A stretch of 64,000 bases of DNA from an uncultured Planctomycetia bacterium (GTDB lineage: Bacteria > Omnitrophota > Gorgyraeia > 2-02-FULL-51-18), in assembly GCA_964431835.1 (NCBI GenBank), contig CAYSKO010000002.1, positions 22,802 through 86,801 on the forward strand. The letters run 5' to 3'. The translations under genes and the position numbers were made by a program. Of this stretch, positions 1 to 64,000 are shown piece after piece. How positions within the stretch are numbered: the stretch's first letter is position 1; each line of letters begins with the position of its first letter. Below the pieces are notes generated by a model, which did no database searches, was not told the DNA's origin, and worked only from the letters and a program-made list of their open reading frames with translations.

Positions 1-1
1 G

Positions 2-991
2 AACATCGACAAGAACCGCGCGGAAATCTCGGTCAGCGTCGCCGACATGAAGGCGCGGCTCGAGGAGTGCCAGACGTCCATTCGCTCGTTCGAGGGCGAA
101 CGCCGCCAGCTTTACGGACGGCTCGAGCAGTCGATGAGCCAGATATTGAGTACGGAACAACAGCTTCGCGTGGAAACCAGCGCGCTCCGGAACGCGCTCA
201 CGTCCAGCGCCGGAACGCGCGGCTCGTTCGGAGAGATGATTCTCGAACAGCTCCTGCAGGACAACGGCTTCGTCAACGGCGTTCATTACGAGACGCAAGT
301 CCGGATGGGGGACGACGGGGAATCGAGGCCCGATTTCGTGGTGAACGTCCCCGGAAACAGAAAGCTCATCATCGACTCTAAAGAAGTCGCCGGTGAATTC
401 GTTCTCGCTCACGAGACCGAAGATCCGTCCAAACGCAGGGAACACCTCGACAAACTCGCCCAGAACATCCGCTCGAACTATGTGCGTCTCTGCAAGCGGG
501 ACTACCTCTCGCAAATGAAAGACCAGGCACTGCCTTTCGTGGTCATGTTCATTTCGAACGAATCCGCCCTCCGCGATGTCCTTCAGCACGACCCGACCAT
601 TTTCCGCGAAGCCTGCGACAAAAAAATCTATCTCGCGAGCCCCCTTTCCGTCATTCCGCTCATCCATCTGGTCGGCTACGCCTGGCAGCAGCATCAGCTC
701 GCCGCCAACGCCAAGGAACTCGGCGACACCGTGGAGGAGCTTGGGAACCGCCTCGCGACTTTCGTGAAACATCTGTCGGCGATGCGCGACGGCGTCGATA
801 AGACGGCCGAATCTTGGGAAAAAGCGCTCGCTTCCTGGGATCGCCGCGTCGCGCCGCAGATCGAGAAGGCGCGCACGCTCGGAGGCCGCCTTAAGGAAAC
901 CGAACCGCTCCTTCCACTCGAGACGCGTATGCGCCTGCCTTCCCAACCCGCTCCGGCCCCGAATGAGCCCATCCCACCCGCTAAGATTTAG
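2..991 (+). CDS. rmuC: DNA recombination protein RmuC (5' partial; reading frame open from window start)
   Basis: Frame is open from nt 2 with the ORF-track Met at 47. Long coiled-coil N-region followed by the conserved RmuC C-terminal nuclease-like block (PDFVVNVPGNRKLIIDSK...VVMFISNES). Stop at 989-991. Confidence 0.75.
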   Translation, partial: NIDKNRAEISVSVADMKARLEECQTSIRSFEGERRQLYGRLEQSMSQILSTEQQLRVETSALRNALTSSAGTRGSFGEMILEQLLQDNGFVNGVHYETQVRMGDDGESRPDFVVNVPGNRKLIIDSKEVAGEFVLAHETEDPSKRREHLDKLAQNIRSNYVRLCKRDYLSQMKDQALPFVVMFISNESALRDVLQHDPTIFREACDKKIYLASPLSVIPLIHLVGYAWQQHQLAANAKELGDTVEELGNRLATFVKHLSAMRDGVDKTAESWEKALASWDRRVAPQIEKARTLGGRLKETEPLLPLETRMRLPSQPAPAPNEPIPPAKI

Positions 992-1020
992 ATAAAAGAC
1001 CATAATCTATATAATATTAT

Positions 1021-1049
1021 TTGCTTTTCACGTAGGCGGCTGATAATAT
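1021..1049 (+). promoter_or_regulatory. Putative sigma70-type promoter (TTGCTT-17 nt-TAATAT) in an AT-rich intergenic island upstream of the PC4-like gene
   Basis: ttgctt at 1021-1026 and taatat at 1044-1049 with 17-nt spacing, in a 258-nt AT-rich gap within a GC-rich genome. No experimental support. Confidence 0.3.
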
Positions 1050-1248
1050 TGGTGCCGTCACGGAACGCGAAGTTTTTAGGTGCACCTACCGGACTTTTAA
1101 GTTCGTCCTAGGAGATAGTGAAGCGATTCTCCGGCCCTGAAACGACCGCCCTTTCCGCGGGTGCTCCCGCCACCTTTCCCGCTCCAGAATTTCCATCTTC
1201 CATTATAAAAGTTTTTTTCTACTCGGTCGTCCGTCTGGAGGGCCTTTC

Positions 1249-1488
1249 ATGAACAAGCTCGTCACCGCATTCCAGAAGAACAAGCTTGAGGAAGTGCGTG
1301 TGCACGTCAAAGAACTCAAAGGGTACGATCTGGTCGATATCCGGGTCTATACGGCGCTTGGGGAAGGCGAGGACATGATTCCGACGGGCAAAGGACTGTC
1401 GATCGACGTGTCCCGCTTCCTGGAGCTAAAAAAGGCGATACTCGATACGGAACAAACGTTGAGGGAGAACAATTTACTTAATGAGTAA
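1249..1488 (+). CDS. Small PC4/YdbC-like putative ssDNA-binding protein (79 aa)
   Basis: Pattern KGYDLVDIRVY...PTGKGLSIDVSRFLELKKAI matches the bacterial PC4-like fold signature (KG..VDIR.Y...P.KGLSI...F..L). Its last 8 nt overlap the next gene's start. Confidence 0.45.
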   Translation: MNKLVTAFQKNKLEEVRVHVKELKGYDLVDIRVYTALGEGEDMIPTGKGLSIDVSRFLELKKAILDTEQTLRENNLLNE

Positions 1489-2281
1489 GCTTATGGAGGC
1501 GCTGAAAGCGAGCGCCAAAGACAAACCCGCCGTCTCCGAAGAGACCGGCGCACGACCCGTCAAGACTGATTACGAAATGACTCAAGAACAGCTAGCCGAG
1601 ATCTATTTCTCCGCCGCCGAAAAGAAGCCGCAGTCTCCGCCGCCGATGATCATCAAAGTCATCGAACGGCCTGGAATCGCGAGCGTGATCCCTTGGATTA
1701 TCACCTCGATTGCCTTCCTTATAACGGCGTTCAGCCTTTTTTCCACCAAACGCGTCTTCGTCGACATCAAGGTAATCGACGAAAAAAGCGGCTATTTCGC
1801 CTCTGCGGAGCCGCCAGCTGCCGTCGTGGAGCCCGAGGCTCCGGTGGATCCCGGCGCGACGGAGGTTTCGATGCGCGGGGCGATGCTCGAAGGCGCAGGC
1901 CGGCTGAAGAGCGAGTTTTCGAACGAAGGGCTCATGTTGGTCAATACGTCGGTTGCGCCTTTCGCGCGGGCGAGCGTGCAGATGGCTCCGACGGATCTCT
2001 CGGACCGCAAGATCGTCTTTTACGCGCGCGGTGTACGGGGCGGGGAGAAGCTCGGTTTCTCCCTGAAGGACAAGAACAACAACTCCGCGTTCGAACGCGG
2101 CAAGGTGTATCCGTTTCCGGACGGCCTTTCGACCGAATGGCGCCGGGCCGAAATACCGCTCGAAGGCACGGCCAAGGAATTCAATCCGCGCAAGGTGATC
2201 AGCATGCGCTTTGAATTCGGGTCCAACGTCGACAACAAAGCGGGCGACACCGTGTACGTGAAAGACTTGAGGATCGTCTAA
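1481..2281 (+). CDS. Membrane-anchored hypothetical protein with an extracytoplasmic beta-rich domain
   Basis: One TM helix (IASVIPWIITSIAFLITAFSLF) followed by about 180 aa of beta-rich sequence. Translationally coupled to the preceding small gene and 5 nt upstream of the ParA-CBM48 gene. Confidence 0.5.
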   Translation: MSKLMEALKASAKDKPAVSEETGARPVKTDYEMTQEQLAEIYFSAAEKKPQSPPPMIIKVIERPGIASVIPWIITSIAFLITAFSLFSTKRVFVDIKVIDEKSGYFASAEPPAAVVEPEAPVDPGATEVSMRGAMLEGAGRLKSEFSNEGLMLVNTSVAPFARASVQMAPTDLSDRKIVFYARGVRGGEKLGFSLKDKNNNSAFERGKVYPFPDGLSTEWRRAEIPLEGTAKEFNPRKVISMRFEFGSNVDNKAGDTVYVKDLRIV

Positions 2282-2286
2282 GACTC

Positions 2287-3363
2287 ATGAACGTCATCGC
2301 GGTCTCCAATCAAAAGGGCGGGTGCGGCAAAACGACGACCGCGATCAATCTCGCGGCGTCGCTGGCGTCGCTCGGCCGCCGCACGCTTTTGATCGACCTC
2401 GACCCGCAAGCTCACGCGACGTTCGGATTGGGTTTCCGCGGCGAACCGCAGAGGCTCTCGATGTACAACGTGCTAACCGAGCAGGAAGGAAAGCGACAGA
2501 GCTTCCTCGAAAGCGTCATCGTTTCGGTTTCGGCGTGCTTCGACCTGGCGCCCTCGCATGTTCTTCTCAGCACAATCGAGCAAGAGTTCACGACCAAAGA
2601 CGAATCGATCCAGCGCCTGCGCGAACTCCTCTCAAGCCTGTCGTTTCCGTACGATTACGTCGTGATCGACTGTCCGCCCTCCCTCGGGTTCCTCACGTTC
2701 AACGCCCTCCGTGCGGCGGAGACCGTGATCGTGCCTATCGAGCTTTCTTCGTTCTCCTTGATGGGCGTGGGTAAGCTTCTCAGTATGATCGAGCTTCTGA
2801 AGGTGAAGCTACAGCACACGCCGCGCGTGTTTGCCCTGCCGACGATGATCGACATGCGCACGCGCTTCTCGCGCCGGATGATGGACGAAATCCGGGGGGC
2901 GTTCGGGGAGCACGTGCTGAACAGCGCGATCCGCCAGACGATCTCGATCCGCGAATCGCAGGCCGCAGGCCGGCCGGTCGTTTCTCTCGATCCAAAATCG
3001 AAGGGCGCGATCGACTATCTCGTCCTCGCACAGGAAATCGCAAACAAGCTTCCCTCGGCCGCCGCCTCGCAGATAGAGGCGCCTCCCGCGGTGACGCCTG
3101 CCGACCGTTTGAAAGACTTCTCATTCCGGGCGATGGGCGCGCGTGAAGTGCATGTGGTCGGCGACTTCAACAACTGGCGTGTTTCGACGAACTCGCTCCT
3201 CTGGCAGAAAGAAGAGGGTGTATGGCAGAAGAAAGTCCATCTCGGACCGGGGCGCTACCGCTACAAGTTCGTCGTGGACGGCCGTTGGACCACCGATCCC
3301 CGAAACCAGGAAATCGAACCCAATCCGTACGGCGGGGTCGACTCGGTCCTCGAAGTCGATTAA
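2287..3363 (+). CDS. ParA/MinD-family P-loop ATPase fused to a C-terminal AMPK-beta-type glycogen-binding module (CBM48)
   Basis: Deviant Walker A NQKGGCGKTTTAINLAASLA and a ParA-type Walker B region VVIDCPPSLGFL. C-terminal 80 aa (VHVVGDFNNWRV...RYRYKFVVDGRWTTDP) match the AMPK1_CBM/CBM48 consensus (VYVSGSFNNW...YKFFVDGQW..DP). Confidence 0.8.
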   Translation: MNVIAVSNQKGGCGKTTTAINLAASLASLGRRTLLIDLDPQAHATFGLGFRGEPQRLSMYNVLTEQEGKRQSFLESVIVSVSACFDLAPSHVLLSTIEQEFTTKDESIQRLRELLSSLSFPYDYVVIDCPPSLGFLTFNALRAAETVIVPIELSSFSLMGVGKLLSMIELLKVKLQHTPRVFALPTMIDMRTRFSRRMMDEIRGAFGEHVLNSAIRQTISIRESQAAGRPVVSLDPKSKGAIDYLVLAQEIANKLPSAAASQIEAPPAVTPADRLKDFSFRAMGAREVHVVGDFNNWRVSTNSLLWQKEEGVWQKKVHLGPGRYRYKFVVDGRWTTDPRNQEIEPNPYGGVDSVLEVD

Positions 3364-3373
3364 AATAGGGCTC

Positions 3374-3919
3374 ATGCCCAAGCCCACGTTCCGCCTCCTC
3401 GAATCGAACCTCATTTACAAAGGTAGCCGCGCGTCCTTCGTGAAGGACCGCTTCGAATTGAGTCGCGCGCCGGGCAAGATCGTCACGCGCGTGGTGCTGC
3501 GTCATCCGGGCGCGGTCGTGATTCTTCCTTTCTCGGCTCCGGGGAAAATCCTGCTCCTGCGCCAATTCCGCTACGCGACCCGCGGCGACATTGTCGAGGT
3601 GCCGGCCGGAACCATCGAAGCCGGCGAACGCCCGCTCGTCTGCGCCAAGCGCGAACTTGAAGAGGAGACCGGTTTCAGGGCGAGCCGCTGGAAATTTCTC
3701 ACGCGCTTCTATCCCGCGCCCGGTATCTCGGACGAAGTGATGCATCTCTACCGTGCCGACGGGCTCAAGCCGGGCCGGAAGAATCTGGATCACGACGAAT
3801 TTCTGGAGCATTTCGAAATCCCGCTCGAACGGGCGGTCGCTCTGGCTCGGAGCGGAAAGATCCGCGACGGAAAGACGCTCGTAGCGCTCCTTTGGGCCGC
3901 GCGGTTCGGCGCGAAATGA
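3374..3919 (+). CDS. NUDIX hydrolase (ADP-ribose pyrophosphatase-like)
   Basis: Nudix box GERPLVCAKRELEEETGF. Start is placed at the ATG just after the parA stop; the longer ORF-track start at 3143 overlaps parA in another frame. ATGA overlap with the next gene. Confidence 0.75.
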   Translation: MPKPTFRLLESNLIYKGSRASFVKDRFELSRAPGKIVTRVVLRHPGAVVILPFSAPGKILLLRQFRYATRGDIVEVPAGTIEAGERPLVCAKRELEEETGFRASRWKFLTRFYPAPGISDEVMHLYRADGLKPGRKNLDHDEFLEHFEIPLERAVALARSGKIRDGKTLVALLWAARFGAK

Positions 3920-5004
3920 ACGACGCCAAGCGGTATCAGAGGGAAAAGCTGCGGCTTTATTTTCTCGGAGTCGCGGTCGATCTGTGTGCGCTCCTCGTCC
4001 TTCAGGCGACCGGCGCTTCGGAAAGGGTAGCCCTCGCCGCCGCCGGCGCTCCCTTCAGGCTCGCGGAAATTGCCCTCTACATGTTGGTTTTCTTCCATGG
4101 ACCCTGGCTCGCGGGGCTTCCACTCCGTTTCTACGCGGGCCACGTGGTGGAGCGGCGATGGAATCTCTCCACCCAAGCCTCCGGAGCGTGGTTCTTCGAC
4201 GAGTTTAAACGCTGGGTGCTGGGCCTCGCGTTCTTCGTGCCGACGATGACGGGACTCGTTTGGGTCATGGATTCCTGCGGATCCTCCTGGTGGATGGCGG
4301 CCGCGGCAGGATGGACGCTCGTCACGCTTTTTGTCTCCACGATCTTTCCGACCGTGATTATTCCTATTTTTTACCCGGTGAAACCCGTGACAGGTGAGTT
4401 GCGCGAGCGGATCGCCGAGCTTTTCGCGCGTTTCGGAGTCCGCCTCGTGGGCGTCTACGAACTCGCGCTGTCGAAGAAAACGAAGAAAGCCAACGCCATG
4501 CTTGCGGGGATCGGAAACGCGCGCCGCGTGTACCTTGGAGACACGCTTCTTGGCGGATTCGAGCCCGATGAAACACGGATGGTGGTCGCACATGAGCTCG
4601 GACATCACGTCCTCCGCCACATTCCGAAGGGACTCGCTTTCCATACCGTAGCCGCCGCAGCAGGTTTTTTTCTTCTCGACCGGATCGGCGGCCCCCTCGT
4701 ACGCGCTGCGGGTGGATACGCTCTTTGGGATCTCGCCGTTTTTCCAACCGTCGCCCTTCTTTCTACATTGGGCGCGCTCGCGTTCGTTCCCGCGCAGAAC
4801 GCGTTCTCCCGCCGCATGGAGTATGAAGCCGACGCGTTCGCCTTGAAAGCTTTCCCTTCGCGCGCAACGTTCGAATCGCTGATGCGCCGCCTGGCGTCGA
4901 AGAACCTTGCCGACACCGACCCCGACCCCTTCGTAGAATTCGTTTTTTACAGCCACCCGTCCATTTCGAACCGCGTGAAACGCGCGCAAAGTCTGCCGTC
5001 GTGA
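3916..5004 (+). CDS. M48-family zinc metallopeptidase (HtpX/Ste24-like), polytopic membrane protein
   Basis: Several TM segments plus HELGHHVLRH (HExxH) and a downstream Glu-containing motif (EYEADAFAL) typical of the M48 family. Confidence 0.7.
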   Translation: MNDAKRYQREKLRLYFLGVAVDLCALLVLQATGASERVALAAAGAPFRLAEIALYMLVFFHGPWLAGLPLRFYAGHVVERRWNLSTQASGAWFFDEFKRWVLGLAFFVPTMTGLVWVMDSCGSSWWMAAAAGWTLVTLFVSTIFPTVIIPIFYPVKPVTGELRERIAELFARFGVRLVGVYELALSKKTKKANAMLAGIGNARRVYLGDTLLGGFEPDETRMVVAHELGHHVLRHIPKGLAFHTVAAAAGFFLLDRIGGPLVRAAGGYALWDLAVFPTVALLSTLGALAFVPAQNAFSRRMEYEADAFALKAFPSRATFESLMRRLASKNLADTDPDPFVEFVFYSHPSISNRVKRAQSLPS

Positions 5005-5489
5005 AGCGACTAGGAGCGGTCTTCCTCGCGCTGTCGCTTTTGACGGGAACGCCGGCGGGAGCAGAGGGCCGCCGTCAGGCGATCGTCTCCTGGGTAATCG
5101 ACGGCGACACGTTCCAGACCTCCGATGGCGAGCGGGTGCGCCTTTTGGGCATCGATTCCCCGGAATACCAGCCGCATCGCCGGAAGATCGATCCGTTCGG
5201 CAAGGAAGCGTCGGAATTTGCCAAAAAAACGCTCACCGGGAAGAAGGTGCTCCTCGAAGGGGACGTGGAACCCAAGGACAAGTACGGCCGGACGCTCGCG
5301 TACGTGTATCTTCCTGACGGGACCTTCGTGAACGAGAGCATCGTCGCCCAAGGACTCGCCAAAAGCCGCTATTACAAGCCCAACGGAAAGCACCGCGAGG
5401 AACTGAAAGCGGCTCAAAAGGCGGCTAAGAAGGCCAAGAAGGGCATTTGGAGCCTCGAGGCGTCTTCCGCCGGGCGCGGGTCTTCTTGA
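5001..5489 (+). CDS. Secreted thermonuclease (SNase/micrococcal nuclease family)
   Basis: Signal peptide followed by the SNase motifs VIDGDTF...RVRLLGIDSPE...GRTLAYVY. Confidence 0.8.
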   Translation: MKRLGAVFLALSLLTGTPAGAEGRRQAIVSWVIDGDTFQTSDGERVRLLGIDSPEYQPHRRKIDPFGKEASEFAKKTLTGKKVLLEGDVEPKDKYGRTLAYVYLPDGTFVNESIVAQGLAKSRYYKPNGKHREELKAAQKAAKKAKKGIWSLEASSAGRGSS

Positions 5490-5534
5490 TAATTGGGACG
5501 AAAGGGTTTAAAATGTCCTCAAAAAGGTCCCTTT

Positions 5535-6128
5535 ATGATTAAAGAAGCCAAAATTTCCTCGGTAGTTTCTCTTTTTCCGCTGCCGCAGTACGTCGTCGTG
5601 CTCGAGGACGTGCAGAAGACACGGCTCGTCCCTATCTGGATCGGCGTGAACGAGGGGAACGCCATCGCGCTCGAGATGCAGGGCGAAAAGTTTCCGCGCC
5701 CCCTGACGCACGACCTCATGGTGAATATGCTGAAGACACTCGGCGCCGAGATCGAGAAGGTCGTCGTCAGCGATCTCCGCGACAACAGCTACTACGCGAT
5801 CATTTTCGTGAAACACGACGGGAAGACGATCGAGATCGACGCGCGGCCGTCGGACTCCCTGGCGCTGGCCGTGCGCGTGCACTGCCCGATTTTCATCGAC
5901 GAGAAAGTGTTGAACAAGTGCCCCCAGATCGACGGCTCGATTACGCAGGACGACGTTGATAAGTTCAAGGACATGCTGAAGACGATGTCCTCGGAAGAGT
6001 TCTTTAAGACTCTGGAAGAATCTCCCGCGGCGGACGGCCCCGATCTCAAGGCTTTCTCCGCGTTCGGCGAGGACGAGGAAGATGACGAGGAAACCGAAGA
6101 CGAAGAGGAAGAAGATGACGAGCGCTGA
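5535..6128 (+). CDS. Bifunctional nuclease domain protein (DUF151/BFN) with an acidic C-terminal tail
   Basis: LVPIWIGVNEGNAIALEMQGEKFPRPLTHDLM is the hallmark BFN motif. Start chosen at MIKEAK; the ORF-track start at 5493 is also possible. C-terminal poly-Glu/Asp tail. Confidence 0.6.
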   Translation: MIKEAKISSVVSLFPLPQYVVVLEDVQKTRLVPIWIGVNEGNAIALEMQGEKFPRPLTHDLMVNMLKTLGAEIEKVVVSDLRDNSYYAIIFVKHDGKTIEIDARPSDSLALAVRVHCPIFIDEKVLNKCPQIDGSITQDDVDKFKDMLKTMSSEEFFKTLEESPAADGPDLKAFSAFGEDEEDDEETEDEEEEDDER

Positions 6129-6146
6129 AGCGCCCGTCCACTGACG

Positions 6147-7703
6147 GTGGGCGCTCAAGGGGTAGGGCTTTACTTCGACGCCAAGCGCGTCTATCTGGTC
6201 GAGCTCCGCAAGGAGTTCGGCGAAATCCATATTTCCCGTTCCGCCGAGATCGACGTCCCGCCTCCGGCATCCGGAATGCTCCATGAATTCGGCCCCGAGA
6301 CCTGGGAAGCCATCCGCCAGGCGTTCGACCGCACGAAGATCCAGTCGCGCAGTATCGCAATCGCGCTCCCCGAGCGCGAGATCATGGTCCGCTACTTCGA
6401 CATGCCGCTTTTGCCGAAAAAAGAACAGACGGCGGCGATCCGTTTCGAATCCCAAAAATACCTCCCGTTCGACGTCCGCGATCTTTACTCCGACTACGAA
6501 CTTTTTCCCGACAAACGCCACAAACGCATGGGTGTCGCTTTCCTGGCCTCGCGGAAGAAGATCGTCGACGACGTCGCGCACAATCTCGAGCAGATGGGTG
6601 TCCGCATCGCGGCGGTCGAGACCGTATCGGTCGCGCTCATCCGCACACTTCCTCCGGCGGCCGTAAAAACCGAGGTCCAGGCGCTCGTGTCGATCGACCG
6701 GGACGGCGCGCTCACGACCGTCGTCTTCCGCGGCAAGTCGATTCTCATGTCGCGCTCGAGCGCTCCGCGTCCCGCGCCGCTCGGCGTCGCCGCGACCGCG
6801 CCCTCGGAAGAGGTCGTCGCGGAAATCCGCCTGGCGTTCAATTATTTCTCCAAAAGCTTCAAGGGTGAGCCGATCAAACGGATGCTCGTGAGCGTGGATC
6901 CGGGCGAGGAGCTGATCGGCTGGGAGGAGCTGCTTCAACGCGAATTCGGGCTACCCGTTTCGACGATCAACGCCATCCATACGCTCGGCCGCACGAAGAC
7001 CGTTTCCCCGGGTATGGCCGTCGCCATCGGCGCGGCGCTCCGCTGGGTGATGCGCGATGCGAAGGTGAACCTGCTTCCGCACACGACCGCCAAGCGGGTC
7101 GAGAGCCAGTCGCTTTCCCCGGAAGAGGAGAAGGAAGTCCTGCAGAAATGGGCCATCCGCTTCGCGATCGCGGGCCTGGTGGCGCTGGTGGCTCTGCATT
7201 TCGCGCTGGGCGCGCAGCTCGACGACCGCAAGAAGAAGCTCGACGCGGCCCGCCGCTCCCCGGCGCGCGCGGCCACCGCCAACGCGGGCATGTCGCCCGA
7301 TCAGTTGAAACAGCGCGAAGCCGCGATCAATAAGAAGCTGGTTTTCCTTTCGAATGTCTTCGAAAAGCGCGTTCTGGTCACCTCTAAACTCGTCGAGGCG
7401 GCGCGCGCGCTGCCCGAGGAAGTCCGCCTCTCCTCGCTGGATTATTCGGATCCCGGAGACAGGGAAGGCAAGTCATTCCCGACCATGAAACTCGAGGGGA
7501 TGATCTCGCTCAGCAATTCCGGGAGCGAGCTCGCACTGGCGAACCGGTTCGTCACGGCGCTCAAGGAAAACGAGGCCTTCACGCGCGGATTCGCGGACGT
7601 CAAGCTGACGGCGGTCCGCAAGAGCGTTCCGGCTCAGGACCAAGTCGCCGCGCGGCCCGGTTATGTGAGCGTCGACTGCGTGCCCGTGGAGGTGCGTGGC
7701 TGA
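6147..7703 (+). CDS. pilM: Type IV pilus assembly protein: PilM (actin-like ATPase fold) fused to PilN (TM plus periplasmic domain)
   Basis: N-terminal 350 aa are PilM-like. A TM helix (WAIRFAIAGLVALVALHFALGAQL) follows, then a PilN-like periplasmic region. TGATG overlap with pilO. Confidence 0.75.
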   Translation: MGAQGVGLYFDAKRVYLVELRKEFGEIHISRSAEIDVPPPASGMLHEFGPETWEAIRQAFDRTKIQSRSIAIALPEREIMVRYFDMPLLPKKEQTAAIRFESQKYLPFDVRDLYSDYELFPDKRHKRMGVAFLASRKKIVDDVAHNLEQMGVRIAAVETVSVALIRTLPPAAVKTEVQALVSIDRDGALTTVVFRGKSILMSRSSAPRPAPLGVAATAPSEEVVAEIRLAFNYFSKSFKGEPIKRMLVSVDPGEELIGWEELLQREFGLPVSTINAIHTLGRTKTVSPGMAVAIGAALRWVMRDAKVNLLPHTTAKRVESQSLSPEEEKEVLQKWAIRFAIAGLVALVALHFALGAQLDDRKKKLDAARRSPARAATANAGMSPDQLKQREAAINKKLVFLSNVFEKRVLVTSKLVEAARALPEEVRLSSLDYSDPGDREGKSFPTMKLEGMISLSNSGSELALANRFVTALKENEAFTRGFADVKLTAVRKSVPAQDQVAARPGYVSVDCVPVEVRG

Positions 7704-8233
7704 TGGCCATCGAATTCAGAAACACCAAAGAGAAGCTGATCGCGCTGGGAGCGATCGTCACGCTCGTGACGGCGTTCATTGGTTGGAATTTCGTCGCCCG
7801 TCCGAAATCCGCGACGGCCAAGAAGCTCGAGGTCTCGCGCCGCGGAGACATCGAGAAGACGGATATCGTCCGCCGCATCGCCGAAGGGGAGACGAAGTTC
7901 GAATCCTACAGGGCTCGCCTAGCCGAGAAGCGCGAGTCGAGCTGGTTCATCGAAACGCTCAACGAGATCGCCGATCGCGCGGAGATCAACCTCTCTCTCG
8001 TGACGCCGCTTCCGCGCGTCGCCGGCGAAAGCTTCGAGCGTATTCCGCTGCGCATCGAGATGACGTGTCCCTATGGAAAACTCGGGGCGTTTCTTGAGGC
8101 AGTCGAGAACCACACGCCGACCATCCGCGTCGAATCGCTCCGGATCGAAGGCTCAGGCGACCCGTTGAAGACGGCCGACGAATTACGCGTCTCCTTGACG
8201 CTCGCGGTTCTGCGCCCGTCGGAGCCGCTTTGA
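7703..8233 (+). CDS. pilO: Type IV pilus assembly protein PilO
   Basis: N-terminal TM plus coiled coil and a PilO-like C-terminal domain. Positioned between pilMN and pilP/pilQ. Confidence 0.65.
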   Translation: MAIEFRNTKEKLIALGAIVTLVTAFIGWNFVARPKSATAKKLEVSRRGDIEKTDIVRRIAEGETKFESYRARLAEKRESSWFIETLNEIADRAEINLSLVTPLPRVAGESFERIPLRIEMTCPYGKLGAFLEAVENHTPTIRVESLRIEGSGDPLKTADELRVSLTLAVLRPSEPL

Positions 8234-8634
8234 TGCGCCGCGCCTTTTCGATCGCCGCAGCGCTTATCGCGCTCGCTTCCGTCTCCTTCGCGGCGGAAGC
8301 CCCAAAACCCCACGCCGCCCAAAAACCCGACGCCGCCAAAGTCGCCGCGCCGAAAGTCGAGGCCGTGACCGCGTCCTTCGACCGGGCGGTGAGAGACCCA
8401 TTCAATTTTTCAGGAGCTGGGCCGGTCCAAAAGACCGACAAGCCGAAACAGACGGGCTACACGCTCGAAGGGATCGTTTGGATGTCCGACCGTCCGCAGG
8501 CGATCGTGAACGGAAAGATCGTCGAGCGCGGCTCGAAGCTCGACAACGCGGAAATTTTGGATATCGATGAAAAAGGTGTTAAAATGCGCGTAGACGGCAA
8601 AGAGCTTCTTCTTAAGCCTAGGGGACAAAATTAA
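8230..8634 (+). CDS. PilP-like periplasmic pilus assembly protein (secreted, 134 aa)
   Basis: Signal peptide, Pro/Ala/Lys-rich linker and a beta-rich C-terminal domain. Lies immediately upstream of the secretin gene, as pilP does. Confidence 0.5.
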   Translation: MMRRAFSIAAALIALASVSFAAEAPKPHAAQKPDAAKVAAPKVEAVTASFDRAVRDPFNFSGAGPVQKTDKPKQTGYTLEGIVWMSDRPQAIVNGKIVERGSKLDNAEILDIDEKGVKMRVDGKELLLKPRGQN

Positions 8635-10374
8635 ATGCGTAATTTGAGGAAGTTTATAAACGTTTTTTTAATCGTTTTCTCAACCGTCGCGAACCCTTGC
8701 GCGATCCTCGCGGAAGAATTGGAAGAAGCGGAGGGCGAGGCCGACGTCGCGACGGCGGTGCGCGGCGAAGACAATCTCGTTTCGATGAACTTTGACGGTG
8801 CGCAGCTACGCGACGTGCTGAAGATTCTTTCCCAGCAGTCCGGCCTTAATTTCGTGGCGAGCGAAGACGTCGAATCGAAGAAGGTGACGGTTCTCTTGGA
8901 GGACGTTCCTGTCGGCGACGCACTTGAGAGCATCGTGCGCGCGAATTCCCTCCGCTACGAACGAAAGCCCGGCTCCAACGTCTTTGAGGTCTCCGCCGCG
9001 GAAGACACCTCGGGCGGCGTCCAGACGCGCGTCTTCATGCTCCGCTACACGCGTCTTTCGATTTCTCCTCTGGACGTGGGCGGTCAGAGCGCGATTAATG
9101 ATCTCCTCAAACCCGAAGAAGTCAGTGCCATCACGGCATCAGCCGGAGGCGCGGGCGCGGCAGCGGGCGCCGGAGCGGCGGGCGCCGAGTCGACCGGCAC
9201 GGAACTTGCGCTGGTCGCCGAACGCGGCGTCGATAAGATCGTCGCGACGCTCCTTTCCGAGACCGGAAAAGTCACGGTCGACATCCACACCAACAGCTTG
9301 ATCGTCACGGACGCCCCAGCCGTCCTCACAAAGATCGAGAAAGTACTCGAGAAGATCGACGTACCCACGCGTCAGGTCATGATCGAGTGCCACTTGATCG
9401 AGGTCTCAAAGACGGTGCTCGATGACCACGGCGTCGATTGGGGCGGCGCGAACGGCGCGCTCCTGGCGTTCGAGGGCGCCGACCGCTCGACTGCGTTTCC
9501 TTTCGCGGAGAGCATTTTCACGAACAGCTCCGAGCTTCGCGCCGCAACCCGGCCGAAGTCTGCGATCACGATGGGAACGGTCAGCGCAGAAAACTTCAGC
9601 GCAACGCTCCGCTTCATCACGAGCCAGTCCGATTCGAAAATCCTCGCGCGTCCGCGCGTGCTCACCCTGAACAACGAAGCCGCCAATATCCGTCTCGTCA
9701 CGAGCGCGGCGATCGCGCGCACCTCGACCATCACGGCGTCCGAAGGCATTACGACGCTCCAGACGGGCCAAGCCTCGCGGACAGACGTCGGCATCAGCCT
9801 GCGCATGACTCCCCAGGTGAACGAAAACCGCACGATCACGCTCTTCGTCGAGCCCTCTGTGACGACGGTCGCGGCGTCGACGTTCTTCCCGTCGGATTTC
9901 CTCGACCCCACCACCCGGTCGGTGCGGACGATGGCTCGCGTAAAGGACCATGAAACGCTCGTGATCGGCGGCCTCATCGACCGCAACCATTCACTTACCG
10001 ACAAACGGATCCCGGGACTCGGAAGCATTCCGTTCTTCGGCAACGCGTTCGCCTACAAAGAGCGCGGCAAGGCCGACCGCGAGCTGATCATCTTTATCAC
10101 GCCCCACATCGTGGAAGGGTACGACAGTCTGGCCGCGCAGAGCGCGACCGCGCCGGGCCGCGACACGGCGGTACGCCGCACCCTCGATTACTTCGTGAAA
10201 GAAGAAATGGAGCTCGCCACGGACCCGCTCGAGGACGCTGGTGCGGCACGCTTTCCGATCGACCGCCAGGAAAAGGCGATGCTCAAGCAGAGCGCCAAGC
10301 GCCCGGTCGCACCCTCCCTCGAGAAGGAAATGAGCCGCGCGCTCGATTCGCTCAGCCAAAAGAACGCGAAGTAA
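8635..10374 (+). CDS. pilQ: Type IV pilus secretin PilQ
   Basis: Secretin C-domain signature (TLVIGGLIDRNHSLTDKRIPGLGSIPFFGNAFAYKERGKADRELIIFITPHIV), N-terminal secretin/STN-like domains and a Gly/Ala-rich linker. Confidence 0.85.
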   Translation: MRNLRKFINVFLIVFSTVANPCAILAEELEEAEGEADVATAVRGEDNLVSMNFDGAQLRDVLKILSQQSGLNFVASEDVESKKVTVLLEDVPVGDALESIVRANSLRYERKPGSNVFEVSAAEDTSGGVQTRVFMLRYTRLSISPLDVGGQSAINDLLKPEEVSAITASAGGAGAAAGAGAAGAESTGTELALVAERGVDKIVATLLSETGKVTVDIHTNSLIVTDAPAVLTKIEKVLEKIDVPTRQVMIECHLIEVSKTVLDDHGVDWGGANGALLAFEGADRSTAFPFAESIFTNSSELRAATRPKSAITMGTVSAENFSATLRFITSQSDSKILARPRVLTLNNEAANIRLVTSAAIARTSTITASEGITTLQTGQASRTDVGISLRMTPQVNENRTITLFVEPSVTTVAASTFFPSDFLDPTTRSVRTMARVKDHETLVIGGLIDRNHSLTDKRIPGLGSIPFFGNAFAYKERGKADRELIIFITPHIVEGYDSLAAQSATAPGRDTAVRRTLDYFVKEEMELATDPLEDAGAARFPIDRQEKAMLKQSAKRPVAPSLEKEMSRALDSLSQKNAK

Positions 10375-10376
10375 CC

Positions 10377-12089
10377 TTGGGTAAACCCCACGTTCGGCTC
10401 GGCGAACTGCTGATCAAAGAGGGGAAAGTCACCCTCGCCGACATCGAACGCGCGATCGAGCTCCAAAAAAAAGACGAAACCTTCCTTGGCACCATCCTCG
10501 TCAAGCTCGGGGCGATCAGCGACGAGGATCTCGCGATCGCGCTCTCGAAGCAGCTCGGCGTCGCTTACGTTTCACGCGCGAACGGCCTCTTGATCCCCAT
10601 GCTCGATCAGGAGCTCAACAAACTCGTTCCCGAGGATTTCGCCCGCCGCCATTCCGTGCTGCCGATCCAGCTCGCCGGAGATACGCTCCGCGTGGCCATG
10701 ATCGACCCGACCGACATCGTCCTTCTCGACAACCTGAACCGCATCACGGCCCGATCGATCGACCGCGTGATCGCCACGAAGAAGGAGATCGACGCCGCGA
10801 TCGGCCAGTTCTACGGCGAAGGCGGCATGCTGAAAACCGCCATCGAAGCCTCCTTTCAGGCGAAGGAGCTGATCGGCGAAAGGGAGGACTTCGACTCTCA
10901 AATCTCGCTCGACGACCTCGTCGCCAGCGCCGAGAAGGCGCCGGTCATCAAGCTCACGGACCTCATCATCCGCCAGGCAATCAAAGAACGCGCCTCGGAT
11001 ATCCATCTCGAGCCGTTCGCGAACAAGATCGCGATCCGCTTCCGCATCGACGGCGTCCTGCGCGAAATATCGCCGCCGGACAAGTCGATGATGCTGCCGC
11101 TCATCTCGCGCGTGAAGATTCTCGCGAAGATGGACATCGCCGAGAAGCGTCTTCCCCAAGACGGGAGCTTCCGTGCCACGATCGAGAACCGCGCGATCGA
11201 TTTCCGCGTGTCGACGATCCCGACCGTGCACGGCGAGAAGATGGTTCTTCGTATCCTGGACCGCTCGTCCCTCAGTCTCACGCTGGACGGCCTGGGTTTC
11301 TCGCCGGACGAGAGCGCCATGTTCCGCAAAGCGATCAACCGGCCCTACGGTATGATTCTCCTGACGGGCCCGACCGGAAGCGGCAAAACGACCACCCTTT
11401 ATTCGGCTCTCAACGAACTGAAGAGCGGCGAAAAGAACATCGTCACCATCGAAGATCCGGTGGAGTACCAGATCCAGGGCATCAACCAGGTCCAGGTGAA
11501 GTCGTCGATCGGGCTCACGTTCGCGAGCGGCCTCCGCGCGTTCCTGCGTCAGGATCCGGACATCATGCTCGTCGGCGAAACCCGCGATCTCGAGACCGCG
11601 CAGATCTGCGTGCGCGCGGCGCTCACGGGCCACCTGGTTTTCACGACCCTTCACACCAACGACGCCCCGACGGCCATCAACCGCCTTATCGATTTGGGTA
11701 TTGAGCCATTTTTCGTCACGTCGTCCCTGCTTCTCACGGTCGCGCAGCGTCTGGTCCGGCGCCTTTGCCCGAAATGCAAAGAGCCGGTCGCCGCGGCCGA
11801 ATCCGGGCTTCCTTCGCCGTTTAAGGACGAAGCGAAGACCGTGTTCACGGCCCGGGGTTGCGACGCCTGCGCCAACACCGGCTACCTCGGCCGAATCCCG
11901 ATTTTCGAGATGATGTCCATGAGCGAGAAAATCGAGACGCTCGCTCTTCGAAACGCCGGCATGGCCGAGATCCGCGAGGCCGCGCGCGCCGCAGGAATGG
12001 TGACTCTCGAAGAAAGCGGCTACAGAAAAGTGCTTCGCGGCGACACCTCGCTCGAGGAAATTCTCCGCATGACGATGAGCGGTGGCTAA
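10377..12089 (+). CDS. pilB: Type IV pilus assembly ATPase PilB (GspE family), TTG start
   Basis: N-terminal T2SSE_N domain, Walker A GPTGSGKTTT, Asp and His boxes, and the tetracysteine motif CPKC...CDAC. Confidence 0.9.
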   Translation: MGKPHVRLGELLIKEGKVTLADIERAIELQKKDETFLGTILVKLGAISDEDLAIALSKQLGVAYVSRANGLLIPMLDQELNKLVPEDFARRHSVLPIQLAGDTLRVAMIDPTDIVLLDNLNRITARSIDRVIATKKEIDAAIGQFYGEGGMLKTAIEASFQAKELIGEREDFDSQISLDDLVASAEKAPVIKLTDLIIRQAIKERASDIHLEPFANKIAIRFRIDGVLREISPPDKSMMLPLISRVKILAKMDIAEKRLPQDGSFRATIENRAIDFRVSTIPTVHGEKMVLRILDRSSLSLTLDGLGFSPDESAMFRKAINRPYGMILLTGPTGSGKTTTLYSALNELKSGEKNIVTIEDPVEYQIQGINQVQVKSSIGLTFASGLRAFLRQDPDIMLVGETRDLETAQICVRAALTGHLVFTTLHTNDAPTAINRLIDLGIEPFFVTSSLLLTVAQRLVRRLCPKCKEPVAAAESGLPSPFKDEAKTVFTARGCDACANTGYLGRIPIFEMMSMSEKIETLALRNAGMAEIREAARAAGMVTLEESGYRKVLRGDTSLEEILRMTMSGG

Positions 12090-12092
12090 AGA

Positions 12093-13304
12093 GTGGCGAC
12101 TTACAGTTATACCGCGCGCGATTCGCGCGGCGGCCAGCTGACGGGCTTTCAGGAAGCCACGAACGAGTCCGAGGCGGTGAAGATCCTCCAGACGCGGGGA
12201 CTCACCATCACGAAAATCGGCCAGCCATCCGACGCTCATTCGACGGGCCGCAAAAAACGCCTCCGCAAACGCATCAAACAGGAAGATTACCTCGTTTTTA
12301 CGCGCGAGACCGCGACGCTTCTCGAAGCAGGCATCCCGCTCCTTCGCACGCTCGAGGTCATCGCCGAACAGGTCGAAAGCGCGAAACTCAGGACAACGGT
12401 CATCCAGATGATCACGGACATCAAAGCCGGGTCGACGTTCAAAGACGCGGTCGCGCACCACCCTAAAATATTCCCGGGTCTCTGGGTCCATCTACTCGAA
12501 GCGGGCGAGCTCTCGGGAAATCTCACGCTCGTCCTCAGCCAGATCGCGGAGCATCTCGAGACGAGCATCGGCATGAAGAAGAAGCTCGTGTCGGCGCTCG
12601 CGTATCCCGCGGTCCTCATCTGTGTCGCAGTCGGCGCCATATTCGTGTTCCTCCTCAAGATCATCCCGGTGTTCGACGATCTTTTCAAGAGCATGAACGC
12701 GCAGCTGCCTTTTCTGACGCAGGTAGTCATCAATCTCAGTCACGCGCTGCAGAAATATTTCGTCTGGTTCATCGTCGCCGTGGCCGTGGCTTCGTGGCTT
12801 TTCAAGCGCTGGATCGCCACGCCGACGGGCCGCCGAGCGATGGACGCGCTTCTTCTGCGCCTGCCGGTTTTCGGGAACCTCATGCGCGACGTGATCGTGG
12901 CGCGCATCACGGTCAATCTGGCGACGCTCGTGCGAAGCGGGGTGAACATCATCCAGTCGGTGGATATCACCTCCAAGGCCGCCGGCAATGCGCTCTACCG
13001 TGAAGCGCTGGAGCGCACGAAAAATGACCTTCAGCAGGGGAAGGCGATGTCGTCCTCGATGGCGGAGAGTCCGCTCTTCGCGCCGATCGTCGTCCACATG
13101 GTGATGATCGGAGAGGAGAGCGGAAAGCTCTCCGACATGCTCGGAAAACTCGCCGATTACTATGAGGACCGGGTCGAGGTTTTTCTCGGCCGGCTCGGTG
13201 TCCTCATTGAGCCCTTGATTCTAGTCGTGATTGGCGGGGTGATCGCTTTTCTCGTTATCGCAATGTTCTTACCGATACTCAGTCTCAGTCAAATCGTTAA
13301 ATGA
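12093..13304 (+). CDS. pilC: Type IV pilus inner-membrane platform protein PilC (GspF family), GTG start
   Basis: Two GspF repeats and three TM segments. Immediately downstream of pilB. Confidence 0.9.
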   Translation: MATYSYTARDSRGGQLTGFQEATNESEAVKILQTRGLTITKIGQPSDAHSTGRKKRLRKRIKQEDYLVFTRETATLLEAGIPLLRTLEVIAEQVESAKLRTTVIQMITDIKAGSTFKDAVAHHPKIFPGLWVHLLEAGELSGNLTLVLSQIAEHLETSIGMKKKLVSALAYPAVLICVAVGAIFVFLLKIIPVFDDLFKSMNAQLPFLTQVVINLSHALQKYFVWFIVAVAVASWLFKRWIATPTGRRAMDALLLRLPVFGNLMRDVIVARITVNLATLVRSGVNIIQSVDITSKAAGNALYREALERTKNDLQQGKAMSSSMAESPLFAPIVVHMVMIGEESGKLSDMLGKLADYYEDRVEVFLGRLGVLIEPLILVVIGGVIAFLVIAMFLPILSLSQIVK

Positions 13305-13333
13305 AGGCGTCGAAACCGATTAAAGAGTTAAAT

Positions 13334-13360
13334 AAAACCTTTAATAACTGTTGCGCCAAC
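13334..13360. repeat. Copy A of a conserved AT-rich intergenic motif (AACCTTTAATAA-CTGTTGC), about 85 nt upstream of the major pilin start
   Basis: A 12-mer AACCTTTAATAA followed by CTGTTGC is repeated almost exactly at 19127-19147, in a genome of about 63% GC. Confidence 0.5.
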
Positions 13361-13440
13361 TCCGCTGGAGTGATATACTAACAAGTAGAAAGAATAACCA
13401 ATACTAAGTTTTGTTGGGGTGTACATAAAGGGGGAAAGTT

Positions 13441-13851
13441 ATGATTAACCTGCTCGGATCCAAGCGCTTGGGCAACCAAAAAGGCTTCACGCTGCTTGAA
13501 ATCCTGATCGTCATCATCATCCTCGGCATTCTCGCCGCGTTGGCCATTCCGGTGTATTCGGCCGTCCGCGAAAAAGCCGTGAAACAAGAAGGTTACCAGC
13601 AGTTGGCGGCGACGCGTGAAGCGCAGCAGCGTTACTTTGCGGCCTACAACGCGTACACCAACGATACGGGTCTGCTCGAATACGACCCGAACGCCGTAGC
13701 GGCGGGCGTGTCCAAGCACTACGACTACACGTTCCCTGCGGCGTCGGCGACGGCGTTCACGGTTCGTGCGACGCGTAATTCGACGGCGCCTACGCCGCCG
13801 GCCGCGTACTACCTCGAAGTCAACGAGGCGGGAACGATCACGGAAGTCTAA
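13441..13851 (+). CDS. pilA: Type IV major pilin (prepilin with class III signal peptide)
   Basis: Leader ending ...NQKG followed by FTLLEILIVIIILGILAALAIPVY (G-1, F+1, E+5). Strong SD GGGGGA, own AT-rich upstream region and a rho-independent terminator downstream. Confidence 0.8.
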   Translation: MINLLGSKRLGNQKGFTLLEILIVIIILGILAALAIPVYSAVREKAVKQEGYQQLAATREAQQRYFAAYNAYTNDTGLLEYDPNAVAAGVSKHYDYTFPAASATAFTVRATRNSTAPTPPAAYYLEVNEAGTITEV

Positions 13852-13857
13852 AGAAAC

Positions 13858-13903
13858 CGGAAAGCCAAGCGGTCCTTACAGGCCGCTTGGCTTTTCTTTT
13901 TTG
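13858..13903 (+). terminator. Rho-independent terminator after the major pilin gene
   Basis: Perfect hairpin aaagccaagcgg...ccgcttggcttt followed by tcttttttg. Confidence 0.65.
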
Positions 13904-13915
13904 AGGGCCCGAAGC

Positions 13916-14326
13916 GTGCGAAACAGTCAAGATGGAATGACTTTGACGGAGATCACGATCGTCTCCGTGATCCTCGTGATGATGGCGGGCCTGGCGATTC
14001 CCAGTTATTTCAAAACCGTCGAGGAATCCCGCTCGAGCGAAGCGAAGGCGAATTTGAGCACGCTCCATTTCGCGCAGAAAATCTTTCGCGAGAGCAACTC
14101 GGCGAAGAAATTTTATCCCGTCGGCGGCGGGACGAAGACCACGACCTCCGACCTCACCGAAATCACGACCCAGCTGAACGTCGATATTTCCCCGAATTTT
14201 TATAATATCGAGATCGAAACCGCCGGTGGCGGAAGCACCACCGACTACACAGCGACCGCCACTCGCTCGAACGACTCGACCCGCAGATACCGAGTAGACG
14301 AATCCGGCGTCGTCATCAAGCTCTAA
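13916..14326 (+). CDS. Minor (pseudo)pilin with prepilin-type N-terminus, GTG start
   Basis: Short leader MRNSQDG then MTLTEITIVSVILVMMAGLAIPSYF (Gly-1, Glu+5). First gene of a seven-gene overlapping operon. Confidence 0.65.
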   Translation: MRNSQDGMTLTEITIVSVILVMMAGLAIPSYFKTVEESRSSEAKANLSTLHFAQKIFRESNSAKKFYPVGGGTKTTTSDLTEITTQLNVDISPNFYNIEIETAGGGSTTDYTATATRSNDSTRRYRVDESGVVIKL

Positions 14327-14336
14327 GGGAGCCGTT

Positions 14337-15473
14337 ATGAGGAAAGTCCCAGCTGTTCCGAAAGCGCCGATCCTGGCGCTTTTTATGCTTTCCGCGGTGT
14401 CCGCGGCCCTCGCGACGGACGTGGATAAATCCACGGAATATCCCGTGCCGTCCGGCATCTACGACGGGATCACTGTTTCTCGCTACCTCCGCATGGGAAT
14501 TCCCACGGCCGCGGTTCCCGACGTGGACGCCCACACCCCGAACGCCGGCACGGCAAATCCGGCGACCGCCTCCCAGGCGGCCCTGACCATCAACGGCAAC
14601 GTTTATATCCATCCGCTCGATCTCAATCTCACGGACGCGCAGCCGCCGGTCCCTTACGTGCCCCTGGATACCGACGGCGGCGCCGGAGCCACAGTACCGC
14701 TTCGCGACGTGGTCATCGACGAGAAGCTGACGGTGGACGGCACGACGTTCCGCGTCGTTCCGCTCAATTGGTGGGGCAATAGCCACTGGACTGCCGTGAA
14801 TGTCCCCGGTGCCGTCACTGGTGACAGCCGCGGCAGCGAATTCCAGGTCAACGGTGACATTCACGCCTACGCGTATCGCGCTTCCCAGAGGTATCCCGAT
14901 CAAAACGACACGCGCGTCCATTTCGGGCCAACGAAGGTAAGCGGTGTCTCGTGGCTCGACATGCGGGCCAAGACAGGCATGATCGACGCCAATCAGTGGG
15001 CGCACGGCATGAGCACGCTTTATTTCCGTGCCGATCCGATGCTCGTTTTGAACGGCTACTCGCGAGCCAACGTCGGTATCGGCACGACGAATCCCACTTA
15101 TCTTCTGCAGGTGGGCGATCCGGGCTCCGGCCTGCAGGCGATCGCGCATTCATGGGACATTTATAGCTCGCGCGCCTACAAAACCGACATCCGCCCTTTT
15201 TCGCCCGCCGATTACAGATTGGCCGCCGACAGAGTGGGGGATCTGAACCTCGTTCGTTTCCGTTACAAAGAGGACAAGCCAGGCGACAAGAAAATACTCG
15301 GATTCATCGCCGAGGAAGCTCCAAATGAAATTCTCTCACCGGACGGCAAAGCCGTGAGCCTCGGGGACACGCTGGGTTTCCTGCTGGCGGCCATCAAAGG
15401 CCTCAAAGCCGAAAACGACGCGCTCCGGACCGAGATCGAGCGGCTCGAAACCGCCGGGGGGAGGCTTTTGTGA
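14337..15473 (+). CDS. Secreted tail-fibre-like protein with C-terminal peptidase S74 intramolecular-chaperone domain (paralogue 1 of 3)
   Basis: Sec signal peptide. Tail-fibre motif ANVGIGTTNPTYLLQV, then the S74 Ser/Lys dyad context SWDIYSSRAYKTDI, LGFIAEEAPNEILSPDG and a C-terminal coiled coil LKAENDALRTEIERLE. 4-nt overlap with the next gene. Confidence 0.75.
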   Translation: MRKVPAVPKAPILALFMLSAVSAALATDVDKSTEYPVPSGIYDGITVSRYLRMGIPTAAVPDVDAHTPNAGTANPATASQAALTINGNVYIHPLDLNLTDAQPPVPYVPLDTDGGAGATVPLRDVVIDEKLTVDGTTFRVVPLNWWGNSHWTAVNVPGAVTGDSRGSEFQVNGDIHAYAYRASQRYPDQNDTRVHFGPTKVSGVSWLDMRAKTGMIDANQWAHGMSTLYFRADPMLVLNGYSRANVGIGTTNPTYLLQVGDPGSGLQAIAHSWDIYSSRAYKTDIRPFSPADYRLAADRVGDLNLVRFRYKEDKPGDKKILGFIAEEAPNEILSPDGKAVSLGDTLGFLLAAIKGLKAENDALRTEIERLETAGGRLL

Positions 15474-16591
15474 GGCGGCTCGCTTTCATCCTCCTCTTGG
15501 GTTTCGCACTGACGCAGGACGCGCGCGCGGCCGAAATCGACGTTACCACGTATTACGACGCCCCTTTCGGCGATTACAAAGAATTCCGGCTCTCCGGCAC
15601 TCTCGCCGCAGGGCTCGTCGACGCCGATCCGGGTCCTCTTTTGATCGGCGCCGGAAGCTACACGGCCGCTTTCTTCGGCGGCTTCAACGTGTGGAACAAT
15701 GACATTCCCGGGCACCTCGGGGCGAGCCGCGGCGGAGGGCTCACGGTCACGGGAAATCTCGACATTCAGGACGCCCTCGGGATCTCGCTTCTTTACGTGA
15801 ACGCGACGACCGACCGCGTCGGCATCGGGACGCGGGCGCCCGCAGCGGCGCTCGACGTGCGCGGCGAAGCCAAGGCGATCAACCTCTTCGCGTATGCGTC
15901 TCCGCTCGACCCGACCCAGCCGTACGCGGAAATGAACACCGAGGTCACGCCAGAGCGCTTCGGGGCGGGCTACTGGTGGAACCAGACGTTCCCGCATAGA
16001 TACCGTTTCTGCACGATGCACATCGACGGCGATCCGATCGCGATCCAATCGATCGACAAGAGTGCGATGGGGCTGGGAGGCTTGGGCCGAGGCCAGCTCA
16101 TCATAAACGGCATGCCCGTCGGCTACGTCACGTACGACGCGAAAGTGATTCTCGTTGTGGGAGAACCCCAGCAGAACCAAGTCCTCGACCCCGATCCCGA
16201 CGAGGCTACCGGTGACGGAGACGGGGATCCGAATCAGGGCGACTATCCCGTGGCGCTGCCGAAGCCGCAGGCCTTCGCCCATCAGTGGTATCAGTTCAGT
16301 TCCCGCGAGTACAAAAAGGACATCGTGCCTTTGATGCCCGCGGAGTATGGCACGATTCTCTCTTCGCTTGCGGTGATGGATGTCGTTCGCTACCGTTTCC
16401 ATTCGGAAAGCGGCACGACGAAACCGCACGTCGGGTTGATCGCCGAAGACGTGCCCGAGGACATGGCGCAGTCCGACCGCAAATCCATCGGACTAGGCGA
16501 GCAGGCCGCGTTTCTCCTGGCGTCCGCTAAAGCGCTCAGGGGCGAACAGGACGACATGCGCGCCCGCGTCGAAAGGCTGAAAAAATCATGA
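15470..16591 (+). CDS. Secreted tail-fibre-like protein with C-terminal peptidase S74 intramolecular-chaperone domain (paralogue 2 of 3)
   Basis: Signal peptide; DRVGIGTRAPAAALDV; QWYQFSSREYKKDIVP; VGLIAEDVPEDM; LRGEQDDMRARVERL. 4-nt overlaps on both sides. Confidence 0.75.
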   Translation: MRRLAFILLLGFALTQDARAAEIDVTTYYDAPFGDYKEFRLSGTLAAGLVDADPGPLLIGAGSYTAAFFGGFNVWNNDIPGHLGASRGGGLTVTGNLDIQDALGISLLYVNATTDRVGIGTRAPAAALDVRGEAKAINLFAYASPLDPTQPYAEMNTEVTPERFGAGYWWNQTFPHRYRFCTMHIDGDPIAIQSIDKSAMGLGGLGRGQLIINGMPVGYVTYDAKVILVVGEPQQNQVLDPDPDEATGDGDGDPNQGDYPVALPKPQAFAHQWYQFSSREYKKDIVPLMPAEYGTILSSLAVMDVVRYRFHSESGTTKPHVGLIAEDVPEDMAQSDRKSIGLGEQAAFLLASAKALRGEQDDMRARVERLKKS

Positions 16592-17754
16592 ACGCGCGCT
16601 TTTTCGCAACGATCGCTCTTGCCGCATTCATCGCAGCGCCTTTGCCGGCGCTGGCGGACGACGTGACGGTTCGAACGACCTATCCGAACCGCTTCGGCGA
16701 ACACACGAACGCCGACACCGAAAGCTCTCTAACGGTGGGGTCTCTCACGCAGGGCGCCTCGACGAACGTCTTCGGGGACGTCTCGATCGTGGGCGATCTC
16801 GTCATCACGAAGCCGACGAACGGCCTCGTACGCATCGCCCCCTCGCACGGCCCTTACCAGGAAGACGGCCTGCGCGTGCACCCCAACGGAAGCATTTCGA
16901 TCGGCAGCAACGTCGTCCTGCCGGCCGCGAATCCGCCCAAACTAAAGTCCCATACGACGCTGAAGGGCCGCCGACTTTACGCGTACGGCGATCCCGCGGA
17001 CACACACACGGTGTACGGGCTCATGCAGGGGTATCTCGATACTTCAGCAAGTTCCTATCATCTCCAGCGCAAAGCGCTCTTCGCGTCGCGTCCTGTCGCC
17101 GGCGGCAACATCATCGATCCCGCCGCCGGAACGTACGGGCCTCTCCGCATCGACGGCAGAGAAGTGCAAATGGGCCCACAGTACGATCCGAACGTACCGA
17201 CGGGACGTGGAAACCCCTCCGATCCTTGGTTTACAGGAATGCTCGAGCGGGTCATCATCGGCACGAACGAGATGTGGCTCGATCCGGTCGATACGCCGGA
17301 ACCTGAGATTTTCCTTCAGGTGGGCCATCCGACCGATCCCGACCCCACCGATCCCGAGCGCATCCCCGGCATAAACGGTGCTCCAGACGAGCCGCCGCAG
17401 CCGACCGGCGGCGCGGCGAGTAACTGGCGGGTTTTCAGCTCGCGTGAGTATAAGAAGGACATCGTGCCGTTCGACGCCGCCGCGCAGGCGGGCGCGCTCG
17501 AGGCGATCTCCCGGCTCGACGTGGTCCGCTACCGCTTTAAGAGCGAGCCCGTGAACGCCAAGCCGCATACCGGCGTGATCGCGGAGGACCTCCCCGCCGC
17601 CATCCGCTCGGCGAGCGGCAAAGGCCTGGACCTTGGCCAGGCGTATTCCTACGCCGCGGCGGCGCTCAAAGCGCTGAAGACCGAGAACGACGTGCTCAAG
17701 ACCCGTCTCGAAAAGCTCGAAGCGGAAGCGGCGGCCCGAAAGGCGCGGCCGTGA
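16588..17754 (+). CDS. Secreted tail-fibre-like protein with C-terminal peptidase S74 intramolecular-chaperone domain (paralogue 3 of 3)
   Basis: Signal peptide; NWRVFSSREYKKDIVPF; TGVIAEDLPAAI; LKALKTENDVLKTRLEKLE. The C-terminus is closely related to paralogue 2. Confidence 0.75.
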   Translation: MNARFFATIALAAFIAAPLPALADDVTVRTTYPNRFGEHTNADTESSLTVGSLTQGASTNVFGDVSIVGDLVITKPTNGLVRIAPSHGPYQEDGLRVHPNGSISIGSNVVLPAANPPKLKSHTTLKGRRLYAYGDPADTHTVYGLMQGYLDTSASSYHLQRKALFASRPVAGGNIIDPAAGTYGPLRIDGREVQMGPQYDPNVPTGRGNPSDPWFTGMLERVIIGTNEMWLDPVDTPEPEIFLQVGHPTDPDPTDPERIPGINGAPDEPPQPTGGAASNWRVFSSREYKKDIVPFDAAAQAGALEAISRLDVVRYRFKSEPVNAKPHTGVIAEDLPAAIRSASGKGLDLGQAYSYAAAALKALKTENDVLKTRLEKLEAEAAARKARP

Positions 17755-18101
17755 AACTCTCCTCGGCGCGTGGTCTTACGCTCGTCGAGATCGTGATATC
17801 CGCTCTTCTTATTTCGACCGTCATGGCGCTTCTTTTGAACGCGTTCGTAAACGCCAGTAAATGGATTTCTCCCGAGAACAACATCGCTCACGGCCTCGCG
17901 CGCGAGAAATTGGAGAATCTTCTGGAAGAGGTCCGCCAGGACCGTTGGGACGACGCGGCTCGGCGCCTGCATCCCGATTACGATCCGCCGTCCGAAGCTC
18001 TCACGTTGAACGCCGTCGCCTACACGCGCGACTACGACGTGGAGGCTGTGACCGGGAGGCCCTACCGCAAAGCGAAGGTGACCGTCCAATGGCCTTCTTA
18101 A
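17751..18101 (+). CDS. Minor (pseudo)pilin, prepilin-type N-terminus
   Basis: MKLSSARG then LTLVEIVISALLISTVMALLL (Gly-1, Glu+5). Confidence 0.65.
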   Translation: MKLSSARGLTLVEIVISALLISTVMALLLNAFVNASKWISPENNIAHGLAREKLENLLEEVRQDRWDDAARRLHPDYDPPSEALTLNAVAYTRDYDVEAVTGRPYRKAKVTVQWPS

Positions 18102-18733
18102 AATCTTCCCGCGGCGTCACGCTGGTGGAAATCGTCATCGCGGTTCTCCTCATCTCGGTGATCTTCCTCGGGTCGACGACGGTCTACGTGACCGCACTCA
18201 AATTCTTCAACGCTGTCCGCGACAAGTCGCCGCAGGTTTACGGCTTTCTCGCCGCCGAGACGGTCGTCCGGAAAGTCGCGGTCGCGAGTGAGGCTATCGT
18301 GAACGACTCGGGCTCCTCGAACGGCGCGTCGACCTTGGACGCGGATGGCCTGAACTACGTGACCGGTAAACAGATCAAGATCCGCTGGGATTTCACCCTC
18401 GCTGATTGGACGCCGCTCAACACGCCTTCCAACACCGCGGACGATACGTGGGTGAAATACAAGATCATCGAGAATCCCGGCGGTTCCGGGACCTACCGAC
18501 TTTACACGCGCAAGGACGCGAGCGTCACGGCCGACGTCACGACCGCTGACGAAGAAGTGGACACGCTTCTCACGCTAGGAGCCAATTCCGTGTTCCGCCT
18601 TTCAAGCCCGAGCGGCAACGCCGAAGGTGCGGCGACCACGGTGGATGTGCATCTGGAAACCGTCGGAGGCAGCTCGTCCCAGACGGTCGTGATCCATACC
18701 GACACCGCCGTGGGCGGGGGCGCCAAAAGATGA
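18089..18733 (+). CDS. Minor (pseudo)pilin, prepilin-type N-terminus
   Basis: MAFLKSSRG then VTLVEIVIAVLLISVIFLG. Start is placed at the internal ATG of the longer ORF-track call (17861), to avoid a long overlap and to give a canonical leader. Confidence 0.65.
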   Translation: MAFLKSSRGVTLVEIVIAVLLISVIFLGSTTVYVTALKFFNAVRDKSPQVYGFLAAETVVRKVAVASEAIVNDSGSSNGASTLDADGLNYVTGKQIKIRWDFTLADWTPLNTPSNTADDTWVKYKIIENPGGSGTYRLYTRKDASVTADVTTADEEVDTLLTLGANSVFRLSSPSGNAEGAATTVDVHLETVGGSSSQTVVIHTDTAVGGGAKR

Positions 18734-19125
18734 AACCGAGACCCTCGAGCGATTCCGGGCTCGTCCTCACGATCGTCGTAATCACGATCCTCATGATGCT
18801 CGGGCTTGTGGCCGCCGTCCTCAGCCTGGCGGCGAACCAGCGCCTCCTTTCCGACGAATTGAGCTCCCGGCACGTGCGCGCCTATTACCGGGCGAGGGGA
18901 GGGGTTGTGGAGGCTCGCTGGCGCATCCGGAACGACCAGACTGCGGACATCGGGGGAGGCGGGACGTTCACGAACGCCGCCTATAATCCGGCCCCTTACT
19001 TCATCGATCTCGACGCGAACGCCGTCCACACCGCACGAACGGACGACGACGACGTGCGCGTGGACATCGGCGCGTTGGATGCAGCGACGGGCGTGCGCCC
19101 GGTCGAGGTTACGGGCTTCGAATAA
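18730..19125 (+). CDS. PilX-N-terminal-domain-like minor pilus protein
   Basis: GLVLTIVVITILMMLGLVAAVLSLAANQRLLSDE resembles the PilX_N hydrophobic segment. Last gene of the overlapping operon. Confidence 0.45.
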   Translation: MKPRPSSDSGLVLTIVVITILMMLGLVAAVLSLAANQRLLSDELSSRHVRAYYRARGGVVEARWRIRNDQTADIGGGGTFTNAAYNPAPYFIDLDANAVHTARTDDDDVRVDIGALDAATGVRPVEVTGFE

Positions 19126-19153
19126 TAACCTTTAATAAACCTGTTGCAAACCA
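19125..19153. repeat. Copy B of the conserved AT-rich motif (AACCTTTAATAAACCTGTTGC), immediately after the minor-pilin operon
   Basis: Same 12-mer plus CTGTTGC as at 13336-13354. Confidence 0.5.
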
Positions 19154-19219
19154 CATGGATTTCCTTTACTTTAATCGCATGCTCGCCCGCCTAAGCACCT
19201 CGCCGGAACGGAAGGACTC

Positions 19220-20011
19220 TTGAGCAAACGGACATGGGCCGTCTTTCTCGCGGCCACCACATTCCTCATCACCGGATTCACCATCTTCCTCCTTTATAAC
19301 AGCCGGGAGGCCGAGAAGAAGATCCGCGTCCAGAAGGAGGTCGAGCTTTCCAAGAAGATGGTGGAGCTCACCGAGAAGCAGGGGCAGATATCCACTCTCC
19401 TCAAGCAGAAGCTCGATCTCGAAGAACAGTTCCACGTCAAGATCGCCTCGCTCGAGACGACCATCAAGGATTATGAGGAAAACTCCAAGGCCGCTGCGGC
19501 GCGTATGGAGGCGGTGCTCGAGGAGAACGAAACCCTGAAGCGCGACTTATCCGCGCGGGACAAGAAGATGTCCGACCTGACCCGCCGCATGCGCACTCTT
19601 GAATCCGACAAAACGGACCTTCTCGAATCCCTTTCCAAGAAGGCCACCGCGAAGGCCACCGAGAACGCTTCCTCAGCCGTCCCTGCCGGAGACGAGCGTC
19701 CCGCCGTGACGGGCGATTTCGGCGCGCCCGAGGTGAACCCGGTGAAGCTCGGCAAGATCGTGGTTCAGAAATCGTCCGGCCGCGCGGCGCGGGTCGAACA
19801 CATTGACAAACTTTACGGATTCATCGTCATCAACGCCGGCGCGAAGGACGGTCTTCGTGCGAATTCGGTCGTGAACATCGTCCGCGGGAACAAGCTCATC
19901 GGCAAGGCGGTCGTTCAAAAGGTACGCCCCGACATCTCGGCCGCGACGGTGATGTCCGAATGGACGCGCGACGAGATCAAAGTCGGCGACATGGTTAGCC
20001 GGTTTTCCTAA
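19220..20011 (+). CDS. Membrane-anchored coiled-coil protein with a C-terminal beta-rich domain (hypothetical)
   Basis: N-terminal TM, about 130 aa of heptad-rich coiled coil, and a C-terminal domain KLGKIVVQK...VVNIVRGNKLIGKAVVQKV. Confidence 0.45.
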   Translation: MSKRTWAVFLAATTFLITGFTIFLLYNSREAEKKIRVQKEVELSKKMVELTEKQGQISTLLKQKLDLEEQFHVKIASLETTIKDYEENSKAAAARMEAVLEENETLKRDLSARDKKMSDLTRRMRTLESDKTDLLESLSKKATAKATENASSAVPAGDERPAVTGDFGAPEVNPVKLGKIVVQKSSGRAARVEHIDKLYGFIVINAGAKDGLRANSVVNIVRGNKLIGKAVVQKVRPDISAATVMSEWTRDEIKVGDMVSRFS

Positions 20012-20065
20012 AGTCCGGGGCCGCCTCCCTTGTCCGGCGCCCTTTTTCGTGGTTTACTTCTTAAG

Positions 20066-20776
20066 ATGAAACTTCCCCCCTTAGCCTCCGCGCTCGCGGC
20101 CGTCACTACTCTTGTTTGCGTCTCCATGCCCGCTTTCGCGGACGTCGTCCGCCTCAAGAACGGGCGAGACCTTTCCGGAACCGTTTCCAAGGCCAACGAC
20201 GGCACGCTCGCGCTTGCGATCGCCGGCGGCGTCGTAAAGCTCGATCCGGAAGACGTCGAATGGACGGTCCGCGGCACGGACGAGGAAATTGAGGGCAAAC
20301 GCCGCGCGGCCTCTCAGTACGAGCGCGCCGAGCTGGCACGCGAAGCGGGGAATTGGGTCGTGGCAGCCGAAGCGTACGAGCGTGCCGCCGAACTCACGGC
20401 GAGCGCCGATCTTTTGAACAACGCAGGCACGGCCTGGGCACAGGCGGGGAACATCGACCGCGCCGTGCCGCAATTTCGCCGGGCCCTTTCCGAGAATCCT
20501 TCCCATGCGGCCGCGCGGCGCAATCTCGCAGCGGCTCTCCGCGAACGCGGCGCGGCGTCCTACGCCAAAGGCGAATTCGAAGCCGCGCTCCTTTTGTGGC
20601 GCGAGGCGTTGAGGCTTTCCGGCGGCGGCGCCGATCTTCTGAACGACTTGGGCTCTTCGCATGGCATGCTCGGCAACCGTGCGGCCGCCGAGCGCTTCTA
20701 CAAGAAGGCGCTCCGCGTCGCGGCGGGCCACGGGACGGCCTCGCGGAATCTGCGTACGCTGGCGGGGAACGCGTGA
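20066..20776 (+). CDS. Secreted TPR-repeat protein
   Basis: Signal peptide MKLPPLASALAAVTTLVCVSMPAFA; TPR-like Ala-rich helical repeats. GTGA overlap with the next gene. The ORF-track start at 20030 is an alternative. Confidence 0.55.
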   Translation: MKLPPLASALAAVTTLVCVSMPAFADVVRLKNGRDLSGTVSKANDGTLALAIAGGVVKLDPEDVEWTVRGTDEEIEGKRRAASQYERAELAREAGNWVVAAEAYERAAELTASADLLNNAGTAWAQAGNIDRAVPQFRRALSENPSHAAARRNLAAALRERGAASYAKGEFEAALLLWREALRLSGGGADLLNDLGSSHGMLGNRAAAERFYKKALRVAAGHGTASRNLRTLAGNA

Positions 20777-21942
20777 AACGCGCCCGCGGGTTCACGCTCG
20801 TCGAGATTCTGATCGCCGTCACGGTGCTCGGCGTGCTGACGGCTCTGGCGTCCATCACCTATTTCCGCCACCGCGAGAACGCGATTCGCGCCGAGGCGCT
20901 CATCAACATGGACGCCATCCGCCGCGCCGAGCTCCTCGAGCACGAGGCGACCGGGACCTACGCGAACGCCGGCGACACCGCCGCGATCAACGGCCAGTTC
21001 GGCCTCGGCATCACCGAGCATCATTATTCCTACAGCGTGGTCGACGCCACCGACAACGATTTCCGGATCGTCGCCCAGAGACTCGGTTCACTGGGGGACG
21101 AGGGCTTGCCGGTTCTGCTGGCGATGGCACCGAGCGGGGAAATATTCGGAGCACCGGTGCCGCCCGCGGTGCCAGAAGCTCCCGGAGTCCGTCCGACGAC
21201 GTCCGGCGGCGGGTCCGCCGGCGGCGTTTCGTCCGGAGGCGGAGGCGGCAGTGGCATGCCTTCCGGCCAAACCGGAGGTGGCGGCGCCACGGGACGCACC
21301 GGTGGCGGCTCGGTCAGCGGCGCGGCGGGGAACGTGCCGGGAGCCGGCGGCGACCGGCCGCTCGTGTACATTCCGCGGGGTCTCGACGTCTGGGACAACT
21401 GGCCCGACGAAAACGAGATCAACGTCGACGGTCCCGTCGGTGAAGCCTCGCTTCTCGAGGCCTTCACGCTGATACAGAACGAATCGTCGACTTCCGCCAC
21501 GACCGCGGATCTTTTCCGAAAAGCAGTGTCCATTTCGTTTGGCGCGGCGGCGCTCTTCTTGGAAGACGCGCCCTGCGAATTCGCTTACGCCTGCTTTGTT
21601 CCGTCTCCTCTTTCGGTGCCGCCGGATACGCCCGCTCCACTGCCGCAGATTCTCTTCAACCCGGATTACGTCGATGAGGAACCCGAAGCGCTCGCCGCGA
21701 TCCTCGTCCACGAGGGCACTCACCTCCAGCAGTATCTCGACGCGACTCTCTTCGACGACGAGTTGGACGTGATCGACATCGAGTTCACCGCTTTTTGGAA
21801 TTCGGCTGTTTACTGGAAAGAAGTCCGCGCCGAGCAGCTGCCTGCGGACACCGACCTCGAAGAGGATTTGGAATTCATCTACCAGACGGCCCTCCTGGGC
21901 GAGGCCGCCATGCGGGCTCTCATCGACGCGCGTTACCCGTGA
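20773..21942 (+). CDS. Prepilin-type protein fused to a Gly-rich linker and a C-terminal HExxH (putative zinc metalloprotease-like) domain, GTG start
   Basis: VKRARG then FTLVEILIAVTVLGVLTALASITYF (canonical class III signal). About 60 aa of Gly/Ser-rich linker. C-terminal domain carries HEGTHLQQ and downstream acidic residues (DIEFTAF). Confidence 0.65.
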   Translation: MKRARGFTLVEILIAVTVLGVLTALASITYFRHRENAIRAEALINMDAIRRAELLEHEATGTYANAGDTAAINGQFGLGITEHHYSYSVVDATDNDFRIVAQRLGSLGDEGLPVLLAMAPSGEIFGAPVPPAVPEAPGVRPTTSGGGSAGGVSSGGGGGSGMPSGQTGGGGATGRTGGGSVSGAAGNVPGAGGDRPLVYIPRGLDVWDNWPDENEINVDGPVGEASLLEAFTLIQNESSTSATTADLFRKAVSISFGAAALFLEDAPCEFAYACFVPSPLSVPPDTPAPLPQILFNPDYVDEEPEALAAILVHEGTHLQQYLDATLFDDELDVIDIEFTAFWNSAVYWKEVRAEQLPADTDLEEDLEFIYQTALLGEAAMRALIDARYP

Positions 21943-22571
21943 CGCGTCGGACCGCGATCGTCGGCACCGCCGCCGCGCTCGTTCTTCTCGGGTTCTTTTC
22001 GCTCGCCGCCCTCTTCTGGCCTTCGTTTCCCGGCAAGTCCGATTCCCAGTCGTACATCCGGTGGCGCGGCGACAAAGAGCCTTTACACGTTTCGTTCGAC
22101 GTCCCCGAAGGGTGGCGCTTGGCGCTCGACCGCGGCCGTATCGAGCGTTTCGAGCAGGTGCTCGTGAAAGGCCCGCGCAACGCCGACGATACCTATTCGG
22201 CCCTCCTCGTCGTGCGCGCCACGCCGTCCGCTTCAAAGGGCGGCAAGTTCGCTGGCGCACGTGAGTTCGCCGCCGACTACCGCCGCCACCTGTACACCGG
22301 CCATTCCGTCGTGGCAGACCGCGCGTCGCGCGTGGCAGGGGAGCCCGCGATCGACCTCACGGTCGCGTACGTCGTGCCGCCCTTGCGCGTCAAACCGGCG
22401 CGTGGAGAACCTCTAAAGCCCATCCCTGTTCCGGTGCAAAGCCGGACCGTCTTCTTCGAGCGCGGCGGCTGGATTTACGAACTCATCCTCTCCTCCGATC
22501 GCCGCGAATTTGCCGCTCACGCTCCGAACTTCGAACGCCTGGCGGAAAGTTTCCGCTTCGGCGACTCCTAA
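21939..22571 (+). CDS. Membrane-anchored hypothetical protein, translationally coupled (GTGA) to the pilin-HExxH gene
   Basis: GTG start; N-terminal TM (IVGTAAALVLLGFFSLAALFW) and an extracytoplasmic domain. Confidence 0.45.
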   Translation: MTRRTAIVGTAAALVLLGFFSLAALFWPSFPGKSDSQSYIRWRGDKEPLHVSFDVPEGWRLALDRGRIERFEQVLVKGPRNADDTYSALLVVRATPSASKGGKFAGAREFAADYRRHLYTGHSVVADRASRVAGEPAIDLTVAYVVPPLRVKPARGEPLKPIPVPVQSRTVFFERGGWIYELILSSDRREFAAHAPNFERLAESFRFGDS

Positions 22572-22610
22572 GGCTATACACTCCCGCCGTCGGGCGTTAT
22601 AATACCGACC

Positions 22611-24638
22611 ATGACAACGAAAAAATACGTCCTGAAGGGCGGCACGCACGACCCCGGCCTCTTCAGCATCGATTACAAAAAAGAGCTCAACGACGCCCAG
22701 TTCGGAGTCGCGACTGGCGGTGAGGGGCCGTGCCTCGTGCTTGCGGGCGCCGGAAGCGGCAAAACGCGGACGCTCATTTACCGCGTGGCGTACCTCCTCG
22801 AGCGCGGCACCCGCGCGGACGAGATCCTTCTCGTTACGTTCACGAACAAGGCAGCCCACGAAATGCGCACCCGGGTCGAGGCGCTTCTGCAGGGGAAGGC
22901 GAAGGGCCTCTGGTGCGGGACGTTTCACCACATCGGAAACCGGATCCTTCGCATGCACGGTCAGCACATCGGACTCCATCCGAGTTTCGGTATCCTGGAC
23001 GACGAGGACAGCCGGGATCTCGTGAAAGCGTGCGTGAAGTCGCTCGATATTCGCACCGGAGACGCGCGTTTTCCGAAGCCCGGCGTCGTTCAGTCGATCT
23101 TGAGCTTCTCGGTGAACGCGAAGATGCCCGTCACGGACGTCGTCTACCGCAATTACCCCTATTTTTCACCGTACGTGAAAGACTTCGAGAATATCAAGAC
23201 GCTCTACGACGAGAAGAAGAGGAAGACCGGCAATCTCGATTTCGACGATCTCCTTGTCCGGTGGATCGAACTCGTGACGACGTCGGAAGCCGTACGCGAA
23301 CGCCTGTCGTCGCAGTTCCGTTACGTGCTGGTCGACGAGTACCAGGACACGAACCGCCTTCAGCAGGAGCTCGTGCGCGTGGTCTCCTCGCGCCACAAGA
23401 ACCTCCTCGTCGTCGGCGACGACGCGCAGTCGATCTACTCGTTCCGTGCGGCCGACGTGAAAAACATCCTCAATTTTCCAGAAACTTTTCCGGGTGCGTC
23501 CATCTGCAAGCTCGAGACGAACTACCGTTCGACGCGTTCCGTCCTCGAGCTCGCCAATCACAGCATCAAGCACAACGTGCACCAATTCCCGAAGAACTTG
23601 AAGAGCGTGCACGGCGAGGGCCAAAAACCGCAGTTCGTGAAGGTGCGGGATTCGCGTCAGGAAGGCGCCTTCGTCGCCCAGCGCATCCTGGAGCTCAAAG
23701 AAGCCGACGTCGACTTCGCGAACGTCGCGGTGCTTTTCCGGGCGCGCTACCAGGCGGCGGAGCTCGAAATGGAATTGGCGCGTCGGGGAATCCCGTACGT
23801 CATACGCGGCGGCGTCCGCTTCTTCGAACAAGCGCACATCAAGGACGTGCTTTCTTATCTTAAGCTCCTTGTGAATCCGATGGACGAGATCTCCTGGACG
23901 CGCGCGCTCACGCTCCAGCCGGGGATCGGCGGGGGATACGCCGAGAAGATCTTCCGGCTCGTCGAACAAGCGGGCGGGGACCTGACAATCGCAGTGGCGC
24001 CCGAATTCGGGCAGCAGCTGCCCGCGAAAGTACGCGACGGGCTGAACGGCTTCAAGAAAACCGTCCGGTCTCTCTTGCGTGACGACAAAGAGGAGCGTCC
24101 CGACACGCTCGTTGAACAGGTGCTTGAGAACGGCTACAACAAACACGTCCTCATGAACTTCGACAACGCCAAGGACCGTCTGGAAGATCTGCGAGAGCTC
24201 GTGAACTTCGCCCACACCTACAAGAGCCTTAAAGAGTTTCTCGCGGACGTGACGCTTCGCGACAGCTTCAAGGGAGAAACCATCCTCGAGGCGGCGCCCG
24301 AAGAAAAGCCGGACGAACTGATCCTCTCGACCATCCACCAGGCGAAGGGCCTCGAGTGGAAGGCCGTTTTCGTGATCGGGCTCTCGGAAGGTCTTTTCCC
24401 GCACGCCAAGTCCATGGAGAAGGAAGACGAGCTCGAGGAAGAACGGCGTCTTTTCTACGTCGCCGTCACGCGCGCGAAAGAAGAGCTCACGCTGATCCAC
24501 CCTATGACCCGGTTCGACTACAGCGCGGGGACCATCATCAGCCGGCCATCCGCGTTCGTGCTCGAGCTCCCGCATCACGTCTACGACGAAGTCGAAGTCG
24601 AGGAGAGCGAGGAAGAGGAAACGATCTACCTTGACTGA
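22611..24638 (+). CDS. uvrD: ATP-dependent DNA helicase, UvrD/PcrA/Rep family
   Basis: Walker A AGAGSGKTRTL, the full set of SF1 helicase motifs and a C-terminal UvrD_C region. Confidence 0.85.
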   Translation: MTTKKYVLKGGTHDPGLFSIDYKKELNDAQFGVATGGEGPCLVLAGAGSGKTRTLIYRVAYLLERGTRADEILLVTFTNKAAHEMRTRVEALLQGKAKGLWCGTFHHIGNRILRMHGQHIGLHPSFGILDDEDSRDLVKACVKSLDIRTGDARFPKPGVVQSILSFSVNAKMPVTDVVYRNYPYFSPYVKDFENIKTLYDEKKRKTGNLDFDDLLVRWIELVTTSEAVRERLSSQFRYVLVDEYQDTNRLQQELVRVVSSRHKNLLVVGDDAQSIYSFRAADVKNILNFPETFPGASICKLETNYRSTRSVLELANHSIKHNVHQFPKNLKSVHGEGQKPQFVKVRDSRQEGAFVAQRILELKEADVDFANVAVLFRARYQAAELEMELARRGIPYVIRGGVRFFEQAHIKDVLSYLKLLVNPMDEISWTRALTLQPGIGGGYAEKIFRLVEQAGGDLTIAVAPEFGQQLPAKVRDGLNGFKKTVRSLLRDDKEERPDTLVEQVLENGYNKHVLMNFDNAKDRLEDLRELVNFAHTYKSLKEFLADVTLRDSFKGETILEAAPEEKPDELILSTIHQAKGLEWKAVFVIGLSEGLFPHAKSMEKEDELEEERRLFYVAVTRAKEELTLIHPMTRFDYSAGTIISRPSAFVLELPHHVYDEVEVEESEEEETIYLD

Positions 24639-25875
24639 TTCCCGGAAAGGCGGCCTCCTCGCGGTCTTCGTGACCGTTCTCATCGATCTCATCGGCTTCG
24701 GGATCATCCTCCCGAATCTTGCGTTCTTCGCGTCGGATTACGGCGCGTCTCCGGTCGTCGTCGGCCTCCTGTACAGCAGCTACTCGGTCGCTCAGCTTTT
24801 CTTCTCGCCCTTCTGGGGCTCTCTCTCGGACCGCATCGGCCGGCGGCCGGTGATGATCGTAAGCACGCTCGGCTCGGCGCTTTCCTACGTTCTTCTGGGT
24901 TTCTCGAACGGCATCGTGGCTCTCTTCGTGTCCCGCATCTTCGCGGGTGCCATGGCGGGCAATATCTCGGCCGCGCAGGCGTACGTATCCGATGTCACCA
25001 CGCCGGAGAACCGCGCGCGCGGCATGGGTCTCATCGGGGCGGCTTTCGGCGTCGGCTTCGTGCTCGGCCCCGCGATCGGCGCGGCGCTCGCGCACGTGCC
25101 TTTCGACGGAGAGCTCGTCGCGCGGTTCCCGCACGCTCCGGTCGGATTTTTCGCGGCAGCCCTTTCGCTTGCGAGTTTTTTCCTCGTCGTCTTCGTGCTT
25201 CCCGAGACCGTCCAGCGGGCCGCTAAGAACGACGCCGCGCGCCCCGTCAAAATGAGCGTCGTTTCCCCGGCGTTCTGGAAGCTCGTGCTCGGCGGGGGGA
25301 GGGGACTGCCCCTTCTTTTCTTCTGCATGTTCATGGCGACGTTCGGGCAAGCCAGCATCTACGGCGCGTTTCCGCTTTATTGCAAGGAACAACTCGGCCT
25401 CTCGCTGGGCGACGTGGCTTACCAATACGTGTTCGTCGGCGTCCTTTCCGCGCTCGTTCAGGGCGGCGCGATCCGCCCGCTCGTGAAACGGTTCGGTGAA
25501 AATCCGCTCTTCGTCACGGGTTCCGCGCTCATGGCCGCGGGCTTGGCGGCGATCGGGGTCGTGGGTTCCCGCGCCGGTCTCTTCGTTTCCATCGGACTCA
25601 TGTCGATCGGATGGAGCCTCGTCCTGCCCACGCTCACGAGCCTCGTCTCGAAACGTTCCGACGCGCGGCTCTACGGCGCCACGCTCGGCGCGTCGCAGGC
25701 GATGGGCGCGCTTGGGCGCGCGGTCGGTCCGGGATGGGGAGGCTTTTTGTACGGCCTTCACTTCCGCCTGCCGTTTCTTTTGACCGCCGGCCTGCTCGTT
25801 TTCATGGTCGCCGCGAGCGCCGCGTTCGCCGGGTCGCGCGCGAATGTTGACACCGAACCCGCGCATTTGCCATAA
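24631..25875 (+). CDS. MFS transporter (12 TM, drug/H+ antiporter-like)
   Basis: MFS motif GSLSDRIGRRPV between TM2 and TM3. Confidence 0.8.
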   Translation: MTDSRKGGLLAVFVTVLIDLIGFGIILPNLAFFASDYGASPVVVGLLYSSYSVAQLFFSPFWGSLSDRIGRRPVMIVSTLGSALSYVLLGFSNGIVALFVSRIFAGAMAGNISAAQAYVSDVTTPENRARGMGLIGAAFGVGFVLGPAIGAALAHVPFDGELVARFPHAPVGFFAAALSLASFFLVVFVLPETVQRAAKNDAARPVKMSVVSPAFWKLVLGGGRGLPLLFFCMFMATFGQASIYGAFPLYCKEQLGLSLGDVAYQYVFVGVLSALVQGGAIRPLVKRFGENPLFVTGSALMAAGLAAIGVVGSRAGLFVSIGLMSIGWSLVLPTLTSLVSKRSDARLYGATLGASQAMGALGRAVGPGWGGFLYGLHFRLPFLLTAGLLVFMVAASAAFAGSRANVDTEPAHLP

Positions 25876-25887
25876 TCCCGCAACCCT

Positions 25888-26778
25888 ATGAGCGACCAAA
25901 CACCCAAACCCGACAGCGGCCGTAAGCTTTTCTTCGGACTCTTCGTTTTTCCACTCGTCATCGTCGCGGGTATGATCGCGATGGTGCTGACGATCGTGCT
26001 TCTTACGCACGAGGACGAAACCCCTGAGTCGCTCGTGGCCGCCATCAAGACCGGTTCCGAACGCAAGCGCTGGCAGAAGGCGAGCGAGCTTTCGAACGAG
26101 CTGAACCGCCGTAAACCCGGTCCGCGCGACGCGGCTCTTGCCCGCGACATGATCCTCATGCTCGGCGACGCCGCGCGTTACGACGCGAAGACTCGCTCCT
26201 ACATGGCGGCCGCACTCGGCCACTTCAAAGGGGAGGACGGGGTCGAGGAAGCACTCCGCCGCGCTCTTTCCGCGGACGCGGACTCCGAGGTCCGTTTCTA
26301 CGCGCTTTGGTCCATCGGGACGATCGGTTCCAAGGCGGCCATCCCGGACATCCTCTCGCTCCTTCGAAGCGGCGACGAAGCGGTGCGCGTCAACGCGGTT
26401 TACGTGCTGGGCGCCATCGGCGACCCGTCTTCGACTGGCCCGCTCCGCGTGATGCTCGACGACGCGGCGCTGGACGTCCGCTGGAACGCCGCGCTCTCGC
26501 TGGCGCGTCTCGGGGACCCTTCCGGCTTTCCGGTCCTCGTCGCGATGCTCGACCGGTCTCAATTGGAAGGAAAGAGTCTTCCCGAAGACCGCGTGGAACG
26601 CGTCATGATCAATGCCGTCAAAGGTTTAGCCTTGATTCCGGGGGCCGACTCCATTAAAATCTTGGAATCCGTTTCGCGCGGCGAAAAGAATCTCCGTGTG
26701 CGGCAGGCCGCGATGGATGCGTTGGCGTATCAAAAGAATCAGGACTCTGGTAAAATGGGGACTTCCGAAAAGGCATGA
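25888..26778 (+). CDS. Membrane-anchored HEAT-repeat (PBS-lyase type) protein, translationally coupled to the Rieske gene
   Basis: N-terminal TM and repeated ...VR..A..ALG.IGDP... HEAT-like units. ATGA overlap with the Rieske start. Confidence 0.6.
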   Translation: MSDQTPKPDSGRKLFFGLFVFPLVIVAGMIAMVLTIVLLTHEDETPESLVAAIKTGSERKRWQKASELSNELNRRKPGPRDAALARDMILMLGDAARYDAKTRSYMAAALGHFKGEDGVEEALRRALSADADSEVRFYALWSIGTIGSKAAIPDILSLLRSGDEAVRVNAVYVLGAIGDPSSTGPLRVMLDDAALDVRWNAALSLARLGDPSGFPVLVAMLDRSQLEGKSLPEDRVERVMINAVKGLALIPGADSIKILESVSRGEKNLRVRQAAMDALAYQKNQDSGKMGTSEKA

Positions 26779-27362
26779 GCGAACCTACACCTCCCGCGAA
26801 CGTCCAGCCCGTACCCGCGACGCCGAAACCGGCCGTCGCCGCCGTACCGTCGACACCGAACGCCGGTGGCAGCGCGAAAATGGATCGCCGCGGTTTCTTT
26901 TCCTGGTTCGGCTTCGCCTGGCTCAGCTTCGCCGCGGCGACCGGCGGCGCCCTTTCCATCCTCCTCCGTTACCTTTTTCCGAACGTCGTGTTCGAACCGC
27001 CGACCTCCTTCAAGGCCGGCTTTCCCGGGGATTACGAAATCGGCATCGTGGACGAACGCTGGAAGGAAAAGTTCGGCGTCTGGCTCGTCAAGACGGCGGA
27101 GGGGATGTACGCGCTCTCCACGACGTGCACCCATCTTGGCTGCACGCCAAACTGGCAGAGCGGCGAAAACAAGTTCAAGTGCCCGTGTCACGGTTCGGGC
27201 TTCTACAAGACCGGGATCAACTTCGAGGGCCCGGCGCCGCGCCCGCTCGAACGCTACCGTATCCAGCTGGCAGACGACGGCCAAATCATGATCGACAAGT
27301 CCAAAAAATTCCAGCAGGAAAAGGGCGAGTGGAACAGCTCCGAATCGTTCCTTCCTATATAA
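26775..27362 (+). CDS. Rieske [2Fe-2S] subunit of a cytochrome bc-type complex (Tat-exported)
   Basis: Twin-arginine leader MDRRGFFSW; Rieske boxes CTHLGC and CPCHGS. Confidence 0.85.
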   Translation: MSEPTPPANVQPVPATPKPAVAAVPSTPNAGGSAKMDRRGFFSWFGFAWLSFAAATGGALSILLRYLFPNVVFEPPTSFKAGFPGDYEIGIVDERWKEKFGVWLVKTAEGMYALSTTCTHLGCTPNWQSGENKFKCPCHGSGFYKTGINFEGPAPRPLERYRIQLADDGQIMIDKSKKFQQEKGEWNSSESFLPI

Positions 27363-27374
27363 GGGACAGACGCC

Positions 27375-28196
27375 ATGGCCGATAACCCGACCCCCACGCC
27401 CCCGCAGCCTAAGAAAGAAAAATTCAATCTCGGGAAATACGTCACCGAGACTCAGGTCTATAAGTCGATGTTCCGGCACGGCTACTCCACCTCCGACCGT
27501 GACCGGGCGCTTTCGGTTATGACGAACGTCTTCTTCCATCTGCATCCGGTGAAGGTCCGCAAATCCGGCGCGCGTTTCGGTTTCACCTGGTGCGCGGGCG
27601 GCTTGTCGTTCTTCGTTTTCCTCACGCTCGTCGTCTCCGGGATCCTCCTCATGTTCTACTACCGCCCCACGGTCGAGCATGCGTACAACGACATCATGGC
27701 GCTGCGCGAGCACGTTCCTTTCGGCATCATGCGCGAGCTGCACCGGTGGGGCGCGCACGCGATGATCATCACGGTGTGGTTGCACATGTTCCGCGTGTTC
27801 ATGACCGGCTCTTACAAACCGCCGCGCGAGTTCAACTGGATCATCGGCGTCATCCTGCTCGTTCTGACGATGCTCTTGAGCTTCACCGGCTACCTGCTTC
27901 CGTGGGATCAGCTGGCGATGTGGGCCATCACGGTCGGCTCGAACATGGCCCGCGCGACCCCGTTCCTCGGCCACGAGGGTCCCGGCGCCCAGATGCTCGC
28001 AATCGGCGACATTCAGCTTGTGACCTCCGGCAGCGACGTGCGTTTCGCGCTTCTCGGCGGGCGCTTCGTCGGACAGGGTGCCCTCCTTCGTTTCTACATC
28101 CTCCACTGCGTGGCGATCCCGACCGCGCTCGTCATCCTGATGTCGGTGCACTTCTGGCGCATCCGCAAGGACGGCGGCATTAGCGGCCCGCTTTGA
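27375..28196 (+). CDS. Cytochrome b, N-terminal (b6-like) subunit
   Basis: Four TM helices with conserved heme-ligand histidines ([15 protein letters not shown]..., YILHCVAIP). Confidence 0.85.
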
Positions 28197-29278
28197 TGCT
28201 CGACTCGTTCAAGGCACTCGTCAACGCCGTCTCGTCCCCGGTCACCATCTTCACGGCGGGGACGATCTTCTTCGCGGTCTTCGTGAGTTTCCCGCGTGTG
28301 ATGACCTCGCCGCCGGTCGCTCTGGCGATTCTCGCGCTCTCGCTCGCTTTCTTCGGCGTGGGCCTGACCGACGAGCACTTCCGCGGCATCGTGAGCACCC
28401 CCGACAACGTGCCGATCGTGGGCATGATGTTCATCTTCGGCTTCTTCACCTGGTATTCGATGCGCAAGGCCGTCGTGAACGACATGCGCATGGAGCGGGG
28501 AGAGCCGACGGTGGAGGCCGCCGAGGCGAACGAGAAGGTTCTCGTTTTCCCGTACCTCATCTTCATCGAGTTCGTCGTGGCGCTCGCGTACGCGGTCGGC
28601 CTCGTCGTTTGGTCCATTTTCCTAAAAGCGCCGCTCGAAGAGCCGGCGAACCCGACCGTCTCGCCCAACCCCTCAAAGGCGCCGTGGTACTTCCTCGGCC
28701 TTCAGGAAATGCTCGTTTATTTCGACCCGTGGATAGCGGGCGTTCTTCTGCCGACTTTCATCATCATCGGCCTATGCGCGATCCCGTTCATCGACCGCGA
28801 CCCGTCCACCTCGGGTTTTTACTCCTTCAAGAAGCGCAAGTTTGCGATCACGGCGTACCTCTTCGGGTTCTGGATCCTTTGGAACCTCCTCATCATCATG
28901 GGCACGTTCATGCGCGGCCCGAACTGGAACTTCTTCGGTCCGTTTGAAAAATGGGACGTCCACAAGGTGGTCCCGCTGATGAACGTGAATCTTTCGGAAC
29001 TCCTTTGGATCAAGCTCATGAACGTGGGCCTACCGAAGTTCTGGCTCGTGCGCGAGCTTCCGGGCATCCTTCTCGTCGGGGCGTATCTCATGATCCCGCC
29101 GGCGATTCTCGCGAAGACCGCGTTCAAGGACGTCTACAAGAAACTCGGCGCGGCGCGCTACAGCATCCTCGTGATGCTGATCCTCATGATGCTCGCTCTG
29201 CCCATCAAGATGTACCTGCGCTGGGCGCTGAATCTCCAATACATCGTCGCGATCCCTGAATTCTTCTTCAACATCTAG
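28193..29278 (+). CDS. Cytochrome b, C-terminal (subunit IV-like) subunit with an extended C-terminus
   Basis: PEWY-region variant [12 protein letters not shown] and multiple TM helices. At 361 aa it is much longer than a canonical PetD. Confidence 0.7.
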
Positions 29279-29279
29279 C

Positions 29280-32120
29280 ATGCCCCCTAAACCCAACCCC
29301 ACTCTTTACAGCATTTCCAAGACCTTCGTCTGGTTCGGGCTCATCAGCCTTCTTCTGACGGCTTCGCTCGCGGCGATCGTGATGACCGACTACAAGCGGG
29401 AGTGGAAAGACTGGCAGAAGAAGTTCATGAAGCTCAAGTCCGACAAGGCGCAGGCCGAACTCAAAATGGCCGAGGGGAAGATCGACAAAGCGCGTCTCGA
29501 GGAGCTCACCAAGCAGCAGGCCGCGGCCGAGAAAGCCGTCCAAGGCCGCCGTGACGACCTGAAGGCTCTCGAACGCGAGATCGGTCGCCTTTCCACCGAA
29601 GCCTCAAAAGTTAAAAAATCTTCTCAGAACGGCAAGCAGTTCGAGGATTCCTACCGCTACTACTACGAAGAATACGCCTCCCACCACGACAGTCGGGCCG
29701 CGGAATATAAAAAGAAGCTCGACGAGATCCGTCCGAAAGTCGCGGCCGACAGGCTCGAACTCGAAAAACTCGAGAAACAGCTGGAGGCTAAAGAGAAAGA
29801 ACGCGAGGCGATCCTCGCCGAGAGCAAGAGGCTCGAGAAGGAGATCGAGAATCTGTACGACGAGAAGCGCCGCGCCGACCGCAAGCTTGAAAGCGCGAAG
29901 CCGAGCGTCGTTAAGGACGTCCTGAACGCGCCTATGCTCGACTTCATCGCGCCGACGCTCGAGGTCCAGCAGATCGTTCTCGATAACCTGTACGACGACT
30001 ACCATTTTGCGAAGGCTCAGAAGGTCGATCGCTGCACGACCTGCCATCTGGGTATCGACCAGAAGGGTTTCGAGGACGCGCCCCAGCCTTTCAAAACTCA
30101 CCCCAAGATGGAGCTTTATCTCGGAGCCGACTCGCCGCACCCCGTCGAGAAATTTGGCTGCACGACCTGCCATAGCGGCAACGGCCACTCCGTCAGCTTC
30201 AAGGATTCCGCCCACACGCCCTCTTCGAAGAAGCAGGCGGAGGAATGGGCGAAGAAGTACAATTGGAAGGAACTCGAGAAATGGGAGCACAAGATGCTCC
30301 CGAAAGATCACGTTCAGGCGTCCTGCTCGAAGTGCCATCATGGGGCGGCGGAGGTTCCTCAGGCCGACAAATTGAACCGGGGCCGTAAGATCGCCGAAAC
30401 CCACGGCTGCATGAACTGCCACAAGATCGACGGCTTCGAGAACCGCTACAAGGTCGGTCCGGACCTCCGGAACGTAAAGACGAAGCTCGACGGGGACTGG
30501 ATCGCCCGCTGGGTCGACGACCCCCGCGATTTCCGTCCCAAAACCCAGATGCCCCGCGTTTTCCATCTGACCAATACCTCCTCGCCCGAGGACGTGAAGC
30601 GCAACCACGCGGCCATCCATTCGATTTCGGCCTACCTCATGAAGCATTCCGGGGAAATCGAGCTGAAACAGCCTCCCGTGAAGGGGAATGCGGGGAACGG
30701 CGAAAAACTCGTGAAGACCGTCGGCTGCACGGGCTGCCACACGGTCGCCGGTGTGGAAATCAACAGCTTCGGCCCCGATCTCAACGGTCTCGGTAGCAAA
30801 GTCACTGAGAAGTGGCTCTTCAACTGGCTCAAAGACCCGAAGCACTTGGCCGACACGCGCATGCCTTCTTTACGCCTCTCCGACCAGGAAGCCGCCGACA
30901 TCGCCGCGTACCTCTTGGCTCAGAAAAACGAGAAGTTCGAGGCCAAGAAGCTTCCCGCGGCGGACCCCAAGGTGGTCGACGCCATGATTCTTGAGAACCT
31001 TCAGGGCACCCTGCGTCGCTCCGAAGCCGAGGCTAAACTGAACGAAATGTCTCCCGAGATGAAGCTTGAGTTCCTCGGCCAGAAGACGATCGCCCACCAG
31101 GGCTGTTACACCTGCCACCAGATCAAGGGGTTTGAGGACGCCAAGCCCATCGGTGCCGATCTCTCTAACGAAGGCGCGAAAGACATCCATCAGTTCGACT
31201 TCGGCTTCGTGCACAACATCGGCCACACGCGGCACGACTGGATCAATCAAAAAATCAAGGACCCGCGGATATTCGACCTCGGCAAGGAAAAGGCCTATTA
31301 CGAGAAGCTCCGCATGCCGCAGTTCAATTTCTCGGAAGAGGAAATTGACGCGCTGACAACGTTTGTTCTGTCGTTGACCCAGGAACAAATCCCGCTCGAA
31401 ATGCAGAAACGCCTCGACTCCAAGGATCTCGAAACCGAGAAGGGCCGCCTCCTCGTTTCTCAACTGAACTGCGTCGGTTGCCATACGCTCGACGGCAAGG
31501 AAGGTGCGCTTCGCTTGAACGCCGAGGATCCCGGCTCCGTTCCTCCGACGCTGATCGACGAGGGCGCGAAGGTCCAAGAGGACTGGCTGCATACGTTCCT
31601 CGCGCACCCGACGACCATTCGTCCGTGGCTCACGTACCGCATGCCCACGTTCGGATTCGACGAAGAGGAGCTTCGCACGATGGTCCATTACTTCGCGCAC
31701 CTGAACGAACAGACGCTTTCGTACCAGGGCCACCCTACGCCGAAATCCACTCCCGAGAAGATCGAGGCGGGCCGCGCGCTCGTCGAGAAGCTTCAGTGCG
31801 AGAAGTGCCACCAGGTGAGCGCCGAAAGCGCTGCCATGGGCACGTCCTTCCTTGCGCCAGATCTTAACCTCACCAAGAACCGCCTCAAGCCGGAGTGGGT
31901 GAAGGACTGGGTCGCCGATCCGCAAAAGCTCGAGCCCGGCACGATGATGCCCGCTTTCTTCACCGAAGGGGAACCTTCGCCGATAACGGACGTCCTCGAA
32001 GGCGACGCCGGGAAGCAGATCGAGGCGATCCGCGATTACCTCTTCGTCTACCAAAAGGGGGACGCCAAGGCCTCCCCGCAGGACGATTCCTCCAAAAATT
32101 TGATTGCAAACACTCAGTAA
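29280..32120 (+). CDS. Membrane-anchored octaheme c-type cytochrome with a long coiled-coil stalk (bc-complex c subunit)
   Basis: N-terminal TM, about 200 aa of Lys/Glu-rich coiled coil, then eight CxxCH motifs (CTTCH x2, CSKCH, CMNCH, CTGCH, CYTCH, CVGCH, CEKCH). Confidence 0.8.
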   Translation: MPPKPNPTLYSISKTFVWFGLISLLLTASLAAIVMTDYKREWKDWQKKFMKLKSDKAQAELKMAEGKIDKARLEELTKQQAAAEKAVQGRRDDLKALEREIGRLSTEASKVKKSSQNGKQFEDSYRYYYEEYASHHDSRAAEYKKKLDEIRPKVAADRLELEKLEKQLEAKEKEREAILAESKRLEKEIENLYDEKRRADRKLESAKPSVVKDVLNAPMLDFIAPTLEVQQIVLDNLYDDYHFAKAQKVDRCTTCHLGIDQKGFEDAPQPFKTHPKMELYLGADSPHPVEKFGCTTCHSGNGHSVSFKDSAHTPSSKKQAEEWAKKYNWKELEKWEHKMLPKDHVQASCSKCHHGAAEVPQADKLNRGRKIAETHGCMNCHKIDGFENRYKVGPDLRNVKTKLDGDWIARWVDDPRDFRPKTQMPRVFHLTNTSSPEDVKRNHAAIHSISAYLMKHSGEIELKQPPVKGNAGNGEKLVKTVGCTGCHTVAGVEINSFGPDLNGLGSKVTEKWLFNWLKDPKHLADTRMPSLRLSDQEAADIAAYLLAQKNEKFEAKKLPAADPKVVDAMILENLQGTLRRSEAEAKLNEMSPEMKLEFLGQKTIAHQGCYTCHQIKGFEDAKPIGADLSNEGAKDIHQFDFGFVHNIGHTRHDWINQKIKDPRIFDLGKEKAYYEKLRMPQFNFSEEEIDALTTFVLSLTQEQIPLEMQKRLDSKDLETEKGRLLVSQLNCVGCHTLDGKEGALRLNAEDPGSVPPTLIDEGAKVQEDWLHTFLAHPTTIRPWLTYRMPTFGFDEEELRTMVHYFAHLNEQTLSYQGHPTPKSTPEKIEAGRALVEKLQCEKCHQVSAESAAMGTSFLAPDLNLTKNRLKPEWVKDWVADPQKLEPGTMMPAFFTEGEPSPITDVLEGDAGKQIEAIRDYLFVYQKGDAKASPQDDSSKNLIANTQ

Positions 32121-32241
32121 AGAGTCTAAAATAGATAGCTAATCAGGTCTTTCCGGCGGGAAAGCTGCACCGCCTTCGTGAATGAATAAAAAAAGTTTTA
32201 TTCTCGAACCTTCCAGCCAACCTAAACGGAGACACCGAGCC

Positions 32242-32934
32242 ATGAAACGCACATTGTTGACGGTTTTAACGTTCTTATTCGCCGCGACGGCCGCCTATGC
32301 CGCCCCCGTGACCGGCAAGGTCACCTTCGAAGGCCAGAAACCCGCGGCCCAGAAGCTGAAGGCGGACGCGGATCCGCAGTGCAAGGCCCACCATCCGGGC
32401 GGCGTCGAGGACGACTCGGTTCTCGTCAACGCGGACGGAACGCTCAAGAACGTGTTCGTCTACGTGAAGACCGGCCTCGAAGGCAAGACGTTCGAGACCC
32501 CGAAGGATTTTGCCAAGCTCGACCAGCAGGGCTGTATGTACGTCCCGAAGGTCCTCGGCGCGCAGACCAACCAGTCGATCGAGATCATCAACAGCGACGC
32601 GACGCTTCACAACGTGCACGCGCTCCCGAAGAACAGCAAGGAATTCAACCTCGGCATGCCGGTGAAGGGCATGAAGCTGAAACGCGCTTTCACGAAGGCG
32701 GAAGTCATGATCAAAGTGAAGTGCGAAGTGCATCCGTGGATGAGCTCTTACGTGGGCGTCGTGGACCACCCGCACTTCGGCGTGACCGGCGACGACGGCA
32801 AATTCGACCTCAAGGACCTTCCGGCGGGCTCGTACGAGATCGAAGCGTGGCACGAAAAGTTCGGCACCCAGACCCAGAAGATCACGGTCACGGACCAGCC
32901 GCAGGACCTCGCGTTCTCGTTCAAAGCGGCTTGA
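32242..32934 (+). CDS. Secreted cupredoxin-like (type 1 copper) protein
   Basis: Signal peptide; ligand pattern His (LHNVHAL) plus CEVHPWM (C-x2-H-x2-M, amicyanin-like). Confidence 0.6.
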   Translation: MKRTLLTVLTFLFAATAAYAAPVTGKVTFEGQKPAAQKLKADADPQCKAHHPGGVEDDSVLVNADGTLKNVFVYVKTGLEGKTFETPKDFAKLDQQGCMYVPKVLGAQTNQSIEIINSDATLHNVHALPKNSKEFNLGMPVKGMKLKRAFTKAEVMIKVKCEVHPWMSSYVGVVDHPHFGVTGDDGKFDLKDLPAGSYEIEAWHEKFGTQTQKITVTDQPQDLAFSFKAA

Positions 32935-32962
32935 TCGAAGCCTAGCGAACGCGGTATCATTC

Positions 32963-33008
32963 GTTAACCCCGCTCCGGCGTTTCCGGGGCGGGGTTAACC
33001 ATTTTAGG
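32963..33008 (+). terminator. Stem-loop (11-bp perfect stem gttaaccccgc/gcggggttaac) after the cupredoxin gene
   Basis: Perfect inverted repeat followed by cattttagg. Possible terminator or attenuator just before ctaA. Confidence 0.45.
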
Positions 33009-33015
33009 AGAGGGT

Positions 33016-33912
33016 ATGGGGGACGGGCTGACTCACCGCTTCGCGATCTTCACGGCGGCAACGACGGTTCTATTGATCCTGGCCGGCGGGCTCGTGACGA
33101 GCACCGGTTCCGGCCTTTCCGTCCCGGATTGGCCGCTGTCGTACGGTCAACTCATGCCTCCCATGGTCGGCGGCATCCGGTTCGAGCATTCGCACCGCAT
33201 GATCGCAGGTTTCGTGGGTATCCTCACGCTCGCTCTGACCGTACTCGTATGGCTGCGCGAGAAGCGGCGGTGGGTAAAACATCTCGCGCTCGGTGCACTC
33301 GTCGCGGTGGTCGTGCAAGCGGTCCTCGGCGGGCTCACCGTGATATACCTTCTTCCGACCTGGATTTCCGTCTCACATGCGTGTCTGGCGCAGACCTTTC
33401 TTTGCCTCGTCGCGGCGCTCGCGCTCTGTACGGGGCGGGAGTGGCGCGGAGGAGAACGAATCGACGCTGTCTACGCGGGCTCGATCCAGCGGCTCCTCGT
33501 GGCCGAGACGGCACTCGTGTACCTCCAGCTCATTCTGGGCGCGGTGGTTCGCCACACGAACGCCAGCGTGAAGCTCCACATCGTGAACGCTTTCCTCATC
33601 GCGATGCACTCCATCTTCATCCTACTTAAAATCGCCCGCGAAGAACGCGTGCAGAAGGCCCTTTTCCGTCATTCGGCCTTGCTCGGAATCTTCGTGACGT
33701 TCCAGGTGTTTCTCGGATTCGGAGCTTTCATCATGACGCGAATGCTCGCGAGCGAGCCCGCGACGGTGGGGCAGGTGCTCTTTGCGACTGCGCACCAGAC
33801 GCTCGGTGCGCTTATTCTCGTGACGTCCTTCCTTCTGACACTCCGCGCCTACCGTTTGCTTCGAAGGGACCGCGAGACGGAGTCTACGGCCGTTTTCACG
33901 AGGGTGCCGTGA
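33016..33912 (+). CDS. ctaA: Heme A synthase (CtaA/COX15)
   Basis: VPDWPLSYGQL motif and eight TM helices with conserved histidines. Confidence 0.8.
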   Translation: MGDGLTHRFAIFTAATTVLLILAGGLVTSTGSGLSVPDWPLSYGQLMPPMVGGIRFEHSHRMIAGFVGILTLALTVLVWLREKRRWVKHLALGALVAVVVQAVLGGLTVIYLLPTWISVSHACLAQTFLCLVAALALCTGREWRGGERIDAVYAGSIQRLLVAETALVYLQLILGAVVRHTNASVKLHIVNAFLIAMHSIFILLKIAREERVQKALFRHSALLGIFVTFQVFLGFGAFIMTRMLASEPATVGQVLFATAHQTLGALILVTSFLLTLRAYRLLRRDRETESTAVFTRVP

Positions 33913-34766
33913 TGCGCGGCGGCGCTTCGGACTACTTGGAGCTCGTGAAGCCCCGGCTCCTTTCGCTGGCGCTGGCGACGGTGCTCGTCGGTTTCTTCCT
34001 TGGCGTGCGAGGTCCCGTCGACCACGGCGCGCTCTTGGGCGTTCTTTTCGGTGCGGCGCTCGTCGGCGCGGGCGCGAACGCGCTCAATCAATACCTCGAG
34101 CGCGACGTCGACGCGCGTATGAAGCGCACGGAGAACCGTCCGCTTCCCAGCGGACGCCTCTCGCCGATGAGCGTGTTTGTTTTCGGCTTGGCGACGTCGG
34201 CTGCGGGCGTGATCTATCTTTTCGCTGCTGTGAACGCGATGGCGGCGGCGATGGGTGTGCTCACCCTGGTGAGCTACGTCCTCATCTACACACCGATGAA
34301 ACGAAAAACTTACTTCAACACTTTCGTGGGGGCGATCCCGGGCGCGCTGCCGTTTGTGCTTGGATGGACGGCTTCGGGAAGGGCACTCGGCGTGGAAGTT
34401 GCCTCCCTTTTTCTCCTTTTATACGTCTGGCAGATCCCGCACTTCTATGCGATCGCGTGGGTATACCGCGACGATTACAAAAACGGTGGCCTGCGCATGA
34501 TCACGGGAGAGGACCCGGACGGCGGACGGATCGCCTGGCGCATCCTGTGTTTCTCGGTCCTCATGATCCCCATCGGGACGCTCCCGACCTTCACGGGCCT
34601 TGCACGCGAGGCGTACTTCGTCTCCGCCGCCTTCTTCGGGGTCGTTTTGACGGCGTTTGCCGCACGCCTGGTTTTCCGCCGGATGGAAGGCGCAAAGAGT
34701 TTCGTTTCGGTGTCGATTTTTTATCTGATGGCGATCATCGTCGCGATGATGGCCGACAAGAGCTAA
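33909..34766 (+). CDS. ctaB: Protoheme IX farnesyltransferase (heme O synthase, UbiA family)
   Basis: NALNQYLERDVDARMKRTENRPLPSGR UbiA motif; overlaps ctaA by 4 nt. Confidence 0.85.
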   Translation: MMRGGASDYLELVKPRLLSLALATVLVGFFLGVRGPVDHGALLGVLFGAALVGAGANALNQYLERDVDARMKRTENRPLPSGRLSPMSVFVFGLATSAAGVIYLFAAVNAMAAAMGVLTLVSYVLIYTPMKRKTYFNTFVGAIPGALPFVLGWTASGRALGVEVASLFLLLYVWQIPHFYAIAWVYRDDYKNGGLRMITGEDPDGGRIAWRILCFSVLMIPIGTLPTFTGLAREAYFVSAAFFGVVLTAFAARLVFRRMEGAKSFVSVSIFYLMAIIVAMMADKS

Positions 34767-34777
34767 GGGGAGGGTTT

Positions 34778-35395
34778 ATGGCGAAAGCGAAAGACACGCA
34801 GGCGTCGGTGCTCTGGTGGATGGGGTGGATGGCGCTCACGATCCTCACATTCTTCGTCGCCGCCTGGTTCTGGACTCCGGTCGTAGCGAAACACTTCGGG
34901 CCCATGCAAAAGCCCTGGGCTCCGGCCGTTTGGACAGGGGCCGTGTTCGGCACCTGGATGCTCTTCCTCGTGCCGCTCATCGTCGTCATGTACAACAAGG
35001 TGGACCGCGCTTACGAAGATGCCCGCATCGCGCGCGAACGCGAAGCGTTCGACCGTGCCCGGAAGGGCTTCAGCTTCCGCTCGACCAAACTCGAAGATTC
35101 CCGCCGCGTCCTTTCGAAAGAGGCGTCGAAGAAACTGAAGAACGTCCCCGAGACCGTGAAAAAAGGATACGAATTCAAGGGCCACCTCGTCACGGCCGTG
35201 CTTCGTGACGGACGACGGGTGGAAAATGTGTTCATCCTCGACCGTGAGGAGCTTCTGGGGGTTTACGACCGCGAGACCGTGGATTTCGACGCCACGGACG
35301 TCGTGGACATGATCCCCACGGACCTCGAAGGAATTCCCGTCTTCAAGGCCGAGAAATGGCTGAGACTGGACGGCGTGAGCGTACCGACCGCCTGA
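34778..35395 (+). CDS. Hypothetical membrane protein (2 TM plus a cytoplasmic domain)
   Basis: Start chosen at the internal ATG (MAKAKDTQ); the ORF-track upstream extension at 34364 overlaps ctaB. Confidence 0.4.
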   Translation: MAKAKDTQASVLWWMGWMALTILTFFVAAWFWTPVVAKHFGPMQKPWAPAVWTGAVFGTWMLFLVPLIVVMYNKVDRAYEDARIAREREAFDRARKGFSFRSTKLEDSRRVLSKEASKKLKNVPETVKKGYEFKGHLVTAVLRDGRRVENVFILDREELLGVYDRETVDFDATDVVDMIPTDLEGIPVFKAEKWLRLDGVSVPTA

Positions 35396-35574
35396 TGAAA
35401 CGACCCGTTTATTACATAGGTCGGGGACTGCAGATCGCGGGACTCCTCTTTCTTCCGGCGTCGATTTGGGCGGGGGAGATCCGGCGGAGCGAGTCCGAGG
35501 CGATCACGATCCTCGTCGTCTCGGTGGTCGTCTTCTATCTGGGGCACTTGGCCTGCCAGCTGGCGTCGCGTTGA
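35396..35574 (+). CDS. Small hypothetical membrane protein (59 aa)
   Basis: Two predicted TM helices; ATGA-type coupling to the upstream gene. Confidence 0.3.
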
Positions 35575-35617
35575 CTCGTCGGGTATAATCGAAGTCTTAA
35601 AAAGGGGTGTACTGAGG

Positions 35618-36109
35618 ATGGGCGAACTCGAACACAATTACACGCGCTTCGAAAGCGTCTTCTCGTCCGAACGGGCCGAGGAGATCGCCAAAGCCGTTCC
35701 AGCGAAGCTGCCCCGGAAAAAAGCGCCGCCGAAACTCGCCGTCATCAACCAGAACGGGTGCACCGGCTGCGAAATCTGCATCGTATTCTGCCCGGTCGAC
35801 TGCATCGAGATCGTTCCCGGCGTCGAACAGCCCCAGGTCCAGCAGGTCGTCGAAGTGGATCTCGACCGCTGTATCGGCTGCTCTCTCTGCGCAAAGAATT
35901 GCCCTTGGGACACCATCGACATGCTCGGCCACGACGAAGCCCTGAAATACGCCCCGGTCGTCACGCTCCGCTCGGTCTGCGGGCAGGACGCGCTCGGCGA
36001 TTCGTACGGCCCGAAATCGGTCGTTCCGCCGCTCGCGGTGCAGAACGCCAAACCCGCCGCTCCGCCTGCGCCGCCGACGGCTCCGCCGCCCGCCGCGCCC
36101 GCTTCCTGA
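35618..36109 (+). CDS. 2x[4Fe-4S] ferredoxin-like protein with a Pro/Ala-rich C-terminal tail
   Basis: CTGCEICIVFCP and CIGCSLCAKNCP cluster motifs; a -10-like tataat and a GAGG SD upstream. Confidence 0.75.
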   Translation: MGELEHNYTRFESVFSSERAEEIAKAVPAKLPRKKAPPKLAVINQNGCTGCEICIVFCPVDCIEIVPGVEQPQVQQVVEVDLDRCIGCSLCAKNCPWDTIDMLGHDEALKYAPVVTLRSVCGQDALGDSYGPKSVVPPLAVQNAKPAAPPAPPTAPPPAAPAS

Positions 36110-36114
36110 TTTAA

Positions 36115-37059
36115 TTAATTTCCGGTTTTCTTTTCGAGGAAATCCGCCACCGCGCGCTCGGGGTGTCCTTGCCCGAGGGCGATGAGGTCGGCGATCCCCG
36201 AAGGGCTCGTTACGTTGATTTCGGTGAGCCAGCGACCGATCACGTCGATTCCGACGAAATGCAGGCCGTACCTGGAAAGCCACGGCGCCATTTCTTCGAC
36301 GAGTTCGCGGTCTTCCCGGGTGGGTGGCGCTTTATGCAGGGTTCCGCCTACGCCGAGATTCGCGCGGAAATCTCCCGCCGAGGGCCGCCGGAGAAACGAG
36401 CCGAGGATTTTTCCGTCCAGGACGAGGAGGCGCTTGTCGCCGAAGCGGTCGGCCGGGACGAATCGTTGGATCATGACCGCGCGCGTACCGAAAGAGGTGG
36501 CGGCCTCGACGAGCGAGGGGAGATTGCGGTCCGTCGACGCCGTCGCGAAGATGCCCGCCCCGCCCTTGCCGTTCAACGCCTTCAGTACCGCGGGCCCGCC
36601 CAGATCCCGGACGAAACGCTTCGCTTCCGCCGGGTCCTGTGTGACGAGCGTCTCGGGAATGCGTTTCGGAAAGTTCAGGATCGCGAGTTTCTCGTTGGCC
36701 ATCGCAATCCCGGCGGGGTCGTTTATCACGAAGACACGGTCTTTCACGGTCTCGAGGAGCTGGAGCGCGTGCAGATAGCCGGTGTCAAAAGGGGGTTCCT
36801 TCCGTACGAAGACGGCGTCCAGAGCGCGCAGGTTGGCGGCTTTGGGCGGCGGGGGAGCTGAGGTCAGGAAGCCCTTGGAAGCGTGTGTACGGGCCTTCCA
36901 GAGACGCGCGCGCGGCGCGCCGTCTCGCCAGGCCATCTCATGGCTCTCGAAGTGGAAGACGTCGTGGCCCCGCGAAGACAACTCGTGCATGATCCAAAAC
37001 GAGGTGTCTTCCGTAACCTTCACTTTTGAAACGGGATAGAGCAAAAAACCGATCTTCAT
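36115..37059 (-). CDS. gshB: Glutathione synthetase (ATP-grasp, prokaryotic GshB type)
   Basis: RimK/GshB ATP-grasp motifs (VLKALNGKGGAGIF, ...GLHFVGIDVIG...). Confidence 0.8.
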   Translation of the reverse strand: MKIGFLLYPVSKVKVTEDTSFWIMHELSSRGHDVFHFESHEMAWRDGAPRARLWKARTHASKGFLTSAPPPPKAANLRALDAVFVRKEPPFDTGYLHALQLLETVKDRVFVINDPAGIAMANEKLAILNFPKRIPETLVTQDPAEAKRFVRDLGGPAVLKALNGKGGAGIFATASTDRNLPSLVEAATSFGTRAVMIQRFVPADRFGDKRLLVLDGKILGSFLRRPSAGDFRANLGVGGTLHKAPPTREDRELVEEMAPWLSRYGLHFVGIDVIGRWLTEINVTSPSGIADLIALGQGHPERAVADFLEKKTGN

Positions 37060-37143
37060 TCGGGCTCCTTTCTTGCTAAAAAGTGAATTTTATTATAACA
37101 TACTGGCATTCGGCGCGCTCCGCGCCGTGAAGGAGCCCTTTCG

Positions 37144-38517
37144 ATGTCCCACACCCCCAACGCATCCAGGCCCGAGGCCGCTTTGCCTGTCTCGCGGCAG
37201 GATCTCGCGTCTTATTTCCTGAATGGGGTGAAGGATCCTTCCGATCTCCAAGTCGGTGTCGAGTGGGAGAAAATCGGTGTCCTTCGCGAGAACGGTCGAG
37301 CGATCCCGTATTCCGGCCCCCGCGGCGTTGAAGCGATCTTCGGTGAGCTTTCGCGCGGCTTCGGATGGGAGCCTGATTTTGAAAACGGCCACGCGATCGC
37401 CCTCCGTAAGGCGGGGTCTTCAATTACGCTCGAACCGGGCGGCCAGATCGAACTCTCCGGCCGCAAAGCGCGTTCGCTCGACGAAAACGCGACCGAGCTT
37501 TACGTGCACCTCTCCGAAATTCACGCCGTGTCCTCGCGTCTGGGTATCGTCTGGCTCGGCACGGGTCATCAGCCGTTCAGCCCGCTCGAAGAAATCGAAT
37601 GGGTCCCCAAAGAGCGTTACGCAATCATGCACGAGGTTCTCGCCGCCGGCGCCGCGACGCCCCGCATGATGAAGCAGACCGCTTCCATCCAAATCTCCGT
37701 CGACTATACGGGGGAGCGGGACGCCGCAGAAAAACTGCGCCTGGCGATGGCGCTCGCGCCCGTCTTTACGGCTGTCTTCGGAAATTCGCCCTTCGCGGAC
37801 GGCCGTCTGACCGGCGCGCTCTCCGAACGCGCGCGTGTATGGCTCGACACGGCGCCCGAACGCTCCGGCGTGATCCCCTCCGTTTTTCGCGAGGATTTTG
37901 GGATCGAGGATTACGTCGAGCATCTCCTTACGGTGCCCGCGCTTTTTATCCGCCGCGTCGGAAACTGGATCCCGCTCGGCGGAAGGCCGTTCGGCGAATT
38001 CCTCAAGAACGGATTCGAAGGTCACCGCGCGACTTCCGATGATTGGGAGCTGCATCTAACCACAATTTTCACGGAGGCACGGCTCAAAACCTACGTGGAA
38101 ATCCGGAGCGTCGACTGTCAAAAGACGGAAATCGGGCTTTCGGTGCCTGCGTTCGTGAAGGGAATTTTCTATGACGCGGACGCGCGTGCGGGCGCATGGG
38201 ATCTCATGAAGGATTGGACCGCGGAGGAGCGCCTCGCGCTCGCGCATGAAACCCCGGTGAGCGGGCTTGCGACGCCCATCCGCAGCGCGACCGTACTCGA
38301 TACCGCGCGGGAACTCGTCTCACTCGCGCGCATGGGCCTCGACCGCCTCGCCGAAAAAGATCCAGATCTTTCCGAGGATGCGACTTACCTTGAGCCTCTC
38401 GAGCACATGATCCGCCGCGGAAAGAATCCCGCCGAACTTCTCATCCAGCGCCTCGCCAAAGGCGTCGACGCCGACAACCGCCTCGCGGCGATGCTCGACT
38501 ACTCCTCGATCGCCTAG
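37144..38517 (+). CDS. gshA: Glutamate--cysteine ligase (GCS2, plant/proteobacterial type)
   Basis: GCS2 family pattern across the full length; divergently oriented relative to gshB. Confidence 0.8.
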   Translation: MSHTPNASRPEAALPVSRQDLASYFLNGVKDPSDLQVGVEWEKIGVLRENGRAIPYSGPRGVEAIFGELSRGFGWEPDFENGHAIALRKAGSSITLEPGGQIELSGRKARSLDENATELYVHLSEIHAVSSRLGIVWLGTGHQPFSPLEEIEWVPKERYAIMHEVLAAGAATPRMMKQTASIQISVDYTGERDAAEKLRLAMALAPVFTAVFGNSPFADGRLTGALSERARVWLDTAPERSGVIPSVFREDFGIEDYVEHLLTVPALFIRRVGNWIPLGGRPFGEFLKNGFEGHRATSDDWELHLTTIFTEARLKTYVEIRSVDCQKTEIGLSVPAFVKGIFYDADARAGAWDLMKDWTAEERLALAHETPVSGLATPIRSATVLDTARELVSLARMGLDRLAEKDPDLSEDATYLEPLEHMIRRGKNPAELLIQRLAKGVDADNRLAAMLDYSSIA

Positions 38518-39284
38518 CTTCTCAGTTTATACCCGATCCTGAAAAGCCGCTCGACCCCAATGAAGAGCCCCACCGCCATCGCCGCAGCCAGCGCCATGCT
38601 GACGCGCACATCCACGTCCGACACGCCGATCATCCCGTAGCGAAGACCGTTCACGAGGTAAAAGATGGGGTTGAGCCGCGTCACGATGCGAAGCGGCTCG
38701 GGAACCATCGAGATACTGTGGAACACGCCGCCGAAATAGATGAGCGGCGTGATCACGAACGTGCTCCAAAACGAAAGCTTCTCGAATCCATCCGCCCAGA
38801 GCCCCACAATGAGGCCCAAACACGAAAAAACGAACGTGACCGTCACCGCGAAATAGAGGACGATCCACGGATCGTGGAACGCGAATCGCGTGAAACAGAG
38901 GGACACGAGATAAACCCCTCCCGCGGCGATCAGCCCCCGGCAGATGCCGCCTGCCAGAAGCCCGAGCACCATCTCGAAGTACGACAAGGGAGACAGGAGG
39001 AGCTCCTGGATGATGTTGTGCCAGCGCGAGATGAAAAGCGACGAAGACGTGTTCGTGTACGGCGCCTCGATGAGATGCATCATGACGAGACCGGGGATCA
39101 TGAACTGGAGATACGGGACGCCGCCCTCGACCGCGCCGACGCTTCGCCCGATTGAAAGACCGAACACGAAGATGAAGAGCGACGACGAGACCAGCGGCGG
39201 AAGGATCGTCTGCGAATAGACGATAAAGAACCGCACCACCTCCCGCTTGGCGAGCGTGCGAAGGCCGATCGGGTTGCCGCTCAT
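38514..39284 (-). CDS. ABC-2 type transporter permease
   Basis: Six TM helices and the ABC-2 family signature; start at MSGNPIGL (the ORF-track upstream extension is GC-frame artefact); ATGA overlap with the ATPase gene. Confidence 0.7.
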   Translation of the reverse strand: MSGNPIGLRTLAKREVVRFFIVYSQTILPPLVSSSLFIFVFGLSIGRSVGAVEGGVPYLQFMIPGLVMMHLIEAPYTNTSSSLFISRWHNIIQELLLSPLSYFEMVLGLLAGGICRGLIAAGGVYLVSLCFTRFAFHDPWIVLYFAVTVTFVFSCLGLIVGLWADGFEKLSFWSTFVITPLIYFGGVFHSISMVPEPLRIVTRLNPIFYLVNGLRYGMIGVSDVDVRVSMALAAAMAVGLFIGVERLFRIGYKLRS

Positions 39285-40012
39285 TCGGATTTCTCCCGGG
39301 TCAGCTCGAGGAACCGGTGCTCGAGGCTTTTGTCGCGGAGAAGCTCGTCCTTCGGCCCGTGGTGGACGAGCCGGCCTTTGTCGAGAATCATGATGGTCTT
39401 CGCGAGTTTTTCGGCCTCCTCCATGTAATGCGTGGTGAGGAACACTGTTTTTCCTGCGTCGTTCACGCGCTTCAGGAAATCCCAAATATGGTATTTCACC
39501 TCGAGGTCTGCGCCCGCGGTCGGCTCGTCCAGAATCAGTATCTCGGGGTCGTGGATGAGCGCGCGCAGAACGAGGAGGCGGCGCTTCATGCCGCCCGACA
39601 GTTTCCGGAAATCTTGGGCCCGCTTCTCGTAGAGCCCGAACTCGGACAGAAGCCGGTCCGCGCGCTCGGCCGCAACGTTCTTCGGCATCCCGAAATAACC
39701 GGCCTGGTAGATCAAAAGCTGGCGAATCGAAAGAAAAGGGTCGAAATTGAATTCCTGGGGGCACAGGCCAATCATCGGCCGCGTTTTGCGGTAGTCGCGA
39801 ACCACGTCGTGTCCGAATACGCGGATCGAGCCTTCCTTGAAATTGGAAAGGCCCGTGATCGAATGAATGGTCGTGGTCTTCCCGGCGCCGTTCGGCCCAA
39901 GGAAAGCCACGAAATCGCCCCGGCGAACCTCGAAAGAAAGGCCGTCCACGGCGCGCAGGTTTCCGTACGTTTTGACGAGTCCTTCGACAACGATAGCGTT
40001 CTCGGGCGCCAA
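39281..40012 (-). CDS. ABC transporter ATP-binding protein (TTG start with GGAGGA SD)
   Basis: Walker A GPNGAGKTTT, signature LSGGMKRRL, Walker B ILILDEPT. Start placed at TTG preceded by GGAGGA-5 nt; the ORF-track N-terminal extension is not supported. Confidence 0.8.
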   Translation of the reverse strand: MAPENAIVVEGLVKTYGNLRAVDGLSFEVRRGDFVAFLGPNGAGKTTTIHSITGLSNFKEGSIRVFGHDVVRDYRKTRPMIGLCPQEFNFDPFLSIRQLLIYQAGYFGMPKNVAAERADRLLSEFGLYEKRAQDFRKLSGGMKRRLLVLRALIHDPEILILDEPTAGADLEVKYHIWDFLKRVNDAGKTVFLTTHYMEEAEKLAKTIMILDKGRLVHHGPKDELLRDKSLEHRFLELTREKSE

Positions 40013-40054
40013 GATTCTTCCTCCGGTTTGCTCTCTTCTTGTATAATACCCCGC

Positions 40055-40681
40055 ATGCCTCTGAAAAAGAACGCGAAAAAGATCAAAGTCGTGCTTTTCG
40101 ATCTCGGGAAGGTGCTTCTCCACTTCAACTTCGAACCGGCGTTCAAACGCCTGGCCCGCCACACCGACCTCACGCCCAAGGACATCGAAGATTATTTCGT
40201 CGTTTCGGGGCTTGAGGTGCTCTACGACGGCGGCAAGATATCCTCGCGCCGTTTCTTCTCCGAAGTGAAGAAGGGCCTGCGCCTTCGGATCGGCTACGCG
40301 GAGTTCGAGAAAATCTGGAACGGCATTTTCACGCCGAAGCCGGACACGATCCGGCTCCTCAAGCGCCTCGAGGGCCGCTGCAAGCTCGTCCTCGTCTCCA
40401 ACACCAACGCAATGCACTACGCCTACATCCATAAGAAGTACCGCTTCCTCGACGTCTTCGACCGCCACGTGCTTTCGTTCCGCGTGAAGATGCGCAAACC
40501 AGACCCGCACATCTACGAAACCGCGCTTCGGCACGCCGGCGCGAAACCCGAAGAGGCATTTTACATCGACGACCGGCAGGACCTCACCGAAGCCGCGTCC
40601 GAACTCGGCATCCGTTCGCACACCTACCGCGGCGACGCGGCGGCGCTCGAACGCGAACTTAAGGAGCTCTCCCTTTTATGA
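40055..40681 (+). CDS. HAD-superfamily hydrolase (subfamily IA-like)
   Basis: VVLFDLGKVL motif I and a downstream HAD core. Divergent from the ABC ATPase with only 42 nt between the two starts; tgtataat extended -10 upstream. Confidence 0.65.
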   Translation: MPLKKNAKKIKVVLFDLGKVLLHFNFEPAFKRLARHTDLTPKDIEDYFVVSGLEVLYDGGKISSRRFFSEVKKGLRLRIGYAEFEKIWNGIFTPKPDTIRLLKRLEGRCKLVLVSNTNAMHYAYIHKKYRFLDVFDRHVLSFRVKMRKPDPHIYETALRHAGAKPEEAFYIDDRQDLTEAASELGIRSHTYRGDAAALERELKELSLL

Positions 40682-41502
40682 AGAAACGCGCGGACGTTCT
40701 AGACACGGCGGTCCGGGCGGCCCTGGCTGCCGGTAAACTGCTCATGGGGTCGTACGGAAAACTCTCGGCCGGCCAAATCCATTCCAAATCGAAGAACGAT
40801 TTCGTGACCGACTTGGACCGGAAATCGGAGAAGCTTGTCGTCTCGGCGATCCGGAAAAGCTTTCCGGAGGACGCGATCCAAGCCGAGGAGGGCGGCGTGA
40901 CCCCCGGCGGCGGCCGCGTGTGGATCATCGACCCGCTGGACGGCACGTCGAACTACATCCACCAGATTCCGCTCTTCGCGGTATCGATCGGCGTGATGGA
41001 AGGCGGCCGCCTCACCGCCGGAGTTGTTTACGATCCGCTCCATAAGGAGCTTTTCACCGCGCGGCGCGGCAAGGGCGCATTCCTGAACGGCAAGCGCCTG
41101 CGCGTCACGAAAACACCCAAACTCGCGCGCGCATTCATGGCAACGGGCATCCCGTTCCGCGCCCACGACCGCTTTCAGCAGTACCTGAAGTCGTTCGAGA
41201 CCATTTCGCTTTCGTCGGCCGGCATGCGCCGCTGTGGCTCCGCCGCGCTCGACCTCTCGTACGTCGCGGCGGGCCGCTTCGACGGCTTCTGGGAGCTCGA
41301 TCTTTCGCCGTGGGACATCGCGGCGGGCTCGCTCATCGTCACCGAGGCCGGCGGGAAAGCCACGGATTTCTGGGGGAAAGAAGACCACTTGAAAAGCGGC
41401 GACACGCTCGCCTCGAACGGGGTGATCCACGGCGAGCTGCAAAAGATTCTGTCTCGTCTGGTCACGCCGCTCGGAAAAGACAAACTGTGTCCCTCCGCTT
41501 AG
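40678..41502 (+). CDS. suhB: Inositol monophosphatase family protein (SuhB/IMPase)
   Basis: WIIDPLDGTSNY and the other IMPase metal-binding motifs. Confidence 0.8.
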   Translation: MKKRADVLDTAVRAALAAGKLLMGSYGKLSAGQIHSKSKNDFVTDLDRKSEKLVVSAIRKSFPEDAIQAEEGGVTPGGGRVWIIDPLDGTSNYIHQIPLFAVSIGVMEGGRLTAGVVYDPLHKELFTARRGKGAFLNGKRLRVTKTPKLARAFMATGIPFRAHDRFQQYLKSFETISLSSAGMRRCGSAALDLSYVAAGRFDGFWELDLSPWDIAAGSLIVTEAGGKATDFWGKEDHLKSGDTLASNGVIHGELQKILSRLVTPLGKDKLCPSA

Positions 41503-41513
41503 AAGACGACAAG

Positions 41514-41906
41514 ATGTGCTACGTCTGCGGGAAGGATAACCCCGCAGGCCTCCGAATGACGTTCGAGCAACCTGAACCCGGCGTCCTCACCTCGACGTAC
41601 ACGTTCAAGCGGGAGCACCAGGGCTACAAAGGAATCGTGCACGGCGGGATGATTGCGATGGTACTCGACGAAATGATGATCAACGTGGGCTGGATCGAGG
41701 GCTTCCAAATCGTCACGGGAGAACTCACGGTGCGCTTAAAAAAACCCGCGTCGGTGGGGGAGTCGATCCGCTTCGAAGGACGGCTCGAAAACCGCGAGGG
41801 GAGAGTCCTTCGCGGGCGCGCCGAAGCCCGGAACGCGGCGGGCGAGATCCTTGCGGAAGCCACGGCCTCCTGCGTGCGGGTGCGGCCGCCCGCGGATAAT
41901 TCTTGA
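41514..41906 (+). CDS. Hotdog-fold thioesterase (PaaI/4HBT-like)
   Basis: GIVHGGMIAMVLDEMM motif; start at the internal ATG (MCYVCGKDNP). Confidence 0.6.
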   Translation: MCYVCGKDNPAGLRMTFEQPEPGVLTSTYTFKREHQGYKGIVHGGMIAMVLDEMMINVGWIEGFQIVTGELTVRLKKPASVGESIRFEGRLENREGRVLRGRAEARNAAGEILAEATASCVRVRPPADNS

Positions 41907-41939
41907 TCGCCGCTCCTCTCACGGAGTAAACTGATTCCC

Positions 41940-42119
41940 ATGCCTTACATCAGCCTTCGAGTCGCCGGAAAGCTCACGCGCGACCAAAAGAACGCGATCG
42001 CCAAAGAGTTCGCGGAAACTCTCGAGAAACACGCCGGGAAACCCAAAGATTCCACGTATCTCGTGTTCGACGAAGTCGACCGCGAGAATTGGGCCAAGGG
42101 CGAGAAGCTCCTCGGATAA
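41940..42119 (+). CDS. 4-oxalocrotonate tautomerase family protein (59 aa; not in the ORF track because it is under 60 aa)
   Basis: MPYISLRVAG... with the catalytic Pro1 context typical of the tautomerase superfamily; stop taa at 42117-42119. Confidence 0.5.
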   Translation: MPYISLRVAGKLTRDQKNAIAKEFAETLEKHAGKPKDSTYLVFDEVDRENWAKGEKLLG

Positions 42120-42125
42120 CGCCCG

Positions 42126-42521
42126 ATGCCGATCGAAAAGCAGCTCTCGGTTTTCATGGACAATAAACCGGGGCGGCTTTCCGCGATCTGCGGCATGCTG
42201 GCCGAAGCCGACATCAATATCTTTGCGATGTCGGTCCACGACACCGTCGATCACGCGATCGTGCGCCTCATCGTGGACAACCCGACGAAGGCGCTGATCC
42301 TACTCGAGGAAGAAGGCGTCTACATCGTCACGCAGGACGTCGTCGTGCTCTCGACCGACAACCGGCCCGGCATCATCTCCGCCATCGCCAAAAAACTCTT
42401 CCGCGCCGACATCAACATCGAATACGCGTACTGCACCGCGACCAAGAGCCAGGATCACGGCTGTCTCGTCATCAAAACGAAGGACGCCGAGCAGACGCTC
42501 GAGATCCTCGAAGAAAATTGA
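42126..42521 (+). CDS. Tandem ACT-domain protein
   Basis: Two ACT-like ligand-binding repeats (LSVFMDNKPGRLSAICGML... and VVLSTDNRPGIISAIAKKL...). Confidence 0.6.
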   Translation: MPIEKQLSVFMDNKPGRLSAICGMLAEADINIFAMSVHDTVDHAIVRLIVDNPTKALILLEEEGVYIVTQDVVVLSTDNRPGIISAIAKKLFRADINIEYAYCTATKSQDHGCLVIKTKDAEQTLEILEEN

Positions 42522-42522
42522 T

Positions 42523-43176
42523 CTGAAACCCGCTCTCTTTTTCCTCTCGCTCCTTTTCGTATTCGCGCTGGTTTCGGCGCACGCCGCTCCTGAACGCCAG
42601 AACGGCGTCGTCACCGAAGCGTTGAGCGGCGACACGATCCGCCTGAAGGGCGGAAAGACGGTGCGCTACATCGGCATCGCCGCGCCTCCGCTCCAGAGCC
42701 GCCTGCCGCTCCTTCGCCAATACGGCGAGGAGGCGCGCGATTTCAATTCGAAGCTCGTTGCCGGGAAGACCGTGCAGGTGGAGTGGGACTCGCAGATCCG
42801 AGACCAGCACAACAATCTGCTCGGCTATGTCTTTCTCGAGGATGGCACGTTCGTGAACGAGGCGCTCGCCCGCGAGGGCCACGCCAAGGCGTACCCGCTG
42901 CCGCCGAACATGCGCCTCTCCGCCGCGATCCGAAAGGCCGAGCTCGAAGCGCGCCGCCAGAAAAAGGGACTCTGGAAAGAGGAGCCCGACAATCCTTACA
43001 TTCGCAGTGAATTCATCGGCGACAAGAACACGAAGCTCTATTATTTCCCGACCTCCCCCGAGCTCGAACGTATCGCCGAAGCGCACACGGTGAAATTCCG
43101 TTCGCGCGTCGACGCCAAAGCCGCCGGGTACCGCGCTTGCCCAACCTGCAAGGAAGAGGCCGAACCTTTTCTTTGA
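42523..43176 (+). CDS. Secreted thermonuclease (SNase) paralogue with a Cys-containing C-terminal extension; start codon uncertain
   Basis: SNase core (GDTIRLKGGKTVRYIGIAAP...LLGYVFLEDGTFVNEALAREGHAKAY). An in-frame hydrophobic signal-like segment LKPALFFLSLLFVFALVSAHAA lies upstream of the ORF-track TTG at 42622, with no canonical ATG/GTG before it. Confidence 0.55.
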   Translation: MKPALFFLSLLFVFALVSAHAAPERQNGVVTEALSGDTIRLKGGKTVRYIGIAAPPLQSRLPLLRQYGEEARDFNSKLVAGKTVQVEWDSQIRDQHNNLLGYVFLEDGTFVNEALAREGHAKAYPLPPNMRLSAAIRKAELEARRQKKGLWKEEPDNPYIRSEFIGDKNTKLYYFPTSPELERIAEAHTVKFRSRVDAKAAGYRACPTCKEEAEPFL

Positions 43177-43227
43177 TCCACCGGAGTTCCGCCGTTTGAA
43201 CCGCCCACATCCCCAGGAGATCGCGCG

Positions 43228-43428
43228 ATGAGAGGTATCGTGAAGTGGTTTTCGAACCAGAAGGGCTACGGCTTCATCACTCCCGACGGCGGCGGAAAAG
43301 ACGTGTTCGTCCACCACGGCTCCATCCAGGAAGACGGCTACAAAACCCTCGACGAGGGCCAGGCGGTGGAGTTCGACGTCACGCCGGGACCCAAAGGGGA
43401 GCAGGCGGCGGCCGTCCGTAAGGTTTAA
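43228..43428 (+). CDS. cspA: Cold-shock protein (CspA family)
   Basis: [12 protein letters not shown] (RNP1) and VFVHH (RNP2) motifs. Confidence 0.9.
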
Positions 43429-43533
43429 CCCTTTTCCTAAAGCCCTGCAAAGGCCCGTTTGAGGGCTTTTGCGGGGCTTTTTCGTGCCCGGCGCGACTCT
43501 CTTCCTGTCCTTCCAATTCCATGGGGGCTTCCC

Positions 43534-43562
43534 TTGAAAAGGGTGGAGGGGGGTGCTATACT
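43534..43562 (+). promoter_or_regulatory. Near-consensus sigma70 promoter (TTGAAA-17 nt-TATACT) for the PilZ gene
   Basis: ttgaaa at 43534-43539 and tatact at 43557-43562; the G-rich spacer forms a short inverted repeat (gggggg...ccccc) with the downstream sequence. Confidence 0.45.
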
Positions 43563-43604
43563 TCCCCCACGTGTCCCCAACCTTTAGGAAGGAGCACTCC
43601 AAGC

Positions 43605-44027
43605 ATGATAGATCAGTCCGCAGCCTCGGGTTTTCAGAATCGCAGGGAATTCTTCCGCCTTAAATTCAACACGCCCGTCGAGTTCAAATCCTACTCGCCG
43701 AAAACCGACAAGAAACCGGCCTTCACTCCGGTGCAGGGAACGACCCAAAACGTGAGCCAGTCCGGGATACTTTTCCAGACCGGCATGAATCCGCCGCAGC
43801 TTTCGAGCATCCTCTGGATGAACGTCGACCTCCGGACTCTCAAAATCTGCCAGGAAATCGAATCCCGCGCGATCGTGTTCCAGAGCGGCGTTCTCGGTCG
43901 CGTGGTCCGCGTCGAAGAAGATCCGAAGGACGGCTCCTACGACATCGGCGTCTGCTTTCTCACGCAGGAACAGCGCGATTCGCGCGAAGTCCGCGAGATC
44001 CTCACGGAGCTCGAGAGCGCGAAGTAA
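43605..44027 (+). CDS. Stand-alone PilZ-domain (c-di-GMP binding) protein
   Basis: RREFFRLKF (RxxxR) and NVSQSGILF (D/N-x-S-x-x-G) motifs; start at the internal ATG (MIDQSAAS). Confidence 0.6.
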   Translation: MIDQSAASGFQNRREFFRLKFNTPVEFKSYSPKTDKKPAFTPVQGTTQNVSQSGILFQTGMNPPQLSSILWMNVDLRTLKICQEIESRAIVFQSGVLGRVVRVEEDPKDGSYDIGVCFLTQEQRDSREVREILTELESAK

Positions 44028-44035
44028 AAGCGGCG

Positions 44036-44069
44036 AAAAAACCCCCGCGAAACCCGCGGGGGTTTTTTT
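44036..44069 (+). terminator. Rho-independent terminator (cccccgcg / cgcggggg stem plus T7)
   Basis: aaaaacccccgcgaaacccgcgggggttttttt directly after the PilZ stop. Confidence 0.8.
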
Positions 44070-44074
44070 ACGCC

Positions 44075-44103
44075 TTGACAATTGAACGGTCGTTCAATAT
44101 ACT
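44075..44103 (+). promoter_or_regulatory. Consensus sigma70 promoter (TTGACA-17 nt-TATACT) with an embedded Cheo-type LexA operator TTGAACGGTCGTTCAA (44082-44097)
   Basis: A GAAC-N4-GTTC palindrome with flanking TT/AA lies exactly between -35 and -10, 33 nt upstream of the lexA ATG. Confidence 0.65.
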
Positions 44104-44129
44104 CGCCATAACAACCACAAGGAGCGCGC

Positions 44130-44714
44130 ATGACCGACAAAATCGACGTACCCGAAACGCTGAAACGGCTTCGCGGTTTCTACCGCCGCCACAAGCGCGC
44201 GCCCAACTTCGAGGAAATCCGCAAGCTCTTCAACTACAAATCCAAGAACGCCGCGTTTTGGCTCGTGAAGCGCCTGACCGAGGGCGGCTACGTGAAGAAA
44301 GACTCGAAGGGAAAGCTCCTGTTCGACACGCTGATGGGCGTGAAGCTTTTGGGCAGCGTACAGGCGGGTTTCCCGAGTCCGGCCGAGGAAGAGCTCGTCG
44401 ACACGATGAGCTTGGACGACTTCCTGATCGAGCATCCGGAACAGACGTTCCTCGTGAAGGTCACCGGCGATTCGATGATCGACGCCGGCATCCACGAGGG
44501 CGATCTGGTGGTCGTCGAGCGCGGCCGAGCGCCGAAGGTCCGCGACATCGTCATCGCGCAGGTCGACGGGAACTGGACCATGAAGTACTACGAGAAAGAA
44601 AAGAACGGCGCGGTCGTCCTCATCGCCGCCAACAAGAAATACCCGCCGATCCGGCCGAAATCCGAACTCACCGTCGGAGGGGTCGTCGTTGCCGTCATCC
44701 GAAAATACCGCTAA
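44130..44714 (+). CDS. lexA: LexA repressor (S24 peptidase)
   Basis: N-terminal winged HTH and the C-terminal S24 domain with GDSM (Ser nucleophile) and the Lys of the dyad (...MKYYEKEKNG...). Confidence 0.85.
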   Translation: MTDKIDVPETLKRLRGFYRRHKRAPNFEEIRKLFNYKSKNAAFWLVKRLTEGGYVKKDSKGKLLFDTLMGVKLLGSVQAGFPSPAEEELVDTMSLDDFLIEHPEQTFLVKVTGDSMIDAGIHEGDLVVVERGRAPKVRDIVIAQVDGNWTMKYYEKEKNGAVVLIAANKKYPPIRPKSELTVGGVVVAVIRKYR

Positions 44715-45993
44715 AGCGATCCTGCACGTCGACGGCGACGCGTTCTTCGCGAGCGTCGAGGAATCGCTCGATCCTTCGCTGAAGGGCAAGCCCGTGATCA
44801 CGGGCAAAGAGCGCGGTATCGCGGCGTCGATGAACTACGAGGCCAAACGCCGCGGCGTCACGCGCGCGATGACGCTCCGCGAAGTGAAGCGCGTCTGCCC
44901 GGACTGCGTGATCCTGCCGAACGACTACGAAACCTACAGCCTCGTTTCGAAGCGTCTTTTCACGATCCTGAAGCGCTTTACGCCGGAGGTAGAGGAAGCG
45001 TCGATCGACGAAGGCTACGCGGACATCACGGGCCTCAGGCGGCCGCTCCGCATGACCTACGAAGAGATCGCGCTCAAGATGAAGGAAACGGTGAAGAACG
45101 AGCTGGGCATCCCGGTCTCGATCGGCCTCGGTTCGTCCAAGACGATCGCGAAGATCTGCTCGAAATGGAAGAAGCCGGACGGTTTTTACGCGGTGCGAGG
45201 GGAGCACGACCTCACGCGCTTCCTGGCCCAGGTTTCGGCTTCACAGGTCTGCGGCATCGGCCCTAACACGACCGCGCTCCTGGGCAAGCACGGCATCTAC
45301 ACGGCGCTGGATTACGTGAGCCGCCCCGAACCCGTCATCCGGAAGCTGATGGGCAAGATCGGCTCGGAATTGTGGAGGGAATTGAGAGGGGAGTACGTTT
45401 ACCCCGTTTCCACGGCCGCCCCGCCGCCGCAGGCTTCACTCAGCAAGGTGAAGACATTCACGCCGCCGACCGACGATGCGGAATTCGTGCGCGCTCAGCT
45501 TCTACGGAATCTCGAGTCCGCGTTCATCAAGCTGCGCCGCCACGGCCTGCGCACGTCGAACATCTACGTATTCCTTAGGGATTCCGATTTCCGCGGCTAT
45601 TACGCGGGCGCCGAGCTGACCCGGCCGACGTCGTCGACTCTCGAGGTCGCTGCGGTGGCCGCGGCGCTTTTGGTTAAGATCTTCAAAAAGAACGTCCGGT
45701 ACCGTCAGACTGGCGTCGCGATGAACCGGCTCACGGCCGACGGCGACGTCCAGCTGGACCTGTTCGAAGACGGCTGCCGGGCCAAGGCCATGCGGCGGCT
45801 GTCGATGGTGGCCGACCAGGTCAACGCCCGGTTCGGCAAGCACACGCTGCACCTGGCTTCCACGGACGTCCTCGGCCGCTTCCAGCAGCATCTGGGCGAC
45901 CGCGGCGACCTGGCCGGCCGCAAGGTCGAGCTGATCCCCGGAGAGACCTTCCGTCAGCACATCAACATCCCGGTCTGGAAGATCGCCGTTTAA
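44689..45993 (+). CDS. Y-family DNA polymerase (DinB/UmuC-like), TTG start overlapping the lexA 3' end by 26 nt
   Basis: ILHVDGDAFFASVE and the rest of the IMS/UmuC catalytic core; located downstream of lexA in the same orientation. Confidence 0.8.
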   Translation: MPSSENTAKAILHVDGDAFFASVEESLDPSLKGKPVITGKERGIAASMNYEAKRRGVTRAMTLREVKRVCPDCVILPNDYETYSLVSKRLFTILKRFTPEVEEASIDEGYADITGLRRPLRMTYEEIALKMKETVKNELGIPVSIGLGSSKTIAKICSKWKKPDGFYAVRGEHDLTRFLAQVSASQVCGIGPNTTALLGKHGIYTALDYVSRPEPVIRKLMGKIGSELWRELRGEYVYPVSTAAPPPQASLSKVKTFTPPTDDAEFVRAQLLRNLESAFIKLRRHGLRTSNIYVFLRDSDFRGYYAGAELTRPTSSTLEVAAVAAALLVKIFKKNVRYRQTGVAMNRLTADGDVQLDLFEDGCRAKAMRRLSMVADQVNARFGKHTLHLASTDVLGRFQQHLGDRGDLAGRKVELIPGETFRQHINIPVWKIAV

Positions 45994-46241
45994 CCCTAAA
46001 CAAAGCCCTCCGAAACAAAAGTTATCCCCAGAAGACCGGGGATAACTCCGAAACTGAGTATCCTTTGACGTATCATCAAAAGAGTCGTTTAACGCGGGCC
46101 CGCCGAACATCCTGGGGATAACTCCCCTTTATCCTCCCAATGTCCTATAATGTAAGTTATGTAAAGTACAGTAGAGAGGGCAGACCCAGCTAAGCTTGTT
46201 TTAAGGCTGTCGGTGACGGACGCGGCGGGCTTTAAAGTAGT

Positions 46242-47375
46242 TTAGAGATTGTAGCTTTCGACGGCCATTCCCGAGCCGCCGGACGAGATCATTCCGGAAG
46301 GATTTTGCGCCACGTAGGTCATGGTGAGAGCACACTGCGTTCCCGTTTCTTCCAGGGTTCCGCGGGCGATGATCGAACCGGTAACGACGGCCGAATTATG
46401 GTTTCCAGACAGAGAGAAGTTACCACCCGCGTAGACCAAGCCCGTCGCGACCAGCCTCCCCTGGGCCGAATTGCCCGTACTCCGGATCGTGATGTTGCCT
46501 TGAGAGAGCATGGCCGGGTAATCGGCGAACTGCTGAAGCGTGGTCGTACCGCGCGAAATCGTGATGTTGCCGGTAGCGACCAGGCAAAGCTGAGTCGTGG
46601 ACTGAGCGTCCGCGATGCTGACGTTGCCGTTTACGAAGATCACGCCGCCGGACGGATTGACGGGCAGCTGGGTCGAAGAATTGTACGTCCTGTCGCCATT
46701 GTAATAGTAACCGTTCGTGGTCGCGATCGTCTGAAAATAATTGTAATCGAAGACGGGGAAACCCACGACGCTTCCGTAGTTCGAATTGAGCGACCCCGCG
46801 ACGTTGATCCCGCCCCCGGAAGAGGAAATTGTTCCGCCTGCATAAGCGTTTCCGGGAGTCGTCAGGTTAATTACCGCACCGGACGCGTTCGCGCGCATTT
46901 CGATGTTGCCCGTCGCGTAGATATCCCCGGTAATATTGCAAGTCGAATGAGCCGTCAGGCGAAGATCCATACTTCCCCCGCCGGCCAGAATATAGTTCAG
47001 CGCCGAGATCGTCGGCTCTTCGACCTCCGCGGTCACCGTGCGCGCCACGCCGTCCACGGTCCCGACGGAGCTCACGAGCGTACGTCCGCCGGTCGTGGCT
47101 ACCGAAGCGTCGTAAGCGCCGCCGGCGAGCGCGGTGGACGGAAAATTTCCGGGCGTCAGCCGGTTGTCCCAGTCGGCGCCGAGCGTCGAAAGCGCGCGCG
47201 CCAAGCCGGCCTCCGCCAAATATTTGGCCTGCATCGATTTCTTGAGACGATTCACGAAAAACATGTCTTGGGAGGTGAACTTGAAAAGCGAGCCGCCGAT
47301 GAGCGTCGTCATGAATATCGCGATCATCGTCGTAATGAAGACGGAGCCCCGTTGCGATCTCAGGTTGATTCGCAT
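46242..47375 (-). CDS. PilX-N-terminal-domain protein with a Gly/Thr/Asn-rich beta-rich body (paralogue 2)
   Basis: QRGSVFITTMIAIFMTTLIGGSLF...QAKYLAEAGLARAL matches the PilX_N pattern. Start at the ATG 7 nt after the upstream gene's stop; the ORF-track start at 47465 would overlap by 83 nt. Confidence 0.6.
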   Translation of the reverse strand: MRINLRSQRGSVFITTMIAIFMTTLIGGSLFKFTSQDMFFVNRLKKSMQAKYLAEAGLARALSTLGADWDNRLTPGNFPSTALAGGAYDASVATTGGRTLVSSVGTVDGVARTVTAEVEEPTISALNYILAGGGSMDLRLTAHSTCNITGDIYATGNIEMRANASGAVINLTTPGNAYAGGTISSSGGGINVAGSLNSNYGSVVGFPVFDYNYFQTIATTNGYYYNGDRTYNSSTQLPVNPSGGVIFVNGNVSIADAQSTTQLCLVATGNITISRGTTTLQQFADYPAMLSQGNITIRSTGNSAQGRLVATGLVYAGGNFSLSGNHNSAVVTGSIIARGTLEETGTQCALTMTYVAQNPSGMISSGGSGMAVESYNL

Positions 47376-47382
47376 GGTTTTA

Positions 47383-48519
47383 TTAGCGATTGTAGCTGAG
47401 CACCTCGAAGTCGGCGGCCGTGGAAGTGAAACCCGGCGGATTGGGCGCCGAATACGTGACGACAAGGTCGTTATGAGCGGTCGGGCTGATCGTCACGTTG
47501 CCCTGGGCGGCCAACGCGCCGGTCAAAGTAAAATCGCTGTGGTTTCCGTTCGAGTAAGTGAAATTACCGCCCGTATAGATAAGGCCGTCGACCGTGAGGT
47601 ACGCGCCACCGTTTCCGTTGCTCGAGTAGGTGAAATTTCCCTGGCAAAGAACCGAGGGATAAGTGCTTGAATGCGTGAAAGTCATGCGCGGGTACGTGCT
47701 GCCGCTCTTCGATATCGTGATATTTCCAGTCGCCACAATGCAGGAGGTGGTGCTTTGCGTGCCGGTGATGTCTATGTTGCCGTTCACGAAGATCACGCCG
47801 CCGGCCGGAGCGGCCGGGATCGGCGCGGCATTCGTATAGCTCCGGTTCGCGTTGTAGTAAAAACCGTTGGCCTGCGCGATTGTCTGGTAATAGTTGTAAC
47901 TCACCGAAGGAAAGTTCGCCGAGCCCGAAAAATTCGGCGCTTGCCCTCCGGAGACCGAGACGCTCCCCGAAGCCGTGATGCTGCCGCCCGCATCGACGGC
48001 GCCCGTGATGGTAAGAAGCGGGCCGTTAGACGCCCCGTCCAGGCTCGCGTTCCCTCCCGAATAGACGTCGCCTGTGATGACGCCCGGAGAGCTCGCCGTC
48101 CCCGTATCGATCGTCGCATTGCCACCGGCGGCGATCGCGTAATCTAAGGCGCCAATGCCCGGCGCCTGAACCTCAGCGGTGGACGTGCGTACCACTCCGT
48201 CGACGGTGCCGGTCGCGTTCACGAGCGTTCGTCCGCCCGTCGTGGAAACGGTATAGCTGTACGTTCCTTCCCCCAGAGATGTGCTTCCGAACGAAGAGCT
48301 CGTCGCAAAAGTCGAGTCGAGGCTCGAAAGCGCGCGCGCCAAACCTGCGTCGGCGAGGTGTTTGGCCTGGAGCGATTTGTTCAGGCGCTTCACGAAATGC
48401 ATGTCCTTCGACGTGAGGCTGAAGATGGAGGAGCCCACGAGAACCATCATGAAGAGGGAGACCATCGTGGTGATGAAGATGGTCCCTTTTTCCGATTGTG
48501 CAAACCGACTCACTTGCAT
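47383..48519 (-). CDS. PilX-N-terminal-domain protein with a Gly/Thr/Asn-rich beta-rich body (paralogue 1)
   Basis: GTIFITTMVSLFMMVLVGSSIF...QAKHLADAGLARAL. Start at the ATG with a GGAGG SD; the ORF-track start at 48549 is an alternative. Confidence 0.6.
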   Translation of the reverse strand: MQVSRFAQSEKGTIFITTMVSLFMMVLVGSSIFSLTSKDMHFVKRLNKSLQAKHLADAGLARALSSLDSTFATSSSFGSTSLGEGTYSYTVSTTGGRTLVNATGTVDGVVRTSTAEVQAPGIGALDYAIAAGGNATIDTGTASSPGVITGDVYSGGNASLDGASNGPLLTITGAVDAGGSITASGSVSVSGGQAPNFSGSANFPSVSYNYYQTIAQANGFYYNANRSYTNAAPIPAAPAGGVIFVNGNIDITGTQSTTSCIVATGNITISKSGSTYPRMTFTHSSTYPSVLCQGNFTYSSNGNGGAYLTVDGLIYTGGNFTYSNGNHSDFTLTGALAAQGNVTISPTAHNDLVVTYSAPNPPGFTSTAADFEVLSYNR

Positions 48520-48545
48520 GGCTCCCCCTCCCCTCCCGGTTGTCG

Positions 48546-50588
48546 TCATTTACCCGTGTTCCGGGCCGTCTCTTCGGCGTTCAGGGACGCTTCGTAAGTC
48601 CTTCCCCGGTATTCGTCGGACGCCGTCAGTTTGATTTCGATGCCCTTCACGGTTTCCTCGCCGTCGACGAGCACTCGGAACTGCCCGTAGCTCGGCTTTA
48701 AGGTGTAATAGCCGCTCAGTTCAACGAGCGCGGTCTGTCCGGGCCACCGGACGTCGACGTTGTCGATAGTGGGATAAGTGGCGTAGGGGGACGCGCCGTT
48801 CATCGTGGCCTGGAACTGCACGTAACGACCGCTTCCGATGCCGGCGAGCGCGTATGGAGACGAGCTCGAACCCGCGATGCTGGTCCACGCCGTCGCTCCG
48901 GTCATGTCGGAATTCGCGGACGTGCGCGCCTTGAGAAGAACGCTCGCGCTGGCGGGTAGAGTCCGGGTGAACGTCATCGTAGTGTACGCGGGAGCGGTCA
49001 TCATCGTGTCGTAGACCTGGGAGGTCGCAGCGCCGCTCGCCACCCAGCCGGCCACCTCGACGGCTGCGAACACGCGGTCGTCCGAATCAAAGGTCGCCGG
49101 CAGCCATGAAGACGTGACGTCCGTGCCCGTGTCGTCTTTACGGTAGGAATAAGTGGGAGACGCGCCCGCTTCGAGCCAGGTCTCGCCGCCGCTTCCGGAC
49201 GCGACGTTCATACTGACGAGATAATCCGGGCACGCGGCCCCCGGGGTGATCGCGTATTCGAACCAGTTGCTCCAGAGATGTCGGCCCGCCGGCACGGTCT
49301 TCGTACTCAACGTGCCGGCCCCCACCGCGCCCACGGGATCAGCATTGCCCAAAATGACCGTCGCGTTGTCAAAATAGAGCTGGGTTGCGCCGCCCGAGAA
49401 ATCCTCGGCACCGGTTCCGTCCGTTTCGCGGCCCTGGCGAACGCCGAAGTACGCGGAATTGATGACGAGGTCCGAGCCCGCGGACGCAACGAACTTCACG
49501 CGGATCATGTTCGCCGCGCGCTGGATATACTGGCCGTTTATCACGGTACGCACCGTGCGCTGGCCGCTGATGGTCTCCGAGCCTTGAGCGCCGGAGATCG
49601 TCTGCGAGTCCGCCTGCCAATTCGGCGTAAGTCCCTGCGTTTCCCGGCTCGCCAGGGAGAGAACGTAATTTGTGCTCGTGATCTCCGTATTCGAGTGCGT
49701 CATGTTGTCGAAGTTCGATTCGAGCCAGGAGTCGTAAGGCACGTCGAAAGTGATATGGTTCCCGACGGCCGTGCACGCGAAATTTTTGCTGTAATTGCCG
49801 CCCCAGAGAGCGGTCGTGTACGGGGTCATGAGCTCGTCGGCCGGAGAGGCGCCGGACGAGGAATTAACCGTCAAAGCTTCAGCTTCGCGGCTGCCGCTGC
49901 TGGGGGTCAGCGCGATCGAATCGATTCCGATTCCGTAGCTGCTCGACGACGGATTCTTGCCCGTTACTTCAAAGCGCACCAGGTGCGTTCCCGACGTCAG
50001 GCGCACGCTACCGAAATTGGTGTTGGAACTGCGGCTTACACTCGCGGCATACCCGTCGAACGTCGGGCTTTGGGGAACGATCTCGAGCGTGATGTCTTCG
50101 GCTTTGAAAAGCGTGCGGGTCGTGCCGCCACTTACCGTTCCGGTCGTGACCGCGGTATCGAGCTGCGTCTGACGCGTCGCAGAACTCGAATTGTATGTCG
50201 GAAGGACCGTCCGGCGGAATTCGGTAAGCGAGCCGTTCACGAAAATGTGGTAAATGATTGTCGAATCCCACGCGATTTGTCCGCTCGACATCGTATAAAA
50301 CCCGTTTCCGTTCCGCGTGGCGCGCGGAAGGCTGATGCCGGTATAGGGTGTCGTGTTCGTCGGATAAAAAAGGATCCCGTTTCCATCAGAAAGACGCGTA
50401 TCCTCCTTCACTCTCTCCATGGCGCTCTCGATCTGAACCCGAAGGGTGCTGCGGACGCTCTCCTCCTTCCATATCTTCGTGGAATACGTCCAGGCGCTGA
50501 TAACCGACATGAGGAAGGCGCCGCCCAGTCCGAGGGCGACCATCGCCTCGACGAGGGAAAAACCGACAGCGGATCGATTCAAGCGCAT
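48546..50588 (-). CDS. Large (680 aa) prepilin-type protein (putative pilus-associated adhesin or minor pilin)
   Basis: MRLNRSAVG then FSLVEAMVALGLGGAFLMSVI (canonical class III signal), followed by about 640 aa of Ser/Thr/Gly-rich beta-rich sequence. Confidence 0.65.
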   Translation of the reverse strand: MRLNRSAVGFSLVEAMVALGLGGAFLMSVISAWTYSTKIWKEESVRSTLRVQIESAMERVKEDTRLSDGNGILFYPTNTTPYTGISLPRATRNGNGFYTMSSGQIAWDSTIIYHIFVNGSLTEFRRTVLPTYNSSSATRQTQLDTAVTTGTVSGGTTRTLFKAEDITLEIVPQSPTFDGYAASVSRSSNTNFGSVRLTSGTHLVRFEVTGKNPSSSSYGIGIDSIALTPSSGSREAEALTVNSSSGASPADELMTPYTTALWGGNYSKNFACTAVGNHITFDVPYDSWLESNFDNMTHSNTEITSTNYVLSLASRETQGLTPNWQADSQTISGAQGSETISGQRTVRTVINGQYIQRAANMIRVKFVASAGSDLVINSAYFGVRQGRETDGTGAEDFSGGATQLYFDNATVILGNADPVGAVGAGTLSTKTVPAGRHLWSNWFEYAITPGAACPDYLVSMNVASGSGGETWLEAGASPTYSYRKDDTGTDVTSSWLPATFDSDDRVFAAVEVAGWVASGAATSQVYDTMMTAPAYTTMTFTRTLPASASVLLKARTSANSDMTGATAWTSIAGSSSSPYALAGIGSGRYVQFQATMNGASPYATYPTIDNVDVRWPGQTALVELSGYYTLKPSYGQFRVLVDGEETVKGIEIKLTASDEYRGRTYEASLNAEETARNTGK

Positions 50589-50589
50589 T

Positions 50590-51009
50590 TCATCCTCCGT
50601 TGTAAATCACGGTCGTGACTTCCATGGCGCTCGGGCTTTGAGTTCCCCTGAATTCGTACCAGACGCTCACGTCGGCACGCGTCAAGAGCGGATCGGAATT
50701 GTAACTCGTCGTGATCGTGGTGGTGCGCAAATATGTTCCGTTGGCGTCGGACTCTCCGTCCTGATTGATGCGGATTTGAGACGCTTCACCAGCGTCCGCG
50801 AGCGAAGAAAAGTCAGTGGTCTTCAAGCGTTCGACGTGATTTTTGGCCAGGTTGAACGCGGTATAAGCCATTTCCGCGCGTCGGGCGAGCGTCACGGACT
50901 GGGTGAAAACCCCCAGAAGCGCGGCTATTCCGATCGCGAAAAGCGTCACCGCGATCATGAGTTCGACTAGGCTCGTTCCCGTTTGAGAGGTTCTTAGGCG
51001 CATATGCAA
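50590..51009 (-). CDS. GspH/FimT-like pseudopilin
   Basis: ...RTSQTG then TSLVELMIAVTLFAIGIAALLGVF (Gly-1, Glu+5). Confidence 0.65.
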   Translation of the reverse strand: MHMRLRTSQTGTSLVELMIAVTLFAIGIAALLGVFTQSVTLARRAEMAYTAFNLAKNHVERLKTTDFSSLADAGEASQIRINQDGESDANGTYLRTTTITTSYNSDPLLTRADVSVWYEFRGTQSPSAMEVTTVIYNGG

Positions 51010-51150
51010 TTATTATCAATAATTATTAAGACATGTATAATCCTAATTAAAAGTATACCATAATTGACTCAAAAGGGAAGGCCCTCCTCCCTCCCCATGC
51101 GGGTCGGAAGAAGGGCCTTTTAATACGACTAACGTCTTACCGGGAAGTTC

Positions 51151-52542
51151 TTAGAAGACCACCTTCACTTCGGTGATGTATTCGCTAGCCGTATCGTCGT
51201 TCGGCGAGAGGTACTGATCGCCGGCGAAGAACCAGTTGGCCATGAAGGTGAAAGTCACGTCTTCCGTGTACGAGTAAATGGCGGCGAGATCGAGCTCGGT
51301 GCCGATATCCTCGTTCAGGGTCGAAGTGCCGGCTCCGGCGACGTCCTCGTCGTTCCAGAACCACCACCAGTTGGCCGTCAGCTTCAGATCTTCGAGCGGA
51401 TTCATCGAACCATACACCGAAATGTGGTTCTGGTTCTGACCCGCGACCTGATCCGTCGTCTGCGCCGTCTGGAAGTACGTCTCCTTGTAGTCGTGGATCC
51501 AACCGTAGACCGGCAGGCGGAACGAACCGTTCCAAGAGCCGTATTCTTCGGTGGTCGCGCCGAGGTTGTCGTCACCCGACAGGTGCACGAACTGGAGGCC
51601 GAGCATCGGCTTCCAGACGTAGTCGAAGCGGTACTCGGCGAAGATATCCATGCCGAGCGCGGAGCGATCGCGGATCGGACCCGTCGTCGCGGCGTAATCG
51701 CCGAACTGGTATGCGAGTTCCGCGCCCAGGGTCATCTGCGTGATCGGGTCGAACTGCACGCGGCCGCCGACTGTGTGCGTGTCGCTGGTACGCGTCGCAC
51801 CCCCGACGTTGGGACCGGCGCGATCGATGTCACCGACCCAGTAGCCTTCCGCCACCGCGTTGTATTCCGCGAACTTGTAGTTCACGTTCGCGATCCACAG
51901 GTCACGGTCGTCTTCCGGGTTGTGGGAGTTCTCGTCGATCTTGGAGTAGACGAGGTCGACGGTCCACGGGTTGAAATCAAGCGTCGCACGGATCGCGTCG
52001 AACGACTGGATCTGCGTGAACTCGTCCGCTTGGATCGAGTTCGCGGGATCCTGCGGGTTCCAGCCGACGATGAAGCCGCGACCGAACACGATGTCCTGAC
52101 GGCCGATCGTGAGCGTGAGAGGAGCGTAGAAGATCTCCTTCATCTGCACGTAGGCCAAATCGAGCATCAAGTCGAACTCCTGGGTCGCGTTGGCGCCGCC
52201 GGCGCTGAACACATCGGCGTTCCAATCACGCTGGTTGATCACGTTCACGACGGTTGAGACGTTGTCCGTCAGATCCGCGCTCACCTGCACCTGCGTGATG
52301 CTCATGAAGTACGTGTCCCCGTCGGAACGCTGCGTCGCCGTACCGCCCGTGAGAGCGGCGCCCGGAGCGAGCGAACCGATGTCGTTCCCGCTGTTCAGGT
52401 CGAAGTTATCGCGGGCGATCGCATAAGCGTCGAGCGAACCCGACACCTTGACGTTCTGCGTTTCTGCGAACGCGGAAGCCGAAACGGCCAGCGCGAGCGC
52501 GAAAACGAACATAGCTTTGAATGCCTTCAAGTGTGCCTCCAA
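51151..52542 (-). CDS. Outer-membrane beta-barrel protein (porin-like) with a C-terminal Phe
   Basis: Signal peptide, alternating amphipathic beta-strand pattern, aromatic girdle residues and a terminal ...EVKVVF. TTG at 52530 with a GGAGG SD is an alternative start. Confidence 0.55.
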   Translation of the reverse strand: MEAHLKAFKAMFVFALALAVSASAFAETQNVKVSGSLDAYAIARDNFDLNSGNDIGSLAPGAALTGGTATQRSDGDTYFMSITQVQVSADLTDNVSTVVNVINQRDWNADVFSAGGANATQEFDLMLDLAYVQMKEIFYAPLTLTIGRQDIVFGRGFIVGWNPQDPANSIQADEFTQIQSFDAIRATLDFNPWTVDLVYSKIDENSHNPEDDRDLWIANVNYKFAEYNAVAEGYWVGDIDRAGPNVGGATRTSDTHTVGGRVQFDPITQMTLGAELAYQFGDYAATTGPIRDRSALGMDIFAEYRFDYVWKPMLGLQFVHLSGDDNLGATTEEYGSWNGSFRLPVYGWIHDYKETYFQTAQTTDQVAGQNQNHISVYGSMNPLEDLKLTANWWWFWNDEDVAGAGTSTLNEDIGTELDLAAIYSYTEDVTFTFMANWFFAGDQYLSPNDDTASEYITEVKVVF

Positions 52543-52749
52543 ATTGCCTTTTAATGGTCTATTTTAGGTAGAGCTTCAGGAACCGGTCTTCACCGGCCGG
52601 CGATCGTGAGCCTTAAGGGTTTCCCCACCTCCTTCCGCGGCGTCATTTACGGTCGCCTTCTTCTTCTTTGAACCGACGTGCCAATCATAGCGGGGTAATG
52701 TTAACAGGATGTAACGGGGGTGTTAATAGTGTTTTGCGGCGGGGCGGGG

Positions 52750-53703
52750 CTACCTGCGCGAGCGGGCGTCGTAGACGTAACGGGCGAAATAAAGATCCAG
52801 CGCGGCGATTCCCGTCGAGTCGAAGATCGTGACGTCCGAAGGCCGCGTGCGGACCTTCTTCTTTCCCGCGACGACCTGCGCGAGATCCGCCTTGAGATCG
52901 TGCCTCTTAAAAAGACCCCTCGCGACGGGCACGTTGATCTCCCCGCTGTGCGAGGCCTGCTCCCAATCGTCGACGACCACCTTAGAGGAAAGGACGAGTG
53001 CGGGCTCGAGCTCTTCCTTCCCCTGCGCGTCCGCGCCGATCGCGTTCACGTGGGCGCCGGCCTTGATCCATGCTTTGCGGACAAGAGGACGACGCGACGG
53101 AGTGCACGTGACGACGATGTCGGCGTCTTCCACGCAGCGGCGCACGTCCCTCGCCGGGGTCAAACGGAGCGAGGCGGAGCCGTATTTTCCGCAGAAACGC
53201 TCGGCTTCGCCGGGCAGAAATCCCCACACGGAAGCGGATTGGAAACGGAAGATCGCCTCGAGCGCGCGCAGCTGGTAACGGGCCTGCAGGCCTGCCCCGA
53301 CAATCGCCAGGCGAACGGGGTTCGGATTCGCGAGGTGCTTTGCGGCAACCGCGGCTGCGGCGGCGGTGCGAAGAGCTGTGATGCCGTTGGCTGCAACCAC
53401 GGCCAGAAGTTCGCCCGTTTCGGCGGAATTAAGGAGGATCGTTCCGTTCACTGTCGGGAGACCCCTGGCGGGATTTTTCGGGTGGACGCTCACCCATTTG
53501 ATGCCCGCAGCACTCCCCTTGGGCGACGAGTAGGCCGCCGGCATCGCTCGAAAATCGTCGCCACCGGCGAGCGTGAGGTACATCTTGGCGGGCATGCGAA
53601 CGCGGCCGGCCGCTAGGAGACGGAATGTTTCTTCGGCGAGCCGGAATGCCGTCGGCTCGCCGAGCGCGGCGGCCGCCTCCGTCTCGTTGATATAAGGAAT
53701 CAC
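52750..53703 (-). CDS. Ornithine cyclodeaminase / mu-crystallin family protein
   Basis: Rossmann motif LAIVGAGLQARYQLRAL and OCD family conservation throughout. Confidence 0.8.
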   Translation of the reverse strand: MIPYINETEAAAALGEPTAFRLAEETFRLLAAGRVRMPAKMYLTLAGGDDFRAMPAAYSSPKGSAAGIKWVSVHPKNPARGLPTVNGTILLNSAETGELLAVVAANGITALRTAAAAAVAAKHLANPNPVRLAIVGAGLQARYQLRALEAIFRFQSASVWGFLPGEAERFCGKYGSASLRLTPARDVRRCVEDADIVVTCTPSRRPLVRKAWIKAGAHVNAIGADAQGKEELEPALVLSSKVVVDDWEQASHSGEINVPVARGLFKRHDLKADLAQVVAGKKKVRTRPSDVTIFDSTGIAALDLYFARYVYDARSRR

Positions 53704-54113
53704 TTCGTCTTTTTAGCCAGGAGCGCGTTGATTCGGTCGGCCACACCTTTCAGGTCGTCGTTTTCCCGCACGTGGATCCGGCGGTCCGCGTCTCCGCCCA
53801 GGATGCGGTCGAGCTCGCCTTCGAGACGCGCGACAGGTCCTGCAAAACGGTGCGAAACGACGAGCGCCATCCTTAAGATGGCCGCCACGACGAGCGGTAG
53901 CCCCACGAGAAGCACCCCATTCACCCTGCGGATGACCGGCGCGAGGTTCGCCGCGATCGCCTCGGGAAAAGCCATCTGGCGCGCCAGGAGCTCGAACACG
54001 ACGTAGTACAAGCACGCCCCTAGGAAAAGCGCGGGAACGGCCATCGCGAGCGCGACGAACCGCATGTATTTCGCCTGCACCGGGTGCCCGGTAAACCATT
54101 TTTTTCTGGCCAT
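53700..54113 (-). CDS. Small membrane protein with a HAMP-like C-terminal segment
   Basis: Two TM helices then VARLEGELDRILGGDADRRIHVRENDDLKGVADRINALL; start at the internal ATG (MARKKWF). Confidence 0.4.
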   Translation of the reverse strand: MARKKWFTGHPVQAKYMRFVALAMAVPALFLGACLYYVVFELLARQMAFPEAIAANLAPVIRRVNGVLLVGLPLVVAAILRMALVVSHRFAGPVARLEGELDRILGGDADRRIHVRENDDLKGVADRINALLAKKTK

Positions 54114-54892
54114 CAGCCGAGAGTCTCCTTTTTTACTTTCAGCGTGAAATCCCCGAAATCCGCGCGCGTCGTCGTCCTCGTGTTGTCCGAATCGCTCATC
54201 ACGGCGACGGCGCCCACGGAACGGCGGGGTTCCTCTCCGAAAAGAGTCCGGTAATCTTCGTGGAGATCGCGAAGCTCCGTCTTCCATCCCCCCGCTTCGG
54301 AGCCTGCCTTTCCGCTGCGGATCACGAAAAGCTTCACGCGGCCGGAGAACGGGCTCGAGGCAACGGTACCTTCCGGCAGACTTTCGTCCCAGATATACTC
54401 GATCACGTTCGTATTGAAAAACGTGCTACCCGGAAAAACCACGTAAATACGCACGGCGAAGTCGTCCTGCCCGCGGTCGGATAGGCGCTCCGGCCTGTTT
54501 TTATCGGGGAATTCCAACGCCCGCCACCGCCACGAAAGGAACACCCCCGGCTCCACGCGGAACTCGGTCCGATAAAAGAGACCCGACGACGCGTTGGAGC
54601 TCGTCGCGCTCAGGTACACTTCCACGCCCTCGGTAACCACCTTATAAGAGGACTTCCCCTTAAAAATCTTCTCCTCCCACTTTTTAAGCGCCTCGGGCGT
54701 GTCGGTGGGAAAGGTTTTCACGACCTCGAAGGGGTCGACGGCAGGAGGAGGCGGTGCTTTGGGAACCGGGGCGGCGGACATTGCCGGAAGCGGAATGGGA
54801 CGCGCGGCTTCTTGATTCAGCACGGACAGCCACACTGCCGCTTCGAGCAGAAGAACGAGAGACAGAAACCGGACCCGTTCGCGCGCGCTCAA
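54113..54892 (-). CDS. Secreted hypothetical protein (possibly DUF3047-like); start uncertain (TTG)
   Basis: Signal-like segment RFLSLVLLLEAAVWLSV, then a conserved-looking block ...FRVEPGVFLSWRWRALEFP...DFAVRIYVVF. The first 200 codons of the ORF-track call look like GC-frame artefact. Confidence 0.4.
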   Translation of the reverse strand: MSARERVRFLSLVLLLEAAVWLSVLNQEAARPIPLPAMSAAPVPKAPPPPAVDPFEVVKTFPTDTPEALKKWEEKIFKGKSSYKVVTEGVEVYLSATSSNASSGLFYRTEFRVEPGVFLSWRWRALEFPDKNRPERLSDRGQDDFAVRIYVVFPGSTFFNTNVIEYIWDESLPEGTVASSPFSGRVKLFVIRSGKAGSEAGGWKTELRDLHEDYRTLFGEEPRRSVGAVAVMSDSDNTRTTTRADFGDFTLKVKKETLG

Positions 54893-56508
54893 GGGCGGTA
54901 CCCGTTCGTAAGAGGCATCCTGCGGTCGCGGCCGAAGGCCTTCGGCGTGATTTTCACTCCCGGAGGCGCCTGCCGGCGTTTGTACTCGTTCGCGTAGATC
55001 ATCCGCGCGGTTTTTTTTGCGACGGATGCCGGGACGCCGGTGCGCACGATCTCCGCCACGGGGCGGTCCCGTTCGACGAACGCCTCGATGAAACGGTCGA
55101 GCACCGGATACGGAGGTAGGGAGTCCTGGTCCTTTTGTCCGTGGCGAAGTTCGGCGGTCGGAGGGCGGCGCAGGATCGATTCCGGGATCCTTCCCTTCTT
55201 CGAGAGCGCGTTCCTTCGGCGGGACAGCCGGAAGACGAGCGTCTTGGGAACGTCCTTGAGAGGCGCGAAACCTCCCGCCATGTCGCCGTAAAGCGTACAG
55301 TAACCCGTCGCGATCTCGCTCTTGTTTCCAGTCGTCAGCACCAAATGACCGAATTTGTTCGAAAGGGCCATGAGAAGGGTCCCGCGGACGCGCGCCTGCA
55401 GATTCTCCTCGGCTGCGTCCGGCTTCCGCCCGCCGAACACCGGCGCGAGGGCCGCGAGAAAAGCCTCGAAGACCGGCGTGATGCGGATCTCGCGGCATTC
55501 GATTCCGAACGATTTCGCTAGCGTCCACGCGTCGCGCAGCGTGCCCTTGGACGAATAGGGAGAAGGCATCGTGACGCCGAGCACGTTTTCCGCGCCGAGC
55601 GCGTCGACGGCGATGCGGGCCACGAGCGCGGAGTCAATTCCGCCCGAAAGCCCGATCGCCACTTTCGAGAAACCGTTCTTCCGGACGTAATCGCGCGTGC
55701 CAAGTGTAAGCGCGTGGTAGACCTCGTCCTCGTCCGAAAGCGGCCGCTCCGGGCGCGCGCCACGCTTGCTCCGCGGGTCCACCCAGATCAGATCCTCCTC
55801 GAACCGCTTTGCCGCTCCTAAAACCCGTCCCTCAGGATCCATCGCGACGCTGCCACCGTCGAACACGAGCTCGTCCTGCCCACCGACCAAGTTTGCGTAA
55901 AGAACTGTCGCGCGCGTACGCGCCGCGAGTTTTTTTAGAAGCTTTTCCCTTTCGGACTGCTTGCCGCGGTGATACGGCGACGCGGAGAGATTGGCGATCA
56001 CGTCGACTGAACCCGCGTATTCCGGCCGGTAGACGAAACTTTCCTCTTGCCAGATATCCTCGCAGATCGTCACGCCGACGCGGAAGCCTTGGATATCCAC
56101 CACCAACGGCTCTGCGCCAGGATGGAAATAGCGGCGTTCGTCGAACACGCCGTAATTCGGAAGTTGGTTTTTACGGTAGACGCTCTCGAGGCGTCCGTTT
56201 CGGAAAAAAGCGGCGGCGTTGTAAAGGCGGTCGTCCGGCCCCCGGTCGACGAAACCGACCAGCGCGGACAGGCGCCGGGTATGGACGCCAAGGTGTGCGA
56301 GAGCGCGGAGATTCGCGGACACGAAGCCGCCCTGAAACAACAGATCTTCCGGCGGGTATCCCGTAAGCGCGAGCTCTGGAAAGACGACGAGTGAAGCGCC
56401 GCCGCGACGCGCGACGCCGAGCGCGTCAGCGATCTTCCGGAAGTTGCCCTCCAGGTCGCCGACCGTCGCGTTGGCTTGGGCCAAGCAGAAGCGGGCGTGG
56501 GGCTTCAC
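54889..56508 (-). CDS. nadE: Glutamine-dependent NAD+ synthetase (N-terminal CN-hydrolase domain plus NAD synthase domain), GTG start
   Basis: CN hydrolase motifs (VVFPELALTGYPPEDL; ICEDIW) and the NadE P-loop GLSGGIDSALVA; GTGA overlap with queD. Confidence 0.85.
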   Translation of the reverse strand: MKPHARFCLAQANATVGDLEGNFRKIADALGVARRGGASLVVFPELALTGYPPEDLLFQGGFVSANLRALAHLGVHTRRLSALVGFVDRGPDDRLYNAAAFFRNGRLESVYRKNQLPNYGVFDERRYFHPGAEPLVVDIQGFRVGVTICEDIWQEESFVYRPEYAGSVDVIANLSASPYHRGKQSEREKLLKKLAARTRATVLYANLVGGQDELVFDGGSVAMDPEGRVLGAAKRFEEDLIWVDPRSKRGARPERPLSDEDEVYHALTLGTRDYVRKNGFSKVAIGLSGGIDSALVARIAVDALGAENVLGVTMPSPYSSKGTLRDAWTLAKSFGIECREIRITPVFEAFLAALAPVFGGRKPDAAEENLQARVRGTLLMALSNKFGHLVLTTGNKSEIATGYCTLYGDMAGGFAPLKDVPKTLVFRLSRRRNALSKKGRIPESILRRPPTAELRHGQKDQDSLPPYPVLDRFIEAFVERDRPVAEIVRTGVPASVAKKTARMIYANEYKRRQAPPGVKITPKAFGRDRRMPLTNGYRP

Positions 56509-56843
56509 AGGGACAGGGTCGTGCGGGTGCGGGAATCCCGCTCGAGAGACAGGCTGCGCAGGCGCGCAGGTGCGGCGGCGCGTTCTACGATCGGCCAAAA
56601 GGCGGCAAGGAGAGAGCGGTCATCAATCGAAGTCCCCTTCAAGAAATCCACATGGATCCCGAGGTCGCGCGATTCGATCTTCGAAACGAGTTCGCGTTCT
56701 ACCGTCTCCACGAAACGTGTCTCGGCTTCCTCGTCCGCGGGGGCTTCGAGGGCGGCTTCGAGGACAAAATTGCGGCCGAGCACCTTCTCCCCTCTGGCGT
56801 AACTCGCGCTGAACGGGAACTGCTTCGTAAAGAGGAGGGTCAT
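56505..56843 (-). CDS. queD: 6-pyruvoyl-tetrahydropterin synthase family protein (QueD-like)
   Basis: FTKQFPFSASYARGEKVLGRNFVLEAAL... resembles the PTPS/QueD N-terminal pattern (F.F.A.H); compact size. Confidence 0.5.
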   Translation of the reverse strand: MTLLFTKQFPFSASYARGEKVLGRNFVLEAALEAPADEEAETRFVETVERELVSKIESRDLGIHVDFLKGTSIDDRSLLAAFWPIVERAAAPARLRSLSLERDSRTRTTLSL

Positions 56844-56862
56844 CGCGGCAGGCGCGGCGCGC

Positions 56863-57432
56863 CTACTTCTTACCGGTGAGGTTCATGAACTCCATGCGGG
56901 TGCCGCGGTCCGTTCTGAACGCGCCGAGCATCGAGCTTGTCACGCAGGTGGCGTTCCGTTGTTCGACTCCGCGCATGGCCATGCAAAGATGGACGCATTC
57001 GATCGTGACGGCGACGCCGAGTGGATCGAGCGCTTCCTGCAGGCAGTTGGCGATCTGCTGCGTGAGCCTCTCCTGCACCTGCAGGCGGCGCGCGAAAATG
57101 TCGACGATCCGCGGAATTTTGGACAAGCCGATGATACGACCCTTCGGCAGATAAGCGACGTGGCAGCGACCGTAGAACGGGAGAAGATGGTGCTCGCAAA
57201 GGCTGTAGACGTCGATGTCCTTCACGATCACCATCTCGTCGTAGCTCTCGTCAAAAATGGCGCCGTTCAAAACTTCGCGGACGTCGCGCTTGTACCCACT
57301 CGTCAAATAGGCGTAGGCGGCCTTCACGCGCTTGGGGGTCCGGCGCAGGCCCTGCCGCTCGGGATGCTCACCCAGCGCGATTAGAAGATCACGTGTCAGG
57401 TCTTCGATGTTCTTTTTCTTCATAGGGCTCAA
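56863..57432 (-). CDS. folE: GTP cyclohydrolase I (FolE)
   Basis: [20 protein letters not shown] and [10 protein letters not shown] motifs; the internal ATG at 57423 is an alternative start. Confidence 0.85.
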
Positions 57433-57463
57433 TTATAAGGGGGTTCGAACGGGCCTACAACGA

Positions 57464-57507
57464 ATAAAAAAACCCCGCCCCCGGCGTGCCGGAAGCGGGG
57501 TTTTTGG
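57464..57507. terminator. Bidirectional intrinsic terminator (A-run / GC stem / T-run)
   Basis: aaaaaaccccgcccccggcgtgccggaagcggggttttt reads as a terminator on both strands, between folE (promoter side) and the small secreted protein gene (3' side). Confidence 0.55.
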
Positions 57508-57513
57508 TCTCTA

Positions 57514-57858
57514 TTACTGGAGGCGAGCCTTCTCGGGGGTGATGAGGGGCTGCTTCTTCGGGATCCAGAACGTGAGAAGATCGATCGCTCCGGCACCCAT
57601 GCGGTGGATGGTACGGCGAACGCCGATCGCGCCACCGGCCGCCACACCCGTCAGCTGCTCGCCGGCCGTCTTACCCTTCGAGGCTTCCTGGTGTGTGCTG
57701 TCCATGACTTCGACCCAGCCGGTGGAGACGTTCCGAGCACCGGACTTGACGTTCTTGATCTGTTCCGTACCCGAGGCCGTGGCTTCGCCGTCGGCAAAAG
57801 CCGGCGTGGCGACGATGGCCGTCGAGAAAAGAACCGCCATTGCGATAGATTTCTTCAC
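57514..57858 (-). CDS. Small secreted hypothetical protein (114 aa)
   Basis: Signal peptide MKKSIAMAVLFSTAIVATPAFA and a Gly/Ala-rich mature region; strong AGGAGG-type SD. Confidence 0.4.
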   Translation of the reverse strand: MKKSIAMAVLFSTAIVATPAFADGEATASGTEQIKNVKSGARNVSTGWVEVMDSTHQEASKGKTAGEQLTGVAAGGAIGVRRTIHRMGAGAIDLLTFWIPKKQPLITPEKARLQ

Positions 57859-57959
57859 TCTACGTTCCTCCTTATATGTTGTAAGTACAACCCACTGTAA
57901 AGGCTGTGAGTAAACTTTAGCATACGGCTTAATAGATGTACAAGTATTTTTATGTATTC

Positions 57960-58460
57960 TTAACGAAAATTAACAAACTGCAGTTCTACCCCGAAATCCT
58001 GGGCGCGCATCTTCTGGATCACGGCCTGAAGGTCGTCGAGCTGGGCGCCCTTCACGCGGATCTGGTCCCCTTCGATGGATGCTTGGACCTTCATCTTGAG
58101 ATCCTTCACGCCTTTTACGATCTCACGTGCCTTGTCCGACTCGATGCCGCTTTTCACTTTGACCACCTGCTTGATCGAGCCGCCGACCATGCCGGACTCG
58201 ATCTTCTGGAAATCGAGGGCCTTCAGCGAAACGCCCCGCTTCACGAATTTGGTCTGGACCATGTCGACGAGGGCCTTCAGCTTGTACTCGTTCTCGCATT
58301 TCAGGACGATCTGCTTCTCCGTCTTGTCGAAATCGATGGAGCTCATCGAGCCTTTGAAGTCGAAGCGCTGGTCGAGCTCTTTCTTTGCCTGCGAAACGGC
58401 GTTGTCGACTTCCTGCCAGTTCACTTCGGATACGACGTCGAACGAATGATCTTTGGCCAC
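57960..58460 (-). CDS. yajQ: YajQ family (UPF0234) nucleotide/c-di-GMP-binding protein, GTG start
   Basis: HSFDVVSEVNWQEVDNAVSQAKKELDQRFDFKG and the remainder match YajQ along its full length; GAGGT SD 4 nt before the GTG. Confidence 0.75.
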   Translation of the reverse strand: MAKDHSFDVVSEVNWQEVDNAVSQAKKELDQRFDFKGSMSSIDFDKTEKQIVLKCENEYKLKALVDMVQTKFVKRGVSLKALDFQKIESGMVGGSIKQVVKVKSGIESDKAREIVKGVKDLKMKVQASIEGDQIRVKGAQLDDLQAVIQKMRAQDFGVELQFVNFR

Positions 58461-58462
58461 GG

Positions 58463-59701
58463 TTACCTCGTCAGGATGAAGTTGGCTAGATTGAAATACA
58501 CGAAAAGCGCTTGAATGTCGCAGAGGGCGAGGACCAGCGGCCCGGACGCCACGGACGGGTCGACTTTGATCATCTTGAAGAAAAGCGGAAGCGTGAGACC
58601 GACCACCGCCGAGATGAGGATCGAAGTCAGGATCGAGCAGGCGATGGCCACGCCGAGCATAGGGTTCCCCTGCCAGATTGACGTGAAGGTTCCGGCGAGA
58701 GCGCCGCAGATGATACCCAGAATAAGACCGACGAATACCTCCTTCAAGTAGAGAGGCCACAGATTCTTCGTGTCGAGCACGCCCAGCATCGAACGGCGCA
58801 CGACGATCGTTGCGCCCTGGATACCGATCGACTCGGCCATTCCGAGGACAACCGGAACGAAAATGAAGAGGACGGCGAGCGTCTTGCCGCCGTGCTGAAA
58901 AGCCTCGGCGATGTATGCGCAGAAGAGGCCGCTCGCGATGCTAAAAAGAAGCCACGGCAGGCGGAGGCGGATAATCTTCCGGGCCGGGAGATCCTTAAGC
59001 TCCTCCGCGTCCGTACCGACGAGCTTGGCGATTTCTTCGTTGGCCTGCTCCTTGACGGCTTGGAGGACGGTGTCCGACAAGATCATCCCGACCAGGCGCC
59101 GGGCGCCGTTGACAACCGGCAGCGCTAAATGCCGATGGGACTGCATGGTCTTCGTGACTTCGGCCTTCGGAAGGCTCGTCGGCAGAATGACGACTTCTCG
59201 CGTCATGAATTCCTCGACCGGACGGTCGAGTGGATTGAGGATGAGGTCCTGCGTCTCGATTACGCCCACAATCTTTCCGGTCGCTTCCAAGACGTAAATG
59301 TACGGATTGCGACCCTTCTTCTCGTGCGGGGTCAAATGCAGGTATTCGATCGCGTCCGCAACGTTCGTACCTACCGGAATGCTGAGGCACTCCTTTGCCA
59401 TCATCGAACCGGCGCAGCCCTCGGGGAACGAAGTAATTTCCTCGATCTGCTGCCGGCGGATCGGCGAGAGCCCCGTGAGCACCTGCGCGGCGAAGTCGGC
59501 CGGGAGACCCCGGACGAGGTCCGCGGCGGCGTCGGAACGAAGTTGCTTCACGACTTCGACCATGTAAGCCACGCCTAGATCGCCCGTGATCGCGGCGGCC
59601 TTCTCGGTGGATTTATCGGCGAGTTCCGTGGCCGCCTGAGACGCGTTGGACTCGGCGAGTAGCGCCCACTTTTCGGCGTCGGAGAGCTTTTGAACGGACA
59701 C
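58463..59701 (-). CDS. mgtE: Magnesium transporter MgtE
   Basis: MgtE N-domain, CBS pair and a five-TM C-terminal domain. Confidence 0.85.
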   Translation of the reverse strand: MSVQKLSDAEKWALLAESNASQAATELADKSTEKAAAITGDLGVAYMVEVVKQLRSDAAADLVRGLPADFAAQVLTGLSPIRRQQIEEITSFPEGCAGSMMAKECLSIPVGTNVADAIEYLHLTPHEKKGRNPYIYVLEATGKIVGVIETQDLILNPLDRPVEEFMTREVVILPTSLPKAEVTKTMQSHRHLALPVVNGARRLVGMILSDTVLQAVKEQANEEIAKLVGTDAEELKDLPARKIIRLRLPWLLFSIASGLFCAYIAEAFQHGGKTLAVLFIFVPVVLGMAESIGIQGATIVVRRSMLGVLDTKNLWPLYLKEVFVGLILGIICGALAGTFTSIWQGNPMLGVAIACSILTSILISAVVGLTLPLFFKMIKVDPSVASGPLVLALCDIQALFVYFNLANFILTR

Positions 59702-59703
59702 GG

Positions 59704-60573
59704 TTACGAGAGCAACCTCTTCAAGGTGACGCCGATGTCGCTTAAGTTCCGGACGACGGTCACGCCTTCGGCCTCGAGAGTCGCCATCTTCTCCTGCGCG
59801 GTGCCGCTCGAACCCGAGACGATCGCACCGGCGTGGCCCATGCGCTTGCCCTTGGGGGCCGTGGCGCCGGCAATGAACGCGGCCACCTTCTTCTTCATAT
59901 TCTTATGGATGAAACGCGCGGCTTCCTCTTCCTGACTTCCGCCGATCTCACCGATCATCATGACGGCCTCGGTCGCGGGGTCTTTTTCGAAAAGCTCGAG
60001 CGTTTCAATGAAGCCCGTGCCGATGATCGGATCGCCGCCGATGCCGATGCAGGTCGTCTGACCGAGACCAGCCTGCGTGAGCTGCCACACGGCTTCGTAG
60101 GTCAAAGTGCCGCTGCGAGACACGACACCCACGCGGCCCTTCTTGTGAATGTAGCCGGGCATGATTCCGATCTTGCACTCCTCGGACGTCATAATGCCGG
60201 GGCAGTTGGGGCCGATGAGACGGGCGCCATGTGCGTCGACGTATTCGACCGCACGGGCCATGTCGAGCACTGGAATTCCTTCGGTGATGCAGATGAGAAG
60301 CCGAATACCTGCGTCGACCGCTTCCTTGATCGCGGCCAGCGCGAACGGCGCCGGAACGTAAATCATGCTGGCGGTGGCGCCGGTTGCGGAAACGGCCTGA
60401 GCCACGGTGTCGAACACCGGAATCTCGCCCACTTTCTGACCGCCCTTACCCGGCGTGACGCCGCCGACGAGCTTCGTTCCGTACGCATGGCACTGCTGGG
60501 CGTGGAAACTACCCGCTTTGCCGGTGATACCTTGGCAGATGACCTTGGTATTCTTATCGACCAGAATGGGCAT
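59704..60573 (-). CDS. sucD: Succinyl-CoA synthetase alpha subunit
   Basis: CoA-binding and phosphohistidine loop motifs (SRSGTLTYE; GHAGAIV). Confidence 0.9.
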
Positions 60574-61756
60574 GGGATTTGGATTTCCTGTATTCGGCGG
60601 CTTCTTTCACCGCCGCGGCGGCGGCTTCGTTGATGGTGACGACGGAGTGGATGCGAAGCCCCGAGCTTTGAATGAGCTTCCGGCCCTCTTCGACGTTGGT
60701 TCCTTCGAGCCGCACGACGAGCGGCACCGCGAGCTGGACTTCCTTGGACGCCTGGATGACGCCTTCGGCGATGACGTCGCATTTCATGATGCCGCCGAAG
60801 ATGTTCACGAGGATCGCCTCGACACGGTCGTCCTGTAGGATGATCTTGAACGCCTCGCGCACCTGGTCGGCGGTCGCGCCGCCGCCGACGTCGAGAAAGT
60901 TTGCGGGTTCGCCGCCGGCGAGCTTGATCATGTCCATCGTGGCCATCGCGAGGCCAGCGCCGTTGACGAGGCAGCCGATGTTGCCGTTCATCGACACGTA
61001 GCTCAGGCCGAATTCCTTGGCTTTCTTCTCGCGCGCGTCATCTTCTTCGGGATCCTTCATCTCAAGCAGTTCCTTGTGGCGGAAGAGCGCGTTGTCGTCG
61101 AACACGATCTTCGCGTCGAGCGCGAGCACGCGCGGTTGGGCTTCTTTCGAGAGGGCGAGCGGATTTATCTCGCAGATCGCCGCGTCCTTCTCGACGAAGA
61201 GCCTCGCAAGCTTCACCGCCATCTCGGCGATCTGCCGGGCGACGTCGTCTTCGAACTCGCCTTTGATCGCGGCGAACGTCTCGTCGGCCGTGGGAAGCTT
61301 CTCGGGCATGAAGTGGATCTTCTTGATCGCGTTCGGGTTCGTACGCGCGACCTCTTCGATGTCCACACCGCCCTCCTTCGAGACGAGGAGGACAGGCTTG
61401 CGCGTGGAGCGATCGACGACCGCCCCGAGATAGTACTCCTTGTCGATCGGGATGTCCTCGGTGAACAGGATCGACCGGACGATCTTCGACTCACCCGCGG
61501 ACTGGTAGGTCGAAAAGGGCTGACCGAGGAACTTCTCGGCGAACGCTTTCGCCTCGTCGGCGTTTTGGATGCGCTTCACCCCGCCCGCTTTGCCGCGGCC
61601 GCCCATCAGCACCTCGACTTTCGCGATGCACGTGGGGTTGGCGTAACGACGGAACGTTTCCGCCGCCTGCGAGGCATCGGTGAATCCTTCGCCGCGCGAG
61701 GTCGGAATGCCGTACTGCTCGAAGAGCTTCTTTCCGTTCGATTCCTGGATCTTCAT
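60554..61756 (-). CDS. sucC: Succinyl-CoA synthetase beta subunit
   Basis: ATP-grasp N-domain and CoA-ligase C-domain; overlaps sucD. Confidence 0.9.
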
Positions 61757-62700
61757 ACCTTCGCCACCCGGAGGATTTCCTCGACGCCCTGACGGACTTT
61801 TGCGGCGGAGGCCTCCATCTGCTTTTTCTCGGCTTCCGCGAGCGGGATTTCGACGACCCGTCGCACGCCTTCCCTGCCGAGCTCGGCCGGAACGCCGAAA
61901 TACAGGTCTTTGATGCCGAACTCGCCGTTCAGGTACGCGCAGACCGGTAGAACCTTCTTTTCGTCCCTGAGGATCGCCTTCACCATTTCGCAGACCGACG
62001 TGGCCGGAGCGTAGAACGCGCTGCCGGTCTTTAAGAGCGCCACAACCTCCGCGCCGCCGTCGCGGGTGCGCTGCTCGATCTTGGCGAGTTCGTCCGCGGG
62101 GATAAGGTCCTTGACCGGCCTGCCAGAAACTTTCGTGTGGCTCGAGACCGGCACCATGAGGTCGCCGTGTCCGCCGAGAACGATCGCCTCGACTTCTTTA
62201 CCGACGACGTCCAGCCGCTCCGCGATGAAGAAACGCATCCGCGCGGTGTCGAGCACGCCCGCCATTCCGAACACGCGGTTCTTCGGGAAGCCGAGAGTCT
62301 CCTGCGCGAGGTAGGTCATGACGTCAAGCGGGTTCGTGACGACGATCACCACCGAGTTCGGCGCGTGCGTCTTAACGTTCTGGCAGACGTCTTTGATGAT
62401 TTTCGCATTCAGTCCGAGGAGGTCTTCGCGGGTCATTCCGGGTTTCCGGGCCATGCCGGCCGTGATCACGACGATCTCGGCGCCGGCGATGTCTTCGTAC
62501 TTGTTGGTGCCGAAAATACGGCGGTCATGGCCTTCGACCGGAGCGGATTCGTTCAGGTCGAGCGCCTTTCCCTGCGGCATTCCTTCGACGACGTCGAAAA
62601 GAACGACGTCCGAAATACCCTTCTCGAGGATCCTTTGGGCGGATGTCGCGCCGACGTTTCCGGCACCGATCACCGCGACGAACGGTTTGCGGGGTTTCAA
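61753..62700 (-). CDS. mdh: Malate dehydrogenase (LDH-like NAD-dependent family)
   Basis: VAVIGAGNVGAT Rossmann motif and the MDH/LDH catalytic motifs. Confidence 0.85.
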   Translation of the reverse strand: MKPRKPFVAVIGAGNVGATSAQRILEKGISDVVLFDVVEGMPQGKALDLNESAPVEGHDRRIFGTNKYEDIAGAEIVVITAGMARKPGMTREDLLGLNAKIIKDVCQNVKTHAPNSVVIVVTNPLDVMTYLAQETLGFPKNRVFGMAGVLDTARMRFFIAERLDVVGKEVEAIVLGGHGDLMVPVSSHTKVSGRPVKDLIPADELAKIEQRTRDGGAEVVALLKTGSAFYAPATSVCEMVKAILRDEKKVLPVCAYLNGEFGIKDLYFGVPAELGREGVRRVVEIPLAEAEKKQMEASAAKVRQGVEEILRVAKV

Positions 62701-62711
62701 AACGGTCTCCT

Positions 62712-63164
62712 TTATGCTTGCGGCAGCGCCCTCGTCAGCGCCTCGCTCACGCGGCGCGCCTCTGCACGGCCCGCGAGCTTCTCGTTTAAGTGCTTCATCA
62801 TGCGTCCGAAATCTTTTTTCGATGTTGCGCCCTGCGCCTTCACTTCATCGGCGACGATCTTCTCGAGCTCGGCGTCGCCCATCTGCTGGGGAAGATAGGC
62901 CTCGAGCACCACCACTTCGGCTTTTTCCTTGTCCGCCAGCTCGGGGCGGTTGTTCTTCGAAAACTGATCGATCGATTCGCGACGCTGTTTGATCTGCTTC
63001 TGGATGACTGTCTGCGCGTCGGCGTCCGAAAGCTCTCCCGAATTTTTATCGATCGCACTGTATTTTAACGCCGATTTAAGCATCCGCAAAGCCGAGACTT
63101 TTCCCTCGTTCTTGGCGATCATGGCCTGCTTTAAATCCTGATCGATCTTCTGGATCAAAGACAT
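62712..63164 (-). CDS. GatB/YqeY domain protein
   Basis: YqeY family conservation along its full length. Confidence 0.75.
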   Translation of the reverse strand: MSLIQKIDQDLKQAMIAKNEGKVSALRMLKSALKYSAIDKNSGELSDADAQTVIQKQIKQRRESIDQFSKNNRPELADKEKAEVVVLEAYLPQQMGDAELEKIVADEVKAQGATSKKDFGRMMKHLNEKLAGRAEARRVSEALTRALPQA

Positions 63165-63247
63165 TTTTTCTCCTTCAAGAAAAAGAACGAGGGGAGCTCG
63201 TGATCTGCGAGACCACGAACTCCCCTCCGAATTACGAGCGGCTCAGC

Positions 63248-63637
63248 TTACTGCTGCGCGGCCGTCTCAGCCTGAGCGGTCTGGTCCTGTGCGGCCTGAA
63301 CGGGGATCTGCGCGGTTTCGGAAACCGTCTGGCCCGTCGTTTCGGCGGCGCCGACGACCGGATCGACCACGAGATTGCCGGTACGCGAAAGATCTCCCTG
63401 GAGCACCGCGGCGGTGTTCTCGCCGGTCTGCGATACCACTTTGTTGCCGGTGTTGTGAAGCGTGTGTGCGGTCGTGTCCGCGGTACCCTTCACGGCTTTG
63501 CCCGGATAATTGAACAGGCGGCGAAAGAAATCCGTTACGGCGTTGCCCTTCTGCTCTTCGGCGCGAACGGGCGTCGAAATGCCGAGCGCGAGGACGACGA
63601 GCGCGGCGGCGGCGAACTGCTTGCGGTGCTTGGACAT
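63248..63637 (-). CDS. Secreted low-complexity hypothetical protein
   Basis: Signal peptide and Thr/Gly/Gln-rich repeats. Confidence 0.35.
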   Translation of the reverse strand: MSKHRKQFAAAALVVLALGISTPVRAEEQKGNAVTDFFRRLFNYPGKAVKGTADTTAHTLHNTGNKVVSQTGENTAAVLQGDLSRTGNLVVDPVVGAAETTGQTVSETAQIPVQAAQDQTAQAETAAQQ

Positions 63638-63721
63638 GCAAAGCCTCCTTGTTATGTAAGATTTCGAGTCATTATAGGAATGGCCTTCCGGTAAGTCAAG
63701 GAGAAACGGGCGGGAAGCGCT

Positions 63722-64000
63722 TTAAGAGACGGCTATTTCGTAATCCGAGACGGCGGCGCTGTCGGTGTTGGTGACCAAGAAAAACACACGGGAAATGTCT
63801 GCGGGGCCGAGCCCGTTCGACGCGGCGAGCTCCGAAAGCGACAGGCCGGCGGCCGCCCCTACGCGGACCGGCTCGAGTTCCCGGCGGATCGTCGATCCCG
63901 CGCGCGTCTCGACGACCATCTGAACGATGAGCGGCGAACCTCCCTGCCGGTGCCAAATCCCCATCCAAGGGAGTTTCTCGCGGCCGTCGAATCCGATCTC
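63722..64000 (-). CDS. 3' end of an ORF running off the window edge (hypothetical; possible HTH-like segment)
   Basis: The frame stays open to the window end; the sequence is uninformative. Confidence 0.2.
   Translation of the reverse strand, partial: EIGFDGREKLPWMGIWHRQGGSPLIVQMVVETRAGSTIRRELEPVRVGAAAGLSLSELAASNGLGPADISRVFFLVTNTDSAAVSDYEIAVS

What the first reader, a model, noticed from the sequence alone, without database searches (positions are those of the whole stretch)
20066..22571. Translationally coupled trio: secreted TPR protein, a prepilin fused to an HExxH metalloprotease-like domain, and a membrane protein
Seen: the middle gene (GTG at 20773, overlapping the TPR gene stop as GTGA) encodes a textbook class III signal (KRARG|FTLVEILIAV...), then a 60-aa Gly/Ser linker, then a 200-aa acidic domain containing HEGTH and downstream Glu/Asp residues. 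The third gene again starts at a GTGA overlap (21939) and encodes a single-TM protein.

Inference: this is a pilin-anchored, possibly pilus- or pseudopilus-displayed zinc protease (or a catalytically dead HExxH binding domain), with a TPR chaperone or adaptor and a membrane partner. It lies only about 900 nt downstream of the minor-pilin/fibre operon. Cargo domains fused to pilin N-termini are rare and poorly characterised.
Basis: partly seen in the sequence, partly recalled or inferred. Interest (0 to 1): 0.6.

Follow-up and report, generated by a model that had tools for sequence, protein, structure and literature searches.

The report
Pilin-tethered zinc-protease-like module with partners
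An Omnitrophota-type bacterium encodes a pilus subunit carrying, on a long flexible tether, a previously undescribed zinc-protease-like domain, always next to a PsbP-like membrane partner and usually a secreted TPR protein, which suggests that pili can carry an enzyme, though this has not been tested.

Summary
Three genes are coupled by GTGA overlaps at 20066-22571.

- **Gene 1** is a Sec-secreted TPR protein.
- **Gene 2** is a bona fide modular type IV pilin. It has a 6-residue leader, Gly-1/Phe+1/Glu+5, and a roughly 120-residue pilin head paralogous to the locus's own major pilin. A roughly 70-residue Gly/Ser tether follows, then a 193-residue acidic domain.
- **Gene 3** is a membrane-anchored PsbP-like protein.

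The C-terminal domain folds confidently (pLDDT 97) as alpha-alpha-beta3-alpha(HExxH)-alpha(Glu)-alpha-alpha. H313, E314, H317 and E337 are kept in 103-105 of 105 representatives, so it is probably a live gluzincin-like hydrolase.

It reaches no curated family threshold. There are only weak hits to DUF6782, M91/NleD, SprT and M48. Foldseek finds no solved relative.

The family has at least 330 clusters at 50% identity, mostly from Omnitrophota. Nearly all carry a class III signal, either type IVa-like or Flp-like. Both types sit in tandem in Velamenicoccus archaeovorus.

The PsbP-like gene follows the pilin gene in at least 23 loci, and the TPR gene precedes it in about 14. Most of these loci are far from any pilus operon.

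Best reading: a filament-displayed metallohydrolase with periplasmic handling partners. Display and activity are inferred. This is a new variant of the known "modular pilin" theme.

The parts
20066..20776 (+). Gene 1: secreted TPR protein (236 aa). It has a Sec signal peptide (nt 20066-20140, ...PAFA|DVV), a small 'ADVVRLKNGR' beta domain, and about four TPR repeats.
   Evidence: TPR_2 scores 59.8 bits against a cutoff of 27, and several other TPR models also pass. The N-terminal domain weakly matches NF047433. Homologues conserve the signal peptide and the beta domain. The TPR gene lies upstream of the pilin gene in about 14 distinct loci.
20773..21942 (+). Gene 2: modular type IV pilin (389 aa). 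The GTG start overlaps the stop of gene 1 as GTGA.
   Evidence: Translation is and the overlap. Gene calls on identical public contigs agree. The family has 330 representative clusters at E<=1e-3.
20773..20790 (+). Class III leader peptide MKRARG. The predicted prepilin-peptidase cleavage is after Gly6, giving a mature N-terminus FTLVE with Glu+5.
   Evidence: Pfam N_methyl E=1.4e-7 and TIGR02532 E=6.2e-6, both above cutoff. In a census of 114 family representatives, 82 carry a strict class III motif.
20791..21150 (+). Pilin module (residues 7-126): one long N-terminal helix plus a four-stranded sheet. It is a paralogue of the locus's major pilin.
   Evidence: Secondary structure is. It is 34% identical over 102 aa to window 13441-13851. 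phmmer hits solved major pilins, including Thermus PilA, MshA and PilE. The best Foldseek hit is the P. aeruginosa minor pilin PilE, 4noa, with prob 0.92.
21151..21360 (+). Disordered Pro-rich then Gly/Ser-rich tether (residues 127-196).
   Evidence: pLDDT is below 50 for residues 127-193. The segment is 49% Gly+Ser. Gly/Ser/Thr-rich linkers occur in most family members.
21361..21939 (+). C-terminal acidic HExxH domain (residues 197-389), with topology alpha-alpha-beta-beta-beta-alpha(HExxH)-alpha(Glu)-alpha-alpha.
   Evidence: The model has pLDDT 97.0 and pTM 0.93. pI is 4.05. There are weak matches to zincin families.
21709..21723 (+). HEGTH motif (H313, E314, H317).
   Evidence: Conserved in 103, 104 and 104 of 105 representatives. 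It lies within helix 304-322 of the full-length model.
21781..21783 (+). E337, the candidate third zinc ligand, in the 'IDxE[FY]' motif at the start of the next helix.
   Evidence: Conserved in 105 of 105 representatives and invariant in A1, A2 and A4. The helix spans residues 333-355.
21939..22571 (+). Gene 3: membrane-anchored PsbP-like protein (210 aa). The GTG start overlaps the stop of gene 2 as GTGA. The N-terminal TM helix spans about nt 21954-22019. Orthologues are often lipoproteins.
   Evidence: Translation is and the overlap. Pfam PsbP_2 matches 9 of 18 family members, best E=2.9e-8. A homologue lies immediately downstream of the pilin gene in at least 23 loci. Lipoboxes are seen in the L005, L025, L031 and L032 orthologues.
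6147..19125 (+). Context: a type-4-filament operon. It encodes a PilM-like protein, a PilO/T2SS-M-like protein, a secretin, an MshEN-type ATPase, a platform protein, two pilins, three S74-chaperone fibre-like proteins and three minor pilins.
   Evidence: The adjacency is shared only by the closest relatives.
19220..20011 (+). Context: a membrane-anchored coiled-coil protein gene lying between the minor pilins and the trio.
   Evidence: It is conserved in L003 and L005 but not in distant loci.

Best explanation
Gene 2 encodes a modular ('cargo') type IV pilin.

Shown:
- It has a canonical class III signal.
- Its pilin head is paralogous to the locus's major pilin.
- A roughly 70-residue flexible Gly/Ser tether follows the head.
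- The tether leads to a compact 193-residue domain whose HExxH helix is followed by a helix carrying an invariant Glu. This is the gluzincin arrangement.

Inferred:
1. After cleavage by a prepilin peptidase encoded elsewhere, the pilin module is taken up as a low-abundance subunit by a type-4 filament. The tip is the most likely position, because a folded 22-kDa module must pass the secretin.
2. The filament then presents a zinc-dependent hydrolase, probably a peptidase, some 10-20 nm from itself.
3. The enzyme acts on extracellular or partner-cell surface proteins.
4. The PsbP-like anchored protein or lipoprotein encoded immediately downstream, and the secreted TPR protein encoded upstream, are periplasmic partners. 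They would bind the module while the pilin waits in the inner membrane, acting as chaperone, latency factor or hand-over factor.

The whole unit is a self-contained three-gene cassette that plugs into whichever type-4 filament machinery the cell has.
For: Architecture:
- Class III signal above curated cutoffs.
- Pilin head predicted and similar to pilins.
- C-domain model with pLDDT 97.

Active-site conservation:
- H, E, H and E are kept in 103-105 of 105 representatives.
- Repeated sub-threshold hits go to zincin families only: DUF6782 in 23 of 43 members, SprT-like in 10 and M48 in 8.
- The domain consensus scores 23.9 bits against M91/NleD (cutoff 25) over 135 residues.
- A profile search of PDB finds the minigluzincin MJ1213, aligned across the strand plus the HExxH helix.

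Filament targeting rather than simple anchoring:
- 82 of 114 representatives have a strict G/A/S-x4-E class III motif, and most of the rest are variants of it.
- The same cargo is fused to type IVa-like and to Flp-like signals.
- One of each type sits in tandem in the complete genome of Velamenicoccus archaeovorus. That phylum carries both T4a and Tad pili (PMC10066038).
- Some members insert FN3-like or Cys-rich spacers between tether and cargo.
- The domain also occurs inside a giant YD-repeat-like surface protein.

Partnership:
- The PsbP-like gene lies immediately downstream in every Omnitrophota locus with sequence available, including Flp-type members.
- Two of two distant PsbP-like homologues looked up in the reverse direction sit right behind a pilin-tether-HExxH gene.
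- A TPR gene lies upstream in about 14 loci.
- Tight overlaps between the genes are conserved.

Precedent:
- Modular pilins are widespread, and peptidase modules (S74, M26) have been predicted on pilins (PMC8179133).
Against: - No solved structure resembles the domain by Foldseek; the best E is 1.3. Only weak matches exist to predicted viral proteins, with E=1.7e-3 and TM 0.47-0.55.
- hhalign against an NleD/M91 alignment is marginal at E=0.036.
- No curated family threshold is reached.
- The cassette is usually not next to pilus genes.
- No prepilin peptidase motif was found in the window.
- A TPR gene was not detected upstream in 6-7 loci, including V. archaeovorus.
- Passage of a folded module through a secretin is a known constraint in diderms.
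- There is no experimental or proteomic evidence for display, cleavage or activity.
Confidence: 0.5

Rival explanations
1. Membrane-tethered periplasmic protease. The class III N-terminus serves only as an inner-membrane anchor and is never polymerised. The long tether lets the zincin reach envelope substrates. The TPR and PsbP-like proteins act as substrate adaptors or regulators. This would be a split analogue of BepA (M48 plus TPR) doing envelope or secretin quality control.
For: - The cassette lies among housekeeping genes, far from pilus operons, in most loci.
- All three products are predicted to be extracytoplasmic.
- There are weak profile matches to BepA and M48.
- TPR proteins of the pilotin type give weak hits, PilW 3.3e-6 and Tgl.
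- A folded cargo is hard to pass through a secretin alongside a filament.
Against: - Glu+5 is needed for filament assembly, not for membrane anchoring. Yet it is kept across type IVa-like, Flp-like and variant signals.
- V. archaeovorus has parallel fusions to two different pilin classes.
- The pilin head is major-pilin-like.
- FN3-type spacers and a giant YD-repeat context point to the outside of the cell.
- The matches to BepA and M48 are far from significant, at E=1.8.
Confidence: 0.25
2. Filament-delivered effector with a cognate inhibitor. The zincin would be an offensive protease in the NleD/HopH1 effector sense, delivered by pili to prey or host cells. The PsbP-like lipoprotein would be its periplasmic immunity or latency protein.
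For: - The closest Pfam family for the domain consensus is the effector protease family M91.
- The eCIS-core/DUF4157 family gives a weak hit at E=0.004.
- There is a strict one-to-one pairing with the downstream gene, including duplicated pairs.
- The domain is also embedded in a giant YD-repeat-like protein.
- Omnitrophota are inferred to be predators or parasites that rely on pili (PMC10066038).
Against: - The pair is conserved and syntenic among core genes, not polymorphic. In this family the N-terminus varies while the C-terminal domain is conserved, which is the reverse of polymorphic toxins.
- M91 similarity is sub-threshold and marginal.
- No binding or inhibition data exist.
- The PsbP-like fold is not a known protease-inhibitor fold (own knowledge).
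Confidence: 0.15
3. The HExxH domain is not a peptidase. It could be a metal-dependent binding module or an enzyme with other chemistry, for example the aKG-HExxH hydroxylase type, that happens to be carried on a pilin.
For: - There is a weak NCBIfam hit to the aKG-HExxH peptide beta-hydroxylase family, at E=0.0066-0.0073.
- No structural match to any solved protease was found.
- Most characterised pilin modules are binding modules (PMC8179133).
Against: - The invariant Glu of HExxH, which is the catalytic base in zincins, together with the invariant downstream Glu, fits a hydrolase better than a binding site.
- Sub-threshold hits go overwhelmingly to peptidase families.
- The hydroxylase hit scores 16 bits against a cutoff of 40.
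Confidence: 0.1

Closest known systems
Modular type IV pilins: S. sanguinis PilB (vWA module) and PilC (lectin module), and the predicted S74 and M26 peptidase-pilins listed by Raynaud et al. 2021 (PMC8179133)
   Same: An N-terminal class III signal and a small pilin module are followed by a functional module not specific to pilus biology. The presumed purpose is presentation of that module by a type-4 filament.
   Different: - The module here is an uncharacterised HExxH+Glu domain with no Pfam or NCBIfam family.
- The connector is a 70-residue (elsewhere up to more than 100) Gly/Ser tether rather than a short linker.
- The host is a diderm with a secretin.
- The pilin gene travels with two dedicated partner genes, PsbP-like and TPR.
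- The same cargo is found on both type IVa-like and Flp-like anchors.
Gluzincin metallopeptidases: thermolysin-type HExxH...E, the minigluzincins selecase and projannalysin, and M48 (BepA, Ste24)
   Same: The HExxH sits in a helix preceded by a beta strand. An invariant Glu lies in the following helix, and in the window protein it is 20 residues after the second His. That is the spacing I recall for thermolysin (own knowledge). The domain is small and mostly helical with a three-stranded sheet.
   Different: - There is no significant sequence or Foldseek similarity to any of these.
- The His-to-Glu spacing varies from 12 to 62 residues within the family.
- Extra conserved positions are family-specific: W348, G376-E377, and an N-terminal W-x2-WPD segment in the near clade.
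Peptidase M91 (NleD/HopH1 type III effector proteases), Pfam DUF6782 and eCIS-core/DUF4157
   Same: These are the best sub-threshold profile matches. The M91 alignment spans helix-helix-strand through the HExxH helix.
   Different: - Scores are below curated cutoffs: 23.9 against 25 for M91, and 16.6-19.1 against 27 for DUF6782.
- hhalign gives E=0.036.
- M91 proteins are T3SS substrates without pilin anchors or PsbP-like/TPR neighbours.
BepA (periplasmic M48 protease fused to a TPR domain)
   Same: A periplasmic HExxH/Glu protease works with TPR repeats.
   Different: Here the TPR is a separate secreted protein and the protease is on a pilin. Sequence similarity is not significant, at E=1.8.
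TadG/CofB/GspK-type large minor pilins
   Same: Pilin-like subunits carry extra domains and are thought to sit at filament tips. Some close relatives of the window protein carry Gln instead of Glu at +5, and tip pilins such as GspK lack Glu+5 (own knowledge).
   Different: The extra domains of those proteins are adhesive or structural and are grafted directly onto the pilin fold. They are not enzymes on a disordered tether.

Membership tests
Type IV pilin / prepilin (class III signal) | A short positively charged leader ending in Gly, then about 20 hydrophobic residues with Glu at +5 | tested here: met
   The sequence is MKRARG|FTLVEILIAVTVLGVLTALASI. Pfam N_methyl scores 31.2 bits against a cutoff of 21.2, and TIGR02532 scores 25.8 against 16.3.
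Type IV pilin / prepilin (class III signal) | Lollipop fold: a long alpha-1 helix plus an antiparallel beta sheet | tested here: met
   The model has helix 8-60 and four strands at 85-126. The best Foldseek hit is the pilin PilE, 4noa, with prob 0.92, target-normalised TM 0.61 and E=0.58. phmmer hits solved major pilins down to E=1.4e-4. The module is 34% identical to the locus's major pilin.
Type IV pilin / prepilin (class III signal) | Cleavage and N-methylation by a prepilin peptidase, and polymerisation into a filament | not testable with these tools
   No prepilin peptidase motif was found in the window. A full filament machinery is encoded upstream.
Modular pilin (sensu Raynaud et al. 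2021) | A pilin module plus an additional module not specific to type-4-filament biology | tested here: met
   The C-terminal HExxH domain folds independently with pLDDT 97. It also occurs without pilin modules, for example in a giant YD-repeat-like protein. The definition comes from PMC8179133.
Zincin / gluzincin metallopeptidase | An HExxH motif within an alpha helix | tested here: met
   HEGTH 313-317 lies inside helix 304-322. The motif residues are conserved in 103-104 of 105 representatives.
Zincin / gluzincin metallopeptidase | A third zinc ligand Glu on the helix after the HExxH helix | tested here: inconclusive
   E337 is invariant in 105 of 105 representatives and lies at the start of helix 333-355. 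Convergence of the three side chains could not be measured because no coordinates were returned.
Zincin / gluzincin metallopeptidase | Overall fold similarity to solved zincins | tested here: not met
Zincin / gluzincin metallopeptidase | Zinc binding and peptidase activity | not testable with these tools
   Biochemistry is needed.
Peptidase M91 (NleD) | Score at or above the Pfam gathering threshold, or a significant profile-profile match | tested here: not met
   The window domain gives no M91 hit. The family consensus scores 23.9 bits against a cutoff of 25. Only 3 of 43 members give weak hits. hhalign against an NleD alignment gives E=0.036.
Pfam DUF6782 (putative metallopeptidase) | Score at or above the gathering threshold of 27 bits | tested here: not met
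   Scores are 15.1-19.1 bits and cover only about 30 residues around HExxH.
PsbP-like (Pfam PsbP_2/PsbP) for gene 3 | A profile match to the PsbP-like alpha-beta-alpha sandwich families | tested here: inconclusive
   The window protein itself matches only PsbP, at E=0.083. At family level, 9 of 18 orthologues hit PsbP_2 (best E=2.9e-8) and 5 hit PsbP. The precomputed annotation marks the L032 orthologue as PsbP (weak).
TPR protein for gene 1 | Tandem 34-residue TPR repeats above the Pfam thresholds | tested here: met
   TPR_2 scores 59.8 bits, TPR_1 46.3, and TPR_16, TPR_14, TPR_12 and TPR_11 are all above their cutoffs.
Polymorphic toxin-immunity system | A conserved N-terminal delivery region with variable C-terminal toxin tips, each followed by its cognate immunity gene | tested here: not met
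   Here the C-terminal domain is the conserved element and the N-terminal anchors vary. The pair is syntenic among core genes. Only the feature 'small gene immediately downstream' is shared.

The most novel reading that the evidence does not exclude
The cassette could be a portable 'enzyme-on-a-pilus' weapon of ultra-small predatory or parasitic bacteria. In this reading a latent zinc protease is loaded onto either T4a or Tad filaments through interchangeable class III anchors. The PsbP-like lipoprotein, with the TPR protein as loading adaptor, keeps it inactive in the periplasm. It is then extended on a 10-20 nm tether to digest the surface layer of the host or prey cell at the point of pilus contact. 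That would be the first enzymatically active type-4 pilin and a new delivery route for effectors.
Probability: 0.15. Interest if true: 0.85.

Novelty: new variant of a known kind. Interest (0 to 1): 0.55.

Why it matters
Type-4 filaments are known for adhesion, motility, DNA uptake and secretion. Pilins that carry enzymes have so far only been predicted from domain databases and never characterised.

This work defines a sizeable, uncurated family of at least 330 clusters at 50% identity. In it a well-folded, catalytically intact-looking HExxH/Glu domain is tethered to pilins of two different classes, and it always travels with a dedicated PsbP-like partner.

The family is concentrated in Omnitrophota. 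These are nanobacteria thought to live as pilus-dependent epibionts or predators, and one member with a complete genome is Velamenicoccus archaeovorus.

If the module is an active, displayed protease, three things would follow. The functional repertoire of type-4 filaments would grow. A concrete molecular candidate for host attack by these uncultured organisms would be in hand. A three-protein system would be available for heterologous testing.

If the protein instead stays in the periplasm, it would show that class III anchors are reused for envelope proteases.

Tried and rejected
2. NleD comparison: I fetched E. coli NleD and ran hhalign against the domain profile. The result was E=0.07 with a single sequence and E=0.036 with a 12-sequence alignment. 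This is too weak to claim M91 membership.
3. PDB profile searches: the C-domain gave only E>=0.15 hits to minigluzincins, Ste24 and BepA. The PsbP-like protein gave nothing usable.
4. Other libraries: PHROGs and NCBIfam scans of the domain consensus gave only families of unknown function or sub-threshold hits.
It is therefore biased towards the near clade.
6. Taxonomy: the cluster look-up gave no taxon names for distant members.
7. Literature: there are no papers on DUF6782 and none linking a minor pilin to a metalloprotease domain.
8. Rejected, dead binding domain: the conservation argues against it.
9. Rejected, operon-specific accessory of the upstream pilus or fibre genes: the adjacency is limited to close relatives.
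10. Rejected, protease that processes the neighbouring S74-domain proteins: those domains are self-cleaving chaperones (own knowledge), and the cassette occurs without them.
11. Idea left untested: TPR recognition of the conserved C-terminal '...LPEY' tail seen in the distant clade. V. archaeovorus has that tail but no adjacent TPR gene.


Full report
**What is in the sequence.** The three plus-strand genes are as described.

- Gene 1 (20066-20776) ends in a TGA that shares bases with the GTG start of gene 2 at 20773.
- Gene 2 ends at 21942, and its stop overlaps the GTG start of gene 3 at 21939 in the same GTGA manner.
- Gene calls on identical public contigs give the same 389-aa and 210-aa products.
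- For gene 1 the automatic call starts 60 nt later, at 20126. Homologues conserve the 'PA-x-AD-VV-LKNGR' junction, so 20066 is the better start.
- A sigma-70-like promoter at 22575-22603 precedes the uvrD-like gene that follows. No convincing terminator separates the trio from the upstream genes.

**Gene 2 is a complete modular pilin, not just a signal plus linker.**

- MKRARG|FTLVEILIAV... has Gly-1, Phe+1 and Glu+5. It passes Pfam N_methyl and TIGR02532.
- A full-length AlphaFold model shows a helix at 8-60 and four strands up to residue 126. A disordered stretch follows at 127-193, then a well-folded C-terminal domain.
- The pilin module is 34% identical over 102 residues to the locus's own predicted major pilin at 13441-13851.
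- It matches solved major pilins by sequence. Its best structural match is the P. aeruginosa pilin PilE.
- The tether (residues 127-196) is 49% Gly+Ser. The C-domain (197-389) has pI 4.05.

**The C-terminal domain.**

- With a 43-sequence alignment, the domain alone is predicted at pLDDT 97.0 and pTM 0.93. Its topology is alpha-alpha-beta-beta-beta-alpha-alpha-alpha-alpha.
- HEGTH (313-317) lies in the middle of the first long helix. The invariant E337, in the 'IDxE[FY]' motif, lies at the start of the next helix.
- In 105 full-length domain representatives, H313, E314, H317 and E337 are present in 103, 104, 104 and 105 sequences. W348 and G376-E377 are also strongly conserved.
- This is the gluzincin pattern and argues for a live catalytic site.
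- However, no curated family is reached.
  - The window domain scores 15-17 bits against DUF6782, whose cutoff is 27.
  - Across 43 members, the sub-threshold hits go to zincin families: DUF6782 in 23, SprT-like in 10, M48 in 8 and M91 in 3.
  - The family consensus scores 23.9 bits against M91/NleD (cutoff 25) over 135 residues, and hits eCIS-core/DUF4157 at E=0.004.
  - A profile search of PDB finds only E>=0.15 matches to minigluzincins, Ste24 and BepA. These align across the strand plus the HExxH helix.
  - hhalign against an NleD alignment that I built gives E=0.036.
- Foldseek finds nothing in PDB. In BFVD it finds only weak matches to predicted viral proteins, among them SprT-like and IrrE-like zincins at E>1.
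- The more sensitive structure libraries were unavailable.
- I therefore call it a gluzincin-like domain of a new, uncurated family. Fold membership is not demonstrated.

**Family and anchors.**

- An exhaustive profile search finds 330 representative clusters at E<=1e-3, and 135 at E<=1e-10. Most are 350-450 aa with the domain at the C-terminus.
- Of 114 representatives with at least 120 residues before the domain, 82 pass a strict class III test. Of these, 65 are type IVa-like and 17 are Flp-like with Glu-Tyr or Glu-Phe.
- Most of the remainder are recognisable variants. Examples are '...LSEKLF', truncated starts, and Gln at +5 in the closest relatives of the window protein.
- Pfam support for the Flp-like class is weak: Class_IIIsignal at E=0.0027 and Flp_Fap at E=0.087.
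- Gly/Ser/Thr-rich tethers are the rule. Some members add FN3-like or Cys-rich spacers.
- A scan of species-representative genomes finds the near clade in Omnitrophota MAGs, in some MAGs labelled Planctomycetia, and in the complete genome of Candidatus Velamenicoccus archaeovorus.
- In V. archaeovorus two paralogous cargo genes sit in tandem. One has a type IVa-like signal and one a Flp-like signal, and each is followed by its own partner gene.
- In another MAG the same domain is embedded in a giant YD-repeat-like protein.

**The partners.**

- Gene 3 has an N-terminal TM helix. Its orthologues have TM helices, signal peptides or lipoboxes.
- Nine of 18 orthologues match Pfam PsbP_2, best E=2.9e-8.
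- A homologue lies immediately downstream of the cargo-pilin gene in every Omnitrophota locus where sequence is available, including Flp-type members.
- Two of two distant homologues of gene 3, looked up in the reverse direction, sit directly behind a pilin-tether-HExxH gene.
- The TPR gene precedes the pilin gene in about 14 distinct loci. It was not detected in 6-7 others.
- Only the window and its closest relatives place the cassette next to a pilus operon. Elsewhere it lies among unrelated housekeeping genes.
- The conserved unit is therefore cargo pilin plus PsbP-like protein, usually with TPR. The pilus-operon neighbourhood is not part of it.

**Context in the window.** Upstream lies a complete type-4-filament operon. 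It encodes:

- a PilM-like protein, a PilO/T2SS-M-like protein and a secretin;
- an MshEN-type ATPase and a platform protein;
- two pilins;
- three secreted proteins with S74 chaperone domains;
- three minor pilins;
- a coiled-coil membrane protein.

No prepilin-peptidase motif was found in the 64 kb.

**Interpretation.**

- Shown: the architecture, the conservation of the putative metal and catalytic residues, the class III signals of two kinds, and the gene partnership.
- Inferred: cleavage and incorporation into filaments, metal-dependent hydrolase (probably peptidase) activity, and periplasmic handling by the PsbP-like and TPR proteins.
- I favour display on a filament over mere membrane anchoring for four reasons.
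  - Glu+5 is retained across anchor types.
  - The same cargo is attached to two pilin classes in one genome.
  - The pilin head is major-pilin-like.
  - Spacer domains and the YD-repeat context are typical of surface proteins.
- The main rival is a tethered periplasmic protease with a TPR adaptor, analogous to BepA. It is favoured by the usual distance from pilus genes and by the secretin size constraint.

**Comparison with the literature.**

- Raynaud et al. (PMC8179133) showed that modular pilins are widespread. They noted predicted S74 and M26 peptidase modules, but none has been characterised.
- This module has no database signature, so it would have been missed by that survey.
- Seymour et al. 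(PMC10066038) report that Omnitrophota commonly encode T4a and Tad pili and infer host-dependent lifestyles.
- I found no paper on this family or on DUF6782.

**Verdict.** I classify it as a new variant of the modular-pilin theme, with moderate-to-good interest. The key uncertainties are fold assignment, activity and display, and all three are experimentally tractable.

Noticed in passing
window 14337-17754: Three tandem paralogous secreted proteins (378, 373 and 388 aa) lie inside the pilus operon, between the pilins and the minor pilins. Each ends in a Peptidase_S74 domain, the endosialidase or tail-fibre intramolecular chaperone. They are conserved in relatives (L003, L005). They look like phage-tail-fibre-like trimeric fibres associated with a type-4 filament.
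   Followed up: partly
window 3892-6128: An M48 (Ste24/HtpX-like) peptidase gene, a staphylococcal-nuclease homologue and a bifunctional-nuclease-domain gene sit directly upstream of the PilM-like gene.
   Followed up: no
window 2287-3363: A ParA/MinD-type ATPase is fused to a CBM48/AMPK glycogen-binding module. This is an unusual combination.
   Followed up: no
window ~50585, minus strand: Another ORF has a class III signal (…RSAVG|FSLVEAMVALGLGG…). It indicates a further pilin-like gene outside the main operon.
   Followed up: no
window 13859-13896 and 22575-22603: A strong 16-bp hairpin with a T-run follows the first pilin gene and could be a terminator or attenuator. A near-consensus sigma-70-like promoter (10 of 12 matches) lies just before the uvrD-like gene.
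   Followed up: no
L027 4876-8873 (Ca. Velamenicoccus archaeovorus NZ_CP019384.1): There is a tandem duplication of the cargo-pilin/PsbP-like pair. One pair has a type IVa-like signal and the other a Flp- or archaeal-type signal. Both cargos carry an FN3-like spacer and end in '...PDLPEY'. The two PsbP-like copies are nearly identical over about 130 residues, which suggests recent duplication or gene conversion.
   Followed up: partly
L023 2803-9871: The same HExxH/Glu domain is embedded in the middle of a giant ORF of more than 2,350 aa that runs off the locus. The ORF has an N-terminal signal or TM segment and many YD-repeat-like units. P0089 shares the N-terminal region.
   Followed up: partly
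P0003-P0005 (closest relatives, e.g. L003 10001-11233): The class III signal has Gln instead of Glu at +5 (SG|YTLVQ...). As far as I recall, Glu+5 is also absent in tip-capping pilins such as GspK.
   Followed up: no
P0151 (759 aa, representative library): This protein has an alpha/beta-hydrolase-like N-terminal half plus two copies of the C-terminal part of the domain. One copy has HQGEH (HxxEH) where the family has HExxH.
   Followed up: no
contig of P0012 (no DNA available): The TPR partner is called as a C-terminal extension of a glutamyl-tRNA-synthetase-like gene (689 aa) directly upstream of the cargo pilin. This may be a gene-call fusion or a real fusion.
   Followed up: no
distant clade of the family (e.g. 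L032 8001-9266, L035 636-1934): Proteins end exactly in a conserved '...(D/Q)LPEY' or '...LPEF' tail that is absent from the window protein. Its function is unknown. It could be a recognition tag, for example for a TPR protein.
   Followed up: no
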